Origin: Octopus sinensis
Taxonomy: Eukaryota
Reading direction: 5' to 3'
Assembly (NCBI RefSeq): GCF_006345805.1
Contig: NC_042998.1
Span: 5,084,001-5,148,000 of the forward strand
DNA length: 64,000 bases
Under the pieces are notes generated by a model that ran no database searches, was not told the DNA's origin, and worked only from the letters and a program-made list of their open reading frames with translations. Numbering within the stretch: position 1 is the first letter of the stretch; every line of letters starts with the position of its first letter. This document shows, one piece after another, positions 1 through 64,000 of the stretch. Both the position numbers and the translations under genes were made by a program.

Positions 1-115
1 TGGTCATCTATTCTTTCGGGGTTGATAAAATACGTACCAGTTAACTACTGAGCTTGATGTGATAACCTTCCCCATCTCATTTAAAATCCATGGCTTTATG
101 CCAATATTTCAAGCT
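1..115 (+). mobile_element. Diverged partial copy of SINE family C (Nin/Deu-like core plus tail)
   Basis: ttctttcggggttgataaaatacgtaccagtt resembles the core cctttcggggtcgataaattaagtacca of the copies at 2348 and 29510. Confidence 0.6.
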
Positions 116-301
116 TATATATCAGTGAGGAGCCCTTTACTCGATTGCCAAGTATGGCAGGAGTAACCATTAATTTTTCATCATATTAAATCCTGCCGCC
201 ATGGGAATCAGAAAATTTCTTATATCAGGAAAGTCATAGTTGGAACGCTTTTAATCATGTACACAGTGGATCAGGGACCAAACATCAATGGCAGCATATT
301 T

Positions 302-365
302 AAGGCGGTGCTTCAGCATGGCCGCAGTCAAATGAGTGAAACAAATAAAAGGATAGAAGAATAAA
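302..365 (+). mobile_element. 3' end fragment of SINE family A
   Basis: aaggcggtgcttcagcatggccgcagtcaaatgagtgaaacaaataaaag matches the 3' end of the full copies at 467 and 55101. Confidence 0.75.
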
Positions 366-466
366 AAATGATATATTACAGATAAACTCAGCCTCCACAT
401 GGGAAATATTCAGGCATAAAAACAAGAACAGGAGAGAAAGTGAAAAAAAAAGGCATGATTAAAAAA

Positions 467-628
467 GGCGCTGGAGTGGCTGTGTGGTAAGTAGCTTGCT
501 AACCAACCACATGGTTTCGGGTTCAGTCCCACTGCGTGGCCTCTTCGGAAAATGTCTTCTATAGCCCCGGGCCGACCAATGACTTGTGAGTGGATTTGGT
601 AGAGGGAAACTGAAAGAAGCCCGTCGTA

Positions 629-684
<56 letters not shown>

Positions 685-901
685 TGTGTGTGTGTTTGTG
701 TCTGTGTTTGTCCCCCTAGTATTGATTGACAACCGATGCTGGTGTGTTTATGTCCCCGTTACTTAGCGGTTCGGCAAAAGAGACCGATAGAATAAGTACT
801 GGGCTTACAAAAGAATAATTCCCCGGGTCGAGTTGGCGGTGCTCCAGCATGGCCGCAGTCAACTGACTGAAACAAGTAAAAGAGTAAAGAGAGAGAGAGT
901 A
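467..901 (+). mobile_element. tRNA-derived SINE family A, near full length, with internal (TA)n(TG)n
   Basis: Head has A-box-like tggctgtgtggtaa and B-box-like gggttcagtccc, an internal microsatellite at ~626-700 and an A-rich (gtaaaaga) tail. At least five other near-full-length copies occur in the window. Confidence 0.9.
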
Positions 902-1000
902 TTAAGGAGATGTAAATATGCACATGACCATAAAAGCTTGGAATAAATGTCAATGGAGACGGATTTAGCAAGTCATTAGCGGTCTATATACCGAAACCGT

Positions 1001-1380
1001 GGAGTCGCAATGGCCCAGCGGTTAGGGCAGCGGACTCGCGGTCATAGGATTGTGGCTTCGATTCCCAGACCGGGCGTTGTGAGTGTTTATTGAGCGAAAA
1101 CACCTAAAGCTCCACGAGGCTCCGGCAGGGGATGGTGGTGATCCCTGCTGTACTCTTTCACCACAACTTTCTCTCAATCTTACTTCCTGTTTCTGTTGTA
1201 CCTGTATTTCAAAGGGCCGGCCTTGTCACTCTCTGTGTCACGCTGAATATCCCCGAGAACTACGTTAAGGGTACACGTGTCTGTGGAGTGCTCAGCCATT
1301 TACACGTTAATTTCAAGAGCAGGCTGTTCCGTTGATTCGGATCAACCGGAACCCTCGTCGTCATAACCGACGGAGTGCTA
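1001..1380 (+). mobile_element. tRNA-derived SINE family B (head/core B, tail T1)
   Basis: tRNA-like head (tggcccagcggttagggcagcggac...gcttcgattccc). The core is shared with 5661-5892 and 28700-29005. Flanking direct repeat taccgaaac at 989-997 and 1388-1396. Confidence 0.88.
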
Positions 1381-2139
1381 TCTAATGTACCGAAACAATT
1401 CAAACTTCGGAAACTAGTTGAAAAATTTAAATCAATGCAAACAAACAAATAAATAAAATGAAGATTATGCAGCGAGCATTGGGAGAGAATTGACCACTTT
1501 GTTTCGCGTTAACTTGTCCTTACCTATCTCAAAGTATACGCAAAGTAGATAAGTTATATTGTTTGGTCAATGCGAAGCAAAAACATTCTGTCGGATGCAG
1601 CGACCAGTAAACACTGGGCTGTGACTGCGCAAACAAAATGGAATATCAGACTAAACCATCGATACATTAAAAACTGAATATGAAAGAATTCTAATATATC
1701 TCTATAGAAATTTTGTCTGGAAAAACATTGCTCTTTAGGAGACTGAGATGTTTCTCACAAATGTATGAAGTATATGGAGCGGATAAATTTTAAAATTTGT
1801 TCTCATTTTATTTCCGCAAATATAGATAGTTCACCATAAAAAAGAACACACGTAAAACTGCAGGCAGCTTACATCTATACATTCAACACAATATAGTATT
1901 CTTAGGCACAGCATTATAACCTAGAATGTTTTGAAATTTAACTGAAAACACGACGGAAGATATTACACAAAATAACAACAGTGGAAGAAATTAAATTATA
2001 TGAAGATATATTTTATAAAGAAAAAAGCAATGTGATTTTAACTTATTTAAAACTGTGAATAACAACAACGACGACAGCGATGATGACGATGATTACGATG
2101 GCGACCACGGCAACAATAACAACAACAATATTAATAATA

Positions 2140-2290
2140 AGTTTTCATATTATAGACACAGGACCTGAAATTTTGTGTGGAGGAGCAACAAGATTATATT
2201 GACCCTAGTACTCGAGCGATATTGATTTCATCGTCCCCGAACGGATGAAAGATAAAGTCGAATTCTGTGAAATTTGAACGTAAAGACGTA
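2140..2290 (-). mobile_element. Diverged SINE family C copy
   Basis: cccgaacggatgaaagataaagtcga...aatttgaacg core plus a gacacaggacctgaaattttg tail. Confidence 0.7.
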
Positions 2291-2347
2291 ATAATAATGT
2301 TACCAACTCATTAACTTGCGGCATGACGAAAATGAATTTTTAAATAT

Positions 2348-2582
2348 ATTTCTTTACTACCCACAAGGGGCTAAACATAGAGGGGACAATCAAGGACAGT
2401 CAAACGGATTAAGTCGATTATATCGACCCCAGTGCGTAATTGGTACTTAATTTATCGACCCCGAAAGGATGAAAGGCAAAGTCGACCTCGGCGGAATTTG
2501 AACTCGCGACGTAACAGCAGACGAAATACGGCTACGCATTTCGCCCGGCGTGCTAACGTTTCTGCCAGCTCACCTCCTTCAT
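2348..2582 (-). mobile_element. SINE family C (tRNA head, Nin/Deu-like core, tail C1), full length with 20-bp TSD
   Basis: Minus strand reads gagctggcagaaacgttagc...gagttcaaattccgccgaggtcgactttgcctttcatcctttcggggtcgataaa. TSD gaaaatgaatttttaaatat at 2328-2347 and 2583-2602. Confidence 0.92.
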
Positions 2583-2681
2583 GAAAATGAATTTTTAAAT
2601 ATCCCATAAACAGGCGAGCGTGTGTAGATGAAATGGCATAAATAAAAAAAATATATGGAGAACGCACTCAAACGTGAGTGA

Positions 2682-3299
2682 ATTGGCCTGAGGGGTCACA
2701 TAAGAGCCTTCTGCCCTCCCCCAGGGAAAGAAATGGATTCCGAACCACACAGAGAGAAGCAGAAACCAGAGGAGAAGGAGACAGTAGAAGAGGAAGAGAA
2801 TACACAGAAATGGAAGGAAGCTGGAAATAAGAGGAAGAGAAGAATACGAAGAAAAGAAAATAACATGGAACACCAATCCACCCCAAAACCACCCACACCC
2901 TCTGAGTCCCACCCTATTCCTGCAGACAGTGAACCCACCCGCTCCCCCCCCCCAACAAGAAAACAAAAGAAAAATAATAATACACACACACAAGAGATTG
3001 AATTCGATATCAGGCCGTACATTTGTACTATGACTGAACAGAAAGAAGTTAAAAGTCTAATGGAAGAGTATAAATGGTATGAAGTTGGTGAGACTAGGTA
3101 TGCTGTGATTGAAAAGAAGAACATAGATGAGTTTATGGTGAGGTGTGAAAGGGAGAATTGGGAGGTGAAGGATATAAGAATGAGCGATGAATTCGTGGAA
3201 AATATGGATGAGTATTTCGGAGTAAGAATGGATATGGAATTTATTCGTATTGGCAAAGAACATTCAAGTGACGATGAAAAACAAAGGACAGGTAAGTGA
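2682..3299 (+). CDS. Truncated ORF1/gag-like protein: C-terminal half of a CCHC zinc knuckle, charged/basic linker, C-terminal domain
   Basis: In frame upstream of the ATG at 2733 the sequence reads IGLRGHIRAFCPPPGKEM, matching CFLCGIRGHMKARRCP in the 5972 ORF. Confidence 0.7.
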   Translation: MGLRGHIRAFCPPPGKEMDSEPHREKQKPEEKETVEEEENTQKWKEAGNKRKRRIRRKENNMEHQSTPKPPTPSESHPIPADSEPTRSPPPTRKQKKNNNTHTQEIEFDIRPYICTMTEQKEVKSLMEEYKWYEVGETRYAVIEKKNIDEFMVRCERENWEVKDIRMSDEFVENMDEYFGVRMDMEFIRIGKEHSSDDEKQRTGK

Positions 3300-3451
3300 T
3301 GCTAACGGATGGGGCCGTTGGTATCGCTTTCATACTATCATTTTCTTTCACTTAACAATTCATTTTTCATAAATTTTAATTATAATGTTCTATGTCCCCA
3401 TGTCTTTTGGTGTCCCCCTCTGTGTCGCCCCTAGTGGGTAATAAAGAATCA
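2682..3451 (+). mobile_element. 5'-truncated ORF1-only (HAL1-like) retroposon with 14-bp TSD
   Basis: TSD tcaaacgtgagtga at 2668-2681 and 3452-3465. The reading frame is open from 2682 to the stop at 3299, followed by a ~150-nt 3' UTR ending in aataaagaatc. No ORF2 is present. Confidence 0.8.
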
Positions 3452-3469
3452 TCAAACGTGAGTGAGGAT

Positions 3470-4450
3470 CCTTCATTTGGGCTTCGTTAAAGTACCTCAC
3501 AAATGTGAATATATTTAGCACAGTGAACAAGATCATTTCCTCTACTTATCATGAGGTTATACAACTGGTGATTCCCTAGAAGCTGTAAATTCTGCTGTGG
3601 TGCGTTTTCTCTATTACCTTATTAGGATGGTTCTAATGGGTTTCGAGACACCTACTGCAGCTTAATGTTGCATGTTTCACAGAAAGGCATTCTTAACTGT
3701 AACACTAATCTTTACTACAACACCAATTATTTTCTATTTCTACTCAGCATGTAACATTCCAGCTTGATTGCTTATTCTTCTTCAGGAGAAATGAGAAGTT
3801 GCAGGTTCCTAGAAACTTGTGCCGACCACATGAAATTTTATGTCACATCAGCGCACATCCACTGCTCGTCCTTTGCTGTGAAGGTTACTTTCATATCAAA
3901 CGATATCTTACATCGTCTGTTCCTTTGAGAGACTTTGAAAATCCACCCCACCAGGACTTAGCGAAACGCTAGAATGGCACATTCCTCCTTACTTGCTCTA
4001 AGGTAAATACTTCATTCCTTTGAGACCAGCTGCTATCATGATGTATGGTTTTGCCACTGCTCCCCGATCTACTTTTTTTCCCAAAACAAAAACAAAAGAA
4101 TATTGCTCTTCTCAGACTATCCTATACTAAGACTATTGCTTGTAATGTCGCCCAAGTTTTTCATAGAGTCTCAGACCAAGCCAAGCGACAAGCAAATTAA
4201 CAGGTGAGACATTCCAGGACTTTAGCCAGCAGCTTCGAATTGCTTCTCCGCATCTCCAAGTTTTGGCGCATTAATCTTTTGAGTCTGTAATGACTCAGGA
4301 ACGTGTGAGCTATTGAGACTTACTTAATATCCGATATAATTACAGTAACGTCATCCACCCATAACAACGCGGGTCTTCCGTATCTAAGTTACAACTGGTG
4401 ACACGTCAAACCCTTCAATTACCAAGGTACTGCCTGCAGAGTCACTGCAT
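3470..4450 (-). pseudogene. Highly degraded non-LTR reverse transcriptase remnant
   Basis: Minus strand at ~4330-4375 reads RPALLWVDDVTVIISD, an RT catalytic DD-type motif. The rest is broken by stops, so the extent is uncertain. Confidence 0.35.
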
Positions 4451-4539
4451 ACTGAAGAGTTGAGTCTGGGTCTACGGAAATCACATGTAACTGGTCAATA
4501 TGTTCTTTCATTCACTAAATTACTAGACACGTTGTTCGA

Positions 4540-4918
4540 AGTCTTGATATTAGATTATACCCAACTGTTATATCCTTACCTATATTTTCGTATATTTTTT
4601 GTTGTCATTCTTGTTGTTTGTATTAATAATCGCGTAACATTTTCTCCGTTTTCTCGTTTTTTTTTTTGTCGTCGTGTTGTCGCCCATATTCGCTCGCTTT
4701 CGTCCAAAAATTTAATGTCTTCAGCTTAGATTTTTGGGACCTACCAATTTTGAACAGTCTAAGTGTAACAAGCCGAAACTGTAACGATGATTGGAAGCTT
4801 GACAGAGGAATAGACAACCACGGATGTTCCATCCTAGTTTTCCTGTCCGTCTTTGTATCGTCCATCTGTCCGTATGTTTTTATTGTCGCGGTTACGTTCT
4901 TGTTCCGTTTTTTGAATT
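4540..4918 (+). mobile_element. Penelope-type non-coding repeat fragment
   Basis: Homologous to both arms of the element at 61170-62010 (taacaagccgaaac...gtatcgtccatctgtccgtatgtttt...cgttcttgttcc). Ends at a (TA)n tract. Confidence 0.6.
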
Positions 4919-4974
4919 TATATATATATATATATATTGTTGTTCTTGTTGTTATTTAGGTGGCTTTTTCACAA

Positions 4975-5086
4975 TTTACAACCAAAAGGCACAAGTATAG
5001 ATGTCACTAAGATGATTAATAATGCTACTGAGCACTATTACCTCCAGTCACTTTAGTGAAGTCTATACCTGTGCCTTTTGTATAAA
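4975..5086. repeat. Short inverted repeat / MITE-like hairpin
   Basis: aaaaggcacaagtatagatgtcactaag pairs with tttagtgaagtctatacctgtgcctttt. Confidence 0.75.
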
Positions 5087-5092
5087 TATATA

Positions 5093-5501
5093 TTATATAT
5101 AACTTGGTTTAAGAAGAGACAAAAAGTTAGATACTCATTCTATAGTTATGATTTACATCAGTATAAAATATAAATATAAAATTAAAGCAAGACAAGGAAC
5201 ATATTTATATATCGTTGAGAAAAGAAATGATAATTATATGAGGCAAAGGTATACGTGAAAAGGATAAATATATAAAGTTTGATATATTCTTCGGAACTCC
5301 TCTAAGTTGTTAAACTCATGATTAGGATTTCTTACTACCGCCGATGTATCTGACAACTTTTCGTCCTTAAATTTAACTCATGTAATTCTTATGTTCCTTG
5401 TCTTGCTGTAATTTTATGTTATATGTATTTATTATGTTGATGTAGATCATAACTATAGAATGGTTATCTAAATTTTTGTCTCTTAAAACCAAATTGTATA
5501 A
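5093..5501. repeat. Fold-back element with ~110-bp imperfect inverted arms
   Basis: ttggtttaagaagagacaaaaagttagatactcattctatagttatgatttacatca...gcaagacaaggaacat is mirrored by atgttccttgtcttgc...tgatgtagatcataactatagaatggttatctaaatttttgtctcttaaaaccaa. Confidence 0.8.
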
Positions 5502-5660
5502 TGTCTAATGTCTCGGGTTCGACCTGAGCACTTCTAAGCAATTGTTTAAAAAGAAACTTTTTCGAAAAAAATTCATGTGTGTGTGCGTGTGTGTGTAAAT
5601 TGTATAAATTAATATTTACACTTTCTGGACGTGCTCATCAATTATAGTATAGTTCCCAAT

Positions 5661-5892
5661 ATCACCGTGATCACCGTGGCCGACCAGGCTATCAGATGTT
5701 GCTACACATCGCTGGTCACAATGCACTTCACATTGTTTTAGCTTTCAAATGACGCCACCCCGCTGGCTAAGCGAGCAGGCCAACAGAAGAAAGAGTGAGA
5801 GAAAGTTGTGGCGAAAGAGTACGGCAGGGATCACCACCACCCTCTGCCGGAGCCTCGTGGAACTTTAGGTGTTTTCGCTCAATAAACACACA
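5661..5892 (-). mobile_element. 5'-truncated SINE family B (core B, tail T2)
   Basis: Core matches 1083-1180, but the tail is unrelated and ends in a (cacggtgat)2-like repeat. Confidence 0.85.
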
Positions 5893-7060
5893 TCAACTGC
5901 AACATTCACTCAACTCAGAGGTAGACACTGAGATAATAGAAATATCCAGAACAACAAAGGTGAACCAATAAGTGTATGGGCTGGATGTTCTGGTCCATAT
6001 AAGTCTGCCAGAACTCCATACGATTGCGGAGGAACTGATACTGCCGAACGAAGAAAGGCTGAAGATAGTGGTGGAAGGAAGACTATCTGTATGTTGTTTT
6101 CTTTGCGGAATAAGGGGACACATGAAAGCAAGGAGGTGTCCGCAGCAACAAGAAAAGGAAGTAGAACAAGAGAAGCAGGAAGAAAAAAAAGGAACAAAGT
6201 GCAGAGGTACAAACGCAAGTAAACGAAAATATAGAAAATGTAGGAGAAAGGTACAGAGTTGGAAAAAGAATGAAGAAAAGAGAAGGAAATGGTAATTCAC
6301 CACCCAAAAGTCCACAGAAAAAGTGAAAAGAAAATATAGAGGAGAATCAATGCGAAAGACCAGAGATACCAAAAAAAGAAAATTACGGAGGAGGAAGAGG
6401 GAAGTGCGGAGAAAGGAAAGGAAGAGAGACAGCGGCAACAAGGAGATATGAGATATACAGAGAGGGATGTGAGACCAATACCAGGAACATCAGGAGAGAA
6501 TAACGATGGAAAATTGGAATTGGTAACAAAAGGAAAACACAGTCGAACGATGGTAAACTATAAAAAGAGTGTAAAGATCGAGAGAAAGATTACAAAAGTG
6601 AAAAATGCAATTAGAATCAAGTTATGAGAGAGGGAAAATACGGAGAAAGACAGGGCGGTCGTGGTCGAGAGGGACAGATATGAAAGGTTAAAAGAGCTAT
6701 TTGGGGAACAAATTGAAATACCGCCGTTACAGGTTCGATACGACGAGATGCCAGCAGTGGTGGCATTTGAAGATATAATACAATATGCACCATGAAAGTA
6801 AGTGAAACACTTAAAATAATGACTTTTAAAACAAAAAAAAAAACAATGTAAAATAAGAATAATGAACTGTAATGTTAATATGTGAGACAAAAACAGTAAA
6901 ATGGAACCACTTGCTTTGTGGGGTAGGAAAGCCATTTCATTCTCATTTTCATTACACCCATAATTCATTCGATATGTGTTTTATGTACCCCAATGTATTG
7001 CTTTCTCTGTTTTGTTTTCGTCCTTTCTATATTGAGGCCTTGTGCCTAATAAAAGAAATC
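5893..7060 (+). mobile_element. Degraded ORF1-only (HAL1/Tx1-ORF1-like) retroposon
   Basis: LKIVVEGRLSVCCFLCGIRGHMKARRC zinc knuckle, then frameshifted K/E/R-rich coding sequence to a stop at ~6775, then a 3' UTR ending gaggccttgtgcctaataaaagaaatc. No ORF2. Confidence 0.7.
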
Positions 7061-9054
7061 AGAAGTCGCAGGAGTCGTGGGAGTCGTTGAGATCGTTGAG
7101 AATTTGTATTTATTGGAGTAATTTGAAGTACGTTGCCTAAAGACAGTTAAGTTTATCTCCGTTTTGTGAAATCTGTATATAAATGTTAAAGAAAAATAAT
7201 AAATAAAAATGTAAAAAGAGTGTATATTATGAAATAGGAAACTAGCATAAACGATTTACACAAAGAGGTGGCTCCACCTAAAATAGTGATTTATCTTGAG
7301 TAGAAAAGATGATTTTAAGTGGTGAGCTAAATGAAATTGTACGTAGAGGGCAAATGCTTATGATATATTTGTCTAAATGCATCATATCTGACATATTTCG
7401 TTGTATTCTGAAAGAAACTCTATATAGAAATAAATGTTAGCAGAAATTTGAACTAATATGACAGTTACTTTTTTATGCCTTCAAGAAAAAAATAATTTAC
7501 TCTGGATATAAAAAAAACGAAAGCATGAATTATTTTGTAAAATTACTTTACAGAAATGTGAAATCCATGCGTATATTGTATATGAAGTGATAGTGAGAAA
7601 ATGTCAGACAGTATCGTAGGATTATGGGACATGATTCAGACGAAATACGACACATTTAAGAATATTACGTCTGAGGCGTATTAGACGTAATATCAATCAT
7701 TTAAACTTCTTCAGTTAATGTTGAATTATTGATACAAGGATTTTTAAAAATTTACTAGAAACGACTATGTCATGGCTGAAAATAATAATTAATTGATGGC
7801 TCCTATTATTTTCTTTTAGAAAGGACTTGTGAGATCTAAATATACGCTTCTTATATTTTATTATAACCTCCTCAGTGAAGCCAGAGCTTCACTACATTTA
7901 CCAATTAAAGAATCCCTGTCTAAATGGAGAATAAATTGCATTTATTGTCGTTCAGAAAAATAATTATTTAGTATATTAAAAAATCTCAAAGATGCTGATG
8001 TTACTTGACGCAGGGAAAATATAAAAAGAGCTAAATGTAAATGATCGTATTTTTTCCCACTATATTTGTTTATACGTCACTTTTTATGTCGTTAAAAAAA
8101 TAGAAACATGTCTGGAGTCCAGAGTAATTTACTGAAATGTCTCACCTAATTAAAATTATATTATTCATTGATTATAATTGTTTTATACTCGCCACATAAT
8201 TATTTCTATTTAGATTTTCTAGTTCTTTTCTGAAATAAATATGTCAATACTAACTTTAGTTTTATGCTTCATGCGAATGACATTCTCTAGTTAGTTATTC
8301 ATTTAAATGTGTTGTTTTGAATATATAATCGCTGGATAATTAGTAGCATTAAGAAAGCAGGATTCATACCTTTTAGCAAGCAATCTGGGTGGATATAAGA
8401 TAAGCGGCTTGCTAATCTTGGTTGCTTCCTCAGTATCCTTGTAGATAAGGAGAATAGATTACTGAATATTTAGCGAAGATGTTACCTTCATACAGAAAAG
8501 ATATCAAGGCCAACTGCGGAATATTGATATTGCAGACAAAACTATTTAGTAATAGTTAGAAATCTATCAATATAACATCTGCAAAGCATCATGTGTTGTT
8601 TTCCTGTCTTTTCTTATATGTTTTCACTGTTACTGATGGCTTTTAAGAACCTGGTTTAGTAGGAAAAGCTAAAAATGCATACCTAAAAAGTCAAACGGAA
8701 GTTGACTCAATAGATGCATATTTCCGAAAACAGTTTGAAAACTGAAGCAAACGTTATTGGTGTTGTATTTACATATATGCGTATCCTTTATCATTGTTCC
8801 ACATTCTTTACTTTTTAACTATTAATGATGAATGTCAAAGTTTCATCCAGCACACAATGAAGTATAACTGGTGAATCAGTTAGATATCTTCATGCAAATA
8901 TTTATTGTAATGTAACGAAATTAGTGACGTCGTCTTTTAGAGAACGTTGCGTCATATCGTAATAGAACCAACATAATTCAACAGGGAGTACCGTACGAAA
9001 CCTGCATTACATTGGCTGCTTTCAATACCTAGGAGTCATTTTAGTTAATACTTA

Positions 9055-9195
9055 GGAGTATTTCGTACGTCTCTACGTTCTGAGTTCAAATTCCGCTGAG
9101 GTCGACTTTGCCTTACATCCAAATATTGAAGTCGATGCAATAGATTTATCCCTCCCATAAAATGTCAGGTCTTGCGCCTCTAATAGAAATAAGTA
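9055..9195 (+). mobile_element. Diverged, internally deleted SINE family C copy
   Basis: tacgttctgagttcaaattccgctgaggtcgactttgccttacatcc...aggtcttgcgcctctaatagaaa. Confidence 0.8.
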
Positions 9196-9217
9196 TTACA
9201 TCTACTTCTAGGTTGTT

Positions 9218-9320
9218 GACTTGACTTTATATTCGCTTGTAAATGATTATGCCATACCTCCAAGGAATTAATTGTTCGTGGTAAATCATAGCATATGCGG
9301 TCATATACGTTCCACATACT
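9218..9320 (-). repeat. Ectopic ~100-bp copy of MULE transposase sequence
   Basis: Near-identical to 10230-10330. Confidence 0.85.
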
Positions 9321-9608
9321 ACATGCAAGTCAACTCTCTCACCATCAAGATGAAGTAATTAAATCCCTAGTAGAATTTGTATCTTTCTGACCTTCACTAA
9401 GTTGATAACCTTATTCTCATAGCACAGCAAATTGTGAGCGGGAAGACTTGTTAATTTCTTTTGCGAATACTGTAACCAAGCTCCTCTTGTCCGTCATAGT
9501 AAAGTAGGTTGACTACCTGACCATTAATGAGAATTCAAAGTATCTACTACTTTGCTATAAGGACGGTGCACAACACAAGGAGCTCGTGTGTTCTTGGCAT
9601 TAAGAAAC

Positions 9609-10654
9609 GGTATCCGGACAACTGTCCGACTGATGGTCGAGTGCCTGACGGTCAAATGCCCGTCGGACAATTGCCCAACTGTCAACTGCAAGATGGAGAA
9701 ATGCGCGACAAACACAACTGCCAGAATGACAACTGCCCGATAATTTTAAAGTAAATTGAAACTAAAATATAAAAATATTAAAATTAACTAAACCGAAATT
9801 ATAATAAACGCCTTTGTCAAAATGTAACATTTAAAAAGATAATACATTTTTTCAACGGTAAATTATAAGTACAAAACATAGAATTTGTTTTATTTGGGGA
9901 AACCGAGGTAGAACTTTAACAACAAAAAAAAAGAAAATGCATTGAATTTCATAATATTATTTACAGATAATTTATCAATATCACGAACAATAATGTAATT
10001 CGGAAAATAGTAAAAATAACTAAAACTTTAAGTCGAGCTATTTCCCTCAAAAAGTCCATCACTTCTCGATTTTCATAATCCTCCACAATATTTGCAATTC
10101 TTTTCATTAAATCTTGATATTTTTTTTCCTTTTGGGGTGAAGGCTGATGTCCTGTCAACGTTTGGTTGGTCGTGTCGTTAAGTGCTTGTTCCGTCTTCAA
10201 TGCCTGGAGAAAACGCCAGATATTTGGATGACTTGACGTTATATTCGCTTGTAAATGGTTAGGCCATACCTCCAAGGGATTAATTGTTCGTGGTAAATCA
10301 TAGCATATGCGATCATATACGTTCCACATACAAATAGGAAAGCATTGGTTGCCTCTCTTACGCCTCGTATTCTACAGATATAAGCATCTTCAAAGTAATC
10401 AATGATTGGATCTGCTTCATGGCACAAATTTTCTTATTATTGCTCAAAGATTCGCCCAAATGACAGATAAAGTGAGATGAAAGACAGATACAGATGAAGT
10501 GAAAGTGTCTGTCAGGCAGATATCTATCGGTAAGTTGTCCCTATCGCACAGATCTGTGTCAGACAGTTGTCCGTCGCGCTTATGTCCGCCGGGCAGTTGT
10601 CCATCGGGGAAATGTCCGTCGGACAAATACTCGTCGAGCAGTTGACCTAGAACC
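9609..10654 (-). mobile_element. Mutator-like (MULE) DNA transposon, internally deleted, 9-bp TSD
   Basis: TSD ttaagaaac at 9600-9608 and 10655-10663. GG...CC termini and inverted subterminal arrays of (g)gacaa(c/t)tg(t/c)cc motifs. Confidence 0.9.
9961..10427 (-). pseudogene. MULE transposase C-terminal fragment, frameshifted
   Basis: IIDYFEDAYI, WNVYDR..DLPRTINPLEVW and SSHPNIWRFLQALKTEQ correspond to MULE YF..TW / RTNNxxEGW / HPNIWxF motifs. Confidence 0.85.
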
Positions 10655-11399
10655 TTAAGAAACACTTCACGGAACGCATGGATTAAGCTTGCAATGTCTA
10701 TAACGATTTTCACAATATCTGGTGGTCAAAACTTTCAAAGTCAAAGTGGCTGGCCCTCTTTAAGTCGTGTGTAGACATCATTCTTTATAGAGCCGAAACT
10801 TTGACAATGAAGAATGAACTTCAATATCACCTTGATGTTACACGCATGACATTTCACGTAAGGGCTCAAAGAATCTTATGGTATAAGAAGAAAATCGATT
10901 ATATTCAGGGATGCAAACTTCCTATCTCTACTATTTCTACTCAAAACATGGTACGCCTTACTTACCACTGCTTTCGCACTGAATCGCAAATCATATCGTA
11001 TTTCAGTTATTGAAACTTTCACATCCTAACAGAGGAACAAGTGTACTTAGCAGCGTTGATCTTATTGTTCAAATCACACAACATGAATTGGTGAACCTCT
11101 TTAAGCGGGCAGAAATTTCTGAGACAGCATGTTGAAACGCACTTCAACTGCTGTCCCTTGAAGGGGAGTCTTTTCCCCGTCGTTTAAATTTTAACAGGAG
11201 AACAATCGCAGATTTAATGTAGGAAGACGTCAACTAGAATAGATTTATAAAGTTCCTGACCTCCTAGTAATAGCAGCTACATATCCAACAAACAATACCC
11301 TACAGTCTTGTTTTTGAATAATTGTATATACACTGAATAATATTTCCAAACTAATGGTTTCTTGAAAGGTATCTGCCGTATTATGCCTTGTCAATCAGG

Positions 11400-11700
11400 G
11401 CTGATTAACATGCGGTTAAAGAAGAATAGGAACAACAACAATAAGTTAAGAATATCAAACATCACCGGCCTTATCTCACGAACGTAGATACAGTCTAGTC
11501 GGAATCTATAAAAATAATGTGTAACAAATCCTAGCCTGAGTCTTATATTTGAAACAAGAATAATATTACTCTCCGATTTTGATGCAATGTCACCAAAACA
11601 GCACATATACAGGCACAATGAAGATATTTCAAGCGCTGCAAGGCTCGACCACAAAAGTATTGAATCTTTTCTAATATGTTTTCTATTCTTATTTCGCTAA
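11400..11700 (+). pseudogene. Possible L1/Tx1-like RT remnant
   Basis: VKNIKHHRPYLTNVDT resembles the YRPISLxNxDxK motif; heavily decayed. Confidence 0.35.
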
Positions 11701-14149
11701 CGCTTCGAGGAAGTAGTTTTACGTAAGACTTTATGTGAAAAAGGAATATAGTCAGACATTTAGATCAAACCTAAAAAATACTGGTGCCTCATGTTTTTAA
11801 ACTCCATTAAATGTATACTGTAATTACAGTATCTAATGTAACCAACTATATGTAGTCTAGAATGTAACTATAGATTTTAACCAACACTACATGTAATAGT
11901 CAACTGTAAATTCCGGGGGGTTTATATACAGTTTCTTCGCGAACAGAAATTTTACATCAGCCAGAGTTATATAAATCTTGTGTCGAGATTTCTTCTTTGA
12001 CTGAATACTCACTGAGACACTGTTTTTAAATGAATTATTGGAGAAAATGTAGTCAAATGAGATAGACCTATTTGCAGATTTGACGCACCATTCTAGCTAC
12101 TTCTAGCTAGTGTGTTGTTTTTATATTTTCAAATTTTTTATAGTACTATAATCGATGAATTTTAGCCGAGATGATATATAATTTATAGCTGTATAATAAC
12201 CATCCTGGCTTTAAAGAGATAAGCTGCAGTTTTGTACACACGGCATGACAGCTAAAACAATGTTAATGAACTCCTAATTTGTTAATTGATTAATTAGTAA
12301 TCAAAAATATGTAAAGTTTGCAAATAACTCATCTCATTCACTTAAATAGTGAGCAATAGTGGATTGCTTGTTGGGCAGTAAAAGAATGTAATCAATTCGT
12401 GACGATGTCCCAGCGCAGGATTGAAACTAGATCGGCTAATCCCGCTTTTCTGTTAATGAACATATTTTCTTTAATGTCCAGTGTTGAAAATCCTTTTTAT
12501 TCATGTCTGTTACAGTGTTTGACTGAAACATGTTCACCCATCCTAGAAAACATTACAGCAGTGAAACAATGGTCTGATAACATACAAGCACCAGTATTTC
12601 ATGCAAAGTGCGTATTTTGTCATATGTTACAGGAGATTATGAATAATGTGATTACTTAACATTAATAACAAAGCAGCTTATCAGTGTGATTATTTCGAGA
12701 TTTGCAAATTAGATATTAATATTTAAATATCATTATACAATCTGTAGCCGGTAGAAGTAAGGGCATATGCTTCTTTTAGATTTAACTCTTCAAATATGAA
12801 ACAATAATTATGATTTAAGTATTAATGGATAAATCGCTATAAAATGCTTTCAACTTATTTCGTATGTGTGTTGTTGTTGCTATTTCTTCCTTTCATAGAA
12901 TCTTCTCGTTTTATAGACTCATCTGTCAAATGTCAGATAGCAGTGTGATACCTAACGAATATTTTCATCAATTACGGATGTCATACATTATTACCAAATT
13001 ATATATATATATGTATCTTTGGCTCCTCTCTATAACACAATCACACACACACACAAATAAATTCATATAAATACATGTATGTGTGTGTGAGTGTGTCTGT
13101 GTGATAGAGAAAATGTGCTAGAAATATTAAGTTAAAGTATATCATATAAAAATAAATCCTTTCGAGTTGCTGGAAAATTATTATTGCCCCTCTGATGATA
13201 AGGAAATATAATTCATAGTTAACATTTCTGAAAATGTTAGAGAGTAATAAACTAAATAAATATTTCTTAAATTACCAAATATGTCACTCGGATGATTACA
13301 AAATATCTTTAATTAGGCCCAGAACAAAACTCTAAATAACAAACAGCTGCTTTAGTAAGAGACAGAAATATAAGTTTATTTGCTTGGTTATGTATTTATT
13401 TTTTTAATTATCTCTTCTCAAGAGAATTCTATAGTGCTGAAAAGATTAAAAAATTATATTTTATTATAAATATTTTCAGCTGCAATTATAAGTTGTTAAT
13501 ATTACATTTTTCGTTTCTTGTACTCATACCCTCTCTTTTTCTATTTCTTTTTGTTTTAGACTCTTCCATTATAACTTTTCCACATTTTTAGGTACTCAAG
13601 ATATAATCCATAGCTGTAGGTTGCAACGTGATCAACAATCTGTTATAAAATTACATGATGTAATCCGAAATAGATGAGTTATTCCCAGTGGAATACATCT
13701 CTCCTTACTTTACACATATGGCCTAAACGAATGCCGATGGCAAAGGTATCAAAACATTTTTCAGCGAAAACTGTGTGCACTAATTAGTAATTATAACTCA
13801 CTGTATACCGTATTTAAAGTCACCTTTGAGGATTCTTTTTCAAATAGCCGTCACCAACCATTTCTCTGTCGTCAAAATATTTATTCCGATAAACATTAGA
13901 AGATTATGGTATAAAGCGTCTCATATTAGTTCCTTGAACAACACTTGCTTGTGAAACCACAAGAAGTCAAGTCTATTAATTATTCATATCTACGCACTTA
14001 ATGTAATCTTAGTGGTAAACTAAAGATTTTGGATAGTTACTTCTATACTTTCCACACAGCCAAATTCTTGAACGCCAAAGCCCGCAAGCCCTTTGAACAA
14101 TAATGAAAGCCATTGCATACAATTTCTAGCACAATCAGTGTGGTTTGTG

Positions 14150-14820
14150 TAACACACCATCAGCAATGCAATTTATAACTGCTTTAAAAAGTCGGGGAAT
14201 TTTTTAAAATGCTAACCGCGTAATATGAGAAGTAAATATGCTTGTGTCTAGATTTGAAAAAGCTTTGAACCAAATTCGTAGCTTTGTTTCACCCGTCTTG
14301 AATTTTGTAGATTAAGTTTCATTGCACTCCTGATTTCTTCTGCAGTTTTTATTCCATTGTCTGTTCACAAATAGTCGCACTTCATATATCTATGCATTTG
14401 AGATTGTTTGCGTTATCATCATATATGTATGCTGTGCGATTGCTAACTTATTCAATCTCTTCAGCTCGAAAACGATAGATTTATATTAAATTTATCTCAT
14501 CTCCTTCAGTGTAGTATTATTTAGTAGAATCTCACCTTATCCAGCCCATTTAACTTTTTGCATAGATGCCTAACTCAACTTTGACAAACGTGGGGCAAAT
14601 GATACCTTTTTCAGAAAGTGTAAACTCACTAACCCTTCCAATAAAGTGACACTCATATCCAATTTTATGAATGTCATCTTCGCTTAACTTCAACTTCGTG
14701 AGTTTAGCTTTACGATTCCCTTGTACCATGAGCTGATATTCATGTTTCGATCACCATTCTTTTAATTCAGGTGTATTTTCATTATTCAATTTCTTTCTCT
14801 ACATTAATGAAATTGTGGTT
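14150..14820 (-). pseudogene. Possible hAT-type transposase C-terminal remnant
   Basis: Weak motif echoes only (LNxxLQG-like, HFPT-like, FS-like segments), with many stops. Confidence 0.3.
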
Positions 14821-15370
14821 GTTCAAATCTAATCATACACACTTCTACGCTGACAATATAACCAATCACGGCATCTTAAACTTTCGTACACAGATGTTTT
14901 CAGCGTTGAAATATATGAATGAGTGACAATCTTTTATAATGTTTATGGGACAAGAACCTAGAAAACATACGATAATTGGAATATGACTAAACTTTATTTC
15001 ATAAATATTTCTGTTTTACAATTTCTCATCTTTCATCTCAGATGTTTCCTCCTAGCAATTTTGAACCTTTCAGCAAGACCCATTAACGTTATGACCAATA
15101 CTTAGAATGATTTAGCAGGTACATTGTACAACCAAACCAAAAGATATCACTTATTGGTTGCATTATCACACCCAGTAATTATTTCTCTCTCCTTTTCTCT
15201 ACTTCTCTTCATATCTCTCTATCTCTTTATCTACTCTCTCCCTATCCCCTCCTTCTTGCTCTTTGCATCACTATTCTTCTTAATATTCTATGAATACTAT
15301 ATTACAAATATCATTCTGAAGTTATGAAAGGTGCACAATCTATTTCCCCAATTCCACTCCTTGCTACTAA

Positions 15371-18342
15371 CTAGGTATATTTCATCGTGAGCTACGGGTT
15401 TTACTAACCCGACGCTTTACAAAATATTTTTTGAATTTTTTTCCAGTAAAAATTACAATTTTTCATAAATTCATTATAAATATGAATCTGTAAAATTTCT
15501 AGCAGATCATTAACAAAACCTGTCACAGTACTCAATGCGAATAATTAAACATTAGATGTTCGGTGTCATGGCACATATAAGCATGGGGTATGGCACCTAT
15601 AAGCACTAAAAATGAAATCTGCCAACGTATGAATGAATATCTCCCAAAACGTTAATGGCCAATTAATTGCACCAAAATTAAAGAAAAGCGATATGCTGTT
15701 TATTGACGTTATGTTGCATCAATTGATATACACGAATAACCTCCCTTGCTTTGAGTTTAGATCGACTTCAACTGCGTATTGTCTCCGTTTTCTCGTATTA
15801 AATTCTAAAATAAAATTTATGATTTCGATGATGATGGCAACTTCGATGATGATGATGATGATGATGATGATGAAATGGACGCCGACATGGATGTTTGGAT
15901 ATGGAGTTTGACGACGAAGATGTCGATGTCCACAACGACCGCCCACATCATTTCGATGCTGACGATGTTACCAAATTCTATGGCACCTATTACAGTGTAT
16001 GGCTCTGACGTCAATTGTACATAATCATAGTCGGACGCCTCATACGACCATCGTGAAGAACATCTCCTTGAAGTACCCTGCCTAGTAGTTCTACGAATTA
16101 CATTACCCTCAACTCGGTTATCTCGATCAGTTGGGATTTCTGCAGCTCTAGCAGCAGCAGCAGCATTTGCTGCAGCACCAGCACTCTGATGCAACAGACG
16201 CTGTTCTTGAGTCTCTGCTGCCGCAGGATCTTTGTTCCGATAGACTGCACGGTGTCCGTCAGGCTCTGCTGCTCGAGCATCAGCAGTCACTGCAGCATTT
16301 CGCTTCCGACAGACCGTATGCTCTCCGTCAGTCTCTGCTGCTCGACCAGCATCAGCAGCAGTAGCAGCAGTTATTTTGTGACGTATCAAACGATGTTCAT
16401 CGGTAGCCATTGTTCTTGAAATAGCTCTTCTCAAAGCATTTTGTGTTAACCTACTATTAGTGTCTTTTTTCTGGCGTTTCATTAGCTTACCTGTTTTTCC
16501 CTTTAGAAACTCGCGCAGTGTTGCCCCCGATTGAAGGCGAGATCGTCTAGGTATGGTTATCTTTGAATCGACAAAAACACTTAAACAATAAACTTATTCG
16601 CCAATGGTGACAAATTTTTACGCCTTATACATTCCAGCATTACATGGGACCCGAAACATGGCTGATGCAGTATCTAGTATATTGGATTGTTCTTTTGACA
16701 ATAATTACAAAGGATATTAATGGTAAAAGGTCTATGATGGTTTAAGTGCGTCGCAAGCTTGTCTATAAATACTACTTATAGGCCCCCAAAATTGTTTATA
16801 ACGATTGCAAATAATGTTTACGTAAAAACCTGAAATAGAAGGTAAAATGGCATAAGACATATAAGTTTTGGCTATTTAAGTATGGCTGTAAGCCTGGTTA
16901 CTGATGCCGGAATTTATTTGCAGAAGTTAAAGGCCGATTTAAAAAAAAGAGAATGCAATATCAAAGGATTACCAAGAAGATGTGATTTCTGCAACTGAAC
17001 TTCAGGTTTTGTTGATCCGTATTGCGTGTATGCGTTCATGAACTACTAGGTATTGATTTTCTGTACACAACCTGCATACAAAAACATCGCTAGTGCATAC
17101 AGATTAGATTAAACCCTGAAAATGCACGTGTGCTTTAATTGCATTGACAAAACTCTGTATCCAGTTAAATAAGATAAAGAAATTTCGCGAGCTATCTTTA
17201 AAATAATATTATTAACTGTAGTTTACACGTGTAGTTAAAAAACGATGCGTCTCAGTAAAAACAGGATTTTTAAGTAAAAGCGTGAAAATACTGAAATAAT
17301 TAGGGATGTTTCATCTGAATCTAGTGCAAAAATACTATAATCGCCAGAAAGTGTAGGCCAAAAACCAGTTTAAACTACTTATTTTGGGCGTTTTGAATTA
17401 AATGTGTTCATATAAGCTTTTAAGAAATTCTGTTAGGGATTGAAGAACTTTCGGCTAAAAAATTGTTTTCATCCCATTTAGTTGCGGATATTCCCCCATT
17501 TAAAGCGGATGACCCAGAAAATATTTTGCTTCAAACAGTTCTTGTCTCAAAATTGATGTTGATGTGCAATCTGGAGCAAATGGGTAGCAAAAGGCAGAAG
17601 TTATTGACTAAACAACGATTTTCAGCTCAATCATTTGCAGATGTTTCACCGTAAAGCACTAACGACATTGAGGAAAAATTGATCAAACTAATATGTTGAC
17701 CACAAGTACTGTTCCTACCAAATCTGAAGTAAATCGGTTGCAGCGAATAGGTATTATTAAATGTTTAATTTGCAAGTTCAACAAAAAATACACTTTTCAC
17801 TGCTTTTCGCACTCTCCGTGCAACATGGCTTCCATTGAAAAAAGTTAAACCACATAATTAAATTAAACCACGTAATTTTCGTAGCATGACAAATTTTTTG
17901 CAACAAATTTTAACAAAATCAGTTGCAGCTTTTAGAAGTTATAAACAGTTCAATTTTCGAGTTTTAAGAAAAAATCGATTTTTTCAATTTTTCGAGTTTT
18001 TCGTGCAACGCGGCCGTGTTTTGAGAAAGTTTAACCACTCTGCATAAACTTCACAGCATTACAAATTTTTGCAAAATGTTTGAAGAAAATCGGTTACTCC
18101 TGTGAAAAGCTTACCCGCGTGCAACTTTTACCTTCCTTTTTGCAAAAAAGTTGAATTTATCGATTTTATCGATATTTGTCCAAACGCAAGTTTTTTCAAA
18201 AACTTTTTAAGCTGGGAACTATTCCTGGTAAATTTACAATCTAATGGTGAATATTTCATTAAAATAGGTTGGGTGGATCTCGAGTTTTAACGTCTTGACA
18301 AACACAATGACAGACACACATCCTGTGTTTTATATACATAGA
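15371..18342 (-). mobile_element. Helitron (~3 kb, non-autonomous or deleted)
   Basis: Minus strand starts A|TCtatgtatataaaacacaggatgtgtgtctgtc and ends ...cccgtagctcacgatgaaatatacCTAG|T. It contains a Rep-helicase N-terminal-like ORF. Confidence 0.8.
15817..16482 (-). pseudogene. Degraded N-terminus of Helitron Rep/helicase protein
   Basis: Repeated RAAET/RAAEP/AAETQEQR units followed by YDY...VIGA, resembling the N-terminal region that precedes the Helitron zinc finger and Rep domain. Confidence 0.65.
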
Positions 18343-18349
18343 TACAGAT

Positions 18350-18482
18350 GTGTGTGCGTGTGTGTGCGTGTGGGTGCGTGTGCTGTGTGTGTGTGTGTGT
18401 GTTTGTCCTTCCATCACCGCTTGACAATCGGTTTCGGTGTGTCCCCGTAAATTAGTGGTTCAGCAAAAGACACCAATAGAGT
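18350..18482 (+). mobile_element. 3' part of a SINE family A copy
   Basis: (TG)n followed by tttgtccttccatcaccgcttgacaatcgg...tccccgtaaattagtggttcagcaaaagacaccaatag. Confidence 0.7.
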
Positions 18483-18585
18483 AAATGCACATATACATGC
18501 ATTACATACACATACTTCTGTGTGTGCAAATAGTGTAAGTACATACTTTCCTGTATAATAATTATAATAATTATAATAATAATAA

Positions 18586-18745
18586 TCCTTTCTACTCTAG
18601 GCACAAGGCCTTGAAATTTTGGGGGAAGGAACTAGTCGACTACAACGATTCCAGTACACAACTGGTACTTAATCTATCGACCCACAAAGGATGAAAGGCA
18701 AAGTCGACCTCGGCGGAATTTGAACTTAGAACGTAAAGACGGGCA
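18586..18745 (-). mobile_element. SINE family C with tail C2
   Basis: Core aggatgaaaggcaaagtcgacctcggcggaatttgaact with tail ctttctactctaggcacaaggcc, next to (TAA)n. Confidence 0.88.
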
Positions 18746-19994
18746 AACACCATCGCTAATTTAAATAATAGAGCAAAAATATGAATGAAGAAATAAGTGA
18801 GATAACGATAAGACAAAGAAAAGAGAGAGAGAAGAACTGAAATAATCGAACAATATAAAAAACGAAAATAAAACAATATATTAATAGCCAAAAGCATGAG
18901 ATACGGAAGAATATTTTACGTAAAGCCCCAAACTATTTATGCTATAGACAGGAGTCTTTTAGAAATATCACATAAGTTGTAACTGAAGAAATCTCAACAT
19001 GATTTGTAAGAGAATTTGTCATAATATTAATAAAATAGACATATATATCTTTTCATGAATTATTAAAGATGTCTTCCTATGAAATCGCTAATATTCTGAA
19101 GTACGAGATTGGACTCGATTTTGACAGTAAATCATTCATCGCAAAAGCAACATTCTGACCTCTAGTAATTTATTGACAAAACTAACCGAAATTCTAATAA
19201 TTTTTATTGATCAATGAATCTTTAAACTTCTATTCTGGTTGAAATAAAGCTTATTGACTATAGGTGCGCATGCCATTTATTTCATATATTTATTTTTATA
19301 CTTCTTTCAGTTTATGCGTTCATATACTGCACGCATAATATACACACGTATATAGGCTCAAACAGAAAAAAAGATACGTACGCAATGACATACATACATC
19401 GAGATGCAGATATCATTTGTGTGCTTACGACTGTTTATTTATTTGTGTACATACGCATATAAATACATAACCTTTTCTAAAATCGTTTTTAAAAATCTCT
19501 TGCATATTTGCTTATTCATATATTTCGTTGATTGAATGAAAAATTTATAAGGAAACATAAAATTTTATACCAGAAAACTCTCGTGAATTATGGATTAGTG
19601 CATACTTAAGTTTTCTTGACCGGATATACACACGATCATTGTAACATTAACTTCTATTTATCAAATAATAATAAATATATGCCTAATGTAAGACATCTGT
19701 AAGTTATTAAATAATATGTATGAACGTTAGATATGTCAGCCGTATACTTATATGTGTGCTATGTATCTCAGTGCGTACGGAGGTGCATCTAGGCAAATTT
19801 ATGTTTGTCTGCGAGCTCATATATTTTTATATTTTACCTTTGAGATAACATCTATAGTTGAATAACAAAATATGTTAAACGCGAATAAATTATATATATA
19901 TTGAATAAAATAGTCCAAGTCCTTATCATAATATAGCTTTCATTAAATAACACATATATATAATATATATATATATAGGTACACAATTAGCTAC

Positions 19995-20525
<531 letters not shown>

Positions 20526-21358
20526 ATATTGTGTCACTAAGTTAAATGAATACAAGATTCTGCAATCATAAAGTGAAAAATCAAACCTAAGCGGGAAATA
20601 AATCTTTTATTGCTAAAGAGTTACGGAAGTTATTGAATTTTTTGTGTTCCTTTGTTTTTAATTCTTGAATTCTTGGCATTTTTTCTGAGCAACGTTTGAT
20701 AGTGAAGTTTCATCAATTAATTTGCAGTTTATAAAAGGGATAACAATAGTCTCCATTCATTCCACAAAAGGTACTTTGCATTTTGATTATCCAAATATTT
20801 TCTGTGTTCTTATTTCATTGATCAATCACTTGGTAATTTATAGCACGAAGTAATAATGTTCTTGATTTCCATTTGATGACGATTTTAACTATAAATTAAA
20901 GTGCTGTCTTCTTGTGAAATATTTCCAACAAGATTTGTTCTCCTTTACTTATACAACAATTGGAACGAAGCTAGGTTGGTTTTGTTTCTTTTTTCACTTC
21001 AGGAAACAAAACAGTATCTTTATAGTTTCTTCAGCATTTACTTTCCCAACTAAGAATATCCCTCGTGCTAAGAGGGCTGCGATGTGACAATGATTCACTA
21101 AATGTTTGAAACTTTTACTCAAAAAGAACAGTTCAATTGATTAAAATGCCGCCTTTTAATTAGAACTTGAAATATTTAAATATTCCATATATAGAACATT
21201 TATTGAAAGGGAGCATTTTTATACTTATTTATCAATGGTGCTAGGTCCTTCGAAGTCTGCGAAAGGTCTATAGAATATTGCTTATGGACTGTGCCTGTTG
21301 GATACATAAGCATTATATATATATATAATTATATATAGATAGATAGATATATATACAT

Positions 21359-21500
21359 AGGTGTAGGCGTGGTTATGTGGTAAGAAGCTTGCTTCCCAAT
21401 CACGTGATTCCGGGTTCAATCTTCTACAATTGCGCCGGGCCGACCAAAATGTAGTGAATGGATTGACTAAATGGAAACTGAAAGAAACTGTCATATAAAT
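21359..21500 (+). mobile_element. 5' half of a diverged SINE family A
   Basis: ggcgtggttatgtggtaagaagcttgcttcccaatcacgtgattccgggttcaatc...ggaaactgaaagaaac. Confidence 0.8.
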
Positions 21501-21811
21501 AAATATATATATATATATATTTCAAAATGTGACCTCGTGTGTACCGTTGGCGATTTTTTTTCCTCTGTCTTCCCTTCTCGGGATCTTTCCTTCTCCTCTG
21601 TTTCCGACGAAGAGCTCCGCTCGAAACGTTAAACCCCCCTTCTTCCCTTCTTTCCTGGGCGTCCAATAATACTATATTGTTCCACGTCCTCGCGTTGTTG
21701 TTTTTTTGTGTCTTCTTGTTTGGATTAACTATATATATATTTATATATATATATATAATATATATATATATATTATATATATATATACACACGCACACAC
21801 ATACATACAAC

Positions 21812-21851
<40 letters not shown>

Positions 21852-22017
21852 GCACACACATACATACAAACATTTATATATATATATATATTGAGAGGGA
21901 GGGAGAAAGAGAAAGAGGTAGATAGATAGAGATAGATAGATACATATATTTATTATTTATTATTTAATTGAACGCGACGCATCCATTTTCAGGTATAAAT
22001 ACATGTGTATGTGTGTG

Positions 22018-22114
<97 letters not shown>

Positions 22115-22606
22115 TGTGTGTGTTTGTGTGTATTATTTTCCTGCCGATATGCCTCTGATAAACTCTAAATAATTATGACGATGTTTGTTACATGGAACGA
22201 GATAAATGTAAATTTCCTTCAAATATAAGAAACTGAAACAGCTGTAAATGTTATTTTAACTACAATTAAACGATGACCATTTAAAACCAATGATCAACTT
22301 ATAATTTTTAATTGTTGCTCAAATTCTTTTCTTATCTGTATATACATGCATATATATAAAAAATAATATATATATATATATTTCAAAATGTGACCTCGTG
22401 TGTACCGTTGGCGATTTTTTTTCCTCTGTCTTCCCTTCTCGGGATCTTTCCTTCTCCTCTGTTTCCGACGAAGAGCTCCGCTCGAAACGTTAAACCCCCC
22501 TTCTTCCCTTCTTTCCTGGGCGTCCAATAATACTATATTTGTTCCACGTCCTCGCGTTGTTGTTTTTTTGTGTCTTCTTGTTTGGATTAACTATATATAT
22601 ATTATT

Positions 22607-22637
<31 letters not shown>

Positions 22638-22668
22638 TATATATACACACACGCACATACATACAAAC

Positions 22669-22713
<45 letters not shown>

Positions 22714-22901
22714 CACATACATACAAACATTATATATATATATATATATAATATATATATATATTGAGAGGGAGGGAGAAAGAGAAAGAGGTAGATAGAT
22801 AGAGATAGATAGATACATATATTTATTATTTATTATTTAATTGAACGCGACGCATCCATTTTCAGGTATAAATACATGTGTATGTGTGTGTATTTATATA
22901 T

Positions 22902-22976
<75 letters not shown>

Positions 22977-23251
22977 GTGTGTGTGTGTGTGTGTGTGGTG
23001 GTGTGTGTGTGTGTGTGTTGTGTGTATTATTTTCCTGCCGATATGCCTCTGATAACTCTAAATAATTATGACGATGTTTGTTACATGGAACGAGATAAAT
23101 GTAAATTCCTTCAAATATAAGAAACTGAAACAGCTGTAAATGTTATTTTAACTACAATTAAACGATGACCATTTAAAACCAATGATCAACTTATAATTTT
23201 TAATTGTTGCTCAAATTCTTTTCTTATCTGTATATACATGCATATATATAA

Positions 23252-23328
<77 letters not shown>

Positions 23329-23620
23329 TGTGTGTGTTGTGTGTGGTGTGTGTGTGTGTGTGTGGTGTGTGTGTGTGTTGTGTGTATTATTTTCCTGCCG
23401 ATATGCCTCTGATAAACTCTAAATAATTATGACGATGTTTGTTACATGGAACGAGATAAATGTAAATTTCCTTCAAATATAAGAAACTGAAACAGCTGTA
23501 AATGTTATTTTAACTACAATTAAACGATGACCATTTAAAACCAATGATCAACTTATAATTTTTAATTGTTGCTCAAATTCTTTTCTTATCTGTATATACA
23601 TGCATATATATAAAAAATAT
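21500..23620. repeat. Tandem duplication/triplication: ~870-bp unit twice plus a third copy of its ~230-bp distal block
   Basis: Block tattattttcctgccgatatgcc...cttatctgtatatacatgc occurs at ~22130, ~23025 and ~23385. Differences are mostly single-base indels and microsatellite lengths. Confidence 0.92.
21520..21732 (+). mobile_element. Penelope-type short repeat with degenerate minimal hammerhead (duplicate at 22380-22592)
   Basis: gttt-CCGACGAA-gagc tcc gctc-GAAA-cgtt-aaac at ~21600-21634, flanked by (TA)n on both sides. Confidence 0.6.
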
Positions 23621-23621
23621 A

Positions 23622-23657
<36 letters not shown>

Positions 23658-23819
23658 TGTATGTATGTATGTATGTATGTATATATGTATTTATATATAT
23701 ATGTGTGTATGTAAATATACATATGTATGTATGTATATATGTATTTATATATATATGTGTGTATGTAAATATACATATGTATATATATATATACATGGGA
23801 GGTGTATATGTGTATGCAT

Positions 23820-24052
23820 ATATGTGTGTGTGTTTGTCTTTGTAAATGTGTTTGTCCCACCACCGCTTGATGACCGGTTAGTGTATTTAAGTGCTCGTAA
23901 TTTAGAAGTTCGGCGAAAGAGGCCGATAGAATAGGAAAGGATTAAATAAATAAGTCCCGAGATAGATTTTTCGACTGAAAGCTTTTGAAATCAGCTCCAG
24001 CAGGGCAGAGGTCATATAACTGTAAGACGGAAAGGTGTAAAACAAGAAAAGA
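23820..24052 (+). mobile_element. 3' half of a diverged SINE family A
   Basis: tgtgtttgtcccaccaccgcttgatgaccgg...gttcggcgaaagaggccgatagaatag...gctccagca. Confidence 0.75.
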
Positions 24053-25356
24053 ATATTATATATATATAAACATATTGTTAGTTATTTACAAGCTAGGACG
24101 AGAACTTCAAATAGGATGTAAGCAAATAGACTACAGAAATTAATGTGAATATGAGGGAAACGAAACAATTCAGCAACGTAGAGGACTATTTTACGTGGAT
24201 AAACTAGTGTACATGGGTCTTGACTACAACTCCTTTGCATATTTGTTGGTGTACCCTTGATAAGAGTGATTGATTCTACGTTCCTTAGTTTCCCTACTTA
24301 TCAGAAATAGGATTAAATATAATATATATCTACCATCCTGAGACGATAATTATCATGATATGAATGAGAAACATACATGTTACATACAGTCTTTCAGATG
24401 GCAAATAATTATGTATGTATATTAAGCGAGATGAGTGAAGATATGTTATGAATACTTACGTGAATGAGATACCTGGGACAAATATTTCACTGAAAAGGCT
24501 TTACTCCTTTTAACTCCAAGAAAATATGCTTCGGTAACTTGAAAGGGGATTATCAAAATGCCTCCGAGAGCGATAGCTTTAAAGGCAGTATGGCTCGTTA
24601 CATATCTGTAATGCAAGGAAAGATATATTCAAGAGAGTTTTTGGTATTTTAAGTGCTGAAAAAAGCTTTAGAATGATTCACTAATGTATAAAGAAATTTC
24701 TCTTTCAACTAAATATCTTCCTTAAAGAATGATAGCGTTGATTTGTTTTTCAATTGCAATTTTAAGGCGAATTGGTACATTTTTTTAATGCTAAATTAGC
24801 TGAAAACTTAATAGGTTCTTGCAAATCAACATTGTGGTTTAAGGTATATACATATTAGCAACCGAAAAGTTTTTCATCATTTGTAGAAACGATGCAGAAG
24901 AATGCCACTGATATGTTACGAAGATATCAAAGATATGTATAACAATATCAAAAGTAACACACTTGATTGTTCCTCAATTCATATGAATTTGTGTAACAAT
25001 AACGATATCGAAACGATGGACATATTTCGTAGTAAACATGTTTGGTAATGCTGTTATACCGAACAAAAAGTTCAGAATAATATATGAAAATCTACACGAA
25101 ACTGAATAGAGTATGAAATAATAGGATATACTAACGGGAATCAAGAATATTCTCATGAAGCTATAAACCTAGAAATACTGTTTAGCTATTTGGGATAAAA
25201 GCGAAGTACATAGATAAAATTAAGTATTGTATACATTCTCTCAGCGAAATATCTAAAACAGGAATAACGACAAAAAATAATGTACAAAGGAAAATATTTT
25301 ATTTTGGAGAATGTTCAAGAAATTTATGTACCATCTGCTCAAGGAGATACGGAATA

Positions 25357-25396
<40 letters not shown>

Positions 25397-25463
25397 GTAT
25401 TTAGGAATGGTCATTTCAACACACGATTTCACATCAAAAATCTTGCAAAACAAATATATAAAC

Positions 25464-25531
<68 letters not shown>

Positions 25532-25669
25532 TATTTATTTAAAATTAAGGATAAAATCTTTATAAGAAATTATCAGTAGTTAGCGTGAAAAACCTCGTAA
25601 GAGAAAAAAATCTGTAAATTTTTCCACTTTGAAAATATTTATTTATATTATATACCCTCTCTCTCTTTT

Positions 25670-25703
<34 letters not shown>

Positions 25704-26543
25704 ACATTGAAGATAATCTGTAACATATTTAAAAATAAAAACACTTTAAACAATTTATATTCAAGTTCAACAAAAATGAAAACATAGGTGGCAACAAAAA
25801 TGACTTTACTAAGTTCATAAGATTGGAATTGCGTGGGAACTAAAGCTCACTATTTTAAAATCAACTCTGGTACATTTAACGCATAACCTCATAATGTACA
25901 CCTTAATATACTTATTGAATATTTCAAAATTGTAAATGAATTAAATTTGAAATCAATAGTATATTTTTAATAAAAGTCATTGGTATTGAACGGTAATAAA
26001 CAAAATTTCAATGTATCTTATGACAAGTGATTTTTTAAAATGACGATAACAGTGTGTGTAGGGAAGTAGATTCGTGAATGAGACAGATATTGCTTAAGAT
26101 AAAATCGATAAGGTAGCAGATGCCCCCCACCCCATCCACGTCGTGTTGACAAAAAACATAGCCAGAGAGAATTATTTACTAAGCGGAATAAATTTGTAAT
26201 TAAAGAAAGAAAATTTTCAATATCGAGAAAGTAAATAAATTATCTAGAGTCTAACACGAGAAACACAATTTTCTTCGGGGTAGCTATCAAGGGATTAAGG
26301 ATTCAGGAAATTGGAAGACGAGGACTGTAAGATAGTCGTAATAGCATATGGAATTTAGATGCAATAATTGCCAAAAATGTGAAGTATCACAAGTTGAATT
26401 TATGAGAGTAAATTATATGTTGATGAACATAGGAAAACGAAGAATTCAGATTTCACTATTTACTTCTTGGATACATTCCATTTCTCATTAGACTTGATTC
26501 TCGAAGACAACCTGTTGGAAACTCAAATAATATCTATATTTCA

Positions 26544-26841
26544 CTAGCAGTATCGCCCGGCGTTGCTCGGGTTTGTAAGGGAAATAACTATATAAGCATT
26601 TTTAGAGAGTTATAGCCAAAATATAGCCAAAAAATGCATTAAAAATGGAAAAGAAATGATAGTAATTTTTTTTTAATCGTTGACTCATCGTAGACGCGCG
26701 CTAATACCCAGAAGGGCTCGATATGAATCACGACTATATGATACCCGGTTTTGGTTAAACTGCACCGCAAAATGTGGGAGTAGTTAGGAATCTAAATCGT
26801 AGGAGACAGACATCACACAACCTCACTTTTATATATAAAGA
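26544..26841 (-). mobile_element. Non-autonomous Helitron (~300 bp)
   Basis: Minus strand A|TCtttatatataaaagtgagg... ending in the cccgagcaacgccggg hairpin plus CTAG|T. Confidence 0.9.
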
Positions 26842-27999
26842 TTACTTGCATTTCGTAGGTGGCACTACTGATATTCTCTCAATTGTTCTTGATCACATCC
26901 AGAATAATGCGATTCTGATGACTGACGAAATTTCATTCCTCAAAATGTTAAAACCATTGGGTCACCGATCCTCTGATTCATCTTTCTTTCTCTTCTACTA
27001 TTACTTGTTAAACCAGTTCCCCCTTTATTTGTATATGTTTGTTTTTGTTGACATTTAATATTGATGAAATGCCAAGACCCATCTAATCATCTTTTCTGTT
27101 TGGGCATCAACTTAATAGAGATTATTTATCAACTTGTTGAATTTCACAAGTCCTTTAATTCCTGAAATGTTTAATGTGTTGTTTCTACTTTTCTGATTAA
27201 TTAGTAAAATGAAGTTTTTGAACTCTAGGAATACCTCTTTATTTTGTATACCTGAGGTACACAAGAGAAAACAGAGTATACACCTACTCCAGGTAGCATA
27301 ATAAAGACCTGCAACGCTACGTATTACTTTCTGCTCTATCTAGTATCTGGCTTCCAGTGGAAAGCCTATTATCTAAGTTAAATCGTACTGGGAGAAAATA
27401 TGTAAGGGAGTTAATAATTTAGTCCTTTCCGTGCAGAAAAACCGAAATAAGTGAAAGTGATATATTATGTGCTCTAATGAACGGTTTCAATTATAATGAT
27501 GTAATCCATTAATATTATATAACTCTGGAAAATCCCATAATTTAAATAGCAGGTATGCTGTTAAAATTATTCTTATATATTACAGATGCCTAAATATTTC
27601 CGATGCTAAAACATTGAAAAATTGAAAATTAGTAACATGTTGTTACATTATCTACATTAGATCTATATCATTACATCACTCTATATCACTCAGCAAGCAA
27701 TACAACTCCCATCCTATATCCTGCTGTGTTTTAGTGGTACTCTAATGCAGTTGCCAAACCATCCGTCTCAAAATAATACGAAAATATCAGTGCATTGATT
27801 ATACCACATTTATGCATAAACATAAATATTACAATATCAGATTTGTATCAGCTATAATTTTACAGTTTGAATGTTACACCTTCTCTACGTATAAATTGAA
27901 GCTGTTTTCTAAACTCTTTCTATTCTCTCTGCATGAAATATTTTCACTCAAATAACTGAATTTATATCGTAATTCCATTTAGTTATTCAAGATACGCAA

Positions 28000-28260
28000 T
28001 GTAACCAGTTCACCGTTACACTTGTTACCAGCATTGTTAAATACATAGATGCATATTGCAATATTAACATTAAAGGACACCACATCCAAGGAGGCTCTTA
28101 GAGAATATCTAAATCTATTAGAACGCAAAGGGAATAAACGCATTCGCTTCTGGTGCCACATTACAGCTGACAGTAACCATTTGATCATTGACAACAAATA
28201 GGTTCTATCAAAAAGCTCGTGCACGAAAGATACGCGTTAGGTTTACACCTAGCATACTGT
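28000..28260 (+). pseudogene. Possible Penelope-like RT remnant
   Basis: Fragments LVTS, EALREYL, SNHLIIDNK and VRFTPS occur in the order of the PLE RT motifs LVSxDV, NxFxFxxK, GxxxAP; multiple frameshifts. Confidence 0.4.
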
Positions 28261-28699
28261 GACTTGATATTATTCCGATATTTTTTAATACATTTTTTTC
28301 TAATTTCGTTCTAATATTTCTCTGGTATTTTTCTCACGTTTCTTGTTTTCTCAAACTATATAGCATTGTTTATATTTTTTACTACTGTTAATATTTTGAT
28401 ATTCATTTAAATTTTGATATTTGTGCATATCTTAATATTTGTTTCGTATTTCTGTTTTCAACGCATCTGTATATACTGATATTTGTAAAATATTGCAGAA
28501 TTTTGTTATTTCGATTTTAAATTTACATTGGGGCACCAGTGTTGTTTTCATATTTATCGTTATACATATTTTCCATTTTTCGTAATTGTTTTTAACTTTA
28601 GATCCCGAGGTGTCACAACAACATAGGGTATATTCTTACTTCCGATATCCTACGTAATACACACCTATTAATATGTTAGGTTATATTATTATCATTTTT

Positions 28700-29005
28700 T
28701 ATACGCCCTTTTCAAGCCTAACCAGGCTCATGGGCCCGGTTTCCCGGTTTCTGTGGCGTATGTGTTCCCCCCAGCTGGACGGGACGCCAGTCCATCTCAG
28801 CGTTACTCAGGAAACAGAAAGAAAGAGTGAGAGAAAGTTGTGGCGAAAGAGTAAAACAGGGGTCGCCATCACCCGCGGCCGGAGCCTCGTGGAGCTTTTA
28901 GGTGTTTTCACTCAATGAACACGCACAACGCCCGGTCTGGGAATCGAAACCGCGATTATCTGACCGCGAGTCCGCTGCCCTAACCACTGGGCCATTGCGC
29001 CTCCC
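28700..29005 (-). mobile_element. SINE family B (head/core B, tail T3)
   Basis: Same head and core as 1001-1180; the tail contains gatggactggcgtcccgtccag...cagaaaccggg. Flanking repeat tatattattat. Confidence 0.9.
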
Positions 29006-29509
29006 CTATATTATTATGGTTTTTATGTTATTCTGCCTTCTATAGCTCATATCATTTTTTTTCTATATGTTTGTCCGAGATGTATCAGAACGCATATTGA
29101 TCCCTCCAATACCAGTATGTAATCCGATATTTTTTACTTGAAGGTCTGTTCAATGTGCTCTTCATTACTGATGATCCTTTTTATGCATTTTACTCTTAAG
29201 AAAAAATCGCAGACACTTTTAAATTCTATCACCAACAGGTAACCTTCAAATGTAAGGAATCATTTCCATTATTCATGCACGGATTATTCATTCGCCTGGA
29301 TGATTTCGCTCAAGTACTTTCTTATTTTAATACTATTTCTTATTCTTTTTTCTTTTGATATTCACTCTAGATGTTGGTTTTCTTCACCGCTAATCTCTGA
29401 CACCCTTTTGTGAGTTGAGTTTATAAAATTCATTTCGGGTCCAATTTGGCTACTTATCCTTCACATTATTAATTCCCGATTATATGGAATATCAAATACT
29501 CGGTTTATA

Positions 29510-29741
29510 TATTTCTTTACTACCCACAAGGGGCTAAACGCAGAGGGGACAAACAAGGACAGACAAATGGATTAAGTCGATTATATCGACCGCAGTGCGT
29601 AACTGGTACTTAATTTATTGACCCCGAAAGGATGAAATGCAAAGTCGACCTCGGCGGAATTTGAACTCGGAACGTAACGACAGACGAAATATGGCTACGC
29701 ATTTCACCCGGTGCGCTAATGTTTGTGCCTGCTCGCCGCCC
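29510..29741 (-). mobile_element. SINE family C, tail C1
   Basis: Highly similar to 2348-2582; flanking repeat aatactc(g/t)gtttata. Confidence 0.92.
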
Positions 29742-30009
29742 TGAATACTCTGTTTATAGTTTTCTTAGTTGCATATTTGAAACACATCTTTCTTACATTT
29801 GCTTGTGTTCCATTGGTACACAGAAGTCGTGAAGCTATTCTTTCGGTACACTTGCTTCTCCGGTTAACGCTTTCAGCTAACTAGCGTACTCCCAATTTCG
29901 TCCACTACCCACCTACATTTTCTTCCCACTTTTCTATCATTTAAGCGGTACCATTATTTAATCCCAACCATACCGCTTAGATTCTGCTGTTTTAATTAAC
30001 TAAATTTAA

Positions 30010-30330
30010 TAAAGGGTAAAGACCCCCTTCGGTCATGAGTGACCATGGGTTTGCACCTAGAGAGTTACCCTCTGAGGCACAAGTCTGGGCAAGGTTGTTT
30101 TATGGAAGACCAGCAGTCGCCCATGCATACCGGCCTCCCCTCTCCACGCCACCAGTGTTATCCAAGGGAAAGACAAAGGTCGATACAGCTTGGCACCTGT
30201 GACGTCGCAACTCATTTCTACAGCTGAGTGAACTGGAGCAACGTGAAATAAAGTGTCTTGCTCAAGGATTCGAGCTCACAACCTCACGATCGTAAGCTCG
30301 ACGCTCTAACCACTGAGCCATGCGCCTTCA
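30010..30330 (-). mobile_element. tRNA-derived SINE family D (tail T4)
   Basis: Minus-strand head gaaggcgcatggctcagtggttagagcg, core ccttgagcaagacactttatttcacgttgctccagttcactcagctg, and a tail ending gggggtctttacccttt. Confidence 0.88.
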
Positions 30331-31859
30331 AGTATCTAATAATTAAGCCATTTTTCTTCATACTTAATCAAATTAAAATATAATTTCAAAAGTAATGTAA
30401 TTATATTGAAAATCTTGATATTTTACTTCACTCGTTGCCACGAATTCTGTATCGTATTTACCCACCTTTTCATAACATTTCGGCGTCGAGGGCCACTGAT
30501 GTATATTTTAATGTCTATAAACACTTTGTCATTCCCTTATCTCAGGCTCCAGTTGAATGGATATCAAACAGCTGTCGTCTGCGACAAGTTTCTTACCGGC
30601 GTCAAGCGTCATTATCGGCGTCTCCATCAATATCGCAATTACATCTCTGAACAGCTTACTCTTGAGTTTTATTGCTAGTAACTTTTCCGTACGCCGACCA
30701 CACCACTACACTCCTAATCATAGGGTTTTGGCACTACCGTTTATTTGCTTCTCTCTAATCAACATACCTCTGCCGTCAATTATCATCATCACTATTACCA
30801 TTTTTATTATTATTTCTAGCGTTTGCTTCTTGCTGTTTTTATTCCTTGTAGTACAAACAAAAACAATAATAATGGCTTCTGATATTTATTTATCAAATGA
30901 GAAAATAAAAGAAATCATTATTATTATTGTTATTGTTATTATTATTGGTGTTTTCATTATTGATGTCTCGTAATATCTCTAAATTCGCCTCAACTTATAT
31001 TTCAGATTTACTACTGACTAGTCTATTATTAAAACCTTTTCAGTGAGGCTTGTACCACTATGATTGCTTTTATTTTTGATGGTATTATTGTTATCCTTTC
31101 AACCATCCGTCCACTATTCCCAGAAGAACCGTGATTGTAGAGTTCTCATGCAGCTCATTCATAGGGTCACCAGATTTTCCGGTTGGTTTCCCACGCATGA
31201 CCAGCTGACACTCTAGTTCCATCCAACCGACTTATTCTTATTTTACTCTTAGGTCTCCTGCTAGTTGAAGAGGCTTGAATAATCTCTCTTACGATTTTTC
31301 CCAATGACATTGTAATCTTGTCCTCTTAAGGGAGATGTGACTTCTCAATGATCGACCTAATCTCGAAGCTACGCAACTTAGTCAAGAAGGTTGCTACCGC
31401 TGTTGTTACTGCTGGTAATATCGTTGTTGTTGTTCCTTATTTTCGTATTCATCGTCATCTTATCACGCTTTATAAACAACGCAGAAGACATGTTCGCAAC
31501 TCAGTACGAAAACACACAACTTACTAATTAGTCATATGAAGATCAACCCCGATATTTTCTATAACTCATATTCCATAAATTTTCATGCTGAATCTACAAT
31601 AGAATGAATTGTACGGAAACAGTTGGTGGCAGGTGTGTAGGTTATTTCCTCGCTAAAATCACAATCTTTTAGAGCCTTATTATATACTGGGGTAACGCTA
31701 TTAAGCATGTCCTTATCGGAGGAGAGGCTAGAAATTCTCTTTCTAATGATTTTAACTATTTTTTTTTACATTATAGGTGGATGGCAGGAATCTACATTAA
31801 TATAACTAGTTCTATCATTGGGCTTCCTTTAAGGCTTATAAATGTCCGTCATGTTTGTT

Positions 31860-32352
31860 ATTCGCTGCATGAAAGATTAGCAGCCCAATTGAATGAGTGT
31901 GTCCAGAAAGGCACAGTCCCCGCGTGGATGGTGACTAGGAGGACAACACTTACAATGAAAGATAGAAGGAAGGGAAATATTGTGAGAAACTACCGCCCGA
32001 TAGTATACCTAGACATAATCTAGAAGATACTCACTAGAATATGTGCGGCAAAGACATATACTTTCTTGGCACTTCGAATTGAAAGCGGAAAATCAAGACT
32101 GTATGGAATGCGAGAGGGTAATGTAAAAGAGAGACCAGTGGTGATGGGAGCGTTGGACTCAATCCCATTGAAACTTCAAGACTTCTTAAGGCATCTGGAA
32201 ATCCCATGCAAGATTGATGTCTTACAAAAAACAGACTTATTGGGCACAGCGATCATCTCAAGGAAAGTATTATCTGTGTGAGGTCTTTGTTGTGACTTGA
32301 CAGATGACTAAGGTCTCCGGTGCATTTTAACCTGCACTCAGTTTCGTAGAAT
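31860..32352 (+). mobile_element. Dong/R4-clade LINE, internally deleted (RT start fused to C-terminus and 3' UTR)
   Basis: LHERLAAQLNEC..VPAWMV..RTTL..KD..KGN..NYRPI, then PVVMGAL...LQKT.LLGTA.I.RKVL*, followed by (TAA)n. Confidence 0.85.
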
Positions 32353-32461
32353 AATAATAATTGTAATAACAAGTATATTAAAACAAGATAATAATAATAA
32401 TATAATAATAATAATAATAATAATATAATAATAATAATAATAATAATAATGATAATAATAA

Positions 32462-32940
32462 TATGGTGGCGATAATAAGCAAAATGGCAGAGTCGGATAC
32501 TAGCAAAATCCTGTGGGATTACCCCATCCTAACAGATCAGGTGCTCGAGCATAACAGACTGGATCTAGTGGTGGTGGACAACATTACCATAAGTGCTGAT
32601 GTTGCATGCCCCTTTGACCCTCGGACAGTCAAGGAGGAAGGCGATAAATAGATAAATATAACCCTCCGAAATAGCTTTGCTATGAAAAATGAGGAAAGTG
32701 AAAATAGTGCCAGTTAGTGTTGGGACCTTGGGGACAGTATCAGAAGGGATCTAGAGGAATATAAAAGAACTTAGAATAGAGTGCCAAGTAGGACTGTTAC
32801 AAAAGATTTGCCTCCTTGGCACGGCGAGAATAATCAGGCAAGTATTAGATAGCTGAAAAGAACAGATAGCATGGTACCGTAGCCAGCTACACATGCAAGA
32901 CTCCAGTAGTTCCAACAAAACCTGAGGTAAAATTAAATAA
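32462..32940 (+). mobile_element. Dong/R4-clade LINE 3' fragment (restriction-like endonuclease region)
   Basis: KILWDYPILTDQVLEHNRLDLVVVD...DVACPFD, VPVSVGTLG and LLQKICLLGTARIIRQVLD; embedded in (TAA)n. Confidence 0.88.
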
Positions 32941-33392
32941 TCATAGTAATAATAATAACAACCACAAAAACAATAATAATTATAAGAGTAATAAAACCAT
33001 CATAATAATAATAATAATGACAAATTAATAATAATCATCGTTCTCATCAAACTCACCTACATTATTATCACCATCATAATATATTATCAAAGAAATTATC
33101 ACCATCGTTGTTATCTTCATTGTGAACAGCATCATGGATATCATTGTCAATAATACTTCCTTGTCGTAGTCGCCAAACCTCTTTCTCCTCAAATTATTCA
33201 TAATTATCATTTCGATATCGACAATTGTTACACGAAAGTGAAATACCATTCACTCCCGAAGAGATAATCGATAGTTCCATATACCAATTAACTGGGAGAT
33301 AAAATTTTGACGTGAATTTCTGTTATCGTAAGTATATCTATATGTGTACCGGTAGGGTATTTCCTGTGTGGGGTGTATACATACATGCATAC

Positions 33393-33394
<2 letters not shown>

Positions 33395-33427
<33 letters not shown>

Positions 33428-33679
33428 CATACATATACATATATATAGTGTTATATATATATATACACATCTATACATAAATATCTATATATATATACAT
33501 ACATATAATATATATATATATATGCATATATATATACATACATATATACACATATATATATATATATATAATATACATATATATATATATACATATACAT
33601 ATACATATATATATACATATGTTTATATATAAATACATACATACATATATGTATATATATATATATACATACGTATATA

Positions 33680-33727
<48 letters not shown>

Positions 33728-33732
33728 ACATA
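33395..33732. repeat. (TA)n/(TACA)n microsatellite array
   Basis: Directly visible. Confidence 0.95.
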
Positions 33733-33920
33733 TAAGAAATTAAAAAGGAAAATACGCACACTTACATAGTTTTAATATAATTTTTAATATATCGACCGGT
33801 TTCGCTATTGCTATTCATGATATTATCTTTTACTTATTTGAATATATAGTTTTTCTTAAGAAGAAATTTTGTCCATGTTGTATGTGATGAAGTTTACGAG
33901 TAAATATATATATATTTATA

Positions 33921-34284
33921 CTAGCACTATGACCCGTCAACGCCGGGTCATAGTGCTAGTGCATGCATATACAGCTGCGTGCGTGCGCACATACACGCGA
34001 TTACTGTCCAAATCTCCGACCAATCACATACAGCTAGCTGGCATTCAATTGGGCTATCAAGTTTTGGGCATTTTGATTGGGTTTTGGATAGAAAATTCAC
34101 AAAAACGTCACTTCTGCTGATTTTTTAATGGTTTTGCTGGGTGACTGGGGAAATGTAAGAATGTGCCCGACCATCCTTCGACAGTTGTGAATAACCATAG
34201 AAAGTGTGAGCCCTCTAACTGAAAAATTGTGGATTTGTATAAGGGACACACACACAAACATTTTGCCGTTTATATATATGGAGA
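33921..34284 (-). mobile_element. Non-autonomous Helitron (~360 bp)
   Basis: Minus strand A|TCtccatatatataaacggc... ending in a hairpin and CTAG|T. Confidence 0.85.
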
Positions 34285-34737
34285 TTACACATATGCGATC
34301 TCATTGGGCTATTCCTGCTTTCCCTGTTGTATATTTCGCTATTTATAGAGGCACGACGATCTAGCTAGTGAATTTAAATAGGAAATAGCTTACGCACCTA
34401 GTATTAGACCAGAAATAAGGAAACAAAAATATAAACACAGAAAAATTATCTGATTTACACCCCCTTATTCTCTTGAAGTGACCTTTAATATAGGTTAATA
34501 TTTCTGGTCACTTATAGATGGAGATTATCCATTACCCCACAAATACACATCAAACCTTCTCTCTCCTTCTTCAGCTTTTCTTCAGCCATGTCTCACTCCT
34601 ACGTTCTACTATTTGCTGCAACTATCATTGGGAATCTCTCATGCAACACCTTCTCCTTCCAGTCAGATCATTTCTGTTCTCTTTCCTGGTTTTTAACTTC
34701 GTTTGGGTTTTGGTTTCCTTGTGTCTTGCTGTGAATC

Positions 34738-34900
34738 CATTATTATTATTATTATTATTCTATGTTTGACTTTTGCTTTCTGTTTGTACAAGTTCGCTCC
34801 AAGTCTCACCCAGAGACCTCAAGAGACAACAGGTTGAAAGTTCACGTTGTTGTTATGCCTAGTGTGCCATATATTTTTTTTGTTGTACTAGTGAATGTCT
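34738..34900 (-). mobile_element. 3' end of a Dong/R4-like LINE
   Basis: Minus strand ...gaggtctctgggtgagacttgga... followed by a (TAA)n tail, similar to gaggtctttgttgtgacttga at 32280. Confidence 0.6.
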
Positions 34901-34941
34901 AATAAATAAATTTTAAAAAAAAGAAAAATAATTTTTTTTAA

Positions 34942-34983
<42 letters not shown>

Positions 34984-36372
34984 CATCATCATCATCATCG
35001 TTATCATCATCATTATTATTGTTGTTCTTGTTCTTGTTCTTGACCATTTTGTTCATCATGTTCGAGTACGTGTGTATTCACCATTAATTTTCTTTATTTT
35101 AATCAGTTTTTGTAAAATGGAAGTATGTCTTTAACAATTGCGGAGCATATTGATTTTATTTTATGCGTGACGTTTGACCCACTCTGTATATTTTTTCGTA
35201 TATCAATCACAGATTTTATCAAATCGACTTTTTTTGTACAAAGTTCGTCTCGGTAAAACATTTCATTTTTGCCACCGTACCTATCAAAGTATTTCTATGA
35301 TCAAAAGACCAGGATTCATTTAGGTCAACACTTGATATGTCACAAATCTCAAGGCACTGAAAAAACTAAATACTTAAAACCATTTATACAGACATATATA
35401 TTTATACCTACGTACATATATATAAATAAATGAAGACAGCTAGATTGTGGTTCACCACAGCTGCTGCAGGCGTGCTTTTTATTGATAAGCAGAAGTGTTA
35501 TCATGCAACAAAAAACCCGTTTTTATCAGGTGAATACAAGTAAGAATTAAACACTTTGAACTTCTCAAGAACAAGTATACAAGTCTCTAACGATCCAAAT
35601 TCGGTCAGAGGATTAAGAGTTTAAGTTAGCATCAAGTTTGTAAGGAGGAACTCCTTAAATGGCCTAAATCGGGGAAGTGTGTGGATGGAGAAGTATGAAG
35701 AAGTAAGTAGGAGAAATATTGAAGCGGGGAGAGAGGACGGAACACAATGCATGATCTCGTTTGATCACGTTAAATGTTGTAAAATAACATTAGAAGACTT
35801 ATGACATACTCTGACTTGACGAATAATATCCGGATTGTTGAAATGACTACACTTGTAAAACATACGATAAAAGCGCACGAAAATCACTGCCGAAAGCATA
35901 AAAAGTTTGAGATGGTTCACATGGTAGGATGTTGGCATGCACATTAATTCCAGTGGGTGTTGGATGTCTTGGATTTATTGCTACACCTACAATGTCCTAG
36001 TTTGTTAGGAGTGTATTTAAAGAGGATAACAAAACAAGGATTGACGAAATACAGTGGGAAGCACAAATCGTTTCATTGTTTAATATAGCAGAGTTTATGA
36101 ACGGAAGATGAAATGTGAGTGCATGGAACACATCCTCAGCAATAATAAAACAAATTTACGGAATGATTGTCATATTTAAAACACCCCATAAATAAGCAGT
36201 TGACAACGAAAGAGGCGTGGTTCCATGTGCACCAAGATGAACTGAATAATACCTGGTACTGCTAAAAATTGTATTCCTGTTTGTTGGTGTCGAAAGCACA
36301 TGAATAGAAAATCCCATAGGTGTTATTTAAATCGGAGTACAAAATAATAAAGGAACAACACAATAACAGACT

Positions 36373-36560
36373 GGAGGTGCGTGGTTCAAGTGTGTTGCAC
36401 TTATGATATTTAGGTTGTAGTTTCGACTCCTTGCCCGGAAGATGTGTTGTGTTATTGAGCAAAATACTTCATTTGATATTGCACCAGCTTCCATTAAACC
36501 GTCAAGATTAAGTAACCCTGTAAGTAACCGACGTCCTCCCGTCCAGGTAGTGGGGTATAT
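36373..36560 (+). mobile_element. Old SINE with a D-like head/core and a T3-like domain
   Basis: gtgttattgagcaaaatacttcatttgatattgcaccag...gtaaccctgtaagtaaccgacgtcctcccgtccagg. Confidence 0.55.
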
Positions 36561-37986
36561 ATGTATATATATAAGGATAAGATAATTAAATATAAAATAA
36601 AATAACGATTTTATCAAGTGGTCAGCATGGAAAAAAATAACCTTCAAAGGTGATAATTATAAAAATTATATATATATATATATATGCCACAGTATCTTGG
36701 AAAACGGTTTTATGATCTTATAGCCCGGGAACAGCCCTTGATCCTTTTTTTTTTATTTCTATGCTCCAATTATTTAAACTACTAAAAGACTACATAAACA
36801 AGTTTATCAGTATGCAGCTTATGGCGCGCATTTATGGCATATTTATTTGAATAAACGTGTGTGGGTATATATTATACTACCTCCTCTTGTTCATATGAAT
36901 GTAAATGATTCAAATCATAAAAATATTATCATATATATTTCGCATTGTTGAAGCAACATTTGCAGCCAGCAACATTGGATTAAAGAATCTAGATTTAGTT
37001 TTCAATCTTTTGTGTTACCAAAACTGACCAGAATGTGTTATCATTTCATTTATAGACGTTGAAAAACGTTTATTTGTTTAACTGGATATAGATATGATAC
37101 AATTGTCTTGTAAAGTTTATATCATACTTGTTATCTTCTATTTGTTTGTTTTGGCTTTGTGGGGAATCTTTTCCGACAATTTACAATCGGGTGTGTTTAT
37201 TTTGCACCTCTATCTCGCAATTTACCATATCTTCTTATAAGAACACGTGTGTAGCATATATTATATATATATATATACATATGTGTGTAAGTGGCTGTGT
37301 ATGTACATACATAAATAGATATACAAATATACACATACACACATATATACTTAACATATATATGTATATATATACTTACAGACATGTATATATATATATA
37401 TATACTTACAGGCACGCAGACACACAGACACATACGTATGTGTGTAAAAATGCGTTGTTATTTTTAGAAAAAACAGCTATTTCGATTTTAGTATAACTTA
37501 TTATTGATTTTCCGTACTTTTATATTCCTTTATGCTTAATTTCATTCAATACATGGGCATTTTCATGGATACCTTTTACACGGTAAAATAAAATCATATT
37601 TCTAGTAGATAATACCTGTTCGTGGTTCAAACCATGCATTGTGTAACTTATTGTTACGTGCTTTAATGACTTCTTGTGGCAAATGTAGGAGTAGGCAAGA
37701 AGTTTATTTGTATATAGGAGTGAGTGTAAACGTGTGTGTAGGTTCGCATGTGCGTGTACATATATTTGTGGATTCGTGTGCATAAATTGTGCACATGAGT
37801 ACAGGCAAGTTCAAAACCGATATAAATTCTACAACGTTGACAAAATACGTTACTATAAATCATTTCTACTGCTACTCTGTTATCTCATAGGTAGACTGAT
37901 CATCCACAAGATACTATTCCCAAATATAACCAGAGTCCGTATGGCGATAACACTTAATTAGAGCTGGATGAAGAAGGGTTATAGAC

Positions 37987-38199
37987 ATACTCTTTACTCT
38001 TTACTCTTTTACTTGTTTCAGTCATTTGACTGCGGCCATACTGGAGCACCGCCTTTTAGTCGAGCAAATCGACCCCGGGACTTATTCTTTGTAAGCCTAG
38101 TACTTATTCTATCGGTCGCTTTTGCCGAACCGCTAAGTGACGGGGATATAAACACACCAGCATCGGTTGTCAAGCAATGCTAGGGGGACAAACACATAT

Positions 38200-38253
<54 letters not shown>

Positions 38254-38407
38254 GACAGGCTTCTTTCAGTTTCCGTCTACCAAATCCACTCACAAGGCAT
38301 TGGTCGGCCCGGGGCTATAGCAGAAGGCACTCGCCCAAGATGCCACGCAGTGGGACTGAACCCGGAACCATGTGGTTGGTTAGCAAGCTACTTACCACAC
38401 AGCCACA
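37987..38407 (-). mobile_element. SINE family A
   Basis: Reverse complement of 467-901 and 55101-55517. Confidence 0.92.
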
Positions 38408-38866
38408 TTCAAGAGAAATGTTTCAGAAAAGATTATCTATTTTTAAATCTACTGATATTAGAAGAACCTGGATTAACCCACCCTAATAAGAAACCAAAGG
38501 TTTTGACATTGAATGTGATTAATGAAGACATGAAACATTTTGTATACTCTCTCAGTAACTGAAAGTAGTTTCTAGAAGGTATTGAAGAAGTAAACAAGAA
38601 ATAGCATGAAAGCTCTATCATGTTTTAAAAAATTGTATAATGATCGGAGATTTACAGGAGTATATCAGAAAAGTGGCGTCCCTTACCTATATTGAGAAAA
38701 AGAGTTTAAATACTACGCAATTCGACTAAATGGCCTGCTCGCTGGAGATGCTTGTCTAGACCTTGTAAAGATATAAGAATTCTAGTGAAATAAATGCACT
38801 GATTACAAAAATATAAACATTACATTTCTAAATATCTCACAGAGATATAAACAGTAGTGGTACGAT

Positions 38867-39201
38867 AGAGTAGTTGTATACTGTCAACTTAATGTGTCAG
38901 TCCCATGAAGTGAATCACACCACTGCTATTTAGCCCAAGGAAACATCAACACTTCCTGTCGGCCTTGGCACATTTCCTGTGTTCCTATTTTTACAAGTAC
39001 TCCTAACTGATGACGAGCAAGGCTCAGAAACTAGTCTCTGATTGCAGGCTTTGCTAGGTGGGGGTGATTGTCTCCCTGTTGTAAACATAAGTTCACAGGA
39101 AATGTGTCAAGGCCGACATGAAGCGTTGCTGCTTCCTAGGGCTAAATAGCAGTGGTGTGATTCCCTTCATGGGCCTGTCACATTAAGTTGACAGTATAAA
39201 A

Positions 39202-39210
<9 letters not shown>
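38867..39210. mobile_element. Fold-back element (~115-bp inverted arms) with a hammerhead-like core in the spacer
   Basis: Arms at 38867-38981 and 39094-39210. CTGATGA 39007-39013, GAGC/GCTC stem, GAAA 39027-39030, CTAG-TC. Confidence 0.8.
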
Positions 39211-39283
<73 letters not shown>

Positions 39284-39317
39284 TATATAGGAAAAAAGCA
39301 ACAAGAATGGATCAATA

Positions 39318-39406
39318 TTTCGGTACAATTGTTTCGTACGAAGACATCTTTAATAAGGCTACAACAATTGCAGTAAATATAGGTGACTCGTACTCATCAG
39401 CCGAAA
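39318..39406 (-). ncRNA. Type I minimal hammerhead ribozyme (minus-strand copy)
   Basis: Reverse complement reads UUUCGG-CUGAUGA-GUACGA..UCGUAC-GAAA-CAAUUG-UA-CCGAAA. Confidence 0.8.
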
Positions 39407-39671
39407 AAAACATCTGAGATTCCCAAACATCAAAGGGGGTGATGTTACACTCGTGAAACGTCATGGAAAGTTCTATAAAAATGAGATTTAGATAACAAAT
39501 TGGTTTCTAAAAGTTGGAAAATTTTTTTTAAAAAACTGATATATGACTGTGCAATACTAATAGAACTTTTAGAAACCAATTTGTTATCTAAATCTCATTT
39601 TTATAGAACTTTCCATGATGTTTCACGAGTGTAACATCACCCCCTTTGATGTTTTGGAATCTCAGATGTTT

Positions 39672-39760
39672 TTTCGGCTGATGAGTACGAGTCACCTATA
39701 TTTACTGCAATTTTTGTAGTCTTATTAAAGATGTCATCGTACGAAACAATTGTACCGAAA
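39672..39760 (+). ncRNA. Type I minimal hammerhead ribozyme (plus-strand copy)
   Basis: Stem I tttcgg 39672-77 / ccgaaa 39755-60; CTGATGA 39678-84; stem II gtacga / tcgtac; GAAA 39743-46; palindromic helix III ACAATTGT; GUA cleavage triplet 39752-54. Confidence 0.82.
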
Positions 39761-39911
39761 TATTGATCCATTCTTGTTGCTTTTTTCCTATTTATAATCC
39801 CCCCACTTTGTCGTATGGTTAACACCATATAGATTTCTGGTGCATCCAAGTTAAGTACCATATTCATGTGAATTCAACAGAACTCACTTGAATCTTAATC
39901 GCTTGTACATA

Positions 39912-39963
<52 letters not shown>

Positions 39964-41247
39964 TTGTAAGTGTTAATACTTTATAGTTTTAAATTAGCTT
40001 TAATCGTAGCAAGGTCTTATAATAATAGTTAATTACAAGTATACTTTTATTAGTTCATATTTAATAAATTTAATGTTTCTATTAGTTACTGGTAAGTTTG
40101 CATTAAAACTTGTAAGGATAATATATATTGATGAGTATGTAGTGTTTTTGCTATTAACTTTTCAATTAGGAAATAATATATTTCACTCATAATTATTATA
40201 TTATTCGTTAAATTAAATTCAATCGTGTTTTGTTTTGGAGAAAATTGAAATAAAGCTTTCACTTTTTATATTATAGTAGTAACTATGGAAGACTGATGGG
40301 ATTATTATTTGTATGGACTTAAAGATTGGTCGCTATTTAGTATATAATTTAGTTATTGTATGTTTACTGTTAATACCGATACTATTGTGCATAGGGTAAA
40401 TGTGTTTGAAAGTTGTGGTTTTTTGTATGTTTGTTCTCAAACAACACGTATTTCAGTGCTTGTTGACACCGCCGGATTGAATGGTAGTGTCCAGGTGTCG
40501 AAACCATAATGATATCCGTGGGGCAGCTGATGATGGATGTATGTTGGATTGTTGGTATGGCTATTTTTGTATCTGTGGAATCCTTTTGAGATATACGTAT
40601 ATATGTGTGTGCACGCGCGCGCGTGTGTGTGTGTGTGTGCTTGCGTGCGTGTGTGTGTATCCGTATATCTTGTTTTATAAATTTTAGAAAATGTTTTATA
40701 AAAGATGAAGCAATGTTCACTGTTTTGATATCGCTTCTACTATAGGCACATGGCCTGAATTAATGGATTAAAAATTGCATCTTGAAATAGCGAGCTAAAT
40801 ATTTCCTCAGGGTGGGAATTAGACACAAAAAGAATCACATCATAAACGATCAGGTGATCATCAACAGACACAACATGTCAATAATGTGAGCGCGTGTGCA
40901 TGTTAGTATTTTAAAAAAACCTGTATAATCATGGCTTTTGGTTTTATTTATTTGTGCGCCGTGTGTTAAATTTACAATATTTTATATCGAAATATAACCA
41001 TATATATCGAAGTGTAATAACCATTAAACTCCGTAATATATTTATTGGTGACCACTTTAACCAATAAAAACCAATACTATTAAGTGATACTGGATTGCTG
41101 AACATTTCATCGATATATAACATTAAGCCGGTGAAGCTTGGATACTGACATCCATTTTTAAGAGGTATGTGTATCCTCAAAATGAATAAATAAATATATA
41201 CGTATATATATATATAAATATGTGTGTGTGTGTGTCTATATATTTAT

Positions 41248-41643
41248 TCTCTTACGCTTTTATTATTTTACTTGTTTCAGTCATTTGACTGCGGCCATGC
41301 TGGAGCACCATGGAGAAAGAACAAATTGACCCCAAGACTTGTTCTTTGTAAGCCTAGTACTTATTCTCTCGGTCTCTTTTGCCGAACAGTTATGTTACGG
41401 GGACCTAAACACCACCAAGATCGGTTGTCAATCGATGATGCGGGACAAACACAGACACAAATAACAAACACACACATATATATACGACGAGCTTCTTCCA
41501 GTTTCCGTCTACCAAATCCACTCACAAGGCTTCGGGCGGCCCGAGGTTATAGAAGACACTCGCTTAATGTGCCACGCAGTGGGGCTGAACCCGGAACTAT
41601 CTCGTTGGGAAGCAAGCTTATTACCACACCCACTCCTGCGCCT
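41248..41643 (-). mobile_element. SINE family A (more diverged)
   Basis: Same head, body and tail as the other A copies. Confidence 0.88.
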
Positions 41644-41649
41644 ATACTT

Positions 41650-41651
<2 letters not shown>

Positions 41652-41747
<96 letters not shown>

Positions 41748-41956
41748 ATATAATATATAATATATATATATAATATATATATATAATATTATAATATAAT
41801 ATATATATATATATATATTATATATATAATATATATATTAATATATATATATAATATATATTATTATATAATATATATATATTATATATTATATTATATA
41901 TATAATATATATATATCTATATATTATATTATATATAATATATATAATATATATAT
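41652..41956. repeat. AT-only degenerate (TA)n array
   Basis: Directly visible; a similar array lies at 42628-42855. Confidence 0.95.
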
Positions 41957-42261
41957 GGGTGTAAGTATTTCATTTATTTCTGTACCGCAGAAGAGAAGGT
42001 TCTTATGAACTAACTCTGAAATCGGGTCCAATATGGTAATAACGGGATTTTTTAGAAATTTCTGTCTATTTGTTTGAAACACGTGCTTGTAGTGACGAAT
42101 TATAATAGTTATTGACGTTGTGTCTATTTTTGGCATATTTTGGCATTAGAAATTTTTCTTTTTACTCTTACTTATAAATTGTTTATAAATTTAACCTTTA
42201 AAGGTACTTTTTTAATATGCTGACCATCGATAGAATTTTTCGAAACATTTTATCCTACATT

Positions 42262-42315
<54 letters not shown>

Positions 42316-42670
42316 ATAGACAGTTAACACTTAATTATCTTTTGATGTAATACACAAATTATCACTTTACATTGAATATTTAGCAACTAAAAGTTGCATT
42401 AAACCACCGTCATAACTCTTGTACAATCAGATTCTTCTCTCACTTTCCATTTATATTTGGTATATTCCCCCCACAAATCTGTAAAATCAGCTCATTAATG
42501 AACTAATAATCAACTAGAAAGTATTAAATATCAATGGCAATTATAACATACTCAGCCACATAAACTCTACACTTAATTAATTATTTTCGTTGCTTTTTAC
42601 ATTAGGTTAATATATCTTTATTAATCATTATATATATAATATATATACATATATATATATATACATATAC

Positions 42671-42717
<47 letters not shown>

Positions 42718-42726
42718 ATATATATA

Positions 42727-42856
<130 letters not shown>

Positions 42857-43667
42857 CGAGTATCACCTTTCTCTTTGCTATTGAAATTACCCTGCAACAC
42901 TTTATATTAGTTATAAAAATCAACTCTTTATCATTGTCACGTAATCCAAATATAAAATTTAACAGATTAGAAACAACGCTTTCCTTATTCTCCTATTTGG
43001 TAAGGAGTGTAAATTGCAATTGTTTCCCTTTAAAGCTATGTTTTCCTATATTCTGCTAAACGCGAAGTTAAAATAGCAGGTAGTGTTCAACCAAACAGTT
43101 GTATTCAAAATAATTCGAAAATATTATACCTCTAACCTACATATAGTAATTTTTCTCTTAGAAAACATATATATGCTTTTTGATATAATAGCTATTTCAT
43201 TACCTGTCTTTACAATAAATATTATATATACATACACACACACACGTACATACACACACACACACACATACACACGCACATACACACACACACACACTCA
43301 AGCTCACACTCATATTTATTGTTCTATTTCGGGACGGTCATTTTTTTGCCAAATGAACATACGCACTACGTATTCGTTTATTACTGTTCTTATTCTAACT
43401 CATGTCCTTTGTCCGGAAATCTTCCCTCACACATCTGCGACCTCATCAGTGTCACTTTCTGTTTTCCTGTGGGGTATTGCTCCTCTTAGGAATAGTGCAT
43501 GTGTTTATTTGCACCCTACCCCCCAGAAAATGACAATCCCGAAATACAAAGATATCTGTTTCAACACCACGACTTCAATTCAGGAATCGTGCAACTTAAT
43601 TCTTAAAAGTATATATATATATATACATACATATATATATATATATACATATACACATATATATATT

Positions 43668-43717
<50 letters not shown>

Positions 43718-43740
43718 TACATACATACATACATTATATA

Positions 43741-43778
<38 letters not shown>

Positions 43779-44247
43779 ATCGTTCCAATTTTAGTATATA
43801 TATATATAGAAACAGACGCATGTATACACACACAACAAACAAACTAGTTCATTAAAGCGGTATTTATACTGAGAAATACTGTTGAACGACACTTAAACGT
43901 GGGTGCACATTAAGAATAGACGATGCTGCTATTTCAGCCCCAGCTGAGTGCTTCCTCCAGATAGCTATTCAGGGCGCTTCCCTACTAGCCTAGGTTGGTG
44001 ACCACCATATTACGTGATCTTGATCTCTTTAGATCACCTTCAGTTATGGATGGTCATCTGCTAAACATAGCAGGAGTAAACCCACCTCAAAATATATAGA
44101 AAAATAAGTAAGACAAAAAAAATTATGTTCGTCGCCTGCACACATCTTTGCCTGTATACATTCAGTGAAATTTTACAGAGCGTTGTACAGTTATTGAGTG
44201 CTATTTCCAGCATACTTTGGTGCCTTATTGTGCCACTATTTCCTATA

Positions 44248-44289
<42 letters not shown>

Positions 44290-44291
<2 letters not shown>

Positions 44292-44530
44292 CTTAATAGG
44301 CAATAATCTTGTAGCTCTGCGTCGGCAAGTCTTGAAAAATATAGAAAGAAAGCGAAAGCGGTACGGTGAACGTTGCCAAGAGGAGTGGAATATCCAACGT
44401 TTCGGATTCAATCCTTCACCAGGAGGTAGAGAAAAAGAGAAGAATACGAGAAGAAAGTCAAACAGAGCACATACAAGGATGAATGTTAGGCGACTATCAT
44501 CTGACAAGATGAAACGATCATCACGTGTGT
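44290..44530 (-). mobile_element. Penelope-type short repeat with degenerate hammerhead core
   Basis: Minus strand at ~44390-44422 reads CTGGTGAA-ggat tga atcc-GAAA-cgttgg; follows a (TG)n tract. Confidence 0.55.
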
Positions 44531-45489
44531 ATGTCTTTATGGACGGATAGATGGATGGACAAAAGGATGTATTTTGCTATTCATTATATTAACCAATAAA
44601 GAATAGTAGGTTGCTAAGCGCTGGGTGTTCTTAAGCATGAAAATTGAATGCAAGTGTAGATGTAAATGCACGTACACACACAGGTACTATTTATTAATAT
44701 ATTTATACATGCACATGCAGCTTCATATGTAAAGACAAGGTGAGCGAAGAAAGGAATATTTTTTACTGACAAATAAATTCCTGGTGAGCGATATGCATGA
44801 TGTTATAATAACATCATTTATAGTATAATAACATATCCGAAAAACCAAGGAACCTGTTAACCATGAAAGCATAACAGATTGCAGCAAGTCAGTTTATTCT
44901 CAAAAATACAAACAATTGCTACTCTATCAATCAGGAAACACATTCAGCTTACGTCTTCGAAATGAATTCTGATATTTTCATAAATGTTTTCATAATAATG
45001 TGTATCTTGAAGTATGGAATGACGAGAGTTACTTCTGTATTATTTCTTTAATATATATTTATTTTTGGTATTGATAGTGTGAGTCGATCCAGTGTTGTGC
45101 ACGTTATTTGTGTTTATATGAATGTTATTAGACATATAAATGCATTTGTCAATACAAGGTAACATGAATGTGAATATAACATGTTTATGAATATACAATT
45201 CTTAGATGATTTGGCTTTACTGACGGTGACGCTATCAAAGACGTCATCTGAGAGTGAGTGCGTTCGTCTGTTAGAAAATCGATTCCAGTTCCACTTGTGA
45301 ATCGACATGGTTGTATGTATACACATACATATAAATACACGCGTCTAAGTGCAAATACATACATGATATTACACTGCATGTATGTGTATGCATTTATGAA
45401 TATGTATGAATGTATATACACTGCATTACATTACATTTAATTGCAGATGCATACATAATATACACTGCGTAGTTATGCTAATAATTGTG

Positions 45490-45521
<32 letters not shown>

Positions 45522-45556
45522 CATAATCATAATAGTGATGATGATGATGAAGATAA

Positions 45557-45770
45557 TTTTCATACTCTAGGCACAAGGCCCAAAATTTTAGGGGAAGGGG
45601 GACAGTCCATTAGATCGACCCCAGTATGCAAATGGTACTTAATTTATCGGCCCCGTAAGGATGAAAGGCAAAGTCGACTTCGGCAGAATTTTAACACAGA
45701 ACGTAAAGACAGACAAATTACCGCTAATCATTTCACCCGTTATGCTAACGTTTATCCCAGCTGACCACCT
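45557..45770 (-). mobile_element. SINE family C, tail C2, within (TAA)n/(TGA)n
   Basis: Tail tactctaggcacaaggcccaaaatttt plus the family C core and head. Confidence 0.88.
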
Positions 45771-45890
45771 TGATAATAATAATGATAATAATAATAATAA
45801 CAACAGCAACAACACAACAACAATAATAATAATAATAATATTGATAATAATGATAATAATGATGATGATGGTGATGATGATGATGATGAT

Positions 45891-46095
45891 GTAGTACCAG
45901 GCAGTGGCTCTCATGGCTTCTGATCTTAACTGGAAGTGTTATCATGTACATTGTTTTGTCTTGGTATAAAAGATGGGCTACAGCAAATATTCTGCTCAAT
46001 ACCACAGATTTTCTTGTCAGTTGTTTGACCATAACAAGTTGAGCATGTCCCTTAGTGGCTGACAATATGTGCATCTCTGATCATGAGCAGAAGTG
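45891..46095. repeat. Interspersed repeat fragment, probable LINE UTR
   Basis: Discrete GC-balanced block abutting (TGA)n; recalled as a common octopus repeat but not verified. Confidence 0.4.
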
Positions 46096-46730
46096 GAAAA
46101 GAAGGAAGTGGTAATAGAAGAGGAGGTAGAGGAGGCAATCATGTGAATCATGTGAAAGAACTCGGGAGGTTGGGCCTCTCTATATATACTTTATTAATAA
46201 AGTTGTTACTCAGAGTTGCACGTTCCCGTTCGTCGAACAGTGCACACATATAATGCTCACACACGCACGCACACGCACATATATATACATACATACATAG
46301 AAACACACACACATATGTATATATATATGTGTGTGTATGTATGCATACATGTATGTATATAAATAGGGTTTTAATTTGTTTAAACCAAAATCACGTGATG
46401 TATCAGAAATAATACAAGCAAATAATTTGACCTTTCACCGTATACTTCAATAATAGGGGTTTAGTATCCCTTCGGAGAACTGGAACTGTGTTCTGAGAAG
46501 TCAGTTCACAATAACATGTCTCCGAAGATTTCCAGAAGTATGAGTCCATTCTCCGAAATACTTAAACACAAGGCAAACGTACAAACCATTAAATTGTATT
46601 TTTCTTATAACTCGTTTTGTTTTGGCATTAAAAATTTTAAGGGCATTTATTTATATCACATATTGTACATTAATATCTGTGTTAGATATGGATGTATAAA
46701 TATCTATGTGTATATATGTATATATATTTA

Positions 46731-47032
46731 GAAGCACTCCGTCGTTTAAGACGACGAGGGCCCCAGCTGCCGATACGATCAGCAGAACAGCTTCCGCGTG
46801 AAACTAACGTACAAGTGGCTGAGCGATCTACAGACACGTGTACCCTTAACGTAGTTCTCAGGGAGATTCAGCGAGACAGTGTGACAAGACTGGCCCTTTC
46901 AAATACAGGTACTATTCATATTTACCTGCTGAGTGAACTGGAGTAACGTGAAATAAAATGTCTAGCTCAAGGACACAACGCGACCTTATTATCATGAGCC
47001 GAATGCCCCAACCACTAAGCCACGCGCCTTCA
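46731..47032 (-). mobile_element. SINE with family D head/core and tail T1
   Basis: Head and core resemble 30220-30330; the tail gtacctgtatttgaaagggccagtcttgtcac...gacggagtgct matches 1198-1380. Confidence 0.88.
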
Positions 47033-47036
47033 CTAT

Positions 47037-47268
47037 TACTCTTTTACTCTTTTACTTGTTTCAGTCATTTGACTGCGGCCGTGCTGGGGCACCGCCTTTA
47101 GTCGAGCAAATTGACCCCGGGACTTATTCTTTGTAAGCCCAGTACATATTCTATCGGTCTCTTTTGCCGAACCGCTAAGTGACGGGAACGTAAACACACC
47201 AGCATCGGTTGTCAAGCAATGCTAGGGGGACAAACACAGACACACAAACTTATACACACACACACACT

Positions 47269-47300
<32 letters not shown>

Positions 47301-47465
47301 TACGACAGGCTTCTTTCAGTTTCCGTCTACCAAATCCACTCACAAGACATTGGTCGGCCCGGGGCTATAGCAGAAGACACTTGCACAAGATGCCACGCAG
47401 TGGGACTGAACCCGGAACCATGTGGTTGGTTAGCAAGCTACTTACCACACAGCCACTCCTGCGCC
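47037..47465 (-). mobile_element. SINE family A, full length
   Basis: Reverse complement of 55101-55517. Confidence 0.93.
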
Positions 47466-48346
47466 TACGTTTCTATATATTACATAGACACATGTGACAA
47501 GTACGATAACCACATGACATTTTTCAGAGACCGAGCGGAATGTGCTGAACAAATTCTACAAATAGAGGATATATATATTTGGTATTATTTTCAATATTCG
47601 ATATTCATATAGCAGCCACCCAACGAACATACTTCTAACGGAATAAGACGTGCATAACCATCCCGTGGTTAAAATTATTTATAGGCTATTTTTTTAATAA
47701 AAAATCTTACTGCACATTGGATTCTTCTTCAATGACACAATTTATAACTCAAATAAAACTTACCAGATTAAATTTGGTTTTACCCATATTTTGTTTAGCA
47801 TTTTAGAAAAGTATTGCTTGGTATCCCAATTGCTCCCGGTTAAAAGTATATTGTTTGAATTTTTTTATCGCTGAAACAGCTCTCTGGTGTAATCAATTAA
47901 CGCAAACATTGATATCAATCCTTATATTGCAAATGAATTGTGGTATATTGACACTATTTATGAAGAAGTTATGTTTGAGTCTGTGAATGTATGCAAACGT
48001 TTCTCATTTTGATTAGATTTATATTGTTTGCTTTGATCAGATATATAGTTTCAGGCACCGTGAATGACAAAACAAAATTGGTTATCTTATGTTTACTGCT
48101 ATCCATACAATCAACTTTTTACAGAGAGAGAATATTTCTGTGTTTATATATATATATAGTATATGTACTTAACAGCAGTATCAACAAACACTACGAAATA
48201 TTTATTCAGGAATCTCAAAAAAATATTTAATATGTACTTACCAATCATATATTTTCTCTCCCTAACATGCAGGCAATCAATGTGCTCAATGCAGAACTAT
48301 TCAAAATACATGCGAATATATATGTATAATTATGCATGTATGTATG

Positions 48347-48385
<39 letters not shown>

Positions 48386-48424
48386 TATATATATCTGTGG
48401 GGGGGGATGAGCGCATGTGTGTGT

Positions 48425-48454
48425 ATATAGATAAAGATAGAAAGATAGATTGAT

Positions 48455-48497
<43 letters not shown>

Positions 48498-48586
48498 TAG
48501 ACAGACAGAAAGATAGACAGACAGATAGACATATAGATAGATAGAAAGATAGATAGAAAGATATACAGATAGACATATAGATAGAT

Positions 48587-48617
<31 letters not shown>

Positions 48618-48752
48618 GAGAGAGATAGATAGAAAGATAGATAGAGATAGATAGACAGATAGACATATAGATAGAGAGAGAGATAGATAGAAAGATAGAT
48701 AGAGATAGATAGACAGATAGACATATAGATAGATAGATAGATAGATAGATAG
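48425..48752. repeat. (AGAT)n/(AGAC)n compound microsatellite
   Basis: Directly visible; a purer (AGAT)n tract lies at 62950-63068. Confidence 0.95.
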
Positions 48753-49416
48753 CTGCATGTATGCATACAATTTTATTTATTTTGTATGTTTATGTATGGA
48801 AGCATATGTGTGTGTTTGTAGATGTGTGTTTATGTGTGTGATTTTGTGTGTATGTGTGTTTGTGAGTGTGCATGTGTGAACGTTATTTTCTGTATGTATG
48901 ACATTGGAGCAAAATGTATCCTGTGTATGATAAATGTATGAACACAATGTCCTTCTATCTGAAGCGTAATATTACTTTCTTTCTAATAGATGTATAACAA
49001 AACACTACATTAATTCTTATATATCTATTTATTTCTCGGCTCCACCTATTTTTCTTATTTTAAATCCGTACTTAATGCAATATGTTGAGTTCTGTTTTCC
49101 ATCAACGATGTAATCAAAATTTATAAAGAGCTTCTGAGATTTATTCGTGACATTCCTCCCCCTCCCCGTCAGCGATGCTTCGTGATTTTATTTCTTGACA
49201 GGCGATTATTATCAGTATCTGAAATAACTTATGTAGTATATTAGTTTCATTTAATTAATATCTGCCATAGGACAGCGCTATACTGACGCTGATGTTACTA
49301 CAAGAACAACGAAAACAACAACAGCAACAACCACTACTACTACTACTACTGCTGCTGGTTCTGCTGCTTGTGCTGGTGCTGCCCATGAATGCTTATCATA
49401 TATATATATATATATA

Positions 49417-49692
49417 CAATTGCAACGTGAAAGGTGTTTTTAAGTCATTTAAGAAACATACAAAAACCGTTAGATGCACTAATTCCGTGCTGCATCACGG
49501 GATTTTGTCAGTGAACAGGTCGCGGTCTCAAAGCGACCAAAATATTTTAGCAAATTAAATTTAAATGTTGAAGTGAATCTAATGGTTTTTGTGTGTATCT
49601 TAAATGGGTTATAAACGCCTTCCACGCTGCAATTGTTTTCGTTCCAGCACACGATCTCAGATCAGGTCACTTGCTATGCAAGTACATATCCG

Positions 49693-49695
<3 letters not shown>
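49417..49695. mobile_element. Short inverted-repeat element between (TA)n tracts
   Basis: aattgcaacgtgaaaggtgtttt...aaaaaccgttagatgcact is mirrored by agtgaatctaatggttttt...aaacgccttccacgctgcaatt (~60-bp arms). Confidence 0.7.
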
Positions 49696-49765
<70 letters not shown>

Positions 49766-50019
49766 TGATAAATCATTAATTGTTTCGAACAGACTTTTCA
49801 CTTGTTGGTCAGAAATTAGTTTCGGATACGTCGCTGAAATGTTCTTGTAGATCAAGTAACCAAGGCGCAGGATTTCAAACGGAACTTAATTTATTTTCGT
49901 AACGTTAAGTATCCCACTTCCTGTTTATTGCGAAGAAAATGTGTGCTCAATGATCTCTATATTTTCTATTATTCTTTTTTTATATATCTATAGGATCTTA
50001 AATGTGCAATTGCATCGTT

Positions 50020-50850
50020 TCAGTATAGCCTTTTTTTAGTTTTAACTTTGTTATCTTCATACAAGCTTCTTTGAGCCCTCAGGAAAACATTGTCAACTGA
50101 AATGAGCCACATATGTTGTGCTTTCTTCACTTCTTGATCAGTGGAGGTTTGACAGCTTTCTTAATTCGTTATTTAGTGAAGCAAAAAATAATGGTTTCGA
50201 ACAATTTCGATGAAAGGAGTAAGTCGATTACATCGACCTCAGTACCCGACTGCTATTTATTTTATCCACCCTGAAACGATTAACGGTAAAGTCAACCTCG
50301 GCGGAATTTGAACTCAGAACGTGAAGGACGGGCGAAACGCTGCTAAGCATTATATCCGGTGTGCTAACGATTCTGCCAGCTAGCCGCCGTGGTAAAGCAA
50401 ATAATGATGTGAACACAAACATGAATGGGTGCGCAGTTTTACTGCAGTGCAATTCCATTTGATGGTACACCTCGGTGTTTGCTGGAACCGTAAGTTTTGC
50501 CTCTTCAGGCAGCTTGCTGGAGAAAGCAGTATTAATTCTCGGGTCCCTCTCTTGGTATGACTCTAGTATCGGTCCTCGTGACTCCCACAAAAACAGTTAG
50601 CTTCCTTTCTCGTATTGCTCTTTAAGTTTTCAACTATTTCCAGACAAGCAATTGCAGATGATTAAATTCCATGCTTCATAAAGCATTTAAATTCTGGTTC
50701 GTATCTATGTTTCACTTTCGTCTCCAACAAATAAGATGTTTAGCAAGAAAATGTCTGTCGTCGGCCAATCACAAATTGCAAGTGTTTAATCTTCATCCTT
50801 TTCTTTTCACGTATTTCCGGTTAAATATTGATAACTCATCAATTTAAGGT
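50020..50850 (-). pseudogene. Tc1/mariner transposase remnants interrupted by a SINE
   Basis: ANTEVYHQM and Q*NCAPIH (QQDNAPxH-like) at ~50420-50485; STDQEVKKAQHMWL (mariner C-terminus-like) at ~50100-50150. Confidence 0.5.
50215..50388 (-). mobile_element. SINE family C copy
   Basis: aagtcaacctcggcggaatttgaactcagaacg...gtgctaacgattctgccagct. Confidence 0.85.
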
Positions 50851-53449
50851 TTTTATCCTGCCTGCGTAATTCGGAGCAGAGTAGAAGTAATAATATCAGC
50901 ATTTTCGCGCAACCACAATGACTTTGCTTTAACCGAGTGAACCATCCATACTTAGTAATGTCTTTTAGTGAAATTCTTAGCAGTAAGAATTTTGAATCCA
51001 GACAATTAAAGCATTATTTCTACCTCATTTTTTTTATGCAGCGGGATTGGGGGAATTTTGGTATCGGTTAAAACAAAGTATTATCATACTTATATATTTG
51101 GACTAGTATCCTCATGTTGGTTGCTATAACCACAACGTCTCGGCTGTTGAAGTTTTGGGGCTTTTTTTGGGTACCTATGGTGCTCAGTTACGTTTTTTCT
51201 TTGCAGAGGTGAATATGTGTGTGTGTGTGCATTTACGTGTGTGTGTGTGTGCATTTACGTGTGTGTGTGTGTATTTGTGTGTGTGTGTATGTACCTATTT
51301 CTTTCTGTTATTTATATCATTAGTTATTACATGTCAGTGATAGGAGCTACATCATAAATCCTCGTGTATTCTCTTGTAAGAGTATATTCCATGTTCTTAT
51401 TTTTATATTACTAGGTATTTATTTCATCTGAGATATTGTACAGGTTTTTGGTTCTTTTTGTTTTACATTTTCCCATATTTTTTTGCATCTTTATGCTATT
51501 CATTTTATTTTCTTCCATCTCTAGTTTAGCTTTTTATTCTATGCTGAACTTTCCACCTTTCGCTTTTTCTTTTTTTTTCTATACAAGTCACTCCGTCTAT
51601 ATTTTTATACATTCACAATCTTTCTCTTGCCATATAACATGTCATTCTCTCTTTACATGTAATGATGTCTTTCATACTATTCTCATCATTTATTTATTTG
51701 CCACGCTGGAGAATCTCTTTCGGACCTCTCTTTATTATTAACTCTACTATTTCTATGGTTGTTTTCCCGAATGCACTCTATGCTTAAAACATACCCAGTC
51801 TTTGGAACAAATCACTAGTTTATGGCGCTTTAACCAGATTCTTGTGGAACACCTTCTATCCGACGACTCCTACTCTGCTTTCCATTTCACAGGAAATCTA
51901 TATGATTCTTTTTATTCTGTTTAATTTTCCACTTTGCTTGCAAGTCAAAAAATGTATTAACAACGTTTTTGTCTGATATAAATGATTATATTTTTTCAGA
52001 GAATAACGAGTTATTTAACCTGCTATTTTTTACAATTAAACTCTACGCCTACGTTTTTGTTTCTTGATCTTATTAGCTTTACTAGAATTTCATTAGTTAA
52101 TGATATCTGGGAGCCAGACAGAAAATATAATTTCTTACGACACTTCCGTTCCCGTAACATTGTACTTTGCGCACTCTTATTTCTTATAGTAATGTTATGG
52201 GGTATACCCGATTGATATGTAATCTGATAGTTTTATTCTAAAAATCCTGCCAAGAATTGAATTTCACATCATCGAGCACTTCTAATGTTGTTCTTATATA
52301 AAGAAAACTTTATATGATTACTTGACCTACAAAAACAATCAACGGAAGGAGATATTAGCTAAGCTTCTGCATGCAATGTGTCTTAAGATAGAAACAAAAA
52401 AAGCAAGCCTTAAACAACCATTAAATAAGTACATGCTGACACAAAATAAATCATAAATAATGACTTCCGTTTTCTCATTTAAACTTCATTTCTACCTTGA
52501 AAAGTCATATCTATCAAAACACACATTTAACTAAATAAATGTGATCGAATTAATACGTATCATTAATGGCTGCACATGATCTGTTCAGATAAATTTCTAG
52601 TAGTCATAAAAGCACTTGATCTATTCAAATTGTTTTACCCTAAATATGATGCATCGATCACGTAAATACGCATGGCAAGTGGGAGTATAATTCCTATTCG
52701 ATATAATTATTGATATAAAGTTTTTTTTTTATTTACTCAGTCTGTTTTCATACATGTGAATGAAAAAAATTCCCTCTATTTATTTTTCATGGCACATTGA
52801 TTAAATTCTATTTCTTTCCCAATAAAGCGAACTCATTTCCATCTGGAGCTTAATTTAGTCCAGAAATCATTGTAGTACAATGTGCATATAATGCAGATAT
52901 ATTTTTCTTTAAACTTCTCCCGTATGTTAGAGTTTTTAAACTATTCACCCTGCTTATCGTACTAATGGTGTTGAAGTTTTCCAATCCATGTCTGACAAAC
53001 ACGTAGTCAAGTCAGAAATAGTTTGCTGTGTATTTGTTTGTTTCTAACAGCACAACACATGTAACATTCAATAAGTAATAGGTTAATATTTTCCAGTTAT
53101 ACTTTTGGTTGCCTCTGGCTTTAGAATATGAGGGACGAGTATGTAGTATACTACATTAATTTTTATGTATATGTATGAGTGAGAAATTAAATTAGGAGTA
53201 TTTAGTTATCATCGAGCAGTATAGAATTGCAGTAGTTTATTTTACATCACTTATTGTATTATCCATCTTTACTTTTACTAAGACCTGGCTTCTTAAAGAT
53301 TTCATTAAATTTTAAATAGAAGATTTATTATTCCGTATTAATTACCACACGGTGTCACCTTTATCATTATTATCTTCATTACTGTCAATTACATTTTGCT
53401 GGTAATGATTTCTTACATTGGTGCAGGGGAAGATCTTATTGTATTGAAA

Positions 53450-53800
53450 CGACTTCAATAAATGGCTGATATTTACTTCATCGCCTACGGATAAAGATAA
53501 ATGATAAGGCAGCAGTATTTAAGTGCGTTACATAGAAGAGCTGAACTAATGGAACTAAATTCGGACTGTTTCTATCAATAATATAAGCCATGTCACCAGA
53601 TAAACAATGCGACGAAGCTATGTAGGACACGTTCTCAGAAGATATGGGGCAAAGCATTTTATCACTGTATATAAGTAGTTATTTAAATATTCAAGAACGA
53701 ATTAAAGACCAAAATACAGTCTGGGGAAAAACAGTTCGAATTAAATCTGAAAGCCAAGGTATGGCTCAGAATAAGAGGAATTGTTCAGAAAGCATAGCGA
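53450..53800 (+). pseudogene. Possible RTE-LINE C-terminal remnant
   Basis: RRSYVGHVLRR at ~53608-53642 resembles the RTE motif RLxWxGHVxR. Confidence 0.35.
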
Positions 53801-55100
53801 ACTTACATAGGCAATAGCATGAAAGATACTAAGCTTAACTATTTTCTACCATTTCTGCTATTATTCTGCCACCAGAATATTTTATAACTTGATGTGTATG
53901 ATATAATCATGTAAGAATTAGTGGAAAGTAAACACAAGGTGCAATAATCCGTATACCAGTAATTTGCAACACAGGAACATCTCACTTGGAAGTGAGCGAC
54001 CAGTTGTTTGCTAGCTTTTTACGACTACGGTGAAGATGATGAAATTCATGCACAATTAAAACTTATATGCCAAATTACATTAGGCGGATAATGGAATAAT
54101 CAACCCTTTTAATGAATAAAATGATAATGAAAATTCAAAACTCGGTTAATTTTTTTTAATGATTGTAGAAATTTCGTTACACTTCTTGATCATGAAAACA
54201 AATTTAATTTAAAGCTATCAACAGACATTATTCAGACATATTTGGTGCAGAATGTCAATAAGATTTGTCTCGTGCATAAAGCTATCAGAACTTATATAGA
54301 GATCGGTTTACTCATTATATTAATAAACTACTTCGTGCTACATTTCATTGTTTTGCACAATGTACTCGCAGTGCAATACGGAAATCATGAATAAAGGAAT
54401 ATATTTATGTGATTATAATGACTGTAAGTGTAACCAACTGTTCAAATGCATACCAAAGAAAATGATGGGAAAATCTTTCAGGATATTTACTGTCACAGCT
54501 CTATTGTAAATACAGTAGATATAGCAGACCCATTTGGAACCCAGAATGAATAACAGCAAACATGACAAACGAGAACACACAAAAATGAACGATTGACTTT
54601 CTCAACAAACGAATATGATTGTATATAAAAGTTCACGCGAGGTCAATTGTTTACTACCCTATTAGTATTGCTGGCTCTGGTCATAAAATATATTTTAGTT
54701 AATTAGAAGATATAGACAATCATAATTTCAAGTTTTCTTAGCCCTTTCTAGAGACCAAATATGTCGAGTTACATTTGCGTTACTGTTTCGCAAGTTAACC
54801 CTGAATGAGCAGAATTATAACCACCGAAACAGCTATGTGTATTGATGCAAAGCTATATTATGTACGGTATATCGTGGTTTGCAGTGGTAATTTGTTTGTG
54901 ATACAGTGTTGTCCATCTGTACATATAGTGCTCTCAGTATATCCAATCTGTTTCTGTTTGTTTATAGAATGTGATCGGGTCATAATGTAGTATGTCAAAG
55001 AGAAGAACGTCTGAATATACCAGCTACCCTTCCTATTCACTTATTTTTGGTACCCAACATTCTAGCACATTCTTTATAATATAATAAGGTTATTAATAAA

Positions 55101-55517
55101 GGCGCGGGAGTGGCTGTGTGGTAAGTAGCTTGCTAACCAACCACATGGTTCCGGGTTCAGTCCCACTGCGTGGAATCTTGGGCAAGTGTCTTCTGCTATA
55201 GCCCCAGGCCGACCAATGCCTTGTGAGTGGATTTGGTAGACGGAAACTGAAAGACGCCTGTCGTATATGTGTATATATATATGTATGCGTGTGTGTTTGT
55301 GTGTCTGTGTTTGTCCCCCTAGCATTGCTTGACAACCGATGCTGGTGTGTTTACGTCCCCGTCACTTAGCGGTTCGGCAAAAAGAGACCGATAGAATAAG
55401 TACTGGGCTTACCAAGAATAAGTCCCGGGGTCGATTTGATCGACTAAAGGCGGTGCTCCAGCATGGCCACAGTCAAATAACTGAAACAAGTAAAATATAA
55501 AAGAAATAAAAGAAAGA
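55101..55517 (+). mobile_element. SINE family A, full length
   Basis: ggcgcgggagtggctgtgtggtaag head, internal TA/TG tract, A-rich tail. Confidence 0.93.
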
Positions 55518-56289
55518 ATCTGGATGTGCTGTTTAATTCATTTTTAGTTTAGACTGAATAAGAGATCTTCTATTCTTAAGATTATGTTGCAGTAGTGTTC
55601 TAGAGTGTTGTCGATTGTATATTTGTTTGGGTTTTAATTGAGAATATAAAGAAAAAGATGTTGAGGACTGTGGAGATTGGTTCGTGCTACAGGCGCAAAC
55701 TCTGACACTCGAATATCTGAGTGACTCGAATATCTGAATGATATCTCAGTTTCAAGTTTCTTTTATTGCGCAAACAGTTTGGACGTGTTGTATATCTGCA
55801 GCTTATAATGGTAAATATAGATTTATTGTAGAGAAATTGGGTCCTCAGACAGGAATTCCTATGAAACATTTAGCGTCTTATATATAAACTAATGTTTTTA
55901 ATTTGTTAACCAAATCACAACCCCCTTTTAGTTTGCACGGGTATCATTTTCTACACTTTCACTGAAAGTTAGAGCTGCTATATGTAACTTTCATTACGTT
56001 TATCTTTTATACGTTACGTGTTAATCTTGCTGAATGTTCTGGTTGATTATACTAAATTTTCATTAATATACGTGCTGGTGTTTTGGTTATGCATGTATCA
56101 ATGCATCATTCTATTTAACAAATTCCAATGCGCCAATCAATTTCTTTGTGTTTTCACTGTGTTGCTTTAGTTCCTATGGCTGATGTTTCACATCTCAAAT
56201 TACAACGATTCAGCAACATATATGTAGATGCTCTCAAAAAGCACTTCATTTGCACTTCTAAAATATTCAATTTAAAATAACAGGAAAAC

Positions 56290-56532
56290 ATTCACCAACG
56301 AACGATGGAAGATTGTGAAGATAAAGCACTATTTCAGAAATTGAAAACGAATGAAACTGAAAATAGGTGGGTAAAGAAAAGAATGCATGGTCAATTTCAT
56401 AGGGATGTTGAAGATAAGACAAACAGAGAAAAAAGATGTCTGTAGATGACTAAAAGTGATTCAAAACAGGAAACGGAGGCTTTAATCTGTGCTGCCCTAG
56501 AACAAGCACTAAGAACAAACTACATAATAATA
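56290..56532 (+). mobile_element. Dong/R4 LINE fragment (post-RT region)
   Basis: WVKKRMHGQFHR...KQETEALICAALEQALRTNY matches the R4/Dong motif W..K.LHGQ...LK.ETEG.I.AAQDQAL.T. Confidence 0.85.
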
Positions 56533-56534
56533 AT

Positions 56535-56852
56535 TCTTGGAGGTTTGGATAATTCACCTTTGGAAACATGAGTGTTTCGTTCAATATCCTTAAACAAACC
56601 TTATTCAGGTACCTTTTGAGCGAGATGGGCTACTCGACCTGAAGAAAACTCTAACTGGGCCCCACCTGCAAAGTCATGTACTATTTATCTTGATATGAGA
56701 TCACCATGTCGCGCACATATGGTTGTGATGCATGTGCCTAGTGTACCCTTATCAGACGGGTAGTCATGATGGGTATACTGGGTTTCGTATATTTTACCCC
56801 AGTGTCACTTTCATGGCATGCACAACTCTCTTGCTCAATAATAATAATAACA
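56535..56852 (+). mobile_element. Probable LINE 3' UTR ending in (TAA)n
   Basis: Discrete block with a (TAA)n tail directly after the Dong fragment; family not verified. Confidence 0.5.
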
Positions 56853-56978
56853 ATAAAATAATTTACTTGAAACTTTTGGTGATTTGTTGTTGCCTGCTTT
56901 CAAATAAAGAATAACCGGTAATTAAGAATTATCCAAGAGGCTTTCATAACAATAATAATGATAATAATAATAATAATA

Positions 56979-57009
<31 letters not shown>

Positions 57010-57017
57010 CATAATGA

Positions 57018-57330
57018 GAATGATCCCTGGCTTACCATCCCTGCAAGAAGTGCAAAATATTGTCTTAACTGGTACATCACACGTATTGAGAAGAGCATTG
57101 TCGCTGTGAGAACTATTACTACCCATGTATTTTAATTTAACTTTATTTCTATAAAAAAAGAAATGAACGAACTAGTGAGTTTAGTTTAATGGCCTACCAA
57201 TGTATACTATGAGTTTCTTTGCCCTAGGAGTCGGGAAGACACTCGGTAAGAAATGGAAGCAAATTTGTAAGAAGAAGAAAACTCATAAATAATAATGATA
57301 ATAATAATAATGATGATAATAATAATAATG

Positions 57331-57377
<47 letters not shown>

Positions 57378-57380
57378 CAG
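57018..57380 (+). mobile_element. Dong/R4 LINE 3' terminus in (TAA)n
   Basis: IPGLPSLQEVQNIVLTGTSHVLRRALSL* (the LQKxxLLGT motif) plus UTR and a (TAA)n tail. Confidence 0.82.
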
Positions 57381-58130
57381 TGTTAAAACGATTTTCTTTA
57401 TCTCTTCCTAAGGACAAGGACTAGGCGCTTTATAAAATCTAAAACAAGTTGCTTCCTAGCATATGAGAATGGCTTGTATGATACTTCACCTTACACATTC
57501 ATGTTCTTCGTCCGGCAGTAAATTGCTATTTCTAGCATTATGCCTCTGAGTGTTCCTAATTTTCTACTTAAAATTCCTTTTGACAAGCTCTCTGCAGCGT
57601 AAATATTAAATTGCATCAAAGTAAGAACTGGTCTTAAATCAATTTAGAACGTTACTGCCTAGGTTTTTCTTAATTTCTGTGATTTCAATCTTTGTATTTA
57701 ATTCATTTAACTCCTATTTTAGAAGACAGTTACATAATTAATTAAGTAACAAGCTTTATTCTGAATGACATCAGATAATATATGCTAAAAAGCTATTCAT
57801 TTCAATAACATTTCTTAAAACTAAATCCAAAATACAGCCTCTTTTCTTTTCCTACTACAATAATTATACCTTTAGACTGTTCTGATATTGTGATTAACTA
57901 GAAAATTATTCGCAATCAATCACATGGTAGTAAATTACCGAACTAGAGAGTGTAATTTATATACAGATCAGTATTTATATCTTCTTCGTCTCAAGAATAA
58001 GAACATTATTACCAATATAGAAATATACTTAAACGAAATACATACGTTCTCCATTTAGAATGTTGTTGTTTTTTTTTTTTTGAGTATTTTCCAAACATAG
58101 AAGCAGTAGCCAAATTTACCTCCACTTCAT

Positions 58131-58367
58131 TACTCTTTTACTCTTTTATTTGTTTCAGTCATTTGAATGCGGCCAAGCCGGAGCGCCAGCTTTAGTGGAT
58201 TAAATCGACCACAGGATTTATTTTTTGTAAGCCTAGTACTTATTCTAACAGTCTCTTATGTCGAACCGCTAAGCTACAGGATCGTAAACACACCACCAAC
58301 AGTTGACAAGCGATGTTGTGGGGGACAAACACAAGCACACAAACACACACACACATACACACACACC

Positions 58368-58417
<50 letters not shown>

Positions 58418-58583
58418 TACGACGGGATTCTTTCAGTTTCTGTCTACTAAATCCACTCACAAGGCTTTGGTCCTCCCGAGGCTATAGTAGAAGACACTTG
58501 CCCAAGGTGCCACGCAGTAGGACTAAACCCGACACCATGTGGTTGGTAAGCCAGCTACTTACAACACAGCCACTCCTGCGCCT
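58131..58583 (-). mobile_element. SINE family A
   Basis: Same structure as the other A copies. Confidence 0.9.
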
Positions 58584-58784
58584 ACAAACAGTCTATTTTA
58601 AATACTCTTAAATAATATATGTATGTTACTCCACAGCCATCAAATAATGTGAGTGTATAAATACACACACAAAAACATGCACACACAAACATACACACAC
58701 ACACACACACATAAATACATATACGCAAACACACACACACGCACACACACACGCACACACACACACACGCACACACACACATAC

Positions 58785-59010
58785 GAGGCTGATGTCGGTG
58801 TGCATTGTCAAAGATTGTATCATAGATTGGAATCGATAAAAAAAAGTAGAGTAATTTTGAGGTGAGGAGTGGAGAAGCCAACGTTTCGAGCAGATTGTTC
58901 TTCAAAGAAAGGTTGAAAGGAAAGAAATAAATGACAGACATTTAAACTTCCCTTTCAAATTTTCTCTCGCGTAGGAAAATATCCGAAACGTTGGATTTTA
59001 CACCCCTAAC
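58785..59010. mobile_element. Old fold-back Penelope-type repeat with two decayed hammerhead halves
   Basis: Inverted pairs ccaacgtttcg / cgaaacgttgg and ttgaaaggaaag / cttccctttcaa. Confidence 0.5.
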
Positions 59011-60481
59011 TGCATACATAAATACGTACATACATGCATAGATACATACTTATGAATGGGTGTATGTGTGTAACATATCTGATGTTTCAACATTTATCAG
59101 TGTTTTCTTGTTTGGATATGACGTATTCCTTGAGAGTAAACTAAGTTCGGTGTTCTGTGAGAGTCTGCCTACCTATATGTATGTGTGTGTGTGTTTGTGC
59201 GAGTGAGTGTATTTATGTGTGTCTATGTATGTATATTTGTGTATGTGTGAAGTGTATGTGTGTATGCATGCAGAATTCTGTTGTTGGAGACCTATTTAAC
59301 AAGGTATTTCAGTGTTTTACGAAGTTTACATATTTCCAAAAATTATTTTTAACCTAAAGAAAAGTATAATTTTATAATAATATGTGTTCGATTACTCTTA
59401 CTTTGTAATTATGGCTAGTCTAAAGGACAGATCAGTAAACATAATTTCTTGCACATCCTGGACAATATTTTATTATAGAGTTGTGATTGTCAAAAAAAGC
59501 CATTACTTCCACGGTAAATAGTCAATAAATGAATATGGAAATAAATAAGTAAACACACAGGCAGAAAATCTCAATGAATTTCTATTTTAGGGGCAAAAAA
59601 CAGTTTGGCAACTTCTACAACTTCTATAATGAAGTATATTATGGGAAATTGATACTGCTCAACTATAATGAGGATATTTTGAGTCCAAAATAGTTATTTT
59701 TGTAATGAGGTAGTTTATTGTGTAAACATATTTCTAATGATTGTATTTCTTTACTGAAAAATAAAATAGATATACTTGTTAATTTAAAAATAATCTAAAA
59801 ATAGGTTCTCGATTTTTTTTTTGGCATTTTCATGTTTCTTTTTGATATTGAATTCTGTTTCCAAACGACCCTCTTTCATCTCGTCTTTTAATTAGCGATA
59901 AAGCTGAGTTTTCATAAGCATAAAAACCGTTCTAAAATAAAGTGTGGAAGAAAAATAGTATACAACAAAAATCTAAGTGAATGATAACACGTTATTAAAC
60001 CTTTCCTTCTGACTCCTATTATCCTTTCTATGGTCTCTTTACATTTAAGATAATCAAAATGAAACACCAACAGAACTGGGAATTTCTTCTCATGGTGACT
60101 AATGGCTCCCAATATTGATGTTTTATATACATATACAACGAAAGGTTATTATAAATGTAGTTGGGGGTTTCTTTAAAAAATAACTTCATTTATTTACCCA
60201 ACTTCATAATATGGTTTTCAAATATAGTATGTATTGGGTTGACGTGTAGCTCTTTAGTATTTGCCTTGACGCTGACTTGAACCTGAACATTTAATTCAAT
60301 CAGACTCGAGTCGAGACAAATAGGAAATAGCTCCAGGTGTCCATCATCACAAACCTTTTGAAAATCACAAAATTTTGAAACCAGTTAAGCTAATATGAAT
60401 AAATCATTTTAAAGACATCAAACGCTTTTTTAATTTCTGTTTCTGTACATCTACATGTATGAGAAAATATCTTATATATAT

Positions 60482-60746
60482 ATAGCTTAGAGGTTAAGGA
60501 ATTCGGGTCACGATCGTAATGTTGTGAATTCGCTGACTGGCGGCTCTTTGTGTCCTTCGACACTCAGTTGGCAAATAGGATTTGTACCTAAGCTTCAAAG
60601 CCCCATCCTTGGAACATTCTGTATCATGCTTAGTCTCCTTGAGAAATACATTAAAGATACACATGCTTATGGAGTGTACATCCACTTGAACGTTCATTTC
60701 AGAGCAAGTTGTTTCATTTATCGGATCAACTAATAGACATGTCGTC
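60482..60746 (+). mobile_element. Old SINE, D-type head with tail T1
   Basis: Head tagcttagaggttaagg...cacgatcgtaa; the tail gagaaatacattaaagatacacatg...cggatcaac resembles 1255-1350. Confidence 0.65.
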
Positions 60747-61017
60747 AAAATATTTTTGAAATGAATGAAATGAGGTAAGTTTGCATAAGGAATGTTCCTA
60801 TTATAGACATATTATGCAAGCCTAAAACGTACGTATTAAATAATTTCAAAATATCACTGCTTGGTTTGATTTGATTATTATAACTAATTCGAATCGATGC
60901 TATTACAAACAAGTCGAACGTGACTCTCCTTATGCGGATAATCGAATCACGATTTGGAGTAGTTCGTTGTATATGACATGAATCCCAAATTCTGGTACAG
61001 TGCACTGCTTCTTAACG

Positions 61018-61084
<67 letters not shown>

Positions 61085-61169
61085 CATACACTGTGCACCG
61101 CTTCTTAGTGAAGTATATATATACTTACATATAAGAAACCAAAGTGTACATATGCTGCTATTTTTTTAT

Positions 61170-62010
61170 ATATAAAAGATACTAAAATGGGACATTAACG
61201 CAAAATATTCAGACAGACGATGCAAGAAAAAACAAGGATGGGTCAATCGGAGATTTCTTTCCGCAGTCGACTTCCGGATTATCTTAGTACTTTCGGCTGG
61301 TTATAATCGAGATGGCTCCAATCGTGCAAGCCCCAAGGAAAAACTAAGCTAAGAACATTAGATTCTTTGGAAGAAAGCAGTGAATGTATACGAAAACAAG
61401 GACGGAAAGAAAACGGAGAAATGTTACACAAATACAAATTCAAATAAAAGGACATAACAATAGGTGTCTTTCGACTTGGACTAAGGTCGAATGAAATTTA
61501 GCTGGTGTGTGTGGAAGTAAAGCCTTCGGGAGGGACATAAGATTTCACAGGCACAGGGAGAGAGATAGATGTTGCACAGATGGTAGGTGAACGAAGAAGG
61601 AAAAGTCATGCTTGGCCGAACATCGGTCACGTGGGGAGAGAAGAGAGGGAGCTAGTGGCAGAGGGATAGAAGAATTAAGGAGGGGCGATAAAAAAAATGA
61701 AAGAGACAGAGTGCAGTGAAAGAGGAGGGAAAGTGAGCATGAAGAGATGGGTAATAAATGTGAGAGAGGAGCAGCAAAAGAACGAAGAGTGGAATGAACG
61801 AGGTAAGCGTGAGGCTGGCCAGTTCTGAGCAATCTCGAGTATAACCAGCCGAAATTGCAAAGCTAATCTGGAACTCGACTGAAGAAAGAAAACTCCGAAT
61901 GACAGGTCCTTGTTTTATTTGTATCGTCTGTCTGGATGTTTTGTTGTCTCTTTTTTGTTTCATCTAATTGTCGGGAAGTTATGCGTTCTTGTCCCATTTA
62001 TATATTTTTT
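61170..62010. mobile_element. Penelope-type non-coding element with ~140-bp inverted arms
   Basis: aaatgggaca...cagacagacgat...tttcggctggttataatcgagatggctc is mirrored by gagcaatctcgagtataaccagccgaaa...atcgtctgtctg...tgtcccattt. Confidence 0.7.
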
Positions 62011-62257
62011 ATATATGTATATAACTTCATGTATATAACTTTATTGCTCTAGATTTTAGGGTGCACTTCTTTATCTGATATATGATCCGATATATGCATA
62101 CATACACGCATACATACATATATACATACAAACATACATATATGCATGTATGCATACACCATATAGGCATGCATACATACATACATACACACATACATAC
62201 GTACATACACACATACATACATATATACATACATACATACATACATACATACATACA

Positions 62258-62291
<34 letters not shown>

Positions 62292-62948
62292 CAGGGTTCA
62301 GCCGTTAAAGTTCTCTGGAAAGTTCAGTTCTTTTAAAAGTTCATGTACAATATATATTTTTACAGCTGACAACACCGAATCTTATTAACTGGTAAGATAA
62401 ACAAACACAAAAACTTGCTGCAACTGGCATTTGAAATGCTATATATATATATGTATATATTGTCATTGAAACTCCACAGGGAAGTAAGAAAAGCAGATAT
62501 ACTCCATATTTATATTTAACAGCTAGCATAATCAATGCATACATTGGAATAATAATGTGGCAACAAATTTTCTGTGTTCAATGAAATTCAATTAATACAC
62601 GATGTAGAGATGGGAATAAATAATTTTACTCATATTTATTGTTATTATATCCAAACATTCATGTTAACCAGCACGCAAATATATTGAAATCAATTTTAAA
62701 TTGATGTGCTATATATTGTTGTTGTTAAATGCATTAGACTTTAATGATGCAAACACTCACAAACACACACACACACCATCACGCACACATACATATATAT
62801 GTGTATATATATATGTATGTATAAATATATATATATATGTATAAATATAAATATATATATATGTATAAATATAAATATATATATGTATATATATATATTT
62901 ATATATGTATAAATATAAACATATATATATATGTATAAATATAAATAT

Positions 62949-63067
<119 letters not shown>

Positions 63068-63077
63068 TGATATGATA

Positions 63078-63376
63078 TGATGGACTCTTCCTTTGCAGAC
63101 GACGTATGAGCGTTCAGTTTTGCCGAACGACCTGCACAAAAGATTTGTTGATAATTATCAAATGTTCGTTTGCACATTAGCTAACTCACTCTTTCAAATC
63201 GATGTTGTCTGACCAGTTGCACTGTGTAACACGCGTCGATTGTCAACGCAATCGGAGAACAACGTGAGATGAAACGTTTTGCTCAAGAATACAACGCACC
63301 ACCCGGTCTAGGAACCGAAATCACGATCGTTGGATCGTGAATGCAACAAACTAAACCCTTGGTCATGCGCCCTCGC
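63078..63376 (-). mobile_element. SINE with B/D-like head and a further distinct tail (T5)
   Basis: Minus strand gagggcgcatgacc...ttcggttcctagaccgggtggtgcgttgtattcttgagcaaaacgtttcatctcacgttg followed by a unique tail. Confidence 0.7.
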
Positions 63377-63963
63377 ACATATATGTATGTATATAACTTT
63401 TAAGTTTGTTTACGGGATCTGTTTTGATTATGCAGGTAAAATTCTTATTACATCATTCCGGCCACAGCCTAATGATGCTGACAGATGAGCCAATTTTTGG
63501 TTACCTCGAGTTATACCAATATAATGAAGGATAAATGTAATTTCTTAAAGATAAATATAATAACTTGTCCTGTGCTTTTCCAGGTTTATAATCTTAAAAA
63601 TATTATTTCTCTTGCTCGCGTTTTTCCATATAATCCATATTTCTTACAGGTTATGCTATTATGCTTTTTAATAAAGTGTCAATAATTTACGATTTTACCC
63701 AACTGCAAATTGAATAATAAATTGACTAAATATTACGGGACTGTGTTAACATGATATAATTGCATTAATTAATAGAGAGGATGCGATTAAACTAATTGAA
63801 CCTTAGACATGTCGTTGATAATCTTTTCCTTACCTCAATGATGTTGGTGACACATTAAAAGTCCCCTTGAAGAACTATATTCATAAAAAGGTGCACAAGT
63901 ATATTATAACCCAGCTAAGTAATTATAGATAGACAGGTAACTATACATATATATGTATATATG

Positions 63964-63997
<34 letters not shown>

Positions 63998-64000
63998 TAT

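What the first reader, a model, noticed from the sequence alone, without database searches (positions are those of the whole stretch)
2348..7060. SINE C tails match the 3' ends of the two ORF1-only elements
Seen: SINE tail C1 (tgtccttgattgtcccctctatgtttagccccttgtgggtagtaaagaaat; copies at 2348 and 29510) aligns with the last ~50 nt of the 2682-3451 element (tgtcttttggtgtccccctctgtgtcgcccctagtgggtaataaagaat). Tail C2 (aggccttgtgcctagagtagaaag; copies at 18586 and 45557) shares aggccttgtgccta with the end of the 5893-7060 element. Known: SINEs borrow 3' tails from partner LINEs, but L1/Tx1-type mobilisation is usually regarded as poly(A)-dependent. Inference: a three-tier system (autonomous Tx1-like LINE, ORF1-only element, SINE) that shares a stringently recognised 3' signal in two parallel lineages.
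Basis: partly seen in the sequence, partly recalled or inferred. Interest (0 to 1): 0.72.

Follow-up and report, generated by a model that had tools for sequence, protein, structure and literature searches.

The report
Octopus retroelements share a tail hairpin
In an octopus genome, short non-coding jumping elements and two truncated jumping elements that carry only an RNA-binding protein end in the same small RNA hairpin, which suggests they borrow the same copying enzyme, though that enzyme was not found here.

Summary
The shared tails are real. SINE tail C1 matches the end of element 2682-3451 (33/39 nt; none of 3000 shuffles as high). The match of C2 to element 5893-7060 is exact but only 14 nt (profile E=0.018). 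All eight aligned ends fold into one 4-bp hairpin with a 5-nt loop: 32/32 cells pair, and two pairs flip C-G to G-C between lineages. No end carries poly(A). Both elements encode only a CCHC-knuckle ORF1-like protein (RRM fold weakly supported in a relative), followed by a 152 or 265 nt UTR. The first has a 14-bp TSD and is a young, multicopy family in Octopus vulgaris. The tails look native to the elements, not SINE insertions. No ORF2 partner was found, so 'Tx1' rests on ORF1 architecture, which other clades share. ORF1-only elements (HAL1, HeT-A, Ag-Sponge) and stringent L1-clade tails (maize, Chlamydomonas) are published; an animal L1/Tx1 case was not found in my searches. Verdict: new variant of a known kind; the top tier is inferred.

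The parts
2682..3451 (+). Element 1: 5'-truncated ORF1-only retroelement, starting inside the zinc knuckle
   Evidence: 14-bp TSD; 205-codon open frame; 30 O. vulgaris hits at 72-99% identity
2682..3299 (+). Element 1 ORF: second half of CCHC knuckle, Lys/Glu/Pro-rich linker, C-terminal domain
   Evidence: profile match to the family P=86%, E=4.8e-6 over 31 columns
3300..3451 (+). Element 1 3' UTR, 152 nt; hairpin 3427-3439, AATAAA 3440-3445, no poly(A)
2668..2681 (+). Left TSD of element 1
3452..3465 (+). Right TSD of element 1
5893..7060 (+). Element 2: decayed, 5'-truncated ORF1-only element; no TSD found
   Evidence: matches both ends of O. bimaculoides A0A0L8H761; TSD search negative
5918..6795 (+). 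Element 2 ORF remnant, broken by stops and frameshifts; knuckle near 6092-6142, stop 6793-6795
6796..7060 (+). Element 2 3' UTR, 265 nt; hairpin 7035-7047, AATAAA 7048-7053, no poly(A)
2348..2580 (-). SINE C1 copy a, about full length; hairpin 2359-2371; 20-bp TSD 2328-2347 and 2583-2602
29510..29743 (-). SINE C1 copy b; hairpin 29522-29534; TSD 14/15 at 29495-29509 and 29744-29758
18586..18760 (-). SINE C2 copy a, 5'-truncated; hairpin 18599-18611; followed by (ATT)n
45557..45770 (-). SINE C2 copy b; hairpin 45569-45581; (ATT)n-type repeats on both sides
2141..2290 (-).
9047..9193 (+).
40735..40759 (-). Orphan C2-type tail with no SINE core upstream
   Evidence: profile E=2e-4

Best explanation
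SINE C (a tRNA-like head and common core, with two tail variants) and two related ORF1-only non-autonomous retroelements carry variants of one 3' recognition signal: a pyrimidine-rich stretch, a 4-bp stem with a CU(U/A)GU loop, and a short purine-rich end without poly(A). Shown: the homology, the covarying stem, the ORF1-only anatomy, and TSDs for element 1 and both C1 copies. Inferred: an autonomous APE-type LINE elsewhere in the genome ends in the same hairpin; its ORF2 binds the hairpin and copies these RNAs in trans by target-primed reverse transcription. The ORF1-only elements arose by loss of ORF2 and supply their own RNA chaperone. The SINE gained the tail by template switching, at least twice or once followed by stem change. 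The partner is most likely Tx1/L1-like (about even odds), but the clade is untested.
For: Tail match beyond chance. RNAalifold predicts the same hairpin unaided; 32/32 cells pair; 2 of 4 pairs change on both sides; 0/500 shuffles reach the covariation score; slid controls pair 25-56%. SINE-element similarity falls to background 30-100 nt upstream of the stem (p=0.46, 0.35), while element 1 and element 2 still resemble each other there (45/74, p=0.0045) and over the last 125 nt (p<=0.0005). Element 1 differs from C1 tails (39/51) more than two C1 copies differ (47/50; Fisher p=0.023), although its ORF is up to 99% identical to genomic relatives, so decay is an unlikely cause. Both elements have AATAAA right after the stem; the SINEs have AGTAAA or other variants. 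TSDs of 14-20 bp. A full-length relative (P0020, 404 aa) resembles ZCCHC3 two-RBD/CCHC and DUF4283 clusters (feature score 0.90; TM 0.37-0.48).
Against: No RT or endonuclease among 134 stop-free frames of 62 aa or more (low-complexity frames left out). No ORF1-ORF2 fusion among longer homologues: 1 hit of 7924 candidates, knuckle only. The hairpin is weak: folding z-scores -1.5 to +1.3, none significant, and it is the minimum-energy structure in only 5 of 8 tails, not in element 1. The both-sided changes are one lineage difference counted in three related sequences. The descriptor and alignment windows were chosen after seeing the match. A whole-UTR local test of element 1 vs 2 was not significant (p=0.26). 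Element 2 has no TSD. The fold search gave no hit at E<=0.001; best were RRM proteins at E about 0.01. Only one copy of each element was seen at DNA level.
Confidence: 0.7

Rival explanations
1. Cross-clade chimera: the ORF1 is Tx1/L1-like but the tail was captured from a stringent LINE of another clade (Rex1/Babar, L2/CR1, RTE, Nimb or R4/Dong), which mobilises both these elements and the SINE. Three tiers would hold, but nothing would follow for Tx1.
For: No poly(A) at any of 9 ends; longest A run 3-5. C2 copies end in or sit in (ATT)n repeats in 3 of 4 cases, against 0 of 2 C1 copies. RRM+CCHC ORF1 is not clade-specific, and ORF1 shuffling is proposed (PMC4120745, passages). Mollusc SINE partners reported so far are CR1, CR1-Zenon, L2 and Nimb (PMC11481361, passages). 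Dong-R4, CR1, RTE and L1-Tx1 are all recently active in O. vulgaris (PMC13282606, Table 1). A hairpin directly followed by AATAAA at Rex1/Babar ends is recalled, not tested.
Against: A single knuckle after two RBD-like domains fits the ZCCHC3/DUF4283-like type; the Jockey-group type I ORF1s tabulated in PMC4120745 mostly have three knuckles. RRM/CCHC ORF1 in non-mammalian animals is said to agree with Tx1 RT phylogeny (PMC5203782, passage).
Confidence: 0.3
2. The tails are short, 5'-truncated SINE C insertions (or template-switch captures of SINE tails) at the element ends; similarity says nothing about the LINE.
For: A stand-alone C2 tail without SINE core exists at 40735-40759. Element 2 has no TSD, and its C2 match is only 14-18 nt.
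Against: Element 1's TSD encloses ORF and tail together. Two related elements would each need an insertion at the homologous point. Both have AATAAA where the SINEs do not. Element 1's tail is more diverged from C1 than C1 copies are from each other. An elements-only profile finds both C1 copies (E=2e-4, 3e-4).
Confidence: 0.1
3. The elements are 3' remnants of an autonomous element with reversed gene order (ORF2 upstream of the ORF1-like gene); both are 5'-truncated, so the upstream part is unseen.
For: Both copies start inside the ORF. Nothing here shows their 5' ends.
Against: I know no such LINE layout (own knowledge). ORF1-only derivatives are known from three clades (PMC5786205, passage). 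Relative P0020 begins like an ordinary ORF1 (motif recalled).
Confidence: 0.04
4. The C2-element 2 match is chance, and only the C1-element 1 pair is real.
For: BLASTN E=0.76; upstream flank not similar; one of four C2 copies gives p=0.50.
Against: 13/13 identity in the hairpin at the same distance from the end; 0 of 3000 shuffles; profile E=0.018.
Confidence: 0.12

Closest known systems
Stringent SINE/LINE pairs (UnaSINE/UnaL2, ZfL2; bivalve V/CORE/Meta SINEs with CR1-Zenon, L2, Nimb)
   Same: SINE shares 35-61 nt of 3' end with a coding retroelement at 72-95% identity (PMC11481361, passage); stem-loop with compensatory changes (PMC4824008, PMC4176376, passages).
   Different: Here the coding sharer has no RT, so it is a fellow dependant; the ORF1 looks L1/Tx1-like; the stem is only 4 bp.
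HAL1, HeT-A, Ag-Sponge (ORF1-present non-autonomous LINEs from L1, Jockey and CR1)
   Same: One ORF1-like protein, then a 3' UTR, no ORF2 (PMC5786205, PMC5753468, passages).
   Different: Type I knuckle ORF1 in a mollusc; no poly(A); tail shared with a SINE. None of the passages I read lists a Tx1-derived case.
Maize ZmSINE2/3 with LINE1-1_ZM; Chlamydomonas SINEX-3_CR with L1-1_CR
   Same: L1-clade elements with a conserved, about 45-80 nt tail shared with SINEs and, in monocots, a compensatory hairpin (PMC3472496, first third; PMC3747384, passages and Table 1).
   Different: Those are plants and algae, have a known ORF2 partner and end in poly(A) or poly(T); this is an animal, partner unseen.
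SINEU with Tx1-Mar (crocodilians)
   Same: SINE thought to be mobilised by a Tx1 element (PMC4494074, passages).
   Different: SINEU ends in poly(A) and no LINE sharing the SINEU-1 3' end was found; the link rests on target preference.
MetaSINE superfamily (e.g. cuttlefish SepiaSINE2)
   Same: tRNA-like head, common core, exchangeable tails (PMC4824008, passages). The core's likeness to the Meta domain is recalled.
   Different: Membership untested; no octopus family with these tails in the passages read.

Membership tests
ORF1-only non-autonomous LINE (HAL1/HeT-A/Ag-Sponge type) | Encodes an ORF1-type protein | tested here: met
   CCHC knuckle in family members (Pfam zf-CCHC up to E=1e-5); two-RBD+CCHC likeness; in element 2 itself only E=0.095
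ORF1-only non-autonomous LINE (HAL1/HeT-A/Ag-Sponge type) | No ORF2 between ORF1 and the 3' end | tested here: met
   152 and 265 nt from stop to end; TSD closes element 1
ORF1-only non-autonomous LINE (HAL1/HeT-A/Ag-Sponge type) | Amplified as a family by retrotransposition | tested here: met
   30 O. vulgaris proteins at 72-99% on several chromosome-size contigs, 11 of 30 ending at the same RTGK stop; TSD. UTRs of those copies not seen
ORF1-only non-autonomous LINE (HAL1/HeT-A/Ag-Sponge type) | Full-length copy lacks ORF2 altogether and derives from an autonomous family | not testable with these tools
   Both copies are 5'-truncated; no octopus genome to search
Tx1 clade | RT groups with Tx1 | not testable with these tools
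   No RT linked to the family
Tx1 clade | RRM + CCHC ORF1 | tested here: inconclusive
   Compatible but not clade-specific (PMC4120745)
Relaxed L1-type element | 3' poly(A) tract | tested here: not met
   Longest A run 3-5 nt in the 25 nt after the stem in 9 of 9 ends
Stringent SINE/LINE pair | Shared 3'-terminal sequence | tested here: met
   (strong for C1, modest for C2)
Stringent SINE/LINE pair | Conserved stem-loop with compensatory change | tested here: met
   4 bp only, few independent events, not stable beyond shuffles
Stringent SINE/LINE pair | An RT-coding partner ends in the same tail | not testable with these tools
   None in the window
Stringent SINE/LINE pair | Tail needed for retrotransposition | not testable with these tools
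   needs a cell assay
tRNA-derived SINE | Pol III head, short length, TSD, dispersed copies | tested here: inconclusive
   About 230 nt, TSDs and 7 copies with the core; B-box-like motif visible; ARAGORN finds no tRNA, Rfam none in 1-10000
MetaSINE | 66-bp Meta domain | not tested
   Recalled likeness only; the paper's alignments are figures and not held

The most novel reading that the evidence does not exclude
An octopus Tx1/L1-superfamily LINE recognises its RNA by a minimal 4-bp hairpin rather than by poly(A) and supports two tiers of dependants, ORF1-only derivatives and a tRNA SINE. Two lineages with flipped stem pairs may each be read by their own ORF2, one preferring (ATT)n sites. This would be an animal example of stringent recognition in the L1 superfamily, supporting stringency as the ancestral state.
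Probability: 0.35. Interest if true: 0.68.

Novelty: new variant of a known kind. Interest (0 to 1): 0.46.

Why it matters
Whether poly(A)-only recognition by mammalian L1 is derived from a stricter ancestor is an open question; published support comes from maize and a green alga (PMC3472496). A Tx1-type animal system with a natural pair of compensatory hairpin variants, in a family young enough that intact partners probably exist, would allow a direct swap test. If the RT is from another clade, the result is still a cross-clade ORF1-only chimera, but of narrower interest. Practically, it names a partner tail for an octopus SINE and shows that some O. vulgaris gene models are retroelement ORF1 pieces.

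Tried and rejected
The repeat finder was swamped by microsatellites. Pfam's Ephrin match to element 1 (E=7e-4, below cut-off) was rejected as chance. P0047 joins the element 1 C-terminal unit to an endonuclease-like stretch; rejected as evidence of a partner, because 19 of 30 O. vulgaris models leave the family sequence for unrelated ends, a GT donor-like site lies at the ORF's end, and Pfam found nothing in it. The longer-homologue searches found no ORF1-ORF2 fusion. The descriptor scan found 8 sites against 1.1 expected, 7 of them known tails, but it was written from those tails and is circular; the eighth (15495) is taken as chance. The C-terminal domain has no usable Atlas hit. The PDB sequence search hit only generic zinc knuckles. 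The structure model is moderate (pLDDT 63, pTM 0.40). The DNA interrupted by element 1 has no Pfam match. 'TX1' in PMC4176376 is a mutant label, not the clade. Names and sources of proteins P0002-P0028 stayed unknown. Bao and Jurka 2010 (HAL1) was not held. Repbase, Dfam and octopus assemblies could not be searched; viral and metagenome contigs stayed unchecked; the bacterial genome collection was not scanned as it cannot hold the partner.
Full report
Setting. The window is AT-rich, microsatellite-rich animal DNA. The element 1 ORF matches 30 Octopus vulgaris predicted proteins at 72-99% identity (30 of 74 candidates), and the element 2 ORF matches O. bimaculoides A0A0L8H761 (1 of 165 candidates). 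The host is therefore O. vulgaris or a close relative (inference).

Observation. The quoted strings are present. SINE C has seven copies with the core: C1 at 2348 and 29510, C2 at 18586, 45557, 2141 and 9047, and a tail-less copy at 50213. C1 vs element 1: 33/39 nt, E=7e-6; 0 of 3000 shuffles reach the score; a profile of the two C1 tails finds element 1 at E=3e-6. C2 vs element 2: 14/14 in one copy and 13/14 in another; E=0.76 by BLASTN alone; shuffle p=0.0003, 0.002, 0.005 and 0.50 for the four copies; profile E=0.018. So the first match is firm and the second modest.

The elements. Element 1 (2682-3451) has an exact 14-bp TSD. It opens in the second half of a zinc knuckle, reads 205 codons to a stop at 3299 and ends 152 nt later. 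Element 2 (5893-7060) is broken by stops and frameshifts. It matches residues 1-67 (70%) and 190-283 (44%) of the 285-aa O. bimaculoides protein, stops at 6795 and ends 265 nt later. No TSD was found, and its 5' end abuts another SINE head to head. The two ORFs are distantly related (BLASTP E=3e-4; profile E=4.8e-6). A wider search gave 28 relatives, many with Pfam zf-CCHC matches. The longest, 404 aa, resembles ZCCHC3 two-RBD/CCHC clusters (0.90) and, by structure, DUF4283 and RRM proteins at TM below 0.5. My model is moderate and its best PDB matches are RRMs at E about 0.01. This is a type I (RRM+CCHC) ORF1 layout. It agrees with Tx1 in non-mammalian animals (PMC5203782, passages) but also occurs in I, Jockey, R1, Tad1, plant L1, L2 and some CR1 (PMC4120745, passages). 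That ZCCHC3 derives from a Tx1-like ORF1 is recalled; search did not show it.

The tail. Eight ends align without internal gaps. RNAalifold predicts one hairpin, 4 bp with a 5-nt loop. All 32 cells pair, two pairs flip between C-G and G-C, 0 of 500 shuffles reach the covariation score, and slid controls pair 25-56%. The flips are one lineage difference, and single-sequence folding is no better than shuffles (z -1.5 to +1.3; hairpin in the minimum-energy fold of 5 of 8). In the 13-nt hairpin, element 1 goes with C1 (12/13 against 7/13) and element 2 with C2 (13/13 against 8/13). Outside it the pairing blurs: pairwise, element 2's last 50 nt are closer to C1 (36/52) than to C2 (27/50); in the multiple alignment its flanks are level (14/32 and 13/34); the 27 nt before the stem match C1 for element 1 (p=0.012) but not C2 for element 2 (p=0.18, 0.31). 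No end has poly(A) (9 of 9). Both elements have AATAAA straight after the stem and the SINEs do not, as expected if only the elements are Pol II transcripts (inference).

Native tail or inserted SINE? The TSD encloses ORF and tail. Similarity to the SINE drops to background upstream (p=0.46, 0.35), while the two elements remain alike there (p=0.0045, window chosen after inspection); a whole-UTR local test was negative (p=0.26). Element 1's tail is further from C1 (39/51) than C1 copies are from each other (47/50; p=0.023), though its family is young. Against this, a lone C2 tail at 40735-40759 shows that tail-only insertions occur. On balance the tails are native.

Partner. No RT or endonuclease was detected in 134 stop-free frames, no further tail ends a long element in the window, and no ORF1-ORF2 fusion appeared. 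The autonomous tier and its clade are unseen. C1 copies have 15-20 bp TSDs in ordinary AT-rich DNA; 3 of 4 C2 copies adjoin (ATT)n on the 3' side and two on both sides, which hints at different end repeats or targets and possibly different partners.

Mechanism. Most likely, ORF2 of an unseen LINE binds the hairpin and copies SINE and ORF1-only RNAs in trans, as shown for zebrafish L2 elements (PMC4176376, passages). Homology, hairpin, anatomy and TSDs are shown; binding, trans-mobilisation and clade are inferred. Confidence 0.7 for the shared signal; about even odds for Tx1/L1 as partner.

Prior art. SINE-LINE tail sharing is standard. ORF1-present non-autonomous LINEs are known from Jockey, L1 and CR1 (PMC5786205, passage; PMC5753468, passages). 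Of 58 pairs surveyed in 2012 only three SINEs had L1 tails, in maize and Chlamydomonas (PMC3472496, first third; PMC3747384, passages and Table 1, which lists no animal L1 or Tx1 pair). Crocodilian SINEU is tied to Tx1 by target choice, not by tail (PMC4494074, passages). Bivalve SINE partners are CR1, CR1-Zenon, L2 and Nimb (PMC11481361, PMC4824008, PMC4758252, passages). The 2026 O. vulgaris annotation counts 80 L1-Tx1 families, 13 recently active, and has no occurrence of 'partner' or 'tail' (PMC13282606: first third, term search, supplement search). PMC11203168 (passages) added nothing. Searches found no report of this pairing or of a tail-sharing animal Tx1/SINE pair. Repbase, Dfam, subscription papers, and supplements of the other papers, which I did not read, may hold one.

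Verdict. A real, partly new configuration built from known parts: new variant of a known kind, interest 0.46. The bold reading, stringent recognition in an animal Tx1/L1 lineage with two dependent tiers, has probability about 0.35 and can be settled by one genome search.

Noticed in passing
window 2970-3299 and proteins P0029-P0040: Genomic relatives of element 1 carry one to three tandem copies of a roughly 90-100 aa C-terminal unit; element 1 has one. The domain has no usable Atlas hit.
   Followed up: partly
window 3285-3299: The ORF ends at a splice-donor-like site; 19 of 30 O. vulgaris gene models run from this unit into unrelated sequence, one named as a TP53RK isoform. Likely annotation artefacts, or exonisation.
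   Followed up: partly
window 5657-5892, minus: A 5'-truncated copy of a second SINE abuts the 5' end of element 2 head to head; it shares about 116 nt with copies at 1076-1191 and 28813-28929 but has a different 3' part. Deletion, inversion or chimeric insertion is unresolved.
   Followed up: partly
window 40735-40759, minus: Orphan C2-type tail preceded by sequence with no other match in the window; a tail-only SINE insertion or a third element type.
   Followed up: partly
window 50213-50381, minus: SINE C copy with head and core but neither tail.
   Followed up: no
window 2110-2318, 18556-18791, 45500-45799: C2 copies adjoin (ATT)n repeats, two of them on both sides; C1 copies and the elements do not.
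   Followed up: partly
window 466-900, 38088-38406, 47130-47466, 55100-55314, 58369-58583: A third abundant SINE with an internal (TA)n/(TG)n microsatellite, 85-92% alike between copies; probably one of the described octopus SINEs (recalled).
   Followed up: no
window 2583-2681 and 3466-4500: The DNA interrupted by element 1 has long, stop-poor frames on both strands but no Pfam match; possibly a decayed coding sequence.
   Followed up: partly
window 31673-32023, plus: Frame ends in a stretch that looks like the start of a non-LTR reverse transcriptase domain (recalled); no Pfam match at E<=0.01 and no hairpin tail nearby.
   Followed up: no
window 21424-21925 and 22297-22798: A local duplication of about 500 nt, 861 nt apart, seen as near-identical frames.
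   Followed up: no

Follow-up and report, generated by a model that had tools for sequence, protein, structure and literature searches.

A 770-nt insertion in the genome of Octopus sinensis is probably a 5′-truncated copy of a many-copy Octopus LINE that has ORF1 only and would be copied in trans by a partner element with stringent template recognition, via a 3′ hairpin in common with local SINEs. We assign a probability of about 0.6 to this reading. The insertion occupies positions 2682–3451 of the window, i.e. of the 64,000-nt stretch that was analysed (NC_042998.1, 5,084,001–5,148,000, forward strand).

The insertion and its ORF1-type gene

The features of the insertion and of the related elements in the window are listed below.

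2348–2582, minus strand: SINE copy with the 3′ tail of the focal type, flanked by a 20-bp target site duplication (TSD; 2328–2347 and 2583–2602)
2668–2681, plus strand: 5′ TSD, 14 bp, sequence TCAAACGTGAGTGA, 14/14 identical to the right copy
2682–3299, plus strand: 3′ part of an ORF1-type gene, an open frame of 205 codons that ends with TGA at 3297–3299
2685–2714, plus strand: second half of a CX2CX4HX4C zinc knuckle (GLRGHIRAFC), from the alignment to the complete knuckle of the relative P0033
2715–2996, plus strand: E/K-rich, basic, proline-rich linker, which aligns with P0033
2997–3296, plus strand: C-terminal region, core at about 3018–3176, with a ferredoxin/RRM-like fold predicted at low confidence
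3289–3297, plus strand: splice-donor-like CAG/GTAAGT at the end of the ORF, GT at 3292–3293
3300–3451, plus strand: 3′ UTR, 152 nt, homologous to the UTR of the second element; the last ~40 nt are in common with a SINE tail, without poly(A)
3427–3439, plus strand: terminal hairpin GCCC-CTAGT-GGGT, from sequence pairing, a likely recognition tag for reverse transcriptase (RT)
3452–3465, plus strand: 3′ TSD, 14 bp, the first bases of which (TCA) repeat the last three bases of the element
about 5898–7061, plus strand: second ORF1-only-like element, decayed, with knuckle, linker, UTR and hairpin AGGC-CTTGT-GCCT
29511–29742, minus strand: second SINE copy with the focal-type tail, flanked by a TSD of about 15 bp that has one mismatch

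The TSDs on both sides of the insertion are perfect, and the 14-mer has no third site in the whole window. The probability of such a duplication arising by chance is ~3e-9 per site, or 3e-6 over 1 kb. The open frame starts at the first base past the left TSD and runs from stop to stop. Plus-strand frames of at least 205 codons were found in none of 2000 dinucleotide shuffles, and in 7 of 2000 when either strand was considered. On the opposite strand, 201 codons are stop-free (2696–3301); this frame overlaps the ORF and was not counted as evidence. Only the short 3′ UTR separates the stop codon from the end of the element, and the sense strand is A-rich (40% A). No other frame of the window (131 entropy-filtered frames of at least 62 aa, the focal frame apart) had any Pfam match at E≤0.001, so that no intact RT or endonuclease is present nearby. 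The original prediction, which had been made from the sequence alone, was thus correct about the perfect duplication, the stop-free frame, the short UTR and the lack of a following endonuclease or RT. Its terminal AATAAA is present at 3440–3445, but no poly(A) follows, and the motif aligns with AGTAAA of the SINE tails; the element ends with GAATCA, and the target then begins with TCA.

Several other parts of the window were inspected. In the right flank, the minus strand of 3466–4560 may be a decayed LINE in opposite orientation, with an LLWVDD stretch at 4367–4350 that was the sole RT-like DD motif found by pattern search; this candidate was rejected, as it had no Pfam or PDB support. A 258-codon stop-free frame (15820–16593, minus strand) is Ala/Arg-rich, has internal repeats and lacks a Pfam match. 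A 103-bp direct repeat (9217–9319 and 10229–10331, 95%) within 9217–10371 lies near a 136-codon minus-strand frame that resembles a transposase C-terminus by eye, without a Pfam match at E≤0.001. Tandem duplications with units of 360–930 bp and ~94% identity occupy 21493–23680. A search of window positions 1–8000 against Rfam matched solely the region of a (TA)n tract, and ARAGORN found no tRNA genes.

The N-terminal part of the focal protein was compared with P0033, which is 52% identical across query residues 2–103. The focal GLRGHIRAFC pairs with GLKGHKRANC inside the complete P0033 knuckle, RKCFKCGLKGHKRANC, and therefore the 5′ end of the insertion cuts through a CX2CX4HX4C knuckle, as had been proposed. 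P0033 keeps a 242-aa frame with the intact knuckle (zf-CCHC, E=0.0086, Pfam score below the cut-off) and thereby supplies the N-terminus that is missing from the focal copy. P0033 is an RRM-CCHC protein, i.e. ORF1-type, although its Pfam scores are below the cut-offs, and the focal knuckle and linker align with it. In the Atlas, P0033 residues 1–125 were placed near RRM plus zf-CCHC, ZCCHC3-RBD, PRE_C2HC, DUF4283 and unnamed CCHC clusters, with feature scores of 0.85–0.91 and TM values of 0.55–0.61, which are leads only. The predicted structure of P0033 is poor (pLDDT 43). Judged by sequence similarity, the ORF1 of the focal family is of the RRM-CCHC type (type I). Transposase_22 (PF02994) was absent from the four Pfam rows that were retrieved for the focal protein at E≤10.

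The C-terminal domain had been described as unrecognised, which holds insofar as neither sequence nor fold has a confident match; a fold could, however, be predicted at low confidence. The model has the order beta-alpha-beta-beta-alpha-beta, with a mean pLDDT of 54 and about 70 across residues 21–60, suggesting a small ferredoxin-like fold at low confidence. Its structural neighbours are generic ferredoxin-like proteins, the best having Z 6.8, rmsd 2.5 and 61 aligned residues; none of 48,161 chains reached Z≥8, and Foldseek returned none at E≤0.001. A PDB sequence search gave no match at E≤10, and an Atlas search with the C-terminal part gave no usable one. A Pfam match to Ephrin (E=2.5e-4) was rejected because its 21.5 bits are below the cut-off of 25 and the model is alpha/beta, whereas ephrin is a beta-barrel. 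A role of the domain in RNA binding or assembly is a guess.

The 3′ tail, local SINEs and a second element

The last ~40 nt of the focal element match the 3′ ends of SINEs at 2388–2350 (E=2e-5) and 29548–29513 (E=1e-3), and none of 1000 shuffles gave an equally good match. The tail is a different one in further copies of this SINE body (18590, 45560 and 9160). The body, which we take to be CORE-type, is present on the minus strand at 18585–18760, 45555–45785 and 50213–50391, in addition to the two copies listed above, and on the plus strand at 9046–9190 and 2192–2279. Two or more types of 3′ tail are thus attached to this body, and they keep the same hairpin loop. At 18585 and 45555 the SINE copy passes into (ATT)n, and the one at 45555 is bordered by (TTA)n on either side. 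A second abundant SINE-like family of ~430 bp, which ends in (GAGTAAA)-type repeats and is devoid of the hairpin tail, was found at 458–893, 37980–38406, 41237–41658, 47027–47480, 55092–55511 and 58119–58585.

All hairpin-tailed retroposons have a 4-bp stem around CTWGY. The focal element and two SINEs have the stem GCCC/GGGT, and the complementary version, RGGY/GCCT, is that of the second element and of three SINEs. All 28 stem cells pair (slid controls: 25–54%), and two of the four pairs are changed on both sides, the two-sided change probably being one event that is counted in several rows. The strict hairpin pattern, which was defined after the sequences had been seen, has six sites in the window, each about 10–15 nt from the 3′ end of one of these retroposons. 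Folding of the whole tails is mostly unremarkable (z of −2.2 to +0.9), and the hairpin is present in two of five minimum-energy folds. A tail in common with SINEs, together with compensatory changes in the hairpin, indicates stringent 3′-end recognition. Common tails with compensatory stem-loops mark stringent recognition by LINEs (PMC3747384, PMC4824008, PMC11481361), while mammalian L1 depends on poly(A) (PMC3747384).

The second element has a full CCHC knuckle, VVEGRLSVCCFLCGIRGHMKARRCP, at 6095, followed by a charged linker with frameshifts. Its last stop is at 6793–6795, and a 266-nt UTR ends with AATCA. It matches P0033 (pairwise E=1e-5) and P0037 (E=3e-7). Its UTR is collinear with that of the focal element over ~140 nt, with a similarity reached by none of 1000 shuffles, or by 25 of 1000 when the last 30 nt, which include the hairpin, were omitted. 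Outside the hairpin, its similarity to the second SINE tail is weak (15 and 208 of 1000 shuffles). A C-terminal similarity between the two elements was not detectable, and no TSD of the second element was found. As in the focal copy, no ORF2 lies between ORF1 and the 3′ end, which implies that both depend on the RT of another element and agrees with the proposed mobilisation in trans. Because two divergent elements lead from ORF1 straight into the same tail, a one-off deletion is unlikely.

The original prediction had called the element HAL1-like and derived from a Tx1/L1 ORF1, and this label is not supported. HAL1 carries a poly(A) tail, and HAL1 is defined by a type II ORF1 (coiled coil, RRM and CTD, without a knuckle). 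The focal element has neither this ORF1 nor a poly(A) end with relaxed L1 recognition: it has a CCHC knuckle, and GAATCA directly precedes the TSD. A true HAL1-type element, i.e. an L1 derivative moved by a relaxed, poly(A)-dependent L1 ORF2p, would have the same ORF1-only layout, a 14-bp TSD, an AATAAA near the end and an A-rich sense strand, and activity of L1-Tx1 has been described in O. vulgaris (PMC13282606). We nevertheless consider it very improbable, in view of the missing poly(A), the hairpin tail in common with SINEs, the knuckle and the lack of a Transposase_22 match. In addition, the structure of human ORF1p is only at rank 29 (E=0.81) of the Foldseek results for the C-terminal domain.

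Copies of the family in Octopus gene models

The C-terminal domain is present in 31 gene-model clusters of Octopus vulgaris on 15 scaffolds, which were told apart by length. One cluster was found among 529 longer candidates and 30 among 74 candidates of near length, species being taken from the cluster labels; the 30 near-length clusters hold 69 member sequences. An exhaustive search of 1.84 billion protein representatives gave 30 matches, all of which resemble the focal family. Twenty of them were new, and their host is presumably also Octopus. Altogether, 62 copies of the domain were counted in 48 proteins. The 39 full-length cores of 87 residues represent 20 haplotypes with common diagnostic changes, and the core of one relative is identical to the focal core at 87 of 87 positions. 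Subfamilies extend down to 72% and 61% identity. Hence, the family is young and multi-copy and comprises several subfamilies; the expectation of a young mollusc family is confirmed for Octopus.

The relatives are output of gene predictors, which favour open frames and a strong donor. The models are chimeric: they start at internal methionines, and they end at RTGK or exit by the donor CAG/GTAAGT. In 12 of 51 relatives the RTGK stop is identical to the focal one. An acceptor-like AG is present at 2993–2994, within the focal ORF, and together with the donor it explains the chimeric models. None of the 51 models starts at M18 or M62 of the focal frame, which fits 5′ truncation as well as predictor bias. 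The donor joins several relatives to unrelated exons (CFAP65, HAUS1, TACC and HTH domains). For example, an exon of the family is joined to CFAP65, HAUS1, a TP53RK-labelled model and a TACC-like coil in P0001, P0022, P0031 and P0051, and these fusions are either annotation artefacts or real exonisation. Many models among P0002–P0013 join two or three co-oriented domain copies, and the paired copies in P0008 and P0011 have rare variants in common, a hint of local duplication or tandem arrays.

One alternative named in the original prediction was that the sequence is a processed pseudogene of a host gene with introns, here one for a zinc-knuckle protein. The TSD, the 5′ truncation and the AATAAA are also features of retrocopies. 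However, the focal copy lacks poly(A), its tail is common to SINEs, many subfamilies are spread across 15 scaffolds, and the domain is joined to unrelated partners in the gene models. No conserved parent was found among the 1.84 billion representatives either, so that this explanation is hardly credible.

The focal copy could also belong to an ordinary two-ORF LINE family and have lost its ORF2 sporadically, e.g. by a template jump or by splicing at insertion. The copy is indeed 5′-truncated, and the family is otherwise known from predicted proteins. Moreover, P0020 ends in an endonuclease-like GDFNGH stretch after the linker of another family; it has no Pfam match, and we take it to be an RTE-type endonuclease motif. 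On the other hand, two independent elements within 3.6 kb lack ORF2 and have the collinear UTR in common. None of the 51 predicted relatives that were scanned had an RT or endonuclease Pfam match or was joined to RT. The search of longer proteins gave only the CFAP65 chimera, and ORF1–ORF2 fusions of P0033 residues 1–125 were found in none of 312 candidates, which is weak evidence. Taken together, these results make a sporadic loss quite improbable.

We also considered that the ORF might be a passenger: a LINE with a recent internal deletion would spread like a SINE, and its frame would be open since the copies are young. In line with this, a signal of purifying selection at the protein level was not significant, with p values of 0.06–0.24 for the diverged subfamilies and 0.81–0.85 for a young one (five rows with splice-junction misalignments were masked). 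Radical changes, i.e. W132R, V153G and D198Y, are common to several copies, and such variants occur among young subfamilies. In contrast, subfamilies that have diverged by 28–39% keep the frame over 77–87 codons, which was open in 9–23% of the runs of a neutral simulation, a comparison that is biased by gene prediction. P0033 keeps its frame and knuckle at 52% identity, and the same build recurs in a second, old family. Because the selection test was not significant, the passenger ORF stays the main rival to an ORF1-only LINE, although we regard it as unlikely.

Proposed mobilisation and comparison with known systems

For the preferred reading, a trans-copied ORF1-only LINE, the following course is proposed. 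A source copy would be transcribed with its 5′ UTR and a complete ORF1, encoding RRM, CCHC knuckle, linker and C-terminal domain in perhaps 400–450 aa. The ORF2p of a partner LINE would bind the terminal hairpin, nick the target and prime by the 3-nt microhomology TCA, and reverse transcription of the focal copy would have stopped after 770 nt. The ORF1 protein may package its own RNA and co-assemble with partner proteins, which, by analogy with HeT-A, could be the reason that the frame is kept. For HeT-A, multimerisation of ORF1p with the proteins of its partner has been proposed (PMC5786205). A wider scenario seems doubtful to us: an old, diversified Octopus lineage would comprise several protein-coding LINE parasites that have one RT-recognition hairpin in common with a major SINE family, the C-terminal ferredoxin/RRM-like domain would have been gained to capture a helper RT, and ORF1 and tail might stem from different LINE clades.

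Metcalfe and Casane describe type I ORF1s in the I, Jockey, R1, Tad1, plant L1 and L2 clades; in the L1 type, by contrast, ORF1 consists of coiled coil, RRM and CTD and is type II (PMC4120745). The LINEs that were recently active in O. vulgaris are RTE, Dong-R4, CR1, L1-Tx1, Hero and R2 (PMC13282606). As type I ORF1s are spread across many clades, the clade cannot be read from the focal ORF1. Among the O. vulgaris LINEs, L1-Tx1 and CR1/L2 have an RRM-CCHC ORF1, and TSDs of 14–20 bp favour Tx1 over CR1. L1-Tx1 is the leading candidate for the donor of ORF1, but only by exclusion. For a target preference of the Tx1 type, one target site was available, with flanks that are unrepeated in the window. 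In elements mobilised by RTE, a T stretch precedes the TSD by about 10 nt, and the TSD itself begins with T (PMC6007223). Among the few sites, the focal TSD starts with T but its upstream flank is A-rich, and the SINE TSD at 2583–2602 starts with A.

A young, abundant ORF1-only LINE in Octopus, with subfamilies and an older sister family, would add a phylum in which such an element arose independently. With it, one could test whether retaining ORF1 helps a non-autonomous element to compete for RT with SINEs that have the same tail. Through the common hairpin, the LINE behind an Octopus SINE family could be sought directly. The results also mean that the O. vulgaris annotation is contaminated, with at least 31 clusters of predicted proteins, some of them fused to CFAP65, HAUS1 or the TP53RK-labelled model; some real exonisation may also result from the strong splice donor.

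No ORF1-only element of cephalopods was found in the literature, including the available parts of PMC9115989, PMC4758252, PMC11203168, PMC4494074, PMC10294476 and PMC6007223, while repeat libraries may hold the family as L1-Tx1 or Unknown. An ORF1-only LINE derivative in molluscs has thus apparently not been described before.

The best reading of the focal element is an ORF1-only non-autonomous LINE of the kind represented by HeT-A in flies, HAL1 in mammals and Ag-Sponge in mosquitoes. HeT-A is targeted to telomeres, forms head-to-tail arrays and has a long 3′ UTR; in contrast, the focal copy stands alone at an interstitial site and has a UTR of only 152 nt, one visible knuckle and an extra C-terminal domain. 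These three elements are named as ORF1-present bipartite non-autonomous LINEs by Kojima 2018 (PMC5786205). Like the focal element, HeT-A (Drosophila, Jockey clade) has ORF1 only, and the ORF1s of the Jockey clade are type I (PMC4120745). HAL1 likewise encodes only ORF1p, is non-autonomous and is flanked by TSDs (PMC5753468). It is derived from mammalian L1, with a type II ORF1 (PMC4120745) and an RT that uses poly(A) (PMC3747384), and in both respects it differs from the focal element with its CCHC knuckle and its SINE-shared hairpin tail in place of poly(A). Ag-Sponge (Anopheles) belongs to the CR1 clade (PMC5786205), which uses stringent tails, as we infer for the focal element; host and clade are different, and the comparison is one of published descriptions. 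Bivalve SINEs and their partner LINEs (CR1, CR1-Zenon, L2 and Nimb) share tails of 35–61 nt, in which stem-loops show compensatory changes (PMC11481361, PMC4824008). The focal tail differs from these pairs in that it is common to SINEs and a protein-coding non-autonomous element.

Follow-up and report, generated by a model that had tools for sequence, protein, structure and literature searches.

Penelope-like elements (PLEs) typically leave inverted, 5'-truncated copies and one-sided tails, and the origin of their inverted pLTRs and tails has been called open (PMC8557442). Opposite-strand hammerhead pairs 100–700 bp apart were described in Schistosoma in 2014 and ascribed to truncated PLEs (PMC4209133), and Penelope-13_HM, in the supplement of PMC8557442, is listed with a 5'-truncated inverted copy and one hammerhead per strand. 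Inverted pLTRs of this kind, with both strands bearing a hammerhead, are already known, also in the Hydra clade (Craig et al. 2021, PMC8557442; e.g., Hydra-1_Obim and Penelope-13_HM), which is characterized in that paper by an RWK-like motif, by DKT instead of DKG, by CxCx5C, CxxC and CxH motifs, by the lack of GxKF/Y and CCHH, by (TA)n targeting and, as a general tendency only, by a length of less than 3 kb. For the Poseidon element of the anole (Anolis; PAc), in vitro work (PMC11167929) described cutting and extension of both target strands at an AT-rich target, starts of reverse transcription at two internal sites that bound the tail, and uncleaved RNA as the main template; the two sites are 30–40 nt apart and show no strand preference, and inverted insertions are not analyzed in the main text of that study.

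The octopus family described here resembles the Penelope elements of Adineta vaga and Drosophila virilis (PMC3846280) in its head-to-head pLTRs, its junction palindromes and the tail on one of the inverted pLTRs, and the rotifer Penelopes of the same paper in their Asn-rich ORF inserts. These elements belong to another clade, and their tail is 31 nt long, whereas that of the octopus family is ~120 nt, compared with 30–40 nt usual for PLEs; in addition, target duplications are not discernible in the octopus copies owing to the (TA)n. Like the minimal PLE hammerheads (Cervera and de la Pena 2014, PMC4209133), the octopus motif is of type I, with a G10.1–C11.1 pair, a weak palindromic helix III and a proposed action as a dimer. 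Unlike them, it has no unpaired base before stem II, its helix III consists of 2 bp and a palindromic loop of 4 nt, and its stem II is extended by a structured arm of 46 nt. Non-LTR retrozymes (PMC7229834; bioRxiv 10.64898/2026.07.22.740005) are likewise non-coding, carry type I hammerheads and derive from PLE pLTRs, but they form head-to-tail arrays with the ribozymes on one strand and circular monomers, whereas the two octopus motifs are on different strands and point outward. No head-to-tail hammerhead array was found at the locus or among the fetched regions. What is new in the octopus family is new in degree: the 120-nt tail, the 46-nt stem II arm, the long Asn-rich linker and the counted rules for the arm ends.

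The palindrome and its parent element

The window, meaning the whole 64-kb stretch of Octopus sinensis DNA that was analyzed, is free of N and contains two arms, 39288–39515 and 39564–39790, which are reverse complements of ~228 nt each. The near-perfect match reported in the first-pass annotation was confirmed by local alignment, which found that the arms differ by five substitutions and a single indel of 1 nt, and by an inverted-repeat search (97–98% identity, 48 nt between the arms). As that annotation had also stated, the differences spare the catalytic core; helix III, stem I and the 6 bp of stem II are likewise free of them. With six differences, and ~43 of 228 nt belonging to the core or stems, the chance of a core free of differences is ~0.3, so that the agreement between the arms is uninformative alone, and conservation of the core is visible only across copies.

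The insertion spans 39288–39908 and lies between two (TA)n runs in the tandem-repeat listing, which form its left (39242–39289) and right (39909–39962) target flanks. The left end of the element as first annotated (39288–39790) was correct, but the right end had to be moved to 39908, since 39790–39908 is element sequence. Numbered from the predicted ribozyme cut, the inverted arm (39288–39515, minus strand) is a 5'-truncated pLTR running from −192 to a short end at +35 (95.6% identical to L032:5463–5690, in a copy of the parent element), and the forward arm (39517–39789, plus strand) is a 5'-truncated pLTR running from −239 to +35 (93.5% to L032:5416–5690). The forward arm alone is followed by a tail of ~120 nt (39790–39908, plus strand; 92.8% to L032:1467–1604), which in full-length copies is directly continuous with the 5' end of the ORF region. 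Because the right arm is collinear with the element, matching it without a break from 39517 to about 39904, the apparent spacer (39516–39563, plus strand) is not a separate part. After one extra base at the head-to-head junction come 47 nt (39517–39563) that belong to the upstream 3' UTR of the element itself and occur only in the right arm.

Both arms correspond to the 3' pLTR of a Penelope-like element of 4.2–4.7 kb that encodes a reverse transcriptase (RT) and a GIY-YIG domain, and near-full-length copies of this parent are present elsewhere in the genome (units of 4209 and 4723 nt). The order in L032 is (TA)n, inverted pLTR (1071–1466), tail copy (1467–1603), ORF (about 1585–4695, interrupted once), 3' UTR, hammerhead, tail and (TA)n. 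In L279, from a second subfamily, direct pLTRs flank an open frame of 1124 codons, and L284 has pLTRs in both orientations. Upstream of the arm, longer copies have the 3' UTR and then the ORF. The RT and GIY-YIG in a single ORF, the direct or inverted pLTRs, the 5' truncation, the tail at one end and the hammerhead in the pLTR are all traits of EN+ Penelope-like elements. Judging from these matches, the palindrome in the window is almost certainly a 5'-truncated fragment of a Penelope-like retrotransposon. In itself, the locus amounts to ordinary retrotransposon debris. The two hammerheads are passengers of the pLTR and likely lack a function in this stump.

Trimmed domains of the parent copies gave weak matches under the Pfam cut-offs (RVT_1, E 0.0084; GIY-YIG, E 0.00043), whole-ORF pieces had no match in Pfam, and a sequence search of the RT half against the PDB returned none. 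The element protein has 40 database homologues at 35–50% identity, and the YRDD and IYKC..Y.G motifs are present in the parent proteins. Protein P0041 has RWR at position 56 and DKT at 143, and lacks GxK[FY]; L032 has CNCRIKSKC (CxCx5C linker), CQLC (CxxC) and CIH (CxH) near the end of EN. The L279 frame, in which the C-terminus is shifted, lacks CIH and reads YRHD at the YRDD position. CCHH was absent from the parent proteins in a reading by eye. With the interruption in L032 and these two changes in L279, no fully intact protein was found among the fetched copies. RT and EN are separated by a linker of ~440 aa with 27% Asn and internal repeats (L279:2298–5672; L032:2359–4695). A homodimer prediction for residues 20–505 of P0041, run without an alignment, scored 0.00, which counts neither for nor against dimerization.

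The motifs, together with (TA)n targeting, suggest assignment of the parent element to the Hydra clade, with which it also shares a C-terminal GIY-YIG and a hammerhead near the 3' end. Its units of 4209 and 4723 nt exceed the Hydra length of under about 3 kb (PMC8557442), largely because of the Asn-rich linker, which is itself a difference from that clade. The octopus family is further set apart from the Hydra entries in the supplement of that paper by its ribozyme sequence: the ribozymes listed there have loops of 3–10 nt, compared with 46 nt in the octopus stem II, and the one listed for Hydra-1_Obim differs from that of the octopus family when compared by eye.

The hammerhead motif and its helix III

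Each arm carries a complete type I hammerhead motif, consisting of stem I UUUCGG/CCGAAA, CUGAUGA, stem II GUACGA/UCGUAC, GAAA, helix III ACAAUUGU and a GUA site. Stems I and II are 6 bp each, and stem II encloses a conserved 46-nt extension that ends in a hairpin. When the 64-kb window was scanned with a type I descriptor, exactly two matches appeared, one per arm and on opposite strands, as had been described: 39318–39406 (minus strand), with a predicted cut after 39324, and 39672–39760 (plus strand), with a predicted cut after 39754. The Rfam models, which the first-pass annotation had named as the other way of finding the motif, failed to detect it. No Rfam family matched in the window at the gathering score, and the 30 matches at E ≤ 10 included no hammerhead family, only sub-threshold hairpin families. 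The miss is likely due to the long stem II.

The core, which was expected to be conserved across genomic copies, kept its pattern in 170 of 192 extracted copies. Minority letters made up 0.74% of the core in subfamily A, compared with 4.5–8.3% in the flanks; in subfamily B the corresponding values were 1.15% and 1.5–3.9%, a weak contrast. Helix III was ACAAUUGU in 110 of the 192 copies and ACGAUCGU in 59, the remainder being 12 single variants and 11 unparsed copies. The change from ACAAUUGU to ACGAUCGU between subfamilies retains self-complementarity, as a dimer ribozyme needs, and the changed pair is best read as intermolecular, since it would close a 2-nt loop in a monomer. The computed energies of helix III were −6.4 and −10.0 kcal/mol for the like duplexes, −1.9 kcal/mol for the mixed duplex and +2.4 kcal/mol for the monomer hairpin. 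This palindrome-preserving double change, a single evolutionary event, is natural evidence for cleavage as a dimer.

Covariation was analyzed in 18 copies chosen by hand, which came from the main subfamily and from more distant ones. Here, 94% of cells were paired, a value inflated by the relatedness of the sequences. Two-sided changes were found in 9 of 23 pairs, located in stem I, stem II and the apical hairpin of the insert; none of 500 shuffles scored as high, and slid controls gave 32–51%, again for 18 related copies. The ribozyme of the parent element was under selection in its source lineages, which has no bearing on the function of the window copy. It likely processes tandem transcripts as a dimer. 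Two earlier suggestions have therefore fared well: the hammerhead with its palindromic helix III does belong to a Penelope-like element, the arms being its pLTR, and action as a dimer can be called probable, given that helix III stays self-complementary between subfamilies.

Folding z-scores were not significant (−1.06 for the ribozyme, −1.45 for the tail). The fold predicted for the whole element in the window, of about −400 kcal/mol, encloses the ribozyme in the duplex, which agrees with the geometry proposed initially, in which a read-through transcript would bury its ribozyme in a hairpin. Such burial would be a consequence of how the insertion formed. Neither masking as a regulatory design nor ADAR editing, for which the duplex had been put forward as a candidate substrate, gained support from the public sequencing runs examined, which consist of contigs, none recorded as RNA.

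Arm ends and the route of insertion

The copy-number search proposed in the first-pass annotation gave 1676 first-look candidates in the genome for one arm, 40 of which were scored, at 93–98% identity. Exact-pattern searches found 70 short-ended copies followed by TATA and 372 copies that continue with TATTT, while the 5' end of the ORF had only 119 candidates, in line with heavy 5' truncation. For the analysis of arm ends, 285 loci were pooled into 207 regions, and the arms were mapped on two natural copies. To count as a pair, two arms of opposite strand, one minus and one plus, had to meet with no more than 45 nt between them, and each had to extend to +22 or beyond relative to the cut. Where the second arm ended outside the fetched DNA, the pair was left out. 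This yielded 95 head-to-head pairs, or 88 distinct pairs after removal of seven local duplicates (six flagged, plus L094 by its shared flanks). Single-armed copies were also common.

The 3' ends of the arms fell at two sites, +35 (in some cases +43) and about +155 from the predicted cut, ~120 nt apart. The 88 distinct pairs comprised 83 with one long and one short end, two long+long, two with a short end and a broken tail, one cut by the locus edge, and none short+short. Both long+long pairs are tandem copies in which the far end is short, and they resolve to long+short. Of 84 long/short pairs, 81 had at least (TA)3 on each outer side; of the three that did not, two run on into a tandem unit. 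Paired arms belonged to one subfamily in 34 of 34 pairs, and their divergence was 3.5%, compared with 6.1% between insertions of one subfamily.

The 5' ends of paired arms were coupled, lying ≤25 nt apart in 26 of the 53 pairs from unbiased pattern searches, whereas re-pairing the arms 20000 times gave 7.1 such pairs on average and 17 at most. Coupling was also seen when both starts lay beyond −150 (5 of 18 pairs versus 1.7 expected, p 0.016), and in L260, with arms of over 1 kb, the starts are 1 nt apart. Over half of the pairs were not tightly coupled, with 5' ends >25 nt apart in 44 or more, some by kilobases. The short-ended arm reached further 5' in 49 of 83 pairs and the tail arm in 18 (p 0.0002). 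Filler was present at 27 of 84 head-to-head junctions, and five were blunt. A recurrent hot spot for junctions was observed at −18 to −23, in the palindrome of ribozyme stem II, at the unrelated loci L180, L197, L204, L208 and L059.

The predicted cut site was traversed by 246 of 262 arms, and no clear peak of 5' ends was seen at the cut: 16 of 262 arms start at +1 to +10, in a sample partly biased to long arms, with 14/246, 9/232, 12/223 and 12/199 in nearby bins. These numbers are consistent with uncleaved templates. Neither the one-of-each rule nor the coupling of 5' ends was found in the literature searched, the scope of which excluded most subscription papers.

We propose a mechanism read wholly from genomic end points. 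Both cut (TA)n ends probably prime reverse transcription on the element RNA, at two fixed sites. In this scheme, the GIY-YIG domain would cut both (TA)n strands. On uncleaved RNA, priming would take place at two distances downstream of the ribozyme cut site, 35 nt for one target end and ~155 nt for the other. The short cDNAs so made would be linked head to head at their 3' ends, via a few nucleotides of microhomology or filler. Sequence-level support comes from the 3' pLTR identity, the (TA)n flanks, the two fixed 3' ends, the presence of one of each per insertion, the coupled 5' ends and the shared subfamily. Since the 5' ends are coupled, both arms were likely copied from one RNA molecule, a point on which we are less confident. 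This could happen if a second RT followed the first along the RNA and copied it again, or if the longer cDNA folded back and was taken up by the cDNA extended from the other primer; re-reading and fold-back with capture would be inseparable by sequence. The arm similarity could partly reflect gene conversion, and the symmetric junctions could partly reflect later trimming of a hairpin.

The two fixed RT starts that bound the tail, the AT-rich target and the uncleaved template are shared with PAc (PMC11167929). The octopus sites differ in being ~120 nt apart and upstream of the start codon, and in that an insertion uses each of them once. As the anole sites are closer together and without strand preference, this strict rule is an extrapolation beyond that system.

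A different origin of the palindromes, proposed in PMC3846280 and PMC8557442, is a single priming event, in which the cDNA or antisense template would prime itself at a short palindrome, and resolution by the endonuclease would leave the one-sided tail. Junctions often do lie on short palindromes or overlaps, 52 of 84 overlapping by a few bases, several of them at GTAC, TGCA or CATG; starts are within 3 nt in 16 of 84 pairs, and the window copy, with a tail arm 47 nt longer than the other, fits fold-back from a tail-bearing cDNA. Such a cDNA, however, predicts a longer tail arm, the opposite of the 49 to 18 excess of longer short-ended arms. Furthermore, 11 tail arms start at or beyond +25, with no sequence upstream of +25, and are without any overlap with the other arm. 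Starting from a short-ended cDNA instead would leave no template for the tail, and pairs with a longer short-ended arm need two priming events, since fold-back of a short-ended cDNA cannot add a tail. We consider self-priming an unlikely general explanation.

If two-site priming is correct, this kind of twin priming, a comparison made with L1, would together with re-reading explain the tails, the head-to-head palindromes and the asymmetric loops at once. Our confidence is evenly balanced as to whether there is a general Penelope-like rule (one RNA, two fixed sites, one per end, re-reading) combined with an obligate-dimer hammerhead with a conserved 46-nt arm, missed by Rfam. The value of the octopus sequences lies in the family as a test of the integration mechanism, not in the window locus. 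With its long tail, young copies and hundreds of insertions, the family allows the two ends to be told apart easily and turns the question of the origin of inverted pLTRs into clear in vitro predictions. Such elements seed many long inverted repeats in the octopus genome.

The first-pass annotation had interpreted the palindrome as a separate non-coding fold-back ribozyme retroelement or retrozyme, moving as a unit and masking its own ribozyme by design. The near-perfect hairpin, the intact ribozyme motifs and the more than a thousand related places in the genome (the 1676 candidates) would fit such a unit, but the arms derive from a Penelope-like element that encodes protein and form its 3' end, and the head-to-tail arm array that defines non-LTR retrozymes (PMC7229834) is absent from the locus and the fetched regions. 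The inverted form does recur, head-to-head copies being common, but the junctions differ from copy to copy: 82 different positions were found among the 84 long/short pairs, look-alike junctions have unrelated flanks, and identical ones have shared flanks or are direct local repeats. The junction in the window (−192/−239) occurs once in the sample, and the arms vary in length between 25 nt and more than 4 kb. Each palindrome is thus its own insertion event, as indicated by the distinct junctions and unrelated flanks, and on this evidence the palindrome is not a mobile unit; the fold-back reading is very improbable.

Five copies of one palindromic insertion with identical junctions, L093–L097 (genome contig C6, 12.70–12.83 Mb), were considered as transposition of a whole unit, but this was rejected, as their shared flanks mark them as segmental duplicates. 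At L167, the whole palindrome is directly repeated with only (TA)n between the copies, an arrangement that a moving unit could produce. At L201:171–745, two short ends lie tail to tail across a short (TA)n run, probably representing two insertions into one microsatellite.

An assembly or chimeric-read artefact is more improbable still. The junction in the window was not spanned by contigs of four public runs, in which the contigs at that place are short, so that this is uninformative. On the other hand, the arms differ at six places, the flanks are not palindromic, the ends obey the long/short rule, and an independent run, from another organism, contains a 535-nt contig in which an opposite-strand joint of the family has the same layout as L004. 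A DNA transposon (MITE or foldback element) with terminal inverted repeats that captured the ribozyme would account for inverted arms between TA flanks, but is scarcely credible given the unequal ends with their one-sided tail, the variable 5' truncation of the arms toward the center, and the continuity of the arms with an RT/GIY-YIG ORF rather than a transposase.

Neighboring repeats

Directly to the left of the palindrome, at 38794–39208 of the window, lies a copy of another repeat family, which is unrelated but likewise arranged head to head. It contains a hammerhead-like core of canonical size on the plus strand (39007–39036) with a palindromic ACUAGU. Other copies of this family read CCAGA-CUGAUGA...GAAACUAGUC-UCUGG, and stem I is damaged in the window copy. 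The family has 2201 candidates in the genome; one arm ends at about +172 and the other at least 60–70 nt further. No ORF was found within 1.5 kb of 15 copies. This is probably another Penelope-like family.

Other hammerhead-like motifs with a long stem II, unrelated to the main family, were seen at L032:612–709 (minus strand), L163:100–200 (plus strand) and L281:853–947 (plus strand), with palindromic helix III sequences (ACACGUGU and ACAUGUGU-like). Long-armed hammerheads may be common in the octopus genome.

A search for host genes in the window covered 120 open frames of at least 65 codons and gave one sub-threshold Pfam match, 36 kb away from the palindrome: an Ephrin match at 2682–3296 (plus strand; E 0.00068, below the Pfam cut-off), which is possibly an exon of a host gene. 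A tandem repeat with a period of 362 and 2.2 copies is located at 22895–23680, around TA and TG microsatellites. Finally, two SINE-like repeat copies of ~400 nt, 83–87% alike and interrupted by microsatellites, were found at 37980–38400 and 41239–41629.
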